Of a DNA stretch of 32,000 bases, positions 1-32,000 are shown piece after piece. Position 1 is the first letter of the stretch. Each line of letters begins with the position of its first letter. The notes under the pieces are model-generated. The model had not been told where the DNA came from, did not search any database, and saw nothing but the letters and a program-made list of their open reading frames with translations. The stretch is from Methylophaga frappieri (GTDB lineage: Bacteria; Pseudomonadota; Gammaproteobacteria; Nitrosococcales; Methylophagaceae): contig NC_017856.1 of the NCBI RefSeq assembly GCF_000260965.1, positions 360,001 to 392,000 of the forward strand, given 5' to 3'. The translations under genes and the position numbers were made by a program.

Positions 1-818
1 GCGACAGTAGCCGTTAAGTGTACGCGTTCATTTTCTTCACGAGTTCGATAGGCAAGGTGTGAAACAGCTTGCTTTAGGTCTTCAGCAATGAGCTTTGCTG
101 CTGACTCTGTCGTGTTGTTCATGAGAATCACAAAACGATCCCCGGCTAAACGACAAATCAGATCGTCATGTCGTATATTGATGAGTAAGAGTTGACTGAC
201 GACTTGCAGAATGTCATCCCCCTCTTTCACACCATAGCGACGGTTAACGAGGTTAAAGTCATTCAAATCAACAGCAACTACCGATACGGGTATCATTGAA
301 ACACTCGCTTCTTTCAAGGCTAGACCTAATTGTTTACGAAGATAGCCCGCACCACCTACGGGGATGAGTTTGTCGAACAGGCGGTGTTCACGGAAATGTC
401 GTTCACGTTTAGCCATCTGAGCACTGATGGCAATCTCCTCTTCATGCCAATGATAAATCCCCACACTCAGAAAAATCAGTGCCAGTGGAATAGGTAAGCT
501 TTCTAACCAACTATGCCAAAGCAATGTAGACGGTAAGCGTATGAACTCATCAACCACATCCATGGACCACGAAAAAATGATGCAGCATAAACCTAGCGCT
601 ATTAATTGTGTTACTCGCCCTGCTGGACGGCTCCGAAGCACCATATAAAGCCAGAATATGGCAAGTGTGGTCATCCCCCCCTCCGAGAGTACATCCAACC
701 AACTGATATCTGCTGTTGGTTTTAGTTCTCCCCAAACGTGGAAGACACTGAACCCGCCCACAGAGGCAAACAAGAGGCCATACAGGTAGGACCAATGTGA
801 AATTACATGTTTTTTCAT
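1..818 (-). CDS. Membrane-anchored protein with a degenerate GGDEF domain (3' end runs off the window)
   Basis: Hand translation of the reverse strand from ATG at 818-816 is open to base 1, so it is absent from the ORF track. N-terminus MKKHVISHWSYLYGLLFASVGGFSVF... has about 4 hydrophobic segments. Then comes a GGDEF-type fold: VAVDLNDFNLVNRRYGVKEGDDILQVV...ICRLAGDRFVILM...HLTATV. The signature reads AGDRF instead of GG(D/E)EF. Confidence 0.7.
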   Translation of the reverse strand, partial: MKKHVISHWSYLYGLLFASVGGFSVFHVWGELKPTADISWLDVLSEGGMTTLAIFWLYMVLRSRPAGRVTQLIALGLCCIIFSWSMDVVDEFIRLPSTLLWHSWLESLPIPLALIFLSVGIYHWHEEEIAISAQMAKRERHFREHRLFDKLIPVGGAGYLRKQLGLALKEASVSMIPVSVVAVDLNDFNLVNRRYGVKEGDDILQVVSQLLLINIRHDDLICRLAGDRFVILMNNTTESAAKLIAEDLKQAVSHLAYRTREENERVHLTATV

Positions 819-868
819 GAGCTTGTGTCTGTCTGTTTTCTATAGGAGGCTCACGCTACGCTCGTGAT

Positions 869-886
869 ATGACAGAAACATGACAA
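869..886 (-). promoter_or_regulatory. Pho box (PhoB-binding site) facing the GGDEF-domain gene
   Basis: The minus strand reads TTGTCAT-GTTT-CTGTCAT: two 7-nt direct repeats with a 4-nt spacer, versus the E. coli consensus CTGTCATA(A/T)A(T/A)CTGTCA(C/T). A TAnnnT hexamer (TAGCGT) lies 10 nt downstream on the minus strand, about 50 nt upstream of the ATG at 818. Confidence 0.6.
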
Positions 887-1113
887 CCCCCGCAGTCAAA
901 TTAGCTCATATTTTTCCTATAAACGCCAATCTACTTGTTACTTCTTATTGATTACCCCCCAACCCTTTAAAGCACATAATTAAGCCTTATTTCAGACACT
1001 TACGAGTTCTTACCTGCCTATCGAATTTAACTACTGAGAGCCACGGTCAAAACAGCTCACCCAATCACGAAAATAACCATAAGCCATTGATTTTAAAATA
1101 GTTAACGCATTCT

Positions 1114-1131
1114 TTGTCACATAGCTGTCAT
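1114..1131 (+). promoter_or_regulatory. Pho box (PhoB-binding site) upstream of the TonB-dependent receptor operon
   Basis: TTGTCAC-ATAG-CTGTCAT closely matches the 7-4-7 Pho box consensus. TAAACT (-10-like) starts 11 nt downstream. The ATG at 1188 is 57 nt downstream. Downstream genes (phytase, PhoX) are classic Pho-regulon functions. Confidence 0.65.
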
Positions 1132-1187
1132 CTGGTGTACCTAAACTTTGCCTCACCGATAAACAAGTCAGCAAAAAGGACACACCA

Positions 1188-3707
1188 ATGTCACGCTTCA
1201 CTCCAACACAATTACCACAGTTCAAGCTCTCGCTATTAGCTGTGACACTTTCATCAGCAATAAGTCACGTTGCATTTGCCGATGAGGTGGACCCCGTTCA
1301 TCTAGAAACCGTCAAGGTAATCGGTCAGGCAGCACAGATAGATAAAGCACTTCGTGAACAGCGTCAGTCGGACAGTATTGAAAGTATCGTTCATGCTGAT
1401 GATATTGGTCAGCTACCCGATGACAATGCTGCAGAAGCCTTGCAACGCCTTCCCGGTGTTTCCGTAGAACTAGACCAGGGTGAAGGCCGTTTTGTCAGCG
1501 TCCGTGGTCTGGCTCCGGAACTGAACAATGTCACCATTAATGGTACCAATGTCCCCTCACCTGAGAGTGATACCCGAGCCGTGGCATTGGATATTTTGCC
1601 CAGTGAGCTTGTGCAATCCCTCTCTGTGGTGAAAACGCTGACACCCGACATGGATGCCAACTCACTTGGCGGGACTGTTAATGTAAAGAGCCTGTCAGCT
1701 TTCGATCACGACGGTCTTTTCTACACCATGTCTGCTGAGGGCAGTTACAACGACAATGTCAACGAAACAAGCCCTAAAGGCTCTGGTGCTGTCAGTAATA
1801 TTTTCAGTGTAGGTAATGGGGAAAATAACCTCGGTGTTGCCGCAGCATTCAGTTGGCAGGAACGTGATTTTGGTTCTGACAATGTTGAAACTGGTGGTGC
1901 CTGGGAATTTGATAGTGGAGCTAAGCTAGAAGAAACAGAGCAGCGTGATTATGAAATCACCCGTGAACGCATGGGCCTCGGTCTTAATTTTGATTATAAA
2001 GCCGATGCCAACACCGGTTATTACCTGCGTACACTTTTCAGTCGTTTCAAAGATAGTGAAATTCGTCATGCATCAGGTATCGAATTTGGCGATGCAATTG
2101 GAGCTGGAGAAAGTAGTGACGGTGAAGGCTATAGGGAACTGAAAAGCCGAGAAGAAACACAAGAAATACAGTCATATGTATTCGGTGGTGAGAAAACGAT
2201 CGGCTTGTGGACGCTAAGTGGTCAGGCTGGTTTCAGCCGAGCGAGTGAAGACACGCCGTTGCATATTGCTGGCGCCAGTTTTGCCGGCGATAGTGACTTC
2301 AGTAACGTCAGTTTCCGATCATCACGTAAACCAACAATTCTGGCTGGTGCTGACTTTTACAACCCAGCCAACTTTAGTCTGGATGAAGTGGAATGGGAAA
2401 AACAAAAAACCACTGATACTGAAAAAAACCTAAAGTTTGATTTGGCCCGAGATTATGATTTCAAAGGCTATGGTGCTCAAATCAAATTCGGTGGCAAAGT
2501 CTCTCGCCGCAAAAAGGACAATGATCTTGAGGCATGGGTCTATGAAGACTTTGACTCGCAAGGCATAGCAGATGCTGATTTGGCTCTGAGTGAGTTCACA
2601 TCAGGCAATGTCGATTACGGACTCAACCGCTTTGGCCCCGCTATTAGTGACTCTGCTGTTGAGGCTTTGTTGGCACGAGTCAATGCCGATGATAACTACG
2701 ATGAAGAAGAATCACAGATCAATGACTTCGAAATGCACGAAGACATTAACGCTGCCTACTTCATGAATACGCTTGACCTTGATGATTGGACACTCATCGC
2801 CGGTCTGCGTTACGAATACACTGACTTTGAAGCCGAAGGGACAGGCCTCCGAGATGGCGACTTCGAAGCGATCAAACGCAATAACAGCTATGACAATTGG
2901 CTTCCAGGCTTACATGCCCGTTACTACCTCGGTGACGACACGCAAATTCGAGCCGCCTGGACCAACACTGTCGTCCGCCCAACCTTTGAAGCGTTGGCTC
3001 CCGGATTTGTATTCGATGGTGACGAAGCAAGTTTCGGTAATCCCGACCTCAAGCCAATGGAGTCAAGCAACCTTGATCTCGGTATTGAGCACTATCTGGG
3101 ACGTTCTGGCGCCATCTCAGCTTTCGCTTTTTATAAAGACATAAACGATTTTGTCTACAACACAGATCTGGCTGGTACCGGTGCATTTACTGCTTTTGAT
3201 GAAGCCAACACCTATGCCAATGGTGATAGCGCAAAAGTTTATGGCCTTGAACTGGCTTACACACAGAAGATGTCGTGGTTACCAGCCCCATGGAATGGGT
3301 TATTAGTCGGTGTAAATGCCACATTCAGCGACTCTGAAGCAGAAATAGAAGGGCTGGGAACAACACGTGATATTGCGTTACCAGGACAATCAAAACGTGT
3401 CGGTAACCTGATGGTGGGCTGGGAAAATGACAAAGTGAGCCTGCGTCTTTCTACCAACTACAAGTCCAGTTATTTATCCGAGGTCGCGGCGATCGATGAT
3501 AAAGAACATGATCTCTATGTTGATGACCAGACATTTGTTGACTTCAGCGCCAGTTACTTCTTGACCAAAAACGCACAGATCAGCTTTGAAGCGAAAAACC
3601 TGACTGACGAATCTTACTACGTCTACACAGGCAGTGAACGCTACAACGCTCAATATGAAGAATACGGACCTACCTATAAGTTAAGTTTTACTTTAACTAA
3701 CTTTTAA
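1188..3707 (+). CDS. TonB-dependent outer-membrane receptor
   Basis: 839-aa ORF with signal peptide ...SSAISHVAFA/DE and a TonB-box-like ETVKVIG. Plug-domain motifs: DDIGQLPDDNAAEALQRLPGVSV...GEGRFVSVRGL...NGT. Long beta-barrel with C-terminal ...YKLSFTLTNF (terminal Phe). AAGGA Shine-Dalgarno motif (ribosome-binding site) upstream. Confidence 0.9.
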   Translation: MSRFTPTQLPQFKLSLLAVTLSSAISHVAFADEVDPVHLETVKVIGQAAQIDKALREQRQSDSIESIVHADDIGQLPDDNAAEALQRLPGVSVELDQGEGRFVSVRGLAPELNNVTINGTNVPSPESDTRAVALDILPSELVQSLSVVKTLTPDMDANSLGGTVNVKSLSAFDHDGLFYTMSAEGSYNDNVNETSPKGSGAVSNIFSVGNGENNLGVAAAFSWQERDFGSDNVETGGAWEFDSGAKLEETEQRDYEITRERMGLGLNFDYKADANTGYYLRTLFSRFKDSEIRHASGIEFGDAIGAGESSDGEGYRELKSREETQEIQSYVFGGEKTIGLWTLSGQAGFSRASEDTPLHIAGASFAGDSDFSNVSFRSSRKPTILAGADFYNPANFSLDEVEWEKQKTTDTEKNLKFDLARDYDFKGYGAQIKFGGKVSRRKKDNDLEAWVYEDFDSQGIADADLALSEFTSGNVDYGLNRFGPAISDSAVEALLARVNADDNYDEEESQINDFEMHEDINAAYFMNTLDLDDWTLIAGLRYEYTDFEAEGTGLRDGDFEAIKRNNSYDNWLPGLHARYYLGDDTQIRAAWTNTVVRPTFEALAPGFVFDGDEASFGNPDLKPMESSNLDLGIEHYLGRSGAISAFAFYKDINDFVYNTDLAGTGAFTAFDEANTYANGDSAKVYGLELAYTQKMSWLPAPWNGLLVGVNATFSDSEAEIEGLGTTRDIALPGQSKRVGNLMVGWENDKVSLRLSTNYKSSYLSEVAAIDDKEHDLYVDDQTFVDFSASYFLTKNAQISFEAKNLTDESYYVYTGSERYNAQYEEYGPTYKLSFTLTNF

Positions 3708-3731
3708 TTCACTGAATAAGACGAATTTATT

Positions 3732-5651
3732 GTGAAAACACCGAATAAAACAACGCGCCATAACCTCACACTTATGGCGCTGCCTCTCCTGTCACTCATG
3801 GCATGCCAGTCAGAAGCCGATACAAGCTCGGGCCAGACTAAGTCAGCCCATACACCAGTCGAAAGCCTCAAGTTTCTGCCGACGCAGGACGTTCTGGGAG
3901 GGGCTAAACGACTGGTCTCGTACCCACAACATGGCATCGCACTCACATCTGAGACCGGCAAGAACTCTGCTTTACTGTCTGGTAATTATGGTCAAATTGA
4001 TTACCGCACTGATGAGAGCCAGTTATTACTGGCCACAGTGGATCTCGACAGACAACAAGCGCTCATCACTACCTATTCAGAGGCTGGCTGGTCTACGCCC
4101 GTCTATCTGCCACAACCAGATTATAAAATTGAGTCTGTCTGTTTCTATCAAGATCAGGCAAACAATGCGTTCTTGTTCTTGGTTGGTGAACAAGGGCACG
4201 GTGAGCAGTGGCTAGTAGGTCACGCACTTACTCCCATTGCTCACCCCCAACGTGTCCGAGGGTTGAGCTTGCCGCCCAATAGTGAATATTGCGTGGTACG
4301 CGATAGCCATAATCAACTTTTTATTAATGAAGAAACCGTCGGCATCTGGGCGTATGACGCATCTCCCGAAGCCGACTTACAACGCGCGCCCATTGCCATG
4401 GTTACACCGTTCGGTGACGTAATACGCAGCGTTGCTGATATGAGCCTGGTTCCGGGCGGTATTGTCTTTATGGATCCGGAAAATAGCTCACTGGAGGTAT
4501 ACCGTGAAATCGGATCAACCTGGCAATTTGAAGAGCGTGTCTCGCTACCTGAGTTGAGTGATGCCGAACAAGTCTCTGCCAAAGTTCAGAATAATGAAAT
4601 GACACTGGCGATTCTCCATGATGATGGGGTCTATCACACCACTTTGTCCTGGCCCCATGTCGCTCAGGCCACAGACAACAGCCTTCCTGTCTTGCCTGCC
4701 ATGGCAGAGACAGCGCCAGTACCTAGTCTCGGTGATGCAGCGGACGACCCCGCCATTTGGTTACACACCGATACACCTGAAAATAGCCGGGTGATTGCCA
4801 CAGACAAACAAGGTGGCCTCTTGGTTTACGATTTACAAGGTAACGAACTTCAGAATCTGCCTGTCGGCCGCTTAAACAATGTTGATGTGCGTAAAGGTTT
4901 CATTTGGGGTGGTGACACTATTGATATTGCCGTAGCGAGCAATCGCGACCACAACAGTTTGCATGTCTTTGCCATTCAACCTGACAACGGTGAGGTGAGT
5001 GAGATCGGTGAAATTGCCACTATTAGTGATGATATCTATGGCCTTTGTCTATACCAGAATGACCAAGATCAAATTTATGCCATTGCAAACGATAAGGATG
5101 GGCGTTTTTTTCAATACTTGCTCAGTGGAGCTCAAGGCACACTTCGTGGCGAGCTAAAACGTGAGTTCGCTGTGAACACACAACCAGAAGGCTGTGTTGC
5201 TGATGACCGCACGCAGCAACTGTTTATCGGTGAAGAGAATAAGGCCGTCTGGGCACTTGCGGCTGAAGCAGACGCAAGCAGTGAGATGCACCTAGTATTA
5301 GCAACGGGTGACCAATTGCACGCCGATGTTGAAGGCATGGCGCTCTATCAGGCTGAGAACGGTAGTTATCTGGTTGTCTCCAGCCAGGGCAATGACAGCT
5401 TTGTCGTACTCGACAGTACCCCGCCATACACCTATCACGGTGCGTTTCGTATTGGTTTTAACACCGAAAGGCTAATTGACGGCGTATCCGAAACCGATGG
5501 CCTTGATGTCATCTCAGCCAATCTTGGGGGCGAATGGGCGCAAGGCATACTGGTTGTTCAGGATGGTCGCAACCGTATGCCTGTTGAAAAACAAAACTAC
5601 AAATATCTCCCATGGTCAGCAGTAACAGAAGCGCTGAATCTGAAACATTAA
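3732..5651 (+). CDS. Beta-propeller phytase (3-phytase, BPP family), predicted lipoprotein with an N-terminal extra domain
   Basis: 639 aa. The C-terminal ~300 aa align by eye to Bacillus PhyC: DDPAIW...VYDL.G..L......LNNVD.R...........IDIA.ASNR, EGCVADD, VWALAAE, HADVEGMALY, SSQGNDSF, ETDGLDV, VVQDG. Lipobox LSLMAC at the N-terminus. GTG start at 3732 (alternative ATG at 3774). Confidence 0.9.
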   Translation: MKTPNKTTRHNLTLMALPLLSLMACQSEADTSSGQTKSAHTPVESLKFLPTQDVLGGAKRLVSYPQHGIALTSETGKNSALLSGNYGQIDYRTDESQLLLATVDLDRQQALITTYSEAGWSTPVYLPQPDYKIESVCFYQDQANNAFLFLVGEQGHGEQWLVGHALTPIAHPQRVRGLSLPPNSEYCVVRDSHNQLFINEETVGIWAYDASPEADLQRAPIAMVTPFGDVIRSVADMSLVPGGIVFMDPENSSLEVYREIGSTWQFEERVSLPELSDAEQVSAKVQNNEMTLAILHDDGVYHTTLSWPHVAQATDNSLPVLPAMAETAPVPSLGDAADDPAIWLHTDTPENSRVIATDKQGGLLVYDLQGNELQNLPVGRLNNVDVRKGFIWGGDTIDIAVASNRDHNSLHVFAIQPDNGEVSEIGEIATISDDIYGLCLYQNDQDQIYAIANDKDGRFFQYLLSGAQGTLRGELKREFAVNTQPEGCVADDRTQQLFIGEENKAVWALAAEADASSEMHLVLATGDQLHADVEGMALYQAENGSYLVVSSQGNDSFVVLDSTPPYTYHGAFRIGFNTERLIDGVSETDGLDVISANLGGEWAQGILVVQDGRNRMPVEKQNYKYLPWSAVTEALNLKH

Positions 5652-5666
5652 GATTAAGGAAACAAA

Positions 5667-6362
5667 ATGAACGACAGTACACACGATATGTCAGTTTGGG
5701 GACTGATCAGTGAGGCCAGTCTCCTTGTCCAACTCGTGATGCTGACCTTGGTGATGGCCTCAGTCATCAGTTGGTATCTAATCTTATGGCGCACCCGAAC
5801 GCTGAGTAAGTTAGAGAAACAAGCCAAACAGTTTCGTCACGAGTTCAGAAGCAGCGATGACCTAAGACTGTTGCATGCGAAAACACGGGCCGATAGATCC
5901 CCTGCTTCACTGGCATCGGTTTTTCTGAGTGGATTTGGTGCTTTCAGCCAACCCCACAACAGTGACGCGGTCAGTAATCAACAGGATCATATTGAGCGTG
6001 CAATGCTAGTCAACATTGGTGAGCAGGAGGCTGAAATGGAGAAAGGCCTGTCCACGCTGGCAACCATCGGCTCAGTCAGCCCCTATATCGGTCTGTTTGG
6101 AACCGTTTGGGGCATCATGAACTCGTTCATTGGCTTAGCTCAAGTTGAACAAGCCACGCTGAATACCGTTGCACCTGGCATTGCTGAGGCACTGATCGCT
6201 ACGGCCATCGGCCTGTTTGCTGCGATTCCCGCGGTGATTGCCTATAACCGACTGAGCGCACGTAACGCTCGTATTACAGCACTGTATTACCAGTTCGGAA
6301 ATGAGCTGGTTACGAGGCTGCAAAGAGTCGGACAACCGCTTCGGCATCAACAGGTGGCTTAA
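5667..6362 (+). CDS. exbB: MotA/TolQ/ExbB-family proton channel (ExbB)
   Basis: 231 aa with three hydrophobic helices. Conserved C-terminal half: LATIGSVSPYIGLFGTVWGIMNSF...VAPGIAEALIATAIGLFAAIPAVIAYN. Followed directly by exbD and tonB. Confidence 0.85.
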   Translation: MNDSTHDMSVWGLISEASLLVQLVMLTLVMASVISWYLILWRTRTLSKLEKQAKQFRHEFRSSDDLRLLHAKTRADRSPASLASVFLSGFGAFSQPHNSDAVSNQQDHIERAMLVNIGEQEAEMEKGLSTLATIGSVSPYIGLFGTVWGIMNSFIGLAQVEQATLNTVAPGIAEALIATAIGLFAAIPAVIAYNRLSARNARITALYYQFGNELVTRLQRVGQPLRHQQVA

Positions 6363-6372
6363 GGGCAGCACT

Positions 6373-6825
6373 ATGTTAAAGCGTCCCACACAGCCCCATG
6401 CCCAAAAGGCAGAGATGAATGTTGTTCCCTATATTGATGTGATGCTGGTCTTACTGGTCATATTTATGGTCACAGCTCCGCTGCTTGTCCAGGGTATAAA
6501 ACTGGAACTGCCGGATGTAGCAGCGAAAGCCTTACCGACTGACAGTGAAAAAACTATCCTTACCTTGTCGGTAGTCAGTGATGGCAGCTACTACTGGAAT
6601 GTCAGTGAGGAGGTTGATATTAAAACTCGATCTGATCAGGCTGTCACTTTGACTGAAATGGTCGATAAATTGAGCCTCATCATGGCTGAAAATGCCGATA
6701 TTCTGTTTTTTATCCGCGGCGATAAAAACACGCAGTACGAGACCGTTGTTACGGCAATTGCAGCCCTGCAAAATGCCGGGTTCCAGGATATTGGTCTTAT
6801 CACGGAAACGCCTGATGAGTACTAG
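6373..6825 (+). CDS. exbD: ExbD/TolR-family biopolymer transport protein
   Basis: Start trimmed to ATG 6373, 10 nt after the exbB stop; the track's 6301 start overlaps exbB. Typical motif MNVVPYIDVMLVLLVIFMVTAPLL, then a periplasmic domain ...FFIRGDKNTQYETVVTAIAALQNAG. Confidence 0.85.
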   Translation: MLKRPTQPHAQKAEMNVVPYIDVMLVLLVIFMVTAPLLVQGIKLELPDVAAKALPTDSEKTILTLSVVSDGSYYWNVSEEVDIKTRSDQAVTLTEMVDKLSLIMAENADILFFIRGDKNTQYETVVTAIAALQNAGFQDIGLITETPDEY

Positions 6826-7642
6826 TCTGGCTTATCACCTCCCCTCAGCTTCCGACTCAGGTCAAGGCTTATCCCTCACCCTGACGGGGTTGATTCATAT
6901 TGCTGTGCTGGTTGTTATTTTAGGGCCATGGGTGACCCCTACCCCTCTGTCTCCCGCCAGCGAAAATACTGTGAGAGTACAAACCTTCAGTCTGCCTGAA
7001 CCAGTTATCAAGCAGCCGGTCTTACCCAGAACTAAACCTTCGACATCTGAACCGGTCGTTAGCGCGCCAGAGCCTGAGCCACATGAGGTCAAGCCTGAGC
7101 CGGTTAATAATGAGTTAGCATTCGAGCGAGTCCAGAAGCCTGAACCGACACCGCCAAAAAAACCTGAAATTAAGCAAAAATCAAAACCGATAGAAAAGCC
7201 GAAGCCAGAGTCGAAACTGTCAAAGCCATCATCGCGGTCTCAAGACCCGACTAAGACAGCCAACAACGATAAACCAACTAAGACTTTGCAAACTTCGCAA
7301 CCTATCGATAGCTCTGATGAGACTGAAAATGTGGCGACAACCTCCTCCCAAGTTGATGCAGCGCCTTTTGATGTCTCCCAGTTCAAGCCCGTGGAGAAAC
7401 TCGCACCTGATTACCCAAGATCAGCACTGCGTAAAGGACTGGAAGGCGATTGTACAGTCACCTATAGAGTCAGCCAGCTTGGTCGCGTTGAGTCACCTGA
7501 AGTGTCTGATGATTGTCATCCGGCATTCATCAGACCCTCGCTTGAGGCAGCGCAGTCGTTTCGTTACACCCCTCGCAAGGTGAATGGCAAAGCGGTGGCA
7601 GTGACTAATGTGAGTAATACTTTTCAATATCGGATCCAATAA
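6815..7642 (+). CDS. tonB: TonB energy transducer
   Basis: Start trimmed to ATG 6815, overlapping the exbD stop by 11 nt. N-terminal anchor LTGLIHIAVLVVILG. Pro/Glu/Lys-rich spacer (PEPEPHEVKPEP...PEPTPPKKPEIKQKSKPIEKPKPE). TonB C-terminal domain: PDYPRSALRKGLEGDCTVTYRV...G.V....V......F...SLEAAQSFRYTP.KVNGKAV. Confidence 0.85.
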   Translation: MSTSLAYHLPSASDSGQGLSLTLTGLIHIAVLVVILGPWVTPTPLSPASENTVRVQTFSLPEPVIKQPVLPRTKPSTSEPVVSAPEPEPHEVKPEPVNNELAFERVQKPEPTPPKKPEIKQKSKPIEKPKPESKLSKPSSRSQDPTKTANNDKPTKTLQTSQPIDSSDETENVATTSSQVDAAPFDVSQFKPVEKLAPDYPRSALRKGLEGDCTVTYRVSQLGRVESPEVSDDCHPAFIRPSLEAAQSFRYTPRKVNGKAVAVTNVSNTFQYRIQ

Positions 7643-7648
7643 CCCGCC

Positions 7649-9604
7649 ATGAGTAAAAGAACTTTCACTGATCCCTCTTTCCATCAAGTCATGGAAAGTC
7701 ATGATGATATGATCATCAACCCCACTGAACGGGAATCAGGGCTATCATCCCGTCGACAATTCTTAAGGGGTGGTCTGGGCCTGCTTGCAGTAGGTATCGC
7801 CGGACTCACCACAGCCAAAACACCATGGGCTTTACAGACTGACCCCGCCCTCATTGATGGCCCTTTCATAGGCTTTAATCCAATTCCAGTTGTCACAGAT
7901 CCCCTTTTTGATGATGTCATTGTGCCGCCTGGTTATATTGCAACACCGTTCTTTTCCTGGGGCGATCCTGTTGAGTCTGATGCGGTCGACTGGCTGCCAG
8001 ATGCATCGAATAGCTGGCAGGAGCAGCTTAAACAAGCGGGTGATAATCATGATGGCATGCATTTTTTCGCCTTTCCTGGCGAGCCTGATCGTGGCTTGCT
8101 GGTCATTAACCATGAATACAGCAACCCAACACTTCACCCAGAAGGCATAAAGATCATCAACAACCGCCGTCATCCAGATGATGTCAAAAAAGAACAGGCA
8201 GCTCATGGTCTTAGTGTTATTGAGGTATGCCAAAGTGCTGATGGTATCTGGCACCGTGTTTACCCCTCGGCGTACAACCGTCGCATCACGGCCTTTACCC
8301 CGATGCAGCTGAGTGGCCCCGTCGCTGGACATGAATCAGTCAAAACAATGGCCGATATGGATGGTAAAACGGTATTGGGCACGCTGAATAACTGCGCCAA
8401 TGGTTTTACTCCCTGGGGCACCTATCTTGCCTGTGAAGAAAACTGGCATAACTATTTCGTTAATCATGATGAGACTGATTACCAGCAACGTGTTTCACAC
8501 CATCGTTATGGTATTTCTACCTCACCATTGGCAAAAAATTATGGCTGGAACACTGTTGATCCGCGTTTTGATGCTACACCTGTCCCAGAAGCAGCTCACC
8601 TAGGTTACGTCAATGAGCCCAACCGCTTTGGCTGGGTTGTAGAAATTGATCCTTTTGAGCCGGACAGTGTTCCCATAAAGCGTACTGCTTTTGGGCGTTT
8701 CAGTCGTGAATGTGTTGCCCCAGCACTTGCAGAAAATGGACAGATGGCTTTTTACTCTGGTGATGACACCCGAGGCGAATATATTTACAAATTTGTTCCC
8801 AGCCAAAGATACGATGAAACAGTACCACAGCGTAACCGTAACTTGTTGGATGACGGTGTACTTTACGTTGCCCGGTTTGACGATAACGGTCAGGGCGAGT
8901 GGTTGGCACTACATCATGGTAACAATGGTCTCACCGTAGCCAATGGATTTGAAGACCAACAGAGCGTTTTGATCAATGCCCGTGCAGCCGCAGACAGGCT
9001 CGGCGCCACACCAATGGATCGTCCGGAATGGGCAGCCGTTAATCCTAATAATCGCGATGTGTATGTGTCGCTAACGAATAATCATCTTCGCGGTTCAGAG
9101 TTTGAGATCAATGCAGCAAACCCCAGAGCTGATAACCATCACGGACAAATTATTACTCTGCGAGAGCACAATAATGATCCGGCTGCCACCGCTTTTGAAT
9201 GGGAATTATTTGTTCTTGCCGGAGAAAAAGAAAACTCAGCTTCCGCCCCCAACCTCACTGGCAACATTCAAGGGGATATTTTCTCCTCACCCGATGGCCT
9301 GGGCTTTGATGCAGATGGTCGTCTCTGGATCCTTACTGATTACGATGATGACGAACCCGTGATGGCGTCTATGGGCTGCAATCAGATGCTCTGTGCCGAT
9401 CCTGTAACTCGAGAGATTAAGCGTTTTCTGGTCGGCCCCAGAGGGTGTGAAATCACAGGTATTACCTGGAGTCCTGACTACACCACGCTTTGGGTAAATG
9501 TCCAACATCCGGGGATAAGTTATCCAGCCAGTGATGGACAGACACGGCCTCGGTCAACGACTGTGATCATTCGCAAGAATGATGGTGGTGTTATCGGTAC
9601 CTGA
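7649..9604 (+). CDS. phoX: PhoX-family alkaline phosphatase, Tat-exported
   Basis: 651 aa. Twin-arginine motif SRRQFLRGGLGLLAVG. PhoX/DUF839 hallmarks: GDNHDGMHFF, LVINHEY, NNCANGFTPWGTYLACEEN, NRFGWVVEIDP, RPEWAAVNP, SSPDGLGFDADGRLWILTD. The exact start is uncertain (weak ribosome-binding site; Met codons at 7649, 7691, 7709). Confidence 0.9.
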   Translation: MSKRTFTDPSFHQVMESHDDMIINPTERESGLSSRRQFLRGGLGLLAVGIAGLTTAKTPWALQTDPALIDGPFIGFNPIPVVTDPLFDDVIVPPGYIATPFFSWGDPVESDAVDWLPDASNSWQEQLKQAGDNHDGMHFFAFPGEPDRGLLVINHEYSNPTLHPEGIKIINNRRHPDDVKKEQAAHGLSVIEVCQSADGIWHRVYPSAYNRRITAFTPMQLSGPVAGHESVKTMADMDGKTVLGTLNNCANGFTPWGTYLACEENWHNYFVNHDETDYQQRVSHHRYGISTSPLAKNYGWNTVDPRFDATPVPEAAHLGYVNEPNRFGWVVEIDPFEPDSVPIKRTAFGRFSRECVAPALAENGQMAFYSGDDTRGEYIYKFVPSQRYDETVPQRNRNLLDDGVLYVARFDDNGQGEWLALHHGNNGLTVANGFEDQQSVLINARAAADRLGATPMDRPEWAAVNPNNRDVYVSLTNNHLRGSEFEINAANPRADNHHGQIITLREHNNDPAATAFEWELFVLAGEKENSASAPNLTGNIQGDIFSSPDGLGFDADGRLWILTDYDDDEPVMASMGCNQMLCADPVTREIKRFLVGPRGCEITGITWSPDYTTLWVNVQHPGISYPASDGQTRPRSTTVIIRKNDGGVIGT

Positions 9605-9794
9605 GTCTGCCAGGTCGTAATAAACTCATTTAGAATGGCGTATTCCACGATACAGTCATCTGAGTAACATTTTTGTTTCGTACAATAACTCGGTTTTGAC
9701 TCACCTCAACCTCAAACTAGCTGATCAATACTTTATATGCGGGCTTGCTTTCGTACCAAAATCAGTAAAAAAACCATAATGAGCCACTTCGGCA

Positions 9795-9842
9795 ACTGAC
9801 TATTAATCATGGTCGCTGGTTCGAGTCCAGCTCGGGGAGCCA
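9795..9842 (+). pseudogene. Orphan tRNA-Asn-like 3' fragment (anticodon-loop remnant, T-arm, acceptor 3' strand, CCA)
   Basis: GCTGG-TTCGAGT-CCAGC is a perfect T-arm, followed by TCGGGGA-G-CCA. The segment GACTATTAATC...GGTCGCTGGTTCGAGTCCAGC...GAGCCA resembles my recollection of E. coli tRNA-Asn (GACTGTTAATCCGTATGTCACTGGTTCGAGTCCAGTCAGAGGAGCCA). The required 5' acceptor strand TCCCCGA and a D-arm are absent upstream. The variable region is 2 nt short. The would-be anticodon is ATT. Confidence 0.55.
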
Positions 9843-9851
9843 AATGAATTT

Positions 9852-9886
9852 AAAAAAGCCCAGTTATTCGTAACAGGGCTTTTTTG
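9852..9886. terminator. Bidirectional rho-independent terminator
   Basis: AAAAAAGCCC-A-GTTA ttcg TAAC-A-GGGCTTTTTTG: a 9-position GC-rich stem (8 bp plus one A/A mismatch) with a TTCG tetraloop, flanked by an A-run and a T-run. It sits 2 nt from the stop of the minus-strand MCP gene and just after the tRNA fragment. Confidence 0.7.
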
Positions 9887-9888
9887 TT

Positions 9889-11193
9889 TCAGCTGATACG
9901 TAAATCCTGAACAGACTGGGCAATCTGGCGTGACAACGAACGAATAACGCCAAACCGACTTAATGCCTCTTTCACACTTTGGTCATTCTGACTGACTTCT
10001 TGTAACGCTTTTTCCAATAAAGTCTGAGCCTGCCCTACCAACGCACTGTTTTCAGCCGTCACCTCTTCAATGTCATGCGTTGATTCATGGGTTCGATGCG
10101 ACAGTTTTCTCACCTCATCCGCCACCACAGCAAACCCCCGCCCATGTTCGCCTGCACGCGCAGATTCAATTGCCGCGTTCAGCGCCAGCAAGTTGGTTTG
10201 CTCTGAAATGCCGCGTATCACTTTAATGATTTCCGTTATTTTGGTGGAATGGGCGCTCAGCGCCGTGATCATCTGATTAACTTCATCAACTTTCTGATTG
10301 ACCAAGTGAGAATTCGTGGCTGTTTCATTCAACATACTGTCGCAGCTTTGCCACTCTTTTTCGGCAGCGTCAAATGCTTCAACGGCATTATCTGAAGCTA
10401 GCTTGATCGCCTGCTGCTGCATTTGGGTTGCCGTAATATCGCTGGCAAACTTAATCACTTTGTAAACGTCACCATCGGTATTTCGAACCGGATTATAGGT
10501 TGCTTCGAGCCAGACCGATTGACCATCTTTGCGAATTCGCTCAAATCGGCCAGCATGAAAATGACCCGCTTTCAGATTTTCCCAGAAATACGGTTGTTCC
10601 TGATAAAAGGCCTCATGACAAAACAATCGATGATGTTTACCGACAATGGCGTCAAGCGTATAGCCCATGGTTTTCAAGAAGTTCTGGTTGGCGGAGAGAA
10701 TATGGCCATCCGGCGTAAATGTGATTACTGCCTGTGAATGATTTAATGCGCCAATGATGGCTTCGTGCTCCAACGCCGCATTGGTCTGCTCAGTCACATC
10801 TGACGCCAGTTTAACGACTTTTTTTACGACGCCATCAATGACCAGTGGCAAATATGTCGCTTCCAGCCAAACTCGATGCCCGGATTTCGTGACTCTGGCA
10901 AAACGTTGTGACTGTGCATGACCCGCAGCCAGTTGCTGCCAGAATGCCTGATACTCACTTGAGTTTGCATAATTTGGCTCACAGAATAAACGATGATGCT
11001 TACCCACAATTTCCTGTAATTGATACTCAACCACAGAAAGAAACAAATTATTGGCAAATAGAATCTCGCCTGTCGGCGTAAATTCGATGTAAGCAATATT
11101 CTCTTTAATTGCCGAAATGAGGGCCTCTGCCACCTGACATCGCGATTCTGCTGCTGTCAGAGTTGCTTGTAATTGGCGATGACGTTGAAACAT
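9889..11193 (-). CDS. Soluble methyl-accepting chemotaxis protein with two tandem PAS domains
   Basis: 434 aa with no hydrophobic segment. Two PAS repeats each carry [10 protein letters not shown] and VWLEATY. Highly conserved MCP signalling hairpin: [44 protein letters not shown] ribosome-binding site upstream of ATG 11193. Confidence 0.85.
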
Positions 11194-11607
11194 AGGGCTC
11201 TCCTTAGACCAGAAAATCTATCTTCGCATCAACCACTGCTGCAACGTTGCGTGAAGTGGCTTAGACATTTCTCATTCGTGGATACTTTTTTTTAAAATGA
11301 ATCCCTCATAAGACTGTCATTCAGCTGTTCTTTACCTTGATTTCTTTATATTCCGAATTTTCTGAATTGGCAAGCCTAAATCGTCTTATTTCCCCATCCG
11401 CATCGTTTTGTGGGAAAATAACGCTACAAGTCATGACAAACGGGACTTGTTCGGAAAGTAGTTGAATTGTCAGAGAGTCACCTACATCCGGCCTCTATAT
11501 CTATTTTGTGAATATAAAAATTAGAAATATATATTTTATTTAAATAAATAGTTCTGCTATTTTGTTGCCCTTTTAAATCTCAAGCTTTATTCAGGAAGAC
11601 GCGACCC

Positions 11608-13401
11608 ATGAATTTTCAGGTGCCCAATGCGCCACTTACCGATCAACAGCTGCAACAGCTCAATGCTCTGTTAGGTGGACTCGAAGGCTGGCAAGTTGAT
11701 TGGCTTGCTGGTTATCTGGCCGGTTGGCGCGCAGCGCAAAATGGTACAGCAGCGGCAATAACGCCTGCTTTACCATCACAAACTGCCGTTAAATTAACCA
11801 TTATGTTCGGTTCTCAAACCGGAAACGCAGAAGGTCTCGCCGAACGCTTGCTTGAAAAGGCAAAAACGCAAGGTATTGATGCCACGCTAGTCGACATGGG
11901 CGCTTACAAGCTGCGTCAATTAAAAAGTGAAACACATCTGGCATTGATTACCTCCACTCACGGTGAAGGCGATCCGCCTGATAATGCCATGGATTTGTAT
12001 GAGTTTTTGAATGGTAAGAAAGCGCCCAAGCTGAATGACCTGAAATACAGCGTATTGTCATTGGGTGACTCAAGTTACGAATACTTTTGTCAAACGGGTA
12101 TCGACTTCGATAAAAGACTCAGTGAACTGGGTGCGAAAGCGATCATCGATCGGGTAGATTGTGATGTTGATTATGACGATCTGGCCGATAAATGGATCGA
12201 AGACTTCCTAAATTCAATCGAGACTACCGCACCCGCTGCGGCAGCTAGTGCGCCAGCGACGCTAGCCAGTGCTGGTACCACTTCAGCCTATGATCGTAAA
12301 AATCCATTTATGGCGCCTATGCTGACCAATCAATTACTCAATGGTAAAGGCTCCAACAAAGAAACGCGCCATATTGAAATTTCTTTAGAAGAATCTGGCC
12401 TGCAATATAAGCCAGGGGATGCCTTGGGTGTCTATGCGCAAAATGATCCCGCCTTGGTTGCAGCGTTAATTACGGCATTGAAATTGGATGCTGAACAGGT
12501 CATTCGGGTTGACGATGATAATGTCAGTGTTGATGAAGCCCTGACCCGCCACCGAGAAATTACGGTATTAACCAAACCATTATTAGAGAAATGGGCTGAG
12601 TTGTCCGGTAATGCAACCTTACAAAAATTACTGGAAGATAAAACGGAAACCAATAACTGGATTGCAGGACGAGATGTTCTCGATTTGGTGCAAGCCTATC
12701 CAATTGCTGAACTTGATGCTGAAACCTTTATTTCTGTTTTACGCAAAATGCCGCCTCGCTTGTATTCAATCGCATCCAGTCAGGCAGCTGTTGAAGACGA
12801 AGTTCACCTGACCATCGCGGTTGTCCGCTACAACGCTCATGGGCGAGATCGGGGTGGCGTTGCTTCAACCTGGTTTGCGGACCGTTTGGATGAAGATGCC
12901 ACGGTACCGGTTTACATTGATGGCAACAAGAATTTCAAATTGCCAGATAACGACGATGTGCCAGTAATTATGATCGGCCCCGGAACCGGGGTGGCACCAT
13001 TCCGAAGCTTTATGCAAGAACGTGAAGCACGTGAAGCGACCGGTCGGAATTGGTTATTTTTTGGTGATCAGCACTTTTTGACTGACTTTTTGTATCAAAC
13101 GGAATGGCAAGACTGGCATCAATCTGGGTTACTGACCAAAATTGATGTTGCCTTTTCTCGTGACGGTGACCAAAAAGTGTACGTGCAACACAAACTGCGC
13201 GATAAGTCAGAAGAAGTCTGGCGCTGGCTTGAGGAAGGCGCCCATATTTATGTTTGCGGCGATGCCACCTATATGGCACCGGATGTAAACGAGGCCTTGC
13301 TGGATATCATTTGTCAGCATGGCGATCAGAACAGAGAGCAAGCCACGGAGTATTTACGTCAAATGACCCGTGACAAACGTTACCAACGTGATGTGTATTA
13401 A
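11608..13401 (+). CDS. cysJ: Sulfite reductase [NADPH] flavoprotein alpha subunit
   Basis: 597 aa (E. coli CysJ is about 599). Flavodoxin module IMFGSQTGNAEGLAERL...THGEGDPPDNA. FAD/NADPH module RLYSIASS, GVASTW, MIGPGTGVAPFRSF, YVCGDA, ...YQRDVY C-terminus. Followed at a 2-nt gap by cysI. Confidence 0.95.
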   Translation: MNFQVPNAPLTDQQLQQLNALLGGLEGWQVDWLAGYLAGWRAAQNGTAAAITPALPSQTAVKLTIMFGSQTGNAEGLAERLLEKAKTQGIDATLVDMGAYKLRQLKSETHLALITSTHGEGDPPDNAMDLYEFLNGKKAPKLNDLKYSVLSLGDSSYEYFCQTGIDFDKRLSELGAKAIIDRVDCDVDYDDLADKWIEDFLNSIETTAPAAAASAPATLASAGTTSAYDRKNPFMAPMLTNQLLNGKGSNKETRHIEISLEESGLQYKPGDALGVYAQNDPALVAALITALKLDAEQVIRVDDDNVSVDEALTRHREITVLTKPLLEKWAELSGNATLQKLLEDKTETNNWIAGRDVLDLVQAYPIAELDAETFISVLRKMPPRLYSIASSQAAVEDEVHLTIAVVRYNAHGRDRGGVASTWFADRLDEDATVPVYIDGNKNFKLPDNDDVPVIMIGPGTGVAPFRSFMQEREAREATGRNWLFFGDQHFLTDFLYQTEWQDWHQSGLLTKIDVAFSRDGDQKVYVQHKLRDKSEEVWRWLEEGAHIYVCGDATYMAPDVNEALLDIICQHGDQNREQATEYLRQMTRDKRYQRDVY

Positions 13402-13403
13402 TA

Positions 13404-15107
13404 ATGAATAAAAAATTACCTGAAGCAGAACAACTAAAAGTCGATAGCCGCTTTCTGCGCGGCACTATTCTGGAAGGCCTCGCCGACGAGTTAACTGGTG
13501 CGATTTCGGAAGATGATACTAAACTGACCAAGTTTCACGGCACCTACATGCAGGACTACCGTGATCTGCGTGATGAACGTCGTCGCCAAAAACTGGAACC
13601 GCTCTATTCATTCATGGTTCGGTTACGGTTACCTGGTGGTGTTTTAAATAGCGCGCAATGGTTAGGCCTGGATGATATTGCCGATGAATGTTCCAACGGC
13701 ACACTGCGTCTAACCACGCGGCAAACATTTCAATACCACGAAGTTTACAAGAACAATCTGGCGCTATTAATGCAGCGTACCGTTGCGCTGGGTCTGGATA
13801 CCAAGGGCGCCTGTGGCGACGTAAATAGAAACGTTGTCACCAATGTTAATCCGCATGAATCCAAAGCCCATAAAGCGGTACACAAAGCCGCGCAAGAGAT
13901 CAGCGATCATCTATGCTGGCAGTCAAATGCCTATGCGGAAATCTGGCTTGGTGAAAAGTGCGTCTATCAGGCTGGCCAAAACGAAGAGCCGTTTTATGGT
14001 GATCGCTACCTGCCTCGTAAATTCAAAATTGCTATTGCCATTCCACCCCATAATGATGCGGATATTTTCGCAAATGATATTGGCTTGATTGCCATTATCG
14101 AAAATGGCGAATTACTGGGGTTTAATGTCTCCGTAGGCGGTGGCATGGGTATGACTTATGGCGAAACCAAAACCTTCCCTCGCCTCGGTAACGTGGTGGG
14201 ATTTGTTACGCCGGATCAAGTAGTGAAAACTTGCGAAAGTATCGTGGCCATCCAGCGTGATTTTGGTGATCGTGAAACCCGTCCACACGCCCGTTTTAAA
14301 TATACCATCGACGATAATGGCTTGGATTGGTTCCGGGATCAGTTTGCCAAATACCATGGTGAACCACTACAGGACGCCAAACCATTTGAATTAACCAGTA
14401 ACGGTGATCGGTTTGGCTGGGTGCAAGGCGATGATGGCATGCATCATTTGACCTTGTATGTTCACAGTGGCCGAATTGCGGATACCGATGAATTACAACT
14501 GCGTACCGCGATGCGGGAAATCGCTAAAGTGCATACCGGTGAATTTCGCATCACCTGTAATCAAAATCTTATCATCGCGAACATTTCCGACGCGGCTAAA
14601 CCCAGCATTGAAAAACTTGTCACCCAATACCAGTTAGATGATGGCAGCCGGCGGCCGGCACTGAGACTCAACGCCATGGCTTGTGTTGCCCTGCCAACCT
14701 GCGCCTTGGCAATGGCTGAATCAGAACGTTATTTACCAGAGTTCTTGGGCAAACTTGAAGTTATCATGGCTGATGCCGGATTACCGGAGAAATTAATCAA
14801 TATCCGTATGACAGGTTGTCCGAATGGTTGTGCCCGACCTTATCTGGGTGAAATTGCCCTGACAGGCAAGGCAGTTGGCCGATACAATTTGTTTTTGGGG
14901 GCTGATTTTTCTGGACAACGTTTAAATCGTCTGTATCTTGAGAATGTCGATGAAACCACCATTCTTAATACGTTGCGGCCATTAATTGAGCAGTTTGCCA
15001 AAGAACGGACCAATGAAGAACACTTTGGTGACTTTTTAGTTCGTAAAAATATTGTGGAAGCGGAACGTACACCAGTGATGATGCATGAGGCCAAAATAGC
15101 CATCTAA
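13404..15107 (+). CDS. cysI: Sulfite reductase [NADPH] hemoprotein beta subunit
   Basis: 567 aa (E. coli CysI is about 570). LRGTILEGL, FHGTYMQDYRD, RLTTRQTFQYH, PRKFKIAIAIPP.ND, and the siroheme/4Fe-4S Cys cluster CVALPTCALAMAE...TGCPNGCARP. Confidence 0.95.
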   Translation: MNKKLPEAEQLKVDSRFLRGTILEGLADELTGAISEDDTKLTKFHGTYMQDYRDLRDERRRQKLEPLYSFMVRLRLPGGVLNSAQWLGLDDIADECSNGTLRLTTRQTFQYHEVYKNNLALLMQRTVALGLDTKGACGDVNRNVVTNVNPHESKAHKAVHKAAQEISDHLCWQSNAYAEIWLGEKCVYQAGQNEEPFYGDRYLPRKFKIAIAIPPHNDADIFANDIGLIAIIENGELLGFNVSVGGGMGMTYGETKTFPRLGNVVGFVTPDQVVKTCESIVAIQRDFGDRETRPHARFKYTIDDNGLDWFRDQFAKYHGEPLQDAKPFELTSNGDRFGWVQGDDGMHHLTLYVHSGRIADTDELQLRTAMREIAKVHTGEFRITCNQNLIIANISDAAKPSIEKLVTQYQLDDGSRRPALRLNAMACVALPTCALAMAESERYLPEFLGKLEVIMADAGLPEKLINIRMTGCPNGCARPYLGEIALTGKAVGRYNLFLGADFSGQRLNRLYLENVDETTILNTLRPLIEQFAKERTNEEHFGDFLVRKNIVEAERTPVMMHEAKIAI

Positions 15108-15131
15108 CCTGCTTTTCAAGGAGAATAAGGT

Positions 15132-16364
15132 ATGACAGCACCAAAATCACATCAGATCGTCATTATTGGCGGCGGCACAGCCGGCACCACTGTGGCAGCG
15201 TCACTATTGCGCAAGCGACCACAGCTGGATGTTGCTGTCATTGAACCAAGTGAAGTGCATTATTACCAACCGGCTTTTACCCTGGTCGGTGGTGGTACCT
15301 ATTCGCTGTCTAATACGGTCAAACCCCAACAAGCGACACTGCCCAAACAAGTTACCTGGATTCGTCAGTCAGCCACTCAAATTGATCCTGAACAAAAACA
15401 AGTTCACTTGCTAAATGACGAGATTATTAGCTATCAGTATCTGGTTGTTGCAACAGGCATACAGTTAGACTGGAATAAGATAGATGGTCTATTGGAAACC
15501 TTGGGCGAAAATGGTGTCTGCAGTAACTATAGCCCGCAATCTGTCGAATACACATGGCAGTGCATTGATAAATTTAGCGGTGGCAAAGCCCTGTTTACGC
15601 AACCCCCTGTGCCGTTTAAATGTGCCGGTGCACCACAAAAAATTGCTTACCTCGCCGCGGATCAGTTTCACAAACGCGGGTTGAGTAAACGGACAGAAAT
15701 CAATTTCTATAATGCGGGTGGTGCGCTGTTTAGTGTGCCTGACTTTATTCCTTATCTCGAACAAACCGCAGCCCGCCATGACGTTAATCTAAACTTTAAT
15801 CATAATTTGATTGCCGTTGATGGCCCGAATAAAAAAGCGCGGTTTGCCGTAACAGATGCGGATGGTAACAGCAGTGAAATCGAGCAGGATTTCGACATGT
15901 TGCATGTCACGCCGCCACAAAGTGCACCGGAATTTATCAAACAATCGCGTTTAGTCAATGAAGCCGGCTGGGTAACGGTTGATCAATTCACCTTACAACA
16001 TACGCAATTTGACGATATTTTCTCGCTGGGCGATGTCAGCTCATTGCCGACATCAAAAACTGCAGCAGCGATTCGTAAACAGGCGCCTGTCCTGGTACAA
16101 AATCTGTTATCCCGACTCGACGGCAAACCGCTGGATGCAAGGTATGATGGTTATACCTCCTGCCCGGTTGTAACCGGTTATGGCAAAGTGATGCTGGCCG
16201 AATTTGCTTATGATGCCGTTGTCACCCCAACGCTGCCATTAAACCCTTTCAAAGAGTCGCGGTTTTACTGGTTCGTCAAAAAATATTTCTTACCGCCCAT
16301 GTATTGGCATTTTATGCTCAAGGGCTTTGAGGCAGACATTACTCATAAACCATTGAAAAAATAA
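15132..16364 (+). CDS. sqr: Type II sulfide:quinone oxidoreductase-like FAD-dependent oxidoreductase
   Basis: 410 aa. Dinucleotide fold IVIIGGGTAGTT. Extended identity by eye to human/bacterial type II SQR: FKCAGAPQKIAYL, MLHVTPPQSAPEF, AGWVTVDQFTLQH, LGDVSSLPTSKTAAAIRKQAPV, YDGYTSCPVVTGYGKVMLAEFAY. Both redox Cys positions are present. AAGGAG ribosome-binding site, 24 nt after cysI. Confidence 0.8.
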   Translation: MTAPKSHQIVIIGGGTAGTTVAASLLRKRPQLDVAVIEPSEVHYYQPAFTLVGGGTYSLSNTVKPQQATLPKQVTWIRQSATQIDPEQKQVHLLNDEIISYQYLVVATGIQLDWNKIDGLLETLGENGVCSNYSPQSVEYTWQCIDKFSGGKALFTQPPVPFKCAGAPQKIAYLAADQFHKRGLSKRTEINFYNAGGALFSVPDFIPYLEQTAARHDVNLNFNHNLIAVDGPNKKARFAVTDADGNSSEIEQDFDMLHVTPPQSAPEFIKQSRLVNEAGWVTVDQFTLQHTQFDDIFSLGDVSSLPTSKTAAAIRKQAPVLVQNLLSRLDGKPLDARYDGYTSCPVVTGYGKVMLAEFAYDAVVTPTLPLNPFKESRFYWFVKKYFLPPMYWHFMLKGFEADITHKPLKK

Positions 16365-16371
16365 TCTGCCA

Positions 16372-16406
16372 CCAGCCCGCCCCCAGCTAAAGATAAGGCG
16401 GGCTGG
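16372..16406 (+). terminator. Stem-loop after sqr (possible terminator)
   Basis: CCAGCCCGCC (16372-16381) pairs perfectly with GGCGGGCTGG (16397-16406) across a 15-nt loop, 8 nt after the sqr stop. There is no strong T-tract, so function is uncertain. Confidence 0.45.
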
Positions 16407-16462
16407 TAATCTAATTCAATGGTTTTCACGCGATTGCAGCAGCCAAAAACAATGGCGTCAGC

Positions 16463-17164
16463 ATGACCGGATTTATCACACCCAATCCGCTGGAAAAACA
16501 GCTGAAAATCTTACCTGTAAACGCTGTTGCCGTTAATTTTGACACCGCACTTTATCACCGGGCGCTTTACACTGAAATGGGTATCCATTTTCCTGCCTCA
16601 TTACATGGTGCCGTTCAAAAACGACAGGCTGAATTTCTGGCCGGTCGATACGCTGCCCAATCAGCGCTAGCAATGATGGACATTACGAACCAATCCATCG
16701 CGATTGGTCAAAATCGCGCTCCAATCTGGCCACCGCATGTGATTGGCAGCATCACCCATGCCAATAATACGGCTATCTGTGTACTTGCTTATCAGATGGA
16801 TCTACTTTATCTCGGTATCGATCTGGAAAATATTGTTAGCGAAAAACTAGCGGGCGAATTAAAAAATAACATCATGGATACAAGTGAAAGACAGCTGTTA
16901 AAAAGCCTGAAAATACCTTTTGAGGAGGCTTTTAGCCTGGTTTTTTCTGCGAAAGAAAGCCTGTTTAAAGCACTGCACCCTTTTGTACAGCATTATTTTG
17001 AGTTCACGGCGGCACGTGTTGTGGCGCTTGATGCTAATACTGGTAGAATCGTATTGCAATTAACAGACACCCTGTCGGCCGATTTTCCAATTGACACTGA
17101 AATACATGGCCACTTTTTCCGTGTGAATCAACAAGTATTAACGGTGGTTTATCAGCTTCGTTAA
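16463..17164 (+). CDS. 4'-phosphopantetheinyl transferase, EntD/Sfp type
   Basis: 233 aa with PPTase motifs KRQAEFLAGRYAAQSAL, PIWPPHVIGSITHANNTAICV, LGIDLENIV and VFSAKESLFKAL. Adjacent to the NRPS locus. Confidence 0.8.
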   Translation: MTGFITPNPLEKQLKILPVNAVAVNFDTALYHRALYTEMGIHFPASLHGAVQKRQAEFLAGRYAAQSALAMMDITNQSIAIGQNRAPIWPPHVIGSITHANNTAICVLAYQMDLLYLGIDLENIVSEKLAGELKNNIMDTSERQLLKSLKIPFEEAFSLVFSAKESLFKALHPFVQHYFEFTAARVVALDANTGRIVLQLTDTLSADFPIDTEIHGHFFRVNQQVLTVVYQLR

Positions 17165-17211
17165 CCCCGCTTATTTTGGCTTAAACGGGCCTGAACTGGC
17201 TCGTCGCAACA

Positions 17212-18534
17212 CTAAAATGCATAGCGGATAGCAAGTTCGACGAAATCATTATCTCGAAATGCCCCAATCCCCGTATCGGTATCACCACCAAAGGTCAGGC
17301 TTTTGATATCCAGTGATAGATTGTCATTGACCTGATAATTAGCAAACACTTCCAGCACATATTGTGCATCCCGCGCCGTTTGGCCGCGGATACCCAGTTC
17401 AAGCGCATCCCGATAAAAACCATTGGTAATCGCAAAGGTCAGCCCATAGTCATCTTCAGTTTCGTCGTAGCCATCCCAATAAATCTGAATATTCACATAA
17501 AGATCGGTGAGAAAGGTTCTATCCCAGCCTGTGACAACTTGCGTTAACGATTCGGTTTGCCCATTGATTGTTGGAAAATCCGGCGTATGACTGAATTCGG
17601 CTCTCAAGGTATTCTTGCCGATGCCAGAGGCCAGATTGATATTCCAGGTCTGAATTCGCTCGGGACGGAGCCAAATCCGGTTATCTTTATTCTCCAAAAC
17701 AATCGGTGCATCTGTATAACCATTGAAATAAGCCAATCCCCAGTCCAGTCCTTGGCCATAATGGGTAAAACGAATTCCTCCTTCATGAGGATGAGGATCG
17801 TCGATTTCTAACGCAATCTGTCCGTCTCGTTCCTGGCGACGTAATTGATTGATGAAAGGCATTTCCCATGGGCTGCCAAATTCAGCAAATTTTCGATCTC
17901 GTCCACGAGGTAACCAGACAGCTTCCCATATTCCCCAGTCTTGGTTATATTCAGTAAAAACCGCCCATGAAGGTCGTCGGGCAGAAGTCCGTCCATTACC
18001 GATTGGCTCTCGCATATCGACAGCATTGACCCTGTCAATGGTACTTCGGCCATCGGCAACGCCCCAGGCAATACGTTGTTTACCGATCATCAAGTCAAAC
18101 TGATCACCATCAAAAGAAAAATACGCTTCATTCAGATTAAACCGTTCAGCACTACGATAGTCGGTTGTAGCTGGGTCATACTCCATCTGGGCACTGGAAA
18201 AAAACAACCATTCGTCAGATTCATAACGTGTTTCCAGTTGCGTCAGCATCCGGTTCGATAACCAGTCACGCTGCGGCAATGCATAGCGGGAGCGCCATTC
18301 CAGATAGCCATTTACCTGCCAGTTTGTTTCAGTCGGCTCTGCTGACTCAGTCAAATCGAAATCAAACGGATCGGCTGCCTCCCCGGGACCTGCAGCAAAT
18401 GACGTCTTTGCTATCAACAGCAAGGCTGTCAACAATCCGGCAAAAGTCAGTTTAAGGCCGCTTCGAATATGATTGATATTTTGTTTGCCGGTATTAGCTG
18501 GCCATTGGCAATGCATCATCTGACGGATCATCAT
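17212..18534 (-). CDS. Predicted outer-membrane beta-barrel protein of unknown function (possibly DUF1302-like)
   Basis: 440 aa. Signal-like segment LKLTFAGLLTALLLIAKTSFAAG. Alternating hydrophobic beta-strand pattern rich in Y/W/G/D/N. C-terminal ...VELAIRYAF (terminal Phe, an OMP signature). No plug domain. Last gene of the minus-strand operon. The family call is tentative. Confidence 0.5.
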   Translation of the reverse strand: MMIRQMMHCQWPANTGKQNINHIRSGLKLTFAGLLTALLLIAKTSFAAGPGEAADPFDFDLTESAEPTETNWQVNGYLEWRSRYALPQRDWLSNRMLTQLETRYESDEWLFFSSAQMEYDPATTDYRSAERFNLNEAYFSFDGDQFDLMIGKQRIAWGVADGRSTIDRVNAVDMREPIGNGRTSARRPSWAVFTEYNQDWGIWEAVWLPRGRDRKFAEFGSPWEMPFINQLRRQERDGQIALEIDDPHPHEGGIRFTHYGQGLDWGLAYFNGYTDAPIVLENKDNRIWLRPERIQTWNINLASGIGKNTLRAEFSHTPDFPTINGQTESLTQVVTGWDRTFLTDLYVNIQIYWDGYDETEDDYGLTFAITNGFYRDALELGIRGQTARDAQYVLEVFANYQVNDNLSLDIKSLTFGGDTDTGIGAFRDNDFVELAIRYAF

Positions 18535-18548
18535 TTTCGCCGACTCAG

Positions 18549-19328
18549 CTAGCGTTTTAGTGCACTTTGCTGAAACAGACTGTCGTCCAGCCCCTGATTG
18601 TATTCAATATCCTGATATTGCATCAGGGTACGAGACGCTTTGCCATGGGTTTGCATAATCAGTTTGGTCGCTGTCCAAACACCATCAATCTCTTGAATAT
18701 CGCCTTGTATCATCGTTTTAAGCAGCCGACCACGTTTGTCGTAATACTCGACCTTATGTGCCAACCAGTGCTGTTTATCAATCCATATTTTTCGTTTGGC
18801 ATAGTTGGAAAAGCGTGCTTTGGCAGGAATGGGAACCGATTCTAAAAGATAACAGGCTCGCCCATCATGACAGTGCTCTGAGCCCAGCAAGGTATGGACG
18901 TCATCATCCACGGCCCGTTTTTCAATATCTTCATTGGCAAAGTCACTGCGCATAAACGCCCCTTTTTTACCACCGCCACTGATCCGTCGAACCAAATTCT
19001 CAGTCGGCAAATACAGCCAGAGATCATCTTCTTGGTCAACCGCGTTGTAGTTCCATGAGAGATATTGGGTATCCCGCACATCAGACGGCTCGTCAAAGCG
19101 GAATAAAGTACGATCATCGTCACCATATTTCTTTTCCCACATACGCATTTTCCGAACCAGTTTTTGGTTTCCGCGCTCAATGACCATAATGGCGTGACGA
19201 AAGCTGTCAGCAGCACTATCAGCCTGATCTGATCTCTGGGCAATATCACGGCCAGTCAACTCGGCGGCGATCGCGGCTGGCGTCATGTAAATAAAACAAC
19301 ATAAACTGAAAAAGAGACTTTTCATCAT
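18549..19328 (-). CDS. LolA-like 'outer membrane lipoprotein-sorting' family periplasmic protein
   Basis: Start chosen at MMKSLFFSLCCFIYMTPAAIA/AE (signal peptide, AGGA 5 nt upstream). The alternative ATG 19376 forms an ATGA overlap with the upstream gene. Family-typical core as I recall it: LTGRDIAQRSDQ....F......ERG......R.M..W.KKYGDD.RTLFRF.EP.DVRDT..L..........DLWLYLP....VRRISGGGKKGAFMRSDFANEDI. Confidence 0.65.
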   Translation of the reverse strand: MMKSLFFSLCCFIYMTPAAIAAELTGRDIAQRSDQADSAADSFRHAIMVIERGNQKLVRKMRMWEKKYGDDDRTLFRFDEPSDVRDTQYLSWNYNAVDQEDDLWLYLPTENLVRRISGGGKKGAFMRSDFANEDIEKRAVDDDVHTLLGSEHCHDGRACYLLESVPIPAKARFSNYAKRKIWIDKQHWLAHKVEYYDKRGRLLKTMIQGDIQEIDGVWTATKLIMQTHGKASRTLMQYQDIEYNQGLDDSLFQQSALKR

Positions 19329-19372
19329 TGATTCCTGTCTGGTTTCCAAAAAATAAAACGTGATCCCCGTTA

Positions 19373-21663
19373 TCATGCTGTCGGATCGAGTTGCTTTGAG
19401 GGCAAGGGTTTAAGCCAGCGCAACAGGATCGGTGCCAACATAAAGTCAGCGATTAACGCACTGATAAACGCCAGCCCGGTAGCCCAGGCAAATGTCTGTG
19501 GCCCCTGAAAATCGGATAGCAGAAAGCCGGAAAAACCGGCTGTTAACACCAAGGTTGTAAATAAAATGGCTCGACCAGTACTGCGCAGCGTTTTTTGATA
19601 GGCAAAGGCATGATCGGCTTCTTGATCAAAATGCTTTCGATAACGGAAAAAAAGTGAATGGTGTCATCGACCGCCACACCCAAAATCATCGGTGCCAAAA
19701 TTAACATCATGATGTTCACTTCAGCGCCGGCCCAACCTAGAACTCCCAGCGCCATGATCACCGGCAGCACATTTGGCACCATCGCGATCAAACCCAGCTT
19801 GATTGATCGTAGCACCAGAATCATCAACACCGTAATGGCCATAAATGCCAGCAAAAAACTGTGTAATTGTCCGGCAGCGATATGATCACCAAGTGCTCGA
19901 AACATCGCCAGTGTGCCGGTAAAGTGAATATTCAGATTGCTTAAATTGGCTTGCTGATAGGCCAAAATATCTGTTTCCAATTGCCGGATTTGTTGCAATC
20001 CCAGTGTTTTGGTTCTGACTTGAATACGTGCTTTATCGTAAGTAAAGCTGACGAACTGCTCCAATTGTTTGCCACCGCCAATTTCATAGAGCAATAAATA
20101 CTCAGCAATCTGAGAATCGGTCTCGGGCAAACGATAAAATACCGGCTTATTTTCATGAACAGCACGATGCATCTGCTTGAGCTGATCCACAATACTCGCG
20201 GTTTGCGCGACCAGCGGATGTTGTTCTAAATACTGTTGCAACTGATCCATATCATGGATTATCGATAAATCCTTGATACCTTCGGACTGACCAGTATCGA
20301 CAACGATTTCCAGGCTCATCACGCCACCCATCCGTTGCTCAACCTGTTCGAAAGATTGCCGCAGTGGATCGGAAACCGGTAAATCCCGCACCGTATTGGT
20401 CTCAATTTGTATCATCGTGATACCGTAAACCGCCATCGCAATCGCCACCGTAAAAATGCTGATAATCAGCCGGGGATAAAGGCCGACCCAGGTTGCAATT
20501 TTCAGTAGCAAGGTATCGTAAACATCCGATTTTGAAGGTGTATCCTCGTCAGCAATAGGCAATTTCCCAAATGACATGGCCGGCACAGCAAACAGAAACG
20601 TCAGCAAAAAAGCGATCCAGACACCAATCGCTGCTTGTGTACCCAACTCTTGAAGCTGTTTCAGATCTGTCGCCAGAAAGGCCAAAAAACCCGCCGCTGT
20701 TGTGACCGTCGTCAACAGGATCGGCATACTGACTCTGGACAATACCTGTTTTAATACCGCGCTTCGTGAGGGTTGACCTGCGACATGATTTTTCATTTCT
20801 GCCACAACGTGAACGGTATCACCGATGCCCACGCAAACCAGCAACGTTGGCACCATCACCGCCATCATATTTAACGAATAGCCAATGGTCGCTACCATAG
20901 CCAAGGTCCATATCACACTCAGCACAACCGTTGCCGCCGGAACCAGCACACCGCGCACTGAACGTGTAGTCAACCCTAACAGCAGGCAAACGCCAAGTAA
21001 TGATGCGCCGACCCAGATCGGGCCTTCCTTTTCTGTTTTGCCATCAATGTAAGCATTCATGACCGGAATACCAACCACATGGGCATCCAGCTCAGGAAAG
21101 TCGGCCAGTATCGCATTCACCACTGGCGGACTCTCTTTACGTGGATTGGTACCGGAATCCGGATAGTTTTCAAATTCCAGCAAGATGCCCAGTGTCTGCC
21201 CATCTGCCGAAATCAGCCGATTACGGTATGCCGGGTCATTTACCGCATGCTGGATCTGCTGTTGAATCTCTGCCGAGCTCATCCCCATGGATAACAGCTC
21301 GGCAATTTCAATGCCGCCAGGAACGCCAGTAATGGATTCAACATTACCAATCCAGGTAAGGTCGCTCAAATGCGGTACTTCCAGTTCCAGACGATCAACC
21401 AGTTCGCCTGCACTTGCCAGTTTTTCGCTATCAACAGGTTGATCATCAGCTATCAGAATAAAAATGAAGTCATCATTACCAAATGTTTGTTTAAAAGCAT
21501 CCAGTTGAACACGGGTTTGATCGCTGCTCAAAAAAAAGCTTTCATTGGAATTATCTACTTTCAGGTTCGCCAATTGGTTAAAGGCCGCCAAGGTAACCAG
21601 CCCTACCAAAATCAAACACCAGACCCGATAACGCAAGATGGTCTCAATGATGCGTGCTTGCAT
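19373..21663 (-). pseudogene. COG1033/MMPL-like RND-superfamily exporter, interrupted by a 1-nt frameshift in a homopolymer
   Basis: The 706-aa ORF (19543-21663) has TM1, a large periplasmic loop, a TM bundle, a second loop and ...PMILGVAVDDTIHFF. It then decays into non-homologous sequence. Shifting frame at the A7 run (19647-19653, T7 on the coding strand) gives FFRYRKHFDQEADHAFAYQKTLRSTGRAILFTTLVLTAGFSGFLLSDFQGPQTFAWATGLAFISALIADFMLAPILLRWL...*. This is the expected RND C-terminus. It ends in a TGA (19375-19373) that overlaps ATG 19376 of the next ORF. The span is 2291 nt, so one extra base restores a 763-codon gene. Confidence 0.75.
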
Positions 21664-21687
21664 GAATTAATTTTCCTTCGACAGTGC

Positions 21688-23445
21688 CTATTTATCGGCC
21701 GACTGAGATTGCCAAAGCTGATAATACAAGCCCTGACGCTGCAATAATGACTGGTGATTGCCTTGTTCAACGATGCGTCCTTTATCCATCACCAAAATCT
21801 GATCGGCATTTCTGACGGTACTTAACCGATGCGCTACCATGATGACTACGCGACCGACGACTAAACGATTTAACGCATTTTGAATGGCATGTTGGGCACT
21901 GGCGTCCACCGCCGCAGTAGCCTCATCCAATAACAAAACAGGTGCATCTTTAAGTAAAGCACGTGCGATGGAAAGACGCTGACGCTCTCCCCCCGATAAA
22001 CGCATCCCACCCTCGCCAACGCGCGTTTCATATTGCTCGGGCAGCCCCATGATGAAATCATGACAACTGGCTGATTGGCAGGCCGCCATGATCTGCGCAT
22101 CGGAAGCGTCGGGCCGACCAATACGAATATTTTCTCGAATACTGCCATCGAAAAGCTGTACATGCTGAAACACGGTGCTGATATGTTGATATACCCCATC
22201 GGTACCGATTGCCCTGAGATCCTCGTCACCTATCGTGACGCTACCCGACTGCGGGTCATAAAACCGTGCCAGCAAATTCAGTACCGTGCTTTTACCCGCA
22301 CCAGAAGGGCCCACTATTGCCGTAATGCTGTTTTGGGGAACGGAAAAACAGATGTCCTGCAAACTGCTTTGCTGGTCATAACTGAAACAGACATGGTCAA
22401 AACGAATCGCGAAATGCGAAGGCGTAACCGGCACAGCTGGCTCTGATAACTGCGTCGTGCTGAACAATGTTTCGATTTTGACTTCACTTTGTAATGCATG
22501 ACGCAGAATGGTCAGATAACCCGACATTTCCAATAACGGCTCAAGCAGTTTATGGGCCAATAACAAAAACAAAAGCCAGCTCGCCATCACTGTGGCTGTA
22601 GACTGACTTGGCAACATTTGACTGGCACACACTAACAACAACGCAACCAGCCCCAGCTCCAGCATTAAACGATAAACAACGACCGGGCCTGCTCCCCACG
22701 TTTCCACGCGAACACTGCTTTGGCGTAATAAATCAAACTGCTGATTCAGGCGGCTTAACCAGATACCGGTTCGATTAAACAAACGCAATGTCCGAATGCC
22801 GGAAACGAACTCGACAACCACGCCTGCCGTTTCCTGAAATCGTGTTTGCCTTTGCTGTCCAACGCGTTCAAAAAAACGCTTGGCTGCATTTAATATCCAA
22901 CACGCAAACGGCAAACCGACAATTAATGCCGTTGCCAGTTGCCAATCCAAATACAGTAACACCACAAACCACAATACCGGCGTAACACCAGCAGCAAAGA
23001 CATCGGCAGCAACATGGGTAAAGATACCCTCCACCCGTTTGATATCATCCGTCAAAATATCGGCCAACTGTCCGGTGCGATAATGATAAAGCTGACCCAG
23101 TGGCAATTGCCGAACACGATCAATCAATCGGGCGCGATAGCTTTGCATGATGTGATAGCTACCCATAAAGCTGTGGTGTTGCCCCCGCCAGGAACATAAT
23201 AACTGCCCCATGAAAATGGCCAGCAGCAGGCCGGCAATCCCCCAAACCGTCTGCCCGTCCGCAACGGCATTGCCATTGAGTACATTGATTAGCCAAAAAT
23301 AACACACCAGTAACGGCAAAATTTCAAAGCAGCGTTCCAATACTCTCAGACACAGCCCCCAATAAAACTCGCCCGCAGAACAATCACTACGACGAATGAC
23401 ACGCCGAATACTTTGCAAAATGCCGGTCTGATTCTCCTTAGCCAT
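21688..23445 (-). CDS. ABC transporter, fused permease/ATPase (exporter fold), YbtQ/IrtB-like
   Basis: Start trimmed to ATG 23445 (MAKENQTGILQ...), overlapping the upstream gene's end by 8 nt. Six-TM domain, then Walker A GPSGAGKST, signature LSGGERQRLSIARA, Walker B VLLLDEAT and H-loop MVAHRLS. Confidence 0.85.
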   Translation of the reverse strand: MAKENQTGILQSIRRVIRRSDCSAGEFYWGLCLRVLERCFEILPLLVCYFWLINVLNGNAVADGQTVWGIAGLLLAIFMGQLLCSWRGQHHSFMGSYHIMQSYRARLIDRVRQLPLGQLYHYRTGQLADILTDDIKRVEGIFTHVAADVFAAGVTPVLWFVVLLYLDWQLATALIVGLPFACWILNAAKRFFERVGQQRQTRFQETAGVVVEFVSGIRTLRLFNRTGIWLSRLNQQFDLLRQSSVRVETWGAGPVVVYRLMLELGLVALLLVCASQMLPSQSTATVMASWLLFLLLAHKLLEPLLEMSGYLTILRHALQSEVKIETLFSTTQLSEPAVPVTPSHFAIRFDHVCFSYDQQSSLQDICFSVPQNSITAIVGPSGAGKSTVLNLLARFYDPQSGSVTIGDEDLRAIGTDGVYQHISTVFQHVQLFDGSIRENIRIGRPDASDAQIMAACQSASCHDFIMGLPEQYETRVGEGGMRLSGGERQRLSIARALLKDAPVLLLDEATAAVDASAQHAIQNALNRLVVGRVVIMVAHRLSTVRNADQILVMDKGRIVEQGNHQSLLQRQGLYYQLWQSQSADK

Positions 23446-25225
23446 ATTGCGCTCCCGACGACCCGTTGACAGGCACGCCAATTGACCAGCTTTCCGTGTT
23501 TTGTTGCCACTGCCACTGTTGTTGGTAATAAGCATTGCTCTGCAACAAGGTACTGTGCGTGCCACAGGCCTGAATTTCGCCCTGTTCGATGATAACGATC
23601 TGATCCGCATCCTCACGTCCCTGGCTACGATGCGCAATAATTAGGAAAGTTTTGTCCGGATAATGCGTTTTAAGTCCCTGATAAAAGGCCCGTTGCGTTT
23701 GGTTATCCAGGGAGGCAGTCGCTTCATCAAGCACCACAATTGGCGTATCAGCCAACAGCGCCCGGGCAATGGCAATACGTTGCCTTTCACCTCCTGAAAG
23801 CCGGATCCCTTGCTCCGCAACCAAGGTGTCATATCCATCAGGCAGGCTGGCAATCAGCGTTTCAGCCTGAGCAGCGCCAATAGCCGTCGCAATTTCTGTC
23901 TTGCTGGCATGGGGACTACCCAGTCGCAGGTTGTCAATTATCGAGCCTTTAAATAAAAAGACCTCCTGACTGGCGACCGCGATGAGCGCAGCACGCTGCT
24001 GCTGAGAAAGCGTAGACAGTGACGTCCCGTTAATGAGAATCCTGCCCGAATTGGGCAGCAGTAATCCACCCAATAACTGTGCCAAGGTAGATTTACCAGC
24101 ACCGGATGGTCCCAAAATGACGGTATGACTACCTGCTACGAAGGTCAGATCAATCTCTTTGAGTATTGAACGCAGACCATAGCGGAAACTGACCCGTTCA
24201 AAAATAAGGGTGACGGGCTGTTGAATATCAACCGGTTGACCAGCCTGCTCCGGCGTCAAATCCAGTATCGGCTGCAAATGTTGTATACCGGCCAATACTT
24301 CATTGATCTCCATAAAGAAACGACTGACTTTAAGCAGTGGCTTCAACATGCCTGATCCCAGGATAACTACCATAATTATCTGAGATAAGGTCACCTCAGA
24401 CGCGTTATAAAGTCCAATCCCGACCGGCAAAATAAACAAGACATTAGCCCCCAGCAGACTGGTGAATAAGGCCCAACCCGGTACGGTTTTCTGAGTCAGA
24501 TCGGTGATTAAATCGTAATAACATGCCAGCCGGTAACGCATGACCTGAAAGGTGGAGGAATCCTGACGAAACATTTTCATGACCGGCATATTGCGCAGAT
24601 ATTCCACCGTCGCACTGCTTAGCCCGGCAGCAGTTTTGTTATGTTGCTCGTATTGGGCGCTGGTATCCCGCATAAACAAGGTGGAGGCCAATATGGCGAG
24701 TGGCACGACAGCCAGAGCGGCCAAGGCCAGACGCCAATCTATCCAAAATAAGAAAACCGTGACCAGCAGCGGACTTAGTAAAGCAGCAAAAACTTCAACG
24801 CTATGATGCGAAATGACCATCTCGACATTTTCAACGTCTTGTAAGACGGATTGTTTGAGCCGACCTGACGGATTTTTTTGCAACCAGGCCAGCGGGGCAT
24901 TGGCCAGCTGAGAGACGAGTTGCTTGCGGGTTCCGGCTAAAATTTTAAAAGCGGCCTGATGACTGAAAAAATAGGCCAATCCATACAAAACGGTTTTTAA
25001 AACCAATGCCACGGCCAGCCAGCCGGCCAACGACAAAAACTGTTGTGGTAAGTCAGCAGCTTGGTTGAGGATGGCGTCAATTGCCTGAAACAGGATCCAG
25101 TAAGGCAACAATTCACAAATAACGGCCAACGCAGTCAATAAAAGGGCAAAAAATAACTGTCCCTTTTGCGCGCCAGCCAATTTTAGCAGCGTTGGCCACC
25201 CCGTGCCCTCTGCTGATTTTTCCAT
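23438..25225 (-). CDS. ABC transporter, fused permease/ATPase (exporter fold), YbtP/IrtA-like
   Basis: 595 aa. Six-TM domain, then GPSGAGKST, LSGGERQRIAIARA, IVVLDEATASLD and IIAHR. First gene of the minus-strand operon that diverges from the NRPS genes. Confidence 0.85.
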   Translation of the reverse strand: MEKSAEGTGWPTLLKLAGAQKGQLFFALLLTALAVICELLPYWILFQAIDAILNQAADLPQQFLSLAGWLAVALVLKTVLYGLAYFFSHQAAFKILAGTRKQLVSQLANAPLAWLQKNPSGRLKQSVLQDVENVEMVISHHSVEVFAALLSPLLVTVFLFWIDWRLALAALAVVPLAILASTLFMRDTSAQYEQHNKTAAGLSSATVEYLRNMPVMKMFRQDSSTFQVMRYRLACYYDLITDLTQKTVPGWALFTSLLGANVLFILPVGIGLYNASEVTLSQIIMVVILGSGMLKPLLKVSRFFMEINEVLAGIQHLQPILDLTPEQAGQPVDIQQPVTLIFERVSFRYGLRSILKEIDLTFVAGSHTVILGPSGAGKSTLAQLLGGLLLPNSGRILINGTSLSTLSQQQRAALIAVASQEVFLFKGSIIDNLRLGSPHASKTEIATAIGAAQAETLIASLPDGYDTLVAEQGIRLSGGERQRIAIARALLADTPIVVLDEATASLDNQTQRAFYQGLKTHYPDKTFLIIAHRSQGREDADQIVIIEQGEIQACGTHSTLLQSNAYYQQQWQWQQNTESWSIGVPVNGSSGAQYG

Positions 25226-25458
25226 GCCTCACCTTCTTGCTGCTATCAACATTCCTAAACGGCGATTCTCACCCCGATTCAGATACCACTTTTATAACCG
25301 CAGGAATAGTAGCTGAAAGCCCATGACGATACTGCCCGAATCCGATGAATCCTCCCCCAATCTGATGATTATTCACGCATCATAAAAAACGGATAACTAC
25401 TGCACATTTCCACCGGAAAATCCGGATTCGGGTAATGCGATCCCGTTTCGGGTAGAGT

Positions 25459-25478
25459 TGAAAATAATTCTCATTCAA
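25459..25478. promoter_or_regulatory. Candidate Fur box in the divergent siderophore promoter region
   Basis: TGAAAAT-A-ATTCTCA matches the 7-1-7 Fur core TGATAAT-n-ATTATCA at 12/14, or about 12/19 against GATAATGATAATCATTATC. It overlaps a TTGAAA -35-like hexamer. A weaker site is at 25362-25381 (TGATGATTATTCA / reverse AATAATCATCA). Confidence 0.45.
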
Positions 25479-25620
25479 TATTCGCACACTTGCAAATTTC
25501 ATCTCGAAAAAATGCTTTCTATGTCTCTCTACAATTCGGGAAACCGCAGCTAATTAAAAGTAGGCCTTTGATTTAAAAAGACTTACATCCCATCTTAACT
25601 AAACTTCAGGGCGTTAAATT

Positions 25621-28600
25621 ATGGCATATACAGACTTTACAAACTGGCCCATGGATGACCGTCAAAAATATCTGCAAGCAGGCTACTGGTGCCCCGTCAC
25701 ATTAGGACAACAGCTAGCCAACTGGGCACAAAGATATGGCGATAAGACTGCATTGGTTGACGAAAAAGGCACACTTAGCTATCACGAGTTGACTATCCAG
25801 GCAGATCAGACTGCAGCCGGTTTTTATAATCTGGGAATCCGCCGGGACGATCGGGTTTTAGTACAACTTCCCAATTGCAACGAGTTTGTTGTGACTTGTT
25901 TTGCTTTATTTCGCCTTGGCGCACTACCGATCCTGACAATGCCTGCCCAGCGTGAGAATGATATTTCCGCACTCACCGAACTGGCTGAACCCGTTGCCTA
26001 TATTGTGGCTGATAATTTCCTCGGGTTTGACTACCTTACGCTTGCCGAGAAGATGCAGCAGAAGCATGCCTGTTTAAAGCAGGTGATTGTCGTTGGTCGT
26101 AATTCCGGTTCATTTATCCGATTCGATACCCTGCAACATGAACCGGTCACGCTTGCCGAACCTGAATTTAGTGACCCTGCACTACTATTACTTTCCGGTG
26201 GCACAACGGGTACCCCCAAACTCATTCCACGCACCCATGCTGACTACATCTACAATGCCACAGCTTCTGCCGAATTATGCGAATTATCGGAAGCAACTGT
26301 TTATCTGGCTGCCTTACCGGTAGCACATAATTTTCCGTTGGCCTGTCCCGGTATTCTCGGTACCTTAAACGCCGGTGGCAAAGTGGTCATGGCCAAAACA
26401 CCAGGCAATGACGAAACGTTTGATTTAATCGAACGCGAGAAAGTCACCATCACTGCCCTCGTACCACCTTTAGTACAACTCTGGATTTCTGCTCGTGAAT
26501 GGGACAACACGGATATTTCCAGCCTGCGTCTATTACAAGTTGGTGGCTCTCGTTGTGATGCCGATCTGGCAAAACAGGTTAGTCCCGTGCTCGGCTGTCA
26601 ACTGCAACAAGTCTTTGGCATGGCTGAGGGATTACTTTGCTATACCCGTCTTGATGATCCTGACGACGTCATTATCAATTCGCAAGGCCGACCACTTTGT
26701 CCTGATGATGAACTGCGCATTGTTGATCAGAATGGCTTATCAGTCGCACCGGGCGATGTTGGTGAACTCCATACAAAAGGCCCATACACCTTGCGTGGTT
26801 ATTATCGGGCAGTCGAACACAATGCCTCGACATTTACCAACGATGGCTTTTATCAATCCGGAGACCTCGTTCGCATGACAGAACAAGGGAATCTTATTGT
26901 TGAGGGCCGAATCAAGGAACAAATTAATCGTGCGGGAGAAAAAATCGCTGTTGCTGAAGTTGAACATTTACTGAATCAGCATCCTGAAATTGAAAAATCT
27001 GTGTTGATTCCAGTGCCGGATAGGCATCTGGGCGAACGAAGCTGTGCGTTTATTATTACCGGTTCATCTCCATTAACCTTACAAGCCGTGCATCAATTTC
27101 TGGCTGACAAAGGCTTACCGCGATACAAATTGCCCGATCAATTAGTGCCTGTAACGAGCTGGCCACTCACCGCCGTCGGCAAAATTGATAAAAAGCGACT
27201 TCTTGTCCAAGCTGAAGAAGCCGCCGCAACACAACCTGTAACGCTGTCCACAAAAAACTATGCTGAGAACCGAATTAAGGTGAAAAGCGATCCGCTGGAT
27301 CTGGCCATGAAACTGGCTCGCTGTGGACTATCAGAAGATTATGTCATCTACGAAAAAGACACTGAATGGTCAATTGGTATCGGTAAATATGCCTCTATTA
27401 CAGGCGATAAAAACCAGGCAACAATGCGCTGTGGTGAGCAAAAAGAAATTTTTCAAAAACCACAACTAACTGCTGCTATCCATCAGGCAATGCAGGTGAT
27501 TCCGGTTCATGACTGGCGTGCCTATGGTTCAGCCAAGTTTGAGCTCTCTCATTTGTTTTACGGTATTCCCATGCAGCAGGACTCGGGAAACACACCTTTA
27601 CTGGATGTCTTTATTCCTCGTTACGAAATTCGTTTCAATCAAGGTGAAGCATTATTACGCACTATCGAAACCGCACAGTTGGACAAACTGGTGCTACTGG
27701 TTCAGCAACTCGATGAACAACCCACCGCCGACAAGACTCAAGGCAAGCCTGTTTTTGCTGACATCGAAAATCATCAATCGGCAGTCTATCAGGACAATGT
27801 CCAAAAAGCCGTTGAGGAAATCAAAGCCAATCAATACCAAAAAGTGATTCTTTCAAGACGAATTCCTCTGCCAAGTGATGTTGATATTATCGAAAGTTTT
27901 CGCATTGGCCGGCGAATGAATACACCGGCAAGAGCCTTCTTGGCTAATTACAGCGGTGTGCAACTTGCTGGATTCAGTCCCGAAACTGTGGTTGAAGTCT
28001 CTTCTGATGGCTGGGTGAGTACTCAACCGCTTGCCGGAACACGATCACTAGGAGACACTCCTGAGCAAGAACAGCAACTTCGTCAGGAATTGCTCAGCGA
28101 TACCAAGGAAATCGCGGAGCATGCGGCCTCAGTCAAACTTGCCCAGGAAGAGTTGGAAACAATCTGTACGCCAGAAAGCATCAATGTAAGTGAGTTCATG
28201 GGTATTTCGCGACGCGGTAGCGTGCAACACCTGACATCGCGACTGAAAGGCAAGCTGAGTGAAGGCAAACATGCATGGGATGCTTTCGAAGCACTATTCC
28301 CTGCGGTAACTGCATCTGGTATTCCCAAAAAAGGGGCGCTCGATGCGATCCAGCGTCTGGAACCCATCCAACGCGATTGGTATAGCGGCTGTGTAATGAT
28401 TGTTGATGAAAATGGCGCCATGGATGCTGCATTGGTGCTGCGCAGTATTTATCAACAAGGTGATGCCTGCTGGCTACAAGCCGGTGCGGGCATTGTCGAC
28501 CAATCCAAACCCGAGCGTGAACTTCAGGAAACGGTTGAAAAACTGAGTTGCATATCTCAACACCTGGTGAGCCGGCAACCCTCAATTGAATCTGAGTCCA

Positions 28601-28626
28601 CAACGAAGTCGACGGAGGTTTTGTAA
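25621..28626 (+). CDS. Bifunctional fusion: aryl-acid (salicylate)-AMP ligase (EntE/YbtE/MbtA-like, aa 1-~530) plus salicylate synthase (Irp9/YbtS/MbtI-like, aa ~545-1001)
   Basis: A single uninterrupted 1001-aa ORF. N-terminal half: LLLSGGTTGTPKLIPRTHADY, ALPVAHNFPLACPG, QQVFGMAEGLLCYTRLDD, YQSGDLV, GRIKEQINRAGEKIAVAEVE, LPRYKLPD...TAVGKIDKKRL. C-terminal half (chorismate-utilising fold): PLAGTRSLG, DTKEIAEHAASV, RRGSVQHLTSRL.G.L, WDAFEALFPAVTASGIPK, RDWYSGCV, DAALVLRS, LQAGAGIVDQSKPERELQET.EKL. Confidence 0.85.
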   Translation: MAYTDFTNWPMDDRQKYLQAGYWCPVTLGQQLANWAQRYGDKTALVDEKGTLSYHELTIQADQTAAGFYNLGIRRDDRVLVQLPNCNEFVVTCFALFRLGALPILTMPAQRENDISALTELAEPVAYIVADNFLGFDYLTLAEKMQQKHACLKQVIVVGRNSGSFIRFDTLQHEPVTLAEPEFSDPALLLLSGGTTGTPKLIPRTHADYIYNATASAELCELSEATVYLAALPVAHNFPLACPGILGTLNAGGKVVMAKTPGNDETFDLIEREKVTITALVPPLVQLWISAREWDNTDISSLRLLQVGGSRCDADLAKQVSPVLGCQLQQVFGMAEGLLCYTRLDDPDDVIINSQGRPLCPDDELRIVDQNGLSVAPGDVGELHTKGPYTLRGYYRAVEHNASTFTNDGFYQSGDLVRMTEQGNLIVEGRIKEQINRAGEKIAVAEVEHLLNQHPEIEKSVLIPVPDRHLGERSCAFIITGSSPLTLQAVHQFLADKGLPRYKLPDQLVPVTSWPLTAVGKIDKKRLLVQAEEAAATQPVTLSTKNYAENRIKVKSDPLDLAMKLARCGLSEDYVIYEKDTEWSIGIGKYASITGDKNQATMRCGEQKEIFQKPQLTAAIHQAMQVIPVHDWRAYGSAKFELSHLFYGIPMQQDSGNTPLLDVFIPRYEIRFNQGEALLRTIETAQLDKLVLLVQQLDEQPTADKTQGKPVFADIENHQSAVYQDNVQKAVEEIKANQYQKVILSRRIPLPSDVDIIESFRIGRRMNTPARAFLANYSGVQLAGFSPETVVEVSSDGWVSTQPLAGTRSLGDTPEQEQQLRQELLSDTKEIAEHAASVKLAQEELETICTPESINVSEFMGISRRGSVQHLTSRLKGKLSEGKHAWDAFEALFPAVTASGIPKKGALDAIQRLEPIQRDWYSGCVMIVDENGAMDAALVLRSIYQQGDACWLQAGAGIVDQSKPERELQETVEKLSCISQHLVSRQPSIESESTTKSTEVL

Positions 28627-31600
28627 TGTCGATGAGCAACACTGCTCAAATGCTGGAGCCGTTGAGCCGGGAAGGTATCATTGCGCAACTTGAAACGCTG
28701 CTCAATCAAAAGCTCAATGAACACCACACCACCAACCTGATTGAACTGGGTCTCGATTCGCTGCAAATCATGCGCTTGGTCAATCATTGGCGGCGTGCCG
28801 GTGCCAAGGTTACCTTCGCCAAGCTTATTGAAAAACCAACCTTGGAAAACTGGTTACCATTACTAACGGCAGAACCCGCTAATAGTCCAACTTTAGAGTT
28901 TGATGACCTGGTAAAGCAGACGGCGGCCAATTACGACAGTGAGCAACCATTCGACTTAACGGATGTGCAATATGCATATTGGATAGGTCGTGGTGATGAT
29001 CAAGCACTTGGTGGTATCGGCTGTCATGCCTATCTTGAAATTGACTCACTTTACGCCCCTGTTGATCCAGTCCGTTTGCAACATGCTTGGCATCAGTTAA
29101 TCAGTCAACACAGCATGCTCCGGGCTCGCTTTACTGAAGATGGCAAGCAATTTGTCTCTGATGAAATGCCTCAACCTGCGTTAACAGTTCATGATTATCG
29201 TCACTTGTCTTCCAACGAAGCAGAGCAGCATGCTCAAGCTATTCGCTCGCGACTTTCACACCGCCGACTGGAAATTGACTTAGGTCAAGTGATGGGCTTG
29301 GAATTGACTCTGTTTCCCGATGCCAAATCACGTATCCACTTTGATATCGATTTGCTGGTTGCTGATGTGCAAAGTCTGCATATTTTACTGCGTGATTTAG
29401 CCACCGCTTATGCCTCGGATAACGCCCTTCCAGCCGATTCAGGTTGGCGCTTTGCTCACTATCTGGCCATAGAGAATAGTCGTAATTTAGATAAAATTCA
29501 GCAGGACAAACAATACTGGCAAAATCGCTTATCGGATTTACCAACAGGCCCACAACTACCTTTGGCAGTCGATCCTGCCACTATCCAACGTCCAGAATTT
29601 TCACGTCGAACCTACTTCCTGAAGCCTGAGCAATGGCAAGCTTTGCGTCAGTTCGCCGCTTCACAACAGGTAACGCCATCGATGGTTTTGGCCACCGCTT
29701 ATGCCGAAGTCTTATCGCGCTGGAGCGCCGAGCCACAATTCTTATTAAATATGCCGTTATTTGATCGACAGACCGATCATGCCGGTATCGATAATGTCGT
29801 TTCCGACTTCACTAATCTACTGCTATTACAATGTGATCACCGACAGCCAGCTACTTTCATCAATCGGGTTAAACAAATCCAGCAGCAATTTCACGCTGAT
29901 GTAGCGCATGCCAGTTATTCCGCTGTCAGCATTCAACGTGATTTAGTCAAACAAGGACTGACTGAAGGCGTTGCTGCACCGGTGGTATTTGCGTGTAACC
30001 TCGGCACACCGCTACTCACCGAGCAATGTCACACCAGTTTGGGTGATCTGCATTACATGATTTCACAAACGCCCCAAGTGTGGCTCGACCATCAACTTTA
30101 TGAAATGCATGATGGTTTGTTGCTTGCCTGGGATGCAGTCGATGCCTTGTTTCCTGCACAATTAATTGACGACATGTTCAGTGCCTATACGAACCTTCTC
30201 GAATGGTTAGCCGCTGATCGTCAGCATTGGCAACAAATACCGCCAGAATTAATGCCTGCTTATCAATTAACCACCCGCGAAGCAGTCAACCAAACCCAAG
30301 CCCCCATAATCGACCGGGTGTTGCATCAAGGTGTGTTTGAACACGCCAAACGCTCAGCAGACAAGGTAGCCCTTATCTCAGACAATGCGTCTGTCACTTA
30401 CGCTGCATTGGCCGATAAAGCCCTGCGTATCGCCCGTCTGTTACACGATAACGGTCTGCAATCCGGTGATCCCGTGGCAGTCACATTGCCAAGAGGCATT
30501 GACCAGATTGCCGCTGTATTGGGTATTTTGGCCGCAGGCGGTTGTTATGTGCCTGTCGGTATTCATCAACCCGCTGCTCGGCAGGCCAAAATCCATCACA
30601 CCGCTGGCATAAAACTAGTGTTAACGGCTTCCGATTATCTTGAGGTGGAGACCCTGGCCTCGGTCACGCGATTGGATGTGGCGCTAGCCCGTTCACTGTC
30701 GCCTTTGGCTGAACCGGTTTCGGTCTCGCCGCAGCAGGCGGCGTATATCATCTTTACTTCCGGTTCGACCGGTGAGCCTAAAGGTGTGGAGATGGCCCAT
30801 GCGGCTACCGCCAATACCATTGACCATTTAAATCAGCGTTATCAGGTGGGACAGCATAGTACAGGCCTTGCCATCTCGGCGCTCGATTTCGATTTGTCGG
30901 TCTACGATATCTTTGGCTTGTTACAGGTCGGTGGCGCGCTGGTGTTGGTAGATGAGTCTCAACGGCGGGATGCAAATGCCTGGTTGAGTTTGATTCATCA
31001 ACATCAGGTCACGCTCTGGAATAGTGTGCCGGTGTTGTTGGATATGTTGTTGGTGGTCGCACAGAACGATAGCCGTCAATTGCCGTTTGAGCAGGTGATG
31101 TTGTCGGGCGATTGGATTGGTTTGGATTTACCGCCTCGCCTATTGGCCACGACCCAAACGATGCCGGCATTTATTGCGATGGGCGGTGCCACGGAAGCGG
31201 CGATTTGGTCGAATGTGTTTGAGGTGAATACGGCGATGGAAGATGGCCACTTGCCTTCGCAGTGGACGTCAATTCCCTATGGGAAGCCGTTAGCCAATCA
31301 GGCTTATCGCGTGGTCGATAGTTTGGGACGTGATTGTCCGGACTGGGTGCCGGGTGAGTTATGGATTGGTGGCCTCGGTTTGGCTAACGGCTATCGCGGT
31401 GATGCGACGCTGACGGCAGAGCGGTTTGTTGAGGTGGCGGGCAAGCGTTGGTATCGCACGGGTGACCGGGGCCGTTATTGGCCTGATGGCAATCTGGAGT
31501 TTTTAGGTCGGATTGACCATCAGGTGAAAGTACGTGGTCACCGGATTGAGTTAGGTGAAATCGATGCGGCGATGGCGACACTCCCCGAGATTGCCAGAGC

Positions 31601-32000
31601 GGTGGCGGTAACAGTAGGACAGCCGCCGGCATTAGCGGCCGCGTTTGTGGCAAAAGCCTCTAACTCGCTCGATACGGATGCCATTCGACAGGCGTTACAG
31701 CAAATCTTACCGGATTATATGGTACCGCCTACTTTGGTGCAGATGGCGGATTTACCGCTCAGTGCCAATGGCAAGCTCGATAGAAAACAGCTCGCCGCTC
31801 TGCTTGTGGAGCAGGTCGCAACCACCGAACACATCATCACGCCACCACAGACCACAGCAGAAAAAGTGGTCGCTGAACTGTGGCAGTCATTACTCGGGAT
31901 TGCGTCGGTTGGAAGAGAAAGTAATTTCTTTACTTTAGGTGGTGATAGTTTATTGGCCACACAGGTGGTGGCACAGTTAAGACAGCAAGGCTTGAGTGCT
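28626..32000 (+). CDS. Non-ribosomal peptide synthetase, ArCP-Cy-A(Cys-like)-PCP..., 3' end beyond the window
   Basis: ATG 28626 overlaps the upstream TAA (TAATG). The frame is open to base 32000, so it is absent from the ORF track. ArCP: ELGLDSLQIMRL (Ser codon 28758-28760). Cy domain: FDLTDVQYAYWIGR and DIDLLVADVQS (DxxxxD at 29349-29366, replacing HHxxxDG). A domain: YIIFTSGSTGEPKGV (from 30744), ALDFDLSVYDIF, MGGATEAAIW, YRTGDRGRY, GRIDHQVKVRGHRIELGEI, NGKLDRK. PCP: FFTLGGDSLLATQ (Ser codon 31947-31949). Confidence 0.9.
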   Translation, partial: MSMSNTAQMLEPLSREGIIAQLETLLNQKLNEHHTTNLIELGLDSLQIMRLVNHWRRAGAKVTFAKLIEKPTLENWLPLLTAEPANSPTLEFDDLVKQTAANYDSEQPFDLTDVQYAYWIGRGDDQALGGIGCHAYLEIDSLYAPVDPVRLQHAWHQLISQHSMLRARFTEDGKQFVSDEMPQPALTVHDYRHLSSNEAEQHAQAIRSRLSHRRLEIDLGQVMGLELTLFPDAKSRIHFDIDLLVADVQSLHILLRDLATAYASDNALPADSGWRFAHYLAIENSRNLDKIQQDKQYWQNRLSDLPTGPQLPLAVDPATIQRPEFSRRTYFLKPEQWQALRQFAASQQVTPSMVLATAYAEVLSRWSAEPQFLLNMPLFDRQTDHAGIDNVVSDFTNLLLLQCDHRQPATFINRVKQIQQQFHADVAHASYSAVSIQRDLVKQGLTEGVAAPVVFACNLGTPLLTEQCHTSLGDLHYMISQTPQVWLDHQLYEMHDGLLLAWDAVDALFPAQLIDDMFSAYTNLLEWLAADRQHWQQIPPELMPAYQLTTREAVNQTQAPIIDRVLHQGVFEHAKRSADKVALISDNASVTYAALADKALRIARLLHDNGLQSGDPVAVTLPRGIDQIAAVLGILAAGGCYVPVGIHQPAARQAKIHHTAGIKLVLTASDYLEVETLASVTRLDVALARSLSPLAEPVSVSPQQAAYIIFTSGSTGEPKGVEMAHAATANTIDHLNQRYQVGQHSTGLAISALDFDLSVYDIFGLLQVGGALVLVDESQRRDANAWLSLIHQHQVTLWNSVPVLLDMLLVVAQNDSRQLPFEQVMLSGDWIGLDLPPRLLATTQTMPAFIAMGGATEAAIWSNVFEVNTAMEDGHLPSQWTSIPYGKPLANQAYRVVDSLGRDCPDWVPGELWIGGLGLANGYRGDATLTAERFVEVAGKRWYRTGDRGRYWPDGNLEFLGRIDHQVKVRGHRIELGEIDAAMATLPEIARAVAVTVGQPPALAAAFVAKASNSLDTDAIRQALQQILPDYMVPPTLVQMADLPLSANGKLDRKQLAALLVEQVATTEHIITPPQTTAEKVVAELWQSLLGIASVGRESNFFTLGGDSLLATQVVAQLRQQGLSA

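Follow-up and report, generated by a model that had tools for sequence, protein, structure and literature searches.

A five-gene minus-strand unit of Methylophaga frappieri, which lies within a 32,000-nucleotide stretch of DNA (the window), appears on sequence comparison to be composed of two modules of different histories, namely a pair of ABC half-transporters (ABC1 and ABC2) and a trio encoding an RND pump, a LolA-like periplasmic protein and an outer-membrane β-barrel. The reading favored here, with moderate confidence, assigns import of ferric siderophore to the ABC pair and siderophore export or recycling to the trio, the two modules being joined in one operon-like unit. The trio is accordingly put forward as a testable candidate for an export or recycling route of hydrophobic siderophores. 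The unit and its surroundings are made up as follows.

16463-17164, plus strand: EntD-type phosphopantetheinyl transferase (PPTase) gene, convergent with the barrel gene, at the far edge of the cluster scaffold
17212-18534, minus strand: barrel gene (locus tag Q7C_378), 440 aa, DUF1302-related, porin-like outer-membrane β-barrel
18549-19325, minus strand: LolA-like gene, 258 aa, soluble periplasmic LolA-fold protein, LolA_like/TP_0789-like (PF17131)
19373-21663, minus strand: RND gene, MMPL/HAE3-like, 762 aa with one T removed, frame broken at a T7 run as sequenced
19647-19653, minus strand: homopolymer T7 on the coding strand (A7 on the plus strand), one extra base, +1 frameshift in the RND gene
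21688-23445, minus strand: ABC2, second half-transporter, 585 aa counted from its ATG
23438-25225, minus strand: ABC1, first gene of the unit, 595 aa, fused permease-ATPase half-transporter of the YbtQ/IrtA/PchH type
25226-25620 (395 bp): divergent control region common to the unit and the salicylate/NRPS genes
25332-25361 and 25421-25457: two GC-rich boxes in the divergent region, kept in orthologous loci
25621-28626, plus strand: fused salicyl-AMP ligase/salicylate synthase gene, 1001 aa, first gene of the divergent biosynthetic operon
28596-32000, continuing past the window end, plus strand: NRPS gene, ArCP-Cy-A-PCP, with Pfam PP-binding, Condensation and AMP-binding matches

The tight packing of the five genes that the sequence-only reading had described was borne out by a check of the open reading frames, and Pfam confirmed the families that it had named (MMPL, LolA_like and DUF1302). 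ABC1 and ABC2 overlap by 8 nt at 23438-23445 (ATGGCTAA), an overlap also found in the gene calls of all three orthologous loci compared (L086, L087 and L088). ABC2 and the RND gene are separated by a 24-nt gap containing AAGGA (21664-21687), and the LolA-like and barrel genes by a 14-nt gap (18535-18548). The ATGA at 19373-19376 exists as well, but the stop/start coupling read into it is unlikely. The full LolA-like ORF spans 18549-19376 on the minus strand, and within it an ATG at 19325, preceded by AGGA, begins the signal peptide MMKSLFFSLCCFIYMTPAAIAA and gives a 258-aa product identical to the publicly annotated M. frappieri protein, homologues being 254-260 aa long. Because homologue lengths, public annotation and the start of the signal peptide all place the ATG at 19325, this junction is more likely a 47-nt gap. 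In a sequence scan, the four junctions were free of promoter-like and terminator-like sites, and sites of neither kind were enriched relative to shuffled sequences. The five genes may be co-transcribed.

The placement of the unit within a salicylate-NRPS cluster also held, since it sits between the PPTase and NRPS genes. The PPTase carries the Pfam 4PPT_N and ACPS domains and matches the NCBIfam EntD model with an E-value of 2e-34, under that model's cut-off. Against TIGR03494, whose cut-off is 325 bits, the salicylate synthase domain reaches 478 bits, the fused ligase/synthase has a 997-aa orthologue in L086, and the Cy region of the NRPS is 66-69% identical to those of L086 and L087. Two further points of the earlier reading fared poorly. 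The “Fur box” of the divergent region is weak, as a search of the 395-bp region and the whole window with the 19-bp E. coli consensus gave a best site there of 13/19 (25460-25478), a score equaled or exceeded at 21 sites in the window, and no site in the window with three or fewer mismatches. Likewise, nothing in the sequence indicates that the siderophore product is acylated.

The ABC pair had been likened to YbtPQ and IrtAB, and the structural matches agree. Each protein contains the Pfam ABC_membrane and ABC_tran domains; the best half-transporter matches of ABC1 in the PDB are 6P6I_A (YbtP, E 6e-77), YbtQ and IrtA, while ABC2 matches 6P6I_A with an E-value of 1.5e-88 and YbtQ with 2e-85, IrtA/IrtB following the YbtP/YbtQ structure for the pair. 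Since YbtPQ and IrtAB are deposited as importers, the pair is best read as serving uptake and not export. ABC1 shares 66, 58 and 56% identity with the leading ABC gene in L088, L086 and L087, respectively, and the nearest homologues of ABC2 (50-64% identity) include proteins of Psychromonas hadalis, Photobacterium, Aeromonas, Vibrio and P. aeruginosa, some of which carry the JGI name “IrtB/YbtQ”. As a whole, the window pair shares 50-66% identity with the pairs of orthologous salicylate-NRPS clusters, the figure being 55-66% for L086, L087 and L088, in which the pair faces the fused ligase/synthase and Cy-NRPS genes seen here. Identity falls to about 30-35% with the ABC pairs that accompany the trio elsewhere. 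By these identities, the ABC pair appears to belong with the lineage of the NRPS scaffold. The trio-linked pairs found elsewhere are YbtPQ/IrtAB-like as well, an example being the ABC1 of L037, which scores 367 bits against YbtP, 327 against IrtA and 262 against MsbA.

The trio has different relatives. Its closest are MMPL-LolA-barrel runs in marine MAGs (RND 53-56%, LolA-like 57-65% and barrel 39-51% identity), most of which adjoin a TetR gene and none of which carry NRPS genes. In P. hadalis, ABC2 is followed directly by the convergent PPTase gene (40% identical to the window PPTase), and the 4.5-kb trio of the window lies exactly between these two genes; because the P. hadalis scaffold runs ABC2 directly into PPTase, the trio is taken as an insertion at that point. 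The trio is absent altogether from the orthologous clusters L086 and L087, and so is dispensable for that siderophore class. A second organism does retain the arrangement: the Tara contig L088 encodes ABC1 (66%), ABC2 (64%) and, after 9 nt, the N-terminus of the RND protein (62%), and L089, from the same sample, encodes the RND C-terminus (69%), the LolA-like protein (71%) and the barrel (61%). The relatives compared include NRPS scaffolds that lack the trio and this Tara relative that keeps the ABC2-RND fusion, and none of them has the trio at the same position without the NRPS locus.

These origins invite the suggestion that the trio is a general efflux cassette for hydrophobes, solvents or envelope lipids, like AmeABCD or HpnN, that landed here by chance and is not specifically connected with the siderophore. 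The stand-alone, TetR-linked nature of the closest relatives would fit such a history, as would the two orthologous clusters that manage without the trio, and larger DUF1302/DUF1329/RND systems have been tied to monoterpenes, hydrocarbons and pleiotropic envelope phenotypes. Nevertheless, this explanation is improbable, the least favored of those weighed here, for the ABC2-RND fusion has been kept at approximately 65% protein identity in the Tara organism, some of the TetR-linked relatives themselves adjoin Fur, SIP, ABC pairs or TonB-dependent receptors (TBDTs), and iron-type genes occur in 30 of 43 assessable neighborhoods.

In a survey of the best 80 LolA-like loci in GTDB genomes, 43 were assessable (at least 6 kb on both sides), and among these the trio was recurrently linked to siderophore or iron genes in several phyla. 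The full trio was present in 33 of the 43, YbtPQ-like ABC pairs in nine, NRPS genes in 14, TonB-dependent receptors in 20 and at least one iron-type neighbor in 30, counts that are not independent events as many of the loci come from related Desulfobacterota. Desulfovibrio piger, whose LolA-like protein is identical to PDB entry 4Z48, has the order PKS-NRPS(Cy)-TE, TEII, MMPL, LolA-like, barrel, methyltransferase, PPTase. The Ruminobacter and Succinimonas loci place an aryl-AMP ligase (46-49% identical to that of the window), the LolA-like protein and the barrel beside a Cy-NRPS (47-51%); in these Succinivibrionaceae loci the LolA-like and barrel genes are retained, with no RND gene within the flank. 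From such arrangements, the trio appears to have been recruited independently into NRPS or PKS-NRPS clusters of Desulfovibrionaceae and Succinivibrionaceae, which also argues against a chance landing. Additionally, Desulfocarbo encodes TBDT-methyltransferase-ABC-ABC-RND-LolA-barrel on one strand, and L085 combines Fur, an ABC pair, a SIP reductase, TetR and the trio.

The earlier proposal that the trio forms an envelope-spanning exporter of siderophore is partly supported, by the family assignments and the siderophore context, but export of a self-made siderophore cannot be its sole or general role. This follows because the trio and a YbtPQ-like pair occur with no NRPS within 10 kb in L037, L084 and L085, and because Porphyromonas gingivalis, which by annotation has the combination too, is described as not using siderophores (PMC13227078). 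The role could be recycling, expulsion of foreign siderophores or uptake. Were the trio to serve uptake, a hydrophobic ferric chelate or haem-like ligand would enter through the barrel independently of TonB, and the LolA-fold protein would carry it over the periplasm to the YbtPQ-type importer, with the RND protein as accessory or receiver. Loci in which the trio accompanies ABC pairs of importer type and a SIP ferric reductase, with no NRPS within 10 kb, speak for this direction, as do the similarly annotated operon of P. gingivalis, which is induced by iron or haem limitation in that reported non-user of siderophores, and the Ruminobacter loci, in which the LolA-like and barrel genes lack an RND gene and adjoin an ECF-type, uptake-like transporter. 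There is also precedent in mycobacteria, for which a role of MmpL3 and MmpL11 in haem uptake has been claimed. Uptake by the trio is still considered unlikely, given that the characterized RND, HAE3 and MMPL pumps (AmeABCD, HpnN) export, that a second outer-membrane entry would be redundant where TonB-dependent receptors are neighbors (20 of 43 loci, in the same strand run in L037), and that in D. piger, where the trio is part of a biosynthetic operon, there is no importer within 10 kb.

The LolA-like protein scores 209 bits against PF17131 (cut-off 30), has a Sec signal peptide without a canonical lipobox, and matches 4Z48 (E 2e-56), 9TP6 (P. gingivalis LolA3, E 9e-40) and 3BK5. Like the LolA of LolA/LolB sorting, it has an open β-sheet with a hydrophobic groove, but its gene neighbors specify an RND pump and a barrel rather than LolCDE. 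P. gingivalis LolA3 has a hydrophobic groove, neither pairs with nor binds LolB, and is without the Arg and Leu signatures (PMC13103446); because this homologue does not pair with LolB, a lipoprotein-sorting role is disfavored. The barrel matches DUF1302 (PF06980) with 40 bits (cut-off 23.2) over residues 121-196 only, ends in ...RYAF, and has no plug domain and no Pfam match to a TonB Plug or receptor. Its AlphaFold2 model (pLDDT 85.7, pTM 0.76) is predicted to be all-β with roughly 18 strands, the best Foldseek matches being OmpC, OmpF and OmpK36 (TM 0.43-0.55).

The RND protein is assigned by 92 bits against MMPL PF03176 (cut-off 20.5), with sterol-sensing and Patched matches and the motifs GIGDTVH and VDDTIH. 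As it stands, its ORF covers 19543-21663 (706 aa), the frame breaking at the T7 run of 19647-19653, four codons past the TM10 motif VDDTIHFF. Such a lesion raises the prospect that the trio is a decaying remnant in M. frappieri JAM7, with a genuine frameshift, a pump without TM11-12 and a defunct module. However, the frameshift is the sole lesion and falls in a homopolymer, and the LolA-like and barrel genes are intact. A tblastn search with the L001 homologue places the frame switch at 19647-19653, and removal of one T yields a 762-aa protein that aligns end to end with the 783-aa L001 MMPL protein (54% identity) and scores 170 bits against TIGR00921 HAE3, under the 351.9 cut-off. Both parts are open and conserved, the portion downstream of the frameshift being 57% identical to the homologue, and the Tara relative L089 reads through the region in one frame. 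Pyrosequencing is known to miscount homopolymers. The genome of the sister strain JAM1 was pyrosequenced and corrected later (PMC5918138). A sequencing error is plausible, and decay, though possible, is the less probable reading; given the frameshift as sequenced, the pump may be dead in JAM7.

If export or recycling is the role of the trio, its workings may be outlined as follows. ABC1 and ABC2 would, by homology, form a heterodimeric YbtPQ/PchHI/IrtAB-type transporter of the salicylate-NRPS lineage that imports ferric siderophore across the inner membrane. The trio, elsewhere a self-contained cassette often beside a TetR gene, is taken to have entered the M. frappieri lineage at the boundary of ABC2 and the convergent PPTase gene, losing its own regulator and coming to lie behind the promoter region of the siderophore operon. 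The proton-driven RND pump would take the hydrophobic salicyl-capped siderophore out of the inner membrane or periplasm and pass it to the LolA-fold protein, a homologue of which has a hydrophobic groove. This carrier would bring it to the barrel for release. The pump may handle freshly synthesized siderophore, recycled siderophore that has given up its iron, or both.

Among known systems, YbtPQ (Yersinia/E. coli), PchHI (Pseudomonas) and IrtAB resemble ABC1/ABC2 as fused half-transporters, and homologues of this type at 49-56% identity to the window occur in P. aeruginosa, Burkholderia, Vibrio and Psychromonas, among other hosts. The two orthologous contexts examined (L086, L087) are salicylate-NRPS clusters, though their scaffolds lack the trio that the window has, and we know of no characterized YbtPQ, PchHI or IrtAB locus that carries it. 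The arrangement is nevertheless neither unique nor wholly undescribed. The module had been called uncharacterized, but a larger four-gene relative has a published function: AmeABCD (DUF1302/DUF1329/COG4447/HAE3 RND) of Castellaniella defragrans functions in monoterpene tolerance and dye efflux (PMC6394551), and cofitness data exist for DUF1302/DUF1329/COG4447/COG1033 clusters of Shewanella and Pseudomonas (10.1101/072470). Like the window, AmeABCD joins an HAE3-type RND protein to a LolA-superfamily periplasmic protein and a DUF1302-family barrel without an MFP/TolC-type partner, and experiments point to efflux of hydrophobic compounds. It differs in having a COG4447 β-propeller, which the window lacks, in the size of AmeB (451 aa, DUF1329, against 258 aa and PF17131) and of AmeA (605 aa, against a 440-aa barrel with only a partial DUF1302 match), in its reversed gene order with the barrel first, and in its context of monoterpene catabolism and not iron.

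Closer in context are P. gingivalis PG1175-PG1181 and the Prevotella intermedia TetR-ABC-ABC-MMPL-“lipoprotein-sorting protein”-hypothetical operons (PMC10434189, PMC13096392, PMC11018363), which by annotation share the composition of two ABC proteins, MMPL, LolA-like protein and porin, but include a TetR regulator and no NRPS. They are strongly induced by iron or haem limitation; when iron was low, expression rose 13- to 136-fold for PG1175-81 and 40- to 223-fold for the Prevotella copies (PMC10434189). PG1178-80 are likened to the window proteins on the strength of their annotation names and of the LolA3 match 9TP6 (PGN0947, putatively the same as PG1179).

The related RND systems AmeABCD and HpnN act as exporters. 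HpnN, of the HAE3 group, moves a hydrophobic lipid (hopanoid) from the inner towards the outer membrane. It is the nearest solved structure to the window RND protein (PDB 5KHN, 6WU0; E 6e-11 for 5KHN), with similarity confined to the TM/sterol-sensing-like region. In mycobacteria, the MMPL-type RND system MmpL4/5-MmpS4/5, which serves a lipophilic salicyl-capped siderophore, operates alongside the IrtAB importer. HpnN functions without co-encoded periplasmic or outer-membrane partners (PMC6394551). The mycobacterial locus and the window both have a salicylate synthase, an aryl ligase and an ArCP-Cy-A-PCP NRPS. They differ in that the window ABC1 has no SIP domain, the window RND protein is nearer to HAE3/HpnN than to the mycobacterial MmpLs (95 bits against TIGR00833, cut-off 875), and the MmpS partner is replaced by a LolA-fold protein and a β-barrel suited to the Gram-negative envelope. 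If the trio does export or recycle siderophore, it would resemble MmpL4/5-MmpS4/5 with IrtAB, through unrelated periplasmic and outer-membrane parts.

The interval 17212-25225 is filled by five ORFs on the minus strand, as determined by ORF calling in the window. These encode two ABC half-transporters, ABC1 and ABC2 (the ABC pair), together with an MMPL/HAE3-like RND pump, a LolA-like protein and a barrel protein (the trio). The families assigned to all five proteins in the sequence-only reading were confirmed with Pfam and NCBIfam, and the LolA-like, barrel (Q7C_378) and ABC2 proteins are each 100% identical to annotated M. frappieri proteins. The unit and its flanks are as follows:

16463-17164, convergent to the unit and forming one of its boundaries: EntD-type PPTase
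17212-18534, minus strand: barrel
18549-19325, minus strand: LolA-like protein
19373-21663, minus strand: RND pump
21688-23445, minus strand: ABC2
23438-25225, minus strand: ABC1
25621-28626, divergent from the unit: fused salicyl-AMP ligase/salicylate synthase (TIGR03494, 478 bits against a cut-off of 325)
Downstream of the fused ligase/synthase gene, on the other side of the unit: ArCP-Cy-A-PCP NRPS

With the PPTase on one side and the ligase/synthase and NRPS on the other, the five genes lie inside, not beside, the siderophore cluster. Elsewhere in the window, the plus strand of 1188-9604 encodes a TonB-dependent receptor (TBDT), a phytase, ExbB, ExbD, TonB and a PhoX alkaline phosphatase; this looks like a TonB-powered phytate/organophosphate acquisition locus, unrelated to the siderophore cluster.

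All five genes share a strand, and their junctions consist of an 8-nt overlap followed by gaps of 24, 47 and 14 nt. Three of these had been described from the sequence and are present: the ABC1/ABC2 overlap, which recurs in the gene calls of three orthologous loci, the ABC2/RND gap of 24 nt with its AAGGA, and the 14-nt gap between the LolA-like and barrel genes. The ATGA at 19373-19376, previously read as a stop/start overlap between the RND and LolA-like genes, does exist, but a 47-nt gap is more probable here than translational coupling. The likelier LolA-like start is the ATG at 19325, which follows an AGGA and opens a Sec signal peptide; a start there also accords with the 254-260 aa of homologues and the 258 aa of the public annotation. 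Simple consensus scanning revealed nothing resembling a promoter or terminator at the junctions, nor were such sites enriched, a result uninformative either way. The five genes likely form a single operon.

ABC1 and ABC2 are encoded by adjacent genes, and in each an ABC_membrane domain of six helices at the N-terminus is followed by a fused ABC_tran domain at the C-terminus (Pfam). Among solved half-transporters, both proteins match YbtP/YbtQ best, followed by IrtA/IrtB. In single-stretch matches, ABC1 scores 263/238 bits with YbtP/YbtQ and 230 with IrtA, and ABC2 scores 301/291 bits with YbtP/YbtQ against 259 with BmrA and 252 with MsbA, a modest margin. Judged by domain layout and by greater closeness to YbtP/Q and IrtA/B than to MsbA/BmrA, the pair is a predicted heterodimer of the YbtPQ/IrtAB type. 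The nearest relatives of ABC2, at 50-64% identity, include proteins of Psychromonas, Photobacterium, Aeromonas, Vibrio, P. aeruginosa and Burkholderia, some of which are named IrtB/YbtQ by JGI. The earlier likening of the pair to YbtP/YbtQ and IrtA/IrtB is borne out by these best structural matches, with the pair now read as importer type; inward transport is predicted from the names under which the IrtAB and YbtPQ molecules were deposited.

The RND protein matches MMPL PF03176 in two stretches with 92.2 bits, against a gathering threshold of 20.5 (Pfam). HAE3 (TIGR00921) is its best-scoring NCBIfam model, but at 134.7 bits as sequenced and 170.2 bits once repaired it does not reach the cut-off of 351.9, and the pump is thus HAE3-like and not a member by that criterion. 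The repair concerns one extra T in a coding-strand T7 run (A7 on the plus strand) at 19647-19653, which breaks the frame four codons past the TM10 motif VDDTIHFF. Both halves of the protein are otherwise conserved; a homologue aligns in one frame before the run and in another after it, and deletion of one T restores a 762-aa protein that aligns over its full length with MMPL homologues of 770-795 aa. In Tara contig L089, the RND C-terminus is intact across this site. Either the sequencing miscounted this run or the gene was inactivated very recently. The former is plausible at a homopolymer, since the sister Methylophaga genome JAM1 was pyrosequenced and later corrected (PMC5918138); that the pump is truly broken in M. 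frappieri strain JAM7, as the deposited sequence taken literally would have it, is considered rather unlikely.

The LolA-like protein aligns with PF17131 (LolA_like/TP_0789-like) over profile positions 2-184 of 184, scoring 209.4 bits against a threshold of 30, while its match to DUF1329 is weak and partial (45 bits). It is approximately 42% identical to the crystal structure 4Z48 and matches 9TP6, the LolA3 protein of P. gingivalis, with an E value of 9e-40. LolA3 (PGN0947) possesses a hydrophobic groove and is without the LolA/LolB signature residues; its authors concluded that its function is a separate one (PMC13103446). A canonical LolA chaperone works with LolCDE/LolB and bears a conserved Arg in the beta2-beta3 loop. 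Such a role was considered for the LolA-like protein and appears unlikely, given that its homologue LolA3 lacks these features and fails to bind LolB (PMC13103446). The window contains neither lolCDE nor lolB. The 4Z48 entry, a structural genomics deposit titled ‘uncharacterized protein’, corresponds exactly to the LolA-like protein of Desulfovibrio piger ATCC 29098 (locus L072, 9974-10783), so that one member encoded within an NRPS cluster already has a crystal structure.

The barrel protein matches DUF1302 (PF06980) with 40.1 bits against a threshold of 23.2, over profile positions 133-215 only, of 541, and several of its homologues are without a precomputed DUF1302 match. At 440 aa, it is best described as a short, divergent DUF1302 relative. 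An AlphaFold2 model built from 42 homologues (pLDDT 85.7, pTM 0.76) has a signal peptide followed by a plug-less, all-beta barrel of roughly 18 strands that ends in ...RYAF. Foldseek comparison of this model with the PDB returned generic 16-strand porins only (TM 0.43-0.55, rmsd 7.5-10 Å), and no informative solved relative was found in this fold search. A TonB-dependent receptor, defined by a plug and 22 strands, was considered and rejected: Pfam finds no Plug or TonB_dep_Rec match, and the model likewise is without a plug. The DUF1302 match coincides with the most conserved stretch of the family, at about residues 150-190, where the segment GKQR.AWG..DG.STIDRVNA.D.RDP lies. This stretch is modelled with lower confidence, which would fit a lumen-folded loop or a docking element, and the segment is a candidate for docking or for constricting the barrel.

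A Fur box had been proposed in the divergent region that the unit shares with the salicylate/NRPS genes. A weak site is indeed present at 25460-25478, agreeing with the 19-bp consensus at 13 of 19 positions, but it is not distinctive in the window, where 21 sites in 32 kb match as well or better. The scan found no site within three mismatches of the consensus, and the box was rejected as positive evidence. Two orthologous clusters, on a metagenome contig (L086) and in Psychromonas hadalis (L087), carry AT-rich sequences at the aligned position. Two GC-rich boxes, CTGCCCGAATCCGATGAATCCTCCCCCAAT at 25332-25361 and CGGATTCGGG...CCCGTTTCGGGTAGAG at 25421-25457, are kept in each of the four orthologous clusters (the window, L086, L087 and the Tara contig L088), within the divergent promoter region, a conservation clearer than that of the Fur-like site. 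Additionally, the window contains just two copies of the 10-mer CCCGAATCCG, at 25335 and 25423, in inverted orientation to each other. A pathway-specific regulator, such as one of the AraC/PchR/YbtA type, is a candidate to bind these boxes. No homologues of TetR, SIP (a ferric reductase), Fur, LCM or AraC were found in the window.

The recurrence of the trio was surveyed by scanning an alignment of the LolA-like protein against one genome per GTDB species. The best 80 of 486 relatives were kept, their neighbourhoods were scored with tblastn, and counts were restricted to the 43 loci flanked on each side by 6 kb or more. Among these 43 loci, drawn from the best 80 of 486 relatives and including related lineages, so that the counts are not independent events, the full trio is found in 33 and the barrel in 41; a pair of full-length YbtPQ-like half-transporters is found in nine, NRPS genes in 14 (in nine of which a Cy domain shares 30% or more identity with that of the window) and a TBDT in 20. 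At least one of a YbtPQ-like pair, NRPS, TBDT, Fur or SIP is present in 30 of the 43. In D. piger, a single-strand run encodes PKS-NRPS(Cy)-TE, a type II thioesterase, MMPL, the LolA-like protein, the barrel, an LCM-type methyltransferase and a PPTase (Pfam). On one strand of its locus, Desulfocarbo indianensis encodes a TBDT, an LCM methyltransferase, two ABC proteins, RND, LolA-like and barrel, and an AraC regulator gene lies convergent to this run. The ABC1 protein of this species scores 367 bits with YbtP, 327 with IrtA and 262 with MsbA. In a Pseudomonadales MAG, the locus contains Fur, an ABC pair, a SIP ferric reductase, TetR and the trio. The link between the trio and iron genes is observed in at least five separate settings: Methylophaga/Tara, Succinivibrionaceae, Desulfovibrionaceae and other Desulfobacterota, Chromatiaceae, and marine Pseudomonadales. 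The association with siderophore genes first proposed from the window alone is real and recurrent.

The Succinivibrionaceae may differ in their inner-membrane partner. In Ruminobacter amylophilus (L045, 2319-9530), the genes encode a Cy-NRPS (47% identical to that of the window), an ECF-type transporter (Trep_Strep, CbiQ and a double ATPase), an aryl-AMP ligase (47%) and then the adjoining LolA-like protein and barrel; this is the one locus of the family read with Pfam. No RND gene was found in the flanks of the siderophore-like clusters L045, L033, L042, L052 and L080 of this family, despite the presence of LolA-like and barrel genes. This suggests that the carrier and barrel can work with another inner-membrane partner. 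As a separate observation, an LCM-family (PF04072) methyltransferase gene adjoins the trio in 10 of the 80 loci, in NRPS and non-NRPS contexts alike (L037 of D. indianensis, 2964-3863; L072 of D. piger, 12221-13069; L084, 12036-12845; and seven others), and is missing from the window; the enzyme might modify the cargo, for example by methyl esterification.

The ABC pair and the trio appear to have separate origins. In L086 and L087, the fused ligase/synthase and Cy-NRPS genes are divergent from ABC1-ABC2 as in the window, with the ligase, salicylate synthase, Cy and A regions 59-70% identical and ABC1-ABC2 55-58% identical to their counterparts; the trio is absent from both scaffolds. In P. 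hadalis the convergent PPTase gene directly follows ABC2, and the 4.5-kb trio of the window sits exactly between the two. The closest relatives of the trio (RND 53-56% identical, LolA-like 57-65%, barrel 39-51%) are MMPL-LolA-like-barrel runs in marine Alpha- and Gammaproteobacterial MAGs, most with an adjoining TetR gene and none with NRPS genes. In the simplest history, the trio entered the siderophore operon as a self-contained cassette, and the regulator that belonged to it was lost. A common origin of all five genes as one module was rejected for the window, because its ABC pair groups with the pairs of NRPS scaffolds (55-66%) and not with trio-linked pairs (about 30-35%). The fusion of ABC2 to the RND gene is not a one-off: Tara contig L088 encodes ABC1 (66%), ABC2 (64%) and, 9 nt later, the RND N-terminus (62%), and L089, from the same sample, encodes the RND C-terminus (69%), LolA-like protein (71%) and barrel (61%). 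No Methylophaga genome is among the best 80 of the 486 LolA-like relatives; identities within those 80 fall as low as 31%, and M. frappieri itself was also not returned from the collection. The trio thus seems absent from other Methylophaga species representatives, and the whole cluster is probably absent from them as well.

Two further features accompany these comparisons. The fused salicyl-AMP ligase/salicylate synthase of about 1000 aa belongs to the whole cluster family (window 25621-28626; L086 2116-5109; L087 4844-7865), with the P. hadalis gene called as two pieces of 269 and 745 aa. Among the closest stand-alone relatives of the trio, a Glyoxalase_3-family gene is paired with TetR and divergent from the trio (L084, 6135-7567; L085, the Pseudomonadales MAG, 5590-7044; L005; L061).

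In the proposed mechanism, the ABC pair would import the ferric siderophore, by homology to YbtPQ and IrtAB, and the trio would form an envelope-spanning efflux route for the hydrophobic, salicyl-capped siderophore. The PMF-driven RND pump would hand the siderophore to the LolA-fold carrier, which would pass it on to the barrel, and the route could serve secretion, recycling after iron removal, or both. That the trio exports or recycles the siderophore is, in our estimate, an even proposition, for which we infer direction, cargo and protein contacts alike. Export is favoured since the characterised RND, HAE3 and MMPL relatives are exporters, since TBDTs are often co-encoded and already cover outer-membrane import, and since the D. 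piger trio lies inside a biosynthetic operon with no importer nearby. These same points count against a role of the trio in uptake, which is considered unlikely even though some loci that have no neighbouring NRPS do place the trio beside a SIP reductase and pairs of importer type. Such loci argue against export of a self-made product as the only role; they fit recycling or expulsion of iron-free siderophore or, alternatively, uptake. The observation made in the sequence-only reading stands, with corrections, and its interpretation is supported in part: its siderophore link was retained, its Fur claim was weak, its ABC pair is of importer type, and its suggestion of an acylated cargo is unsupported.

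To our knowledge, the exit of salicyl-thiazoline siderophores (pyochelin, yersiniabactin) from the producing cell, and their recycling, are still unsettled. Known Gram-negative export routes for siderophores employ MFS, ABC or HAE1 RND pumps with TolC-type outer-membrane channels. The trio is a three-gene export candidate of different architecture, in which an RND pump is combined with a porin-like barrel and a soluble protein of lipid-carrier fold. Siderophore clusters have independently recruited it several times, and it travels with YbtPQ-like importers. Its context also supplies a concrete candidate ligand for 4Z48 and 9TP6, two crystal structures without assigned function. More tentatively, the trio may represent a widespread, unrecognised Gram-negative machine that secretes and recycles hydrophobic metallophores in partnership with a YbtPQ/IrtAB-type importer, in the manner of MmpL4/5-MmpS4/5. 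If so, lineages with the trio would have in it the exporter so far missing for siderophores of the pyochelin and yersiniabactin classes, and the very strong response of PG1175-81-type operons to iron limitation in oral Bacteroidota would be accounted for. A single function would then link the Bacteroidota iron stimulon, DUF1302/LolA-like/HAE3 cassettes and siderophore clusters.

Similarly annotated operons are among the most strongly iron-responsive loci of oral pathogens. In P. gingivalis, PG1175-81 is induced 13- to 136-fold in low iron, and three TetR-ABC-ABC-MMPL-sorting protein-hypothetical copies in Prevotella intermedia are induced 40- to 223-fold (PMC10434189). PG1178-80 are still listed among ‘uncharacterized transport systems’ in a 2026 paper (PMC13096392). 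This strong regulation, the two crystal structures and the cultured carriers all provide experimental handles. The module had been described as uncharacterised, which is true in part only. The literature search found no paper tying an RND/LolA-like/barrel module to siderophore clusters; the family has been noticed before, and a larger relative has been studied. This is AmeABCD of Castellaniella defragrans, composed of a DUF1302 protein (605 aa), a DUF1329 protein (451 aa), a COG4447 propeller and an HAE3 RND pump, which confers monoterpene tolerance and aids Nile Red efflux (PMC6394551). The same four families are tied together in transposon fitness data (10.1101/072470). That the trio is likewise a general pump for hydrophobic compounds, unrelated to the siderophore, is judged improbable when set beside its recurrent iron-gene neighbours. 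Whereas AmeABCD-type systems possess a COG4447/BNR beta-propeller and a DUF1329 protein of approximately 450 aa, the five-gene unit described here has neither, and its LolA-like protein is only 258 aa. The case in the window is a new variant, in a new context, of a known kind of system.

Follow-up and report, generated by a model that had tools for sequence, protein, structure and literature searches.

In the yersiniabactin (YbtE plus YbtS/Irp9), pyochelin (PchD plus PchA/PchB) and mycobactin (MbtA plus MbtI) systems, the ligase and synthase activities that make and activate salicylate reside on separate proteins, and salicyl-AMP is used to load an aryl carrier domain (ArCP), followed by condensation with cysteine by a heterocyclisation (Cy) domain. 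Both activities are found on one polypeptide, ligase first and synthase second, in PxbJ, which belongs to the pxb (piscibactin/photoxenobactin) cluster of Xenorhabdus and Photorhabdus, a thiazoline siderophore NRPS cluster. Without pxbJ neither piscibactin nor photoxenobactin is made, and complementing the deletion brings both back, such that genetically PxbJ stands in for YbtS and YbtE together (Shi et al., ACS Chem Biol 2022, PMC9396620). The term "bifunctional salicylate synthase", as used in several papers, refers only to the synthase-plus-lyase activity of Irp9. Searches of the literature found nothing relevant on Methylophaga siderophores or under the wording "fusion" or "fused" for such enzymes, and no biochemistry on a purified member of the fused family, the Methylophaga frappieri protein included, was found in the searchable literature.

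In M. frappieri, a marine methylotroph and in this respect unlike the pxb hosts, we analyzed a window of 32,000 nucleotides in which a fused gene occupies positions 25,621 to 28,626 of the forward strand as a single ATG-to-TAA open reading frame. Its product of 1001 aa is 100% identical to an M. frappieri protein labelled "2,3-dihydroxybenzoate-AMP ligase". Pfam places AMP-binding (PF00501) at aa 33-395 (E 1e-72), AMP-binding_C (PF13193) at aa 446-521 and Chorismate_bind at aa 721-974 (E 5e-79), and together with the NCBIfam domains this agrees with the first-pass annotation, which had described one polypeptide with the ligase N-terminal to the synthase; the strings it quoted are likewise all present, namely HNFPLACPG (aa 236-244), AEGLLCY (aa 335-341), GKIDKKRL (aa 520-527) and the linker string QAEEAAATQPVTLSTKNY (aa 530-547). 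Both domains are complete and carry all their catalytic residues. The aryl-acid adenylation domain (aa 1-527; 25,621-27,201, forward strand) has the P-loop SGGTTGTPK at aa 192-200 and the A10 lysine K521, all invariant across 119 fused homologues, while the Irp9/MbtI-type salicylate synthase domain (aa 547-1001; 27,259-28,623, forward strand) has the catalytic pair K741 and E788 and the Mg2+ ligands E830, E833, E967 and E970. Between them lies a linker of about 19 aa (aa 528-546; 27,202-27,258, forward strand), which is rich in Ala, Gln, Glu and Thr, unconserved, and modelled by AlphaFold with pLDDT <50 at aa 538-541.

The protein is very probably a bifunctional enzyme of the PxbJ type, standing at the start of a pathway to a salicylate-capped thiazoline siderophore, with a short flexible tether that most likely gives proximity rather than a sealed channel. 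The homologues from Xenorhabdus and Photorhabdus (P0115, L003, L004, and L075) are also single ORFs, with 52-53% identity over the full length. The catalytic and specificity residues are shared with enzymes of the YbtE/PchD/MbtA and Irp9/MbtI types, and PchE is the closest counterpart of the partner NRPS; a single salicylate synthase domain is present here, in contrast to the two-enzyme salicylate route (PchA plus PchB) of pyochelin.

The fusion had been taken for an unusual architecture, a view that does not hold, as the same three-domain architecture is found in 120 of the 120 best database matches (49-67% identity), which come from Alpha-, Beta-, and Gammaproteobacteria, Desulfobacterota and Bacillota. 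The fusion occurs widely in bacteria and has a described precedent in PxbJ of Xenorhabdus, which makes it ordinary, neither new nor a surprise to specialists, and the M. frappieri protein is one more, uncharacterised representative of a family of fusions already known. NCBI routinely names these fused homologues "salicylate synthase". The conservation figures given here rest on 119 fused homologues, each about 980-1050 aa long and drawn from independent genomic and metagenomic sources; the genome scan for fused loci is a sample rather than a count per species, and M. frappieri is not among the matches listed. Loci of Streptomyces and Rhodococcus appeared as fused in the tblastn summary, but ORF analysis resolves them into separate genes, mostly in synthase-to-ligase order, and we claim no fusion in Actinomycetota. 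Fusions with the opposite domain order, Chorismate_bind followed by the ligase, also occur (P0206 and P0214); their N-terminal chorismate-binding part is shorter, and they are probably EntC-EntE-type DHB (2,3-dihydroxybenzoate) enzymes. The same stand-alone ligase family is further found in Chorismate_bind-ligase-isochorismatase (P0133), ligase-isochorismatase (P0134), thioesterase-ligase (P0130) and PPTase-ligase (P0137) fusions.

The surroundings of the fused gene have the character of a siderophore cluster, with a PchE-like NRPS, ABC transporters and a phosphopantetheinyl transferase (PPTase). The stop codon of the fused gene overlaps the start codon of the NRPS gene in the string TAATG (28,624-28,628, forward strand), and the NRPS (28,626-32,000, forward strand, extending past the window end, where the rest of the cluster also lies) has a carrier domain at its N terminus (LGLDS, Ser45 at 28,758-28,760), which makes an aryl carrier acceptor available, followed by a Cy domain (DLLVAD, the DxxxxD motif), an A domain and a PCP; the translational coupling to an NRPS that starts with an ArCP, as noted in the first-pass annotation, is thereby confirmed. 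Over aa 35-1010 this NRPS matches PchE (7emy) at 1.7e-259. It is coupled directly downstream of the fused gene, unlike the NRPS genes of the pxb loci, which are located upstream. An orthologous NRPS follows the fused gene immediately in 7 of the 12 fused genome loci: at L001, L002, L005, and L007-L010 its match starts no more than about 50 nt from where the fused ORF ends, and in several of these at or before the last base of that ORF. On the other side, a divergent intergenic or promoter region (25,226-25,620) separates the fused gene from two divergently transcribed ABC permease/ATPase genes (21,688-25,225, reverse strand), which probably serve siderophore export or import. A weak Fur-box-like site in this region (25,460-25,478, 13/19) is uninformative, with 15 equally good sites in the window, many of them intragenic, vs. 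about 5 in shuffles. Farther away, an EntD-like 4'-phosphopantetheinyl transferase (16,463-17,164, forward strand; 119 bits with the NCBIfam EntD model, below its cut-off of 169) is a candidate for priming the ArCP and PCP domains.

The analysis established the domains of the gene product, its catalytic and specificity residues, the order of the neighbouring genes and the spread of the family. On the PxbJ-type reading the pathway would begin at the C-terminal domain, which is predicted to convert chorismate via isochorismate to salicylate by means of the Lys741/Glu788 pair and Mg2+. The N-terminal adenylation domain would then convert salicylate to salicyl-AMP and move the salicyl group in trans onto the phosphopantetheine of Ser45 in the aryl carrier domain of the NRPS, after which the salicyl group would be condensed with cysteine, the presumed substrate of the PchE-like NRPS (ArCP-Cy-A-PCP). 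The putative role of the tether is a modest one, as the benefit of the fusion most likely consists of fixed 1:1 co-expression, co-inheritance and some proximity, and not of a sealed channel.

A channelled route from chorismate through salicylate and salicyl-AMP to salicyl-S-ArCP had been suggested in the first-pass annotation, and in its strict form would require a defined inter-domain interface or tunnel through which salicylate reaches the active site of the ligase directly from that of the synthase, bypassing bulk solvent. One domain order and a mostly short linker (median 17 aa) are retained across several phyla, in over 100 sequence clusters, and this persistence could reflect selection for kinetic coupling, compatible with both the pTM and the linker variability discussed below. 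The ligase and synthase halves also give congruent nearest neighbours, and therefore evolve as a unit. Moreover, Irp5, a related ligase that stands alone, takes either salicylate or DHB as substrate (PMC12421891), so there could be some advantage in handing salicylate over preferentially. Nevertheless, we regard true channelling as unlikely. The linker is unconserved (mean conservation about 0.30) and ranges from 9 to 53 aa across the fused homologues, and AlphaFold models both domains of the fused protein confidently (mean pLDDT 92.6) but gives no confident placement of one relative to the other (pTM 0.58). In the trees of both domains (neighbor-joining, without bootstrap), the two-gene versions of Photobacterium alginatilyticum, Methylobacterium tarhaniae and a Desulfobacterales MAG branch within the fused family. 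Such splits originated three or more times within the family, in one case with about 2 kb separating the two genes; the split at L050 could be a draft-assembly frameshift. Variable linker, low inter-domain confidence and split versions taken together, there is no measured support for channelling. In addition, aryl-acid ligases occur in fusions with a wide range of other pathway partners, and the classical systems function with separate synthase and ligase proteins. In ANL enzymes the C-terminal subdomain of the ligase rotates between the adenylation and thiolation states, and a rigid tunnel is disfavoured because it is this subdomain that bears the synthase and must rotate. A looser version, in which the tether holds the synthase beside the mobile C-terminal subdomain of the ligase and thereby allows preferential capture of salicylate, or couples the synthase to the conformational cycle of the ligase, is likewise doubtful. 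If true, such a functional tether would guard a ligase of broad aryl-acid specificity against mis-priming by DHB and other benzoates and would reduce salicylate leakage, and the fused family would lend itself naturally to testing for channelling into NRPS initiation.

A second alternative is that the ligase activates 2,3-DHB, or that the C-terminal domain is an isochorismate synthase only and feeds a DHB or PchB-type route. The deposited name favours a DHB ligase, as do the best NCBIfam match of the N-terminal half, a DHB-AMP ligase model, and the top PDB match, DhbE, which is narrowly ahead (1.2e-177) of the salicylate-AMP ligase 5wm2 (2.2e-177), with PchD at 3.3e-160. However, both DHB-AMP ligase equivalog models of NCBIfam score below their cut-offs (648.7 vs. 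723.55 and 583.8 vs. 783), and the substrate pocket has the residues of salicylate-activating enzymes and not those of DHB enzymes, as had been proposed. In HNFPLACPG (26,326-26,352, forward strand) Cys242 takes the position of DhbE Ser240, and in AEGLLCY (26,623-26,643, forward strand) Leu339 takes that of DhbE Val329; in alignments to PDB entries these two positions are C/I in PchD and C/L in 5wm2 and 5kei, vs. S/V in the DHB ligases DhbE and 6e8o, so that Cys with Leu or Ile is the pattern common to PchD, the Streptomyces salicyl-AMP ligase and the MbtA-type enzyme. Among the fused homologues, Cys is found at the Cys242 position in 117 of 119, Leu or Ile at the Leu339 position in 115 of 119, and Cys340 in all 119. 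The Tyr236-to-Phe change is not discriminating, since the DHB ligase 6e8o also has Phe. The 2,3-DHB ligase identity is thus rejected on model cut-offs and pocket residues, and the N-terminal half is predicted to be a salicylate-[ArCP] ligase-type aryl-acid adenylating enzyme of the ANL superfamily (YbtE/PchD/MbtA type).

For the C-terminal half, the NCBIfam salicylate synthase model TIGR03494 covers aa 564-983 with 478 bits, above its cut-off of 325, while the isochorismate synthase, TrpE and PabB models score under theirs. The nearest solved structures are Irp9 (1.8e-87) and MbtI (1.3e-85), far ahead of the isochorismate synthase DhbC (1.6e-27). K741, E788, E830, E833, E967, and E970 align to MbtI K205, E252, E294, E297, E431, and E434, and identical counterparts also exist to MbtI T271, H334, T361, Y385, R405, and K438; across the 119 homologues each of these active-site positions is either invariant or conserved to at least 90%. 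The alignment to MbtI thus upholds the claim of a complete Irp9/MbtI-type domain with its catalytic residues retained, and this half is predicted from its sequence to be a salicylate synthase of the MST family, although the isochorismate-pyruvate lyase activity that would make salicylate the product of the same active site has no accepted sequence determinant, and sequence does not separate salicylate synthase from isochorismate synthase with certainty. The window also holds no isochorismatase (EntB-type) or EntA-type gene among its ORFs of at least 150 aa, as previously stated for the entA/entB-type DHB genes, and no PchB-type gene is visible in it. A DHB or isochorismate-only role is therefore very improbable.

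That a lost stop codon or an assembly frameshift joined two adjacent ordinary genes, for which one could cite disruptions in two close relatives, the stop and new ATG at the junction in P. alginatilyticum and the frameshift within the ligase part in Psychromonas hadalis, is effectively refuted because 119 independent homologues share the continuous frame, and further contradicted by a source contig of 2.70 Mb and by a junction that has no in-frame start and no promoter- or terminator-like site; a scan for such sites across the whole gene gave none above shuffle expectation.

The name under which the M. frappieri protein is deposited, 2,3-DHB-AMP ligase, is due for correction to bifunctional salicylate synthase/salicyl-AMP ligase, and a salicylate-capped siderophore of the thiazoline type is a probable product of this marine methylotroph. 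The practical value of the finding is modest. The fused family is large and conserved, and its natural split variants make it a convenient system in which to study whether there is any kinetic benefit in fusing a precursor enzyme to an NRPS-loading enzyme.

The gene at 25621..28626 (+) is a single ATG-to-TAA frame of 1001 aa in the ORF listing, in which Pfam places AMP-binding (PF00501, aa 33-395, E 1e-72), AMP-binding_C (PF13193, aa 446-521) and Chorismate_bind (PF00425, aa 721-974, E 5e-79), while the NCBIfam salicylate synthase equivalog TIGR03494 matches aa 564-983 with 478 bits at a cut-off of 325. All three sources agree with the first-pass annotation that one ORF carries a ligase followed by a synthase, and every peptide string it cited was found where it had been placed. 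Over its full length the ligase half matches aryl-acid adenylating enzymes of known structure, namely DhbE (1.2e-177), the Streptomyces salicylate-AMP ligase 5wm2 (2.2e-177) and PchD (3.3e-160). Its pocket motifs are HNFPLAC(242)PG and AEGLL(339)CY, compared with HNFTLCCPG/AEGLICY in PchD, HNFALACPG/AEGLLNY in 5wm2 and HNFPLACPG/AEGLLNY in the MbtA-type enzyme 5kei, all of which use salicylate, and with HNYPLSSPG/AEGLVNY in DhbE and HNFPMSSPG/AEGLVNY in 6e8o, which use 2,3-dihydroxybenzoate (DHB). Among these structures, Ser-to-Cys and Val-to-Leu/Ile divide salicylate from DHB enzymes, and Cys242 and Leu339 put the window protein in the salicylate class with PchD, 5wm2 and 5kei (Leu/Ile), as had been proposed from the same two positions. 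The Tyr-to-Phe change in the HNF/HNY motif is not diagnostic, as the DHB ligase 6e8o also has Phe.

Of the solved structures, Irp9 (1.8e-87) and MbtI (1.3e-85) come closest to the synthase half, and DhbC, an isochorismate synthase, is a much weaker match (1.6e-27). Counting along the printed MbtI alignment, every residue compared is identical (K205→K741, E252→E788, L268/T271→L804/T807, E294/E297→E830/E833, H334→H870, T361→T897, Y385→Y921, R405→R941, E431/E434→E967/E970 and K438→K974), as expected of the complete Irp9/MbtI-type domain that had been claimed. A 100% identical M. frappieri entry is deposited as 'iron aquisition 2,3-dihydroxybenzoate-AMP ligase', a name that is probably wrong and incomplete, since neither of the two equivalog models for 2,3-DHB-AMP ligase spanning aa 4-531 reaches its cut-off (648.7 vs 723.55 and 583.8 vs 783), the pocket residues are of the salicylate type and a salicylate synthase makes up half of the protein.

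The TAA of the fused gene (28624-28626) overlaps the ATG (28626-28628) of a PchE-like NRPS on the + strand, which extends beyond 32000 and carries, in order, a carrier domain (…LIELGLDS…, Ser45), a heterocyclisation (Cy) domain with DLLVAD as its DxxxxD signature, an A domain and a PCP. Its closest solved relative is PchE (1.7e-259 over aa 35-1010), the dihydroaeruginoate synthetase of pyochelin, and it is the expected acceptor for salicyl-AMP. The proposed TAATG coupling to this ArCP-first NRPS recurs as a close layout in relatives: an ArCP-Cy orthologue (48-61% identity) directly follows the fused ORF in seven of 12 fused loci (Frateuria, Paenibacillus, two Brevibacillus, Psychromonas, Pseudomonas karstica and Burkholderia multivorans), its match starting at most ~50 nt from the end of the fused ORF and in several cases at or before the last base, so that the coupling is a family trait. 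No EntA, EntB or PchB-type genes occur among window ORFs of at least 150 aa, in keeping with the reported lack of entA/entB-type DHB genes.

Domains, residues, gene layout and homology are directly observed, and from the sequence we infer all enzymatic activities of the following pathway. The synthase domain would convert chorismate via isochorismate to salicylate, using the Lys741/Glu788 pair and Mg2+, and the ligase domain would activate salicylate as salicyl-AMP. The NRPS would then receive the salicyl group in trans, on its Ser45 phosphopantetheine, and the Cy domain would join this group to cysteine, forming a hydroxyphenyl-thiazoline; cysteine specificity is suggested by the A-domain motifs FDLSVYD…LWNS…GGATEAAIW and the likeness to PchE.

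Divergent from the fused gene, DUF1302, LolA-like/DUF1329, MMPL/RND-like and two ABC permease/ATPase genes, the latter upstream of the fused gene, lie co-directionally at 17212-25225 (-) and may serve siderophore export or uptake. ORF 21688-23637 is listed with a TTG start that reaches 200 nt into the upstream ORF; the true start probably lies further downstream. A Fur-box-like site in the divergent promoter (GAAAATAATTCTCATTCAA, 25460-25478, 13/19 to consensus) carries little meaning, as matches of equal quality are too common across the window. An EntD-like phosphopantetheinyl transferase (PPTase) is encoded at 16463-17164, and just upstream (11608-16364) are sulfite reductase flavoprotein-/hemoprotein-type (cysJ/cysI-like) and sulfide:quinone reductase-like genes, whose location close to what is probably a cysteine-using siderophore cluster may be fortuitous or reflect sulfur supply. 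The block at 1188-9604, with a TonB-dependent receptor (Xanthomonas/Caulobacter type), a phytase-domain protein, ExbB, a TonB-like protein and the alkaline phosphatase PhoX, is apparently for phosphorus scavenging and unrelated to the siderophore genes.

The fusion had been regarded as unusual, yet PF00501, PF13193 and PF00425 occur together in 120 of the 120 best matches (49-67% identity; mostly 975-1070 aa, one an 800-aa fragment), clusters that sum to ~780 member sequences, most of them named 'salicylate synthase' by NCBI. Sources include Pseudomonas (with P. aeruginosa), Pseudoalteromonas, Halomonas, Xenorhabdus, Burkholderia, Achromobacter, Azospirillum, Desulfobacter, Brevibacillus, Paenibacillus and Bacillus. 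Clustering at 50% leaves about seven full-length clusters, hence one coherent family, below which rank stand-alone ligases (up to ~50% identity) and synthases (~47-51%). Xenorhabdus and Photorhabdus loci in the genome sample have the same single ORF and domain order (52-53% identity to the window protein), and PxbJ of the pxb (piscibactin/photoxenobactin) cluster is likewise one polypeptide with the ligase domain before the synthase, although the pxb loci are arranged unlike the window's fused gene and directly following NRPS. Deletion of pxbJ removes all products and complementation restores them (Shi et al., ACS Chem Biol 2022, PMC9396620). The window gene is therefore an uncharacterised member of the published PxbJ-type family; the first-pass functional assignment was essentially right, the claim of novelty wrong. 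The ligase family is also found as Chorismate_bind-ligase (reverse order), Chorismate_bind-ligase-isochorismatase, ligase-isochorismatase, thioesterase-ligase, PPTase-ligase, ligase-PCP-reductase, ligase-dehydroquinate synthase and ligase-Lys/Orn monooxygenase (N-monooxygenase) fusions (proteins P0133, P0134, P0130, P0137, P0152, P0171, P0192, P0206 and P0214), which look like ordinary joins of neighbouring genes of one pathway; those with dehydroquinate synthase and monooxygenase may be of separate interest.

The fused ORF is present in 12 of 80 loci of the genome sample. In Photobacterium alginatilyticum (L011, 9902-13059; 61% identical) there are two genes in ligase-synthase order, joined as …LAIEND-TAA, a 5-nt spacer and the ATG of the synthase gene, which looks like a natural fission within the fused family. 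The two frames are separate and adjacent in Methylobacterium tarhaniae, and the genes lie ~2 kb apart in a Desulfobacterales MAG. In neighbour-joining trees of each half, built without bootstrap values, these three split versions nest within the clade that holds all the fused proteins, which is moderate evidence that the covalent link was repeatedly lost while the genes were kept; outside this clade lie the separate genes of Streptomyces, in which the synthase mostly precedes the ligase. Psychromonas hadalis (L007, 7180-10294), the closest genome relative in the sample (63% identity), has a frame break within the ligase part, where ORFs 7180-8082 and 8018-10294 overlap, a sign either of a pseudogene or of a sequencing error in the draft.

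A channelled route from chorismate to the carrier domain had also been suggested, for which the variable linker, the predicted structure and the split versions give no support. Across an alignment of 119 fused proteins, the linker, taken from the A10 motif to the conserved Tyr547, measures 9-53 aa (median 17); its composition favours Ala, Arg, Thr, Gln, Glu, Ser and Pro, and its mean conservation is ~0.30 vs 0.7-0.85 for the domain cores. An AlphaFold2 model built on this alignment folds both domains (mean pLDDT 92.6) but reaches a pTM of only 0.58, with pLDDT < 50 at aa 538-541 of the linker, so that the predicted relative placement of the domains is not confidently defined. The C-terminal subdomain of an aryl-acid ligase is mobile, which may contribute to the low pTM. 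A sealed channel between the domains is unlikely, and the main gain from the fusion is most plausibly equal expression and joint inheritance of the two activities.
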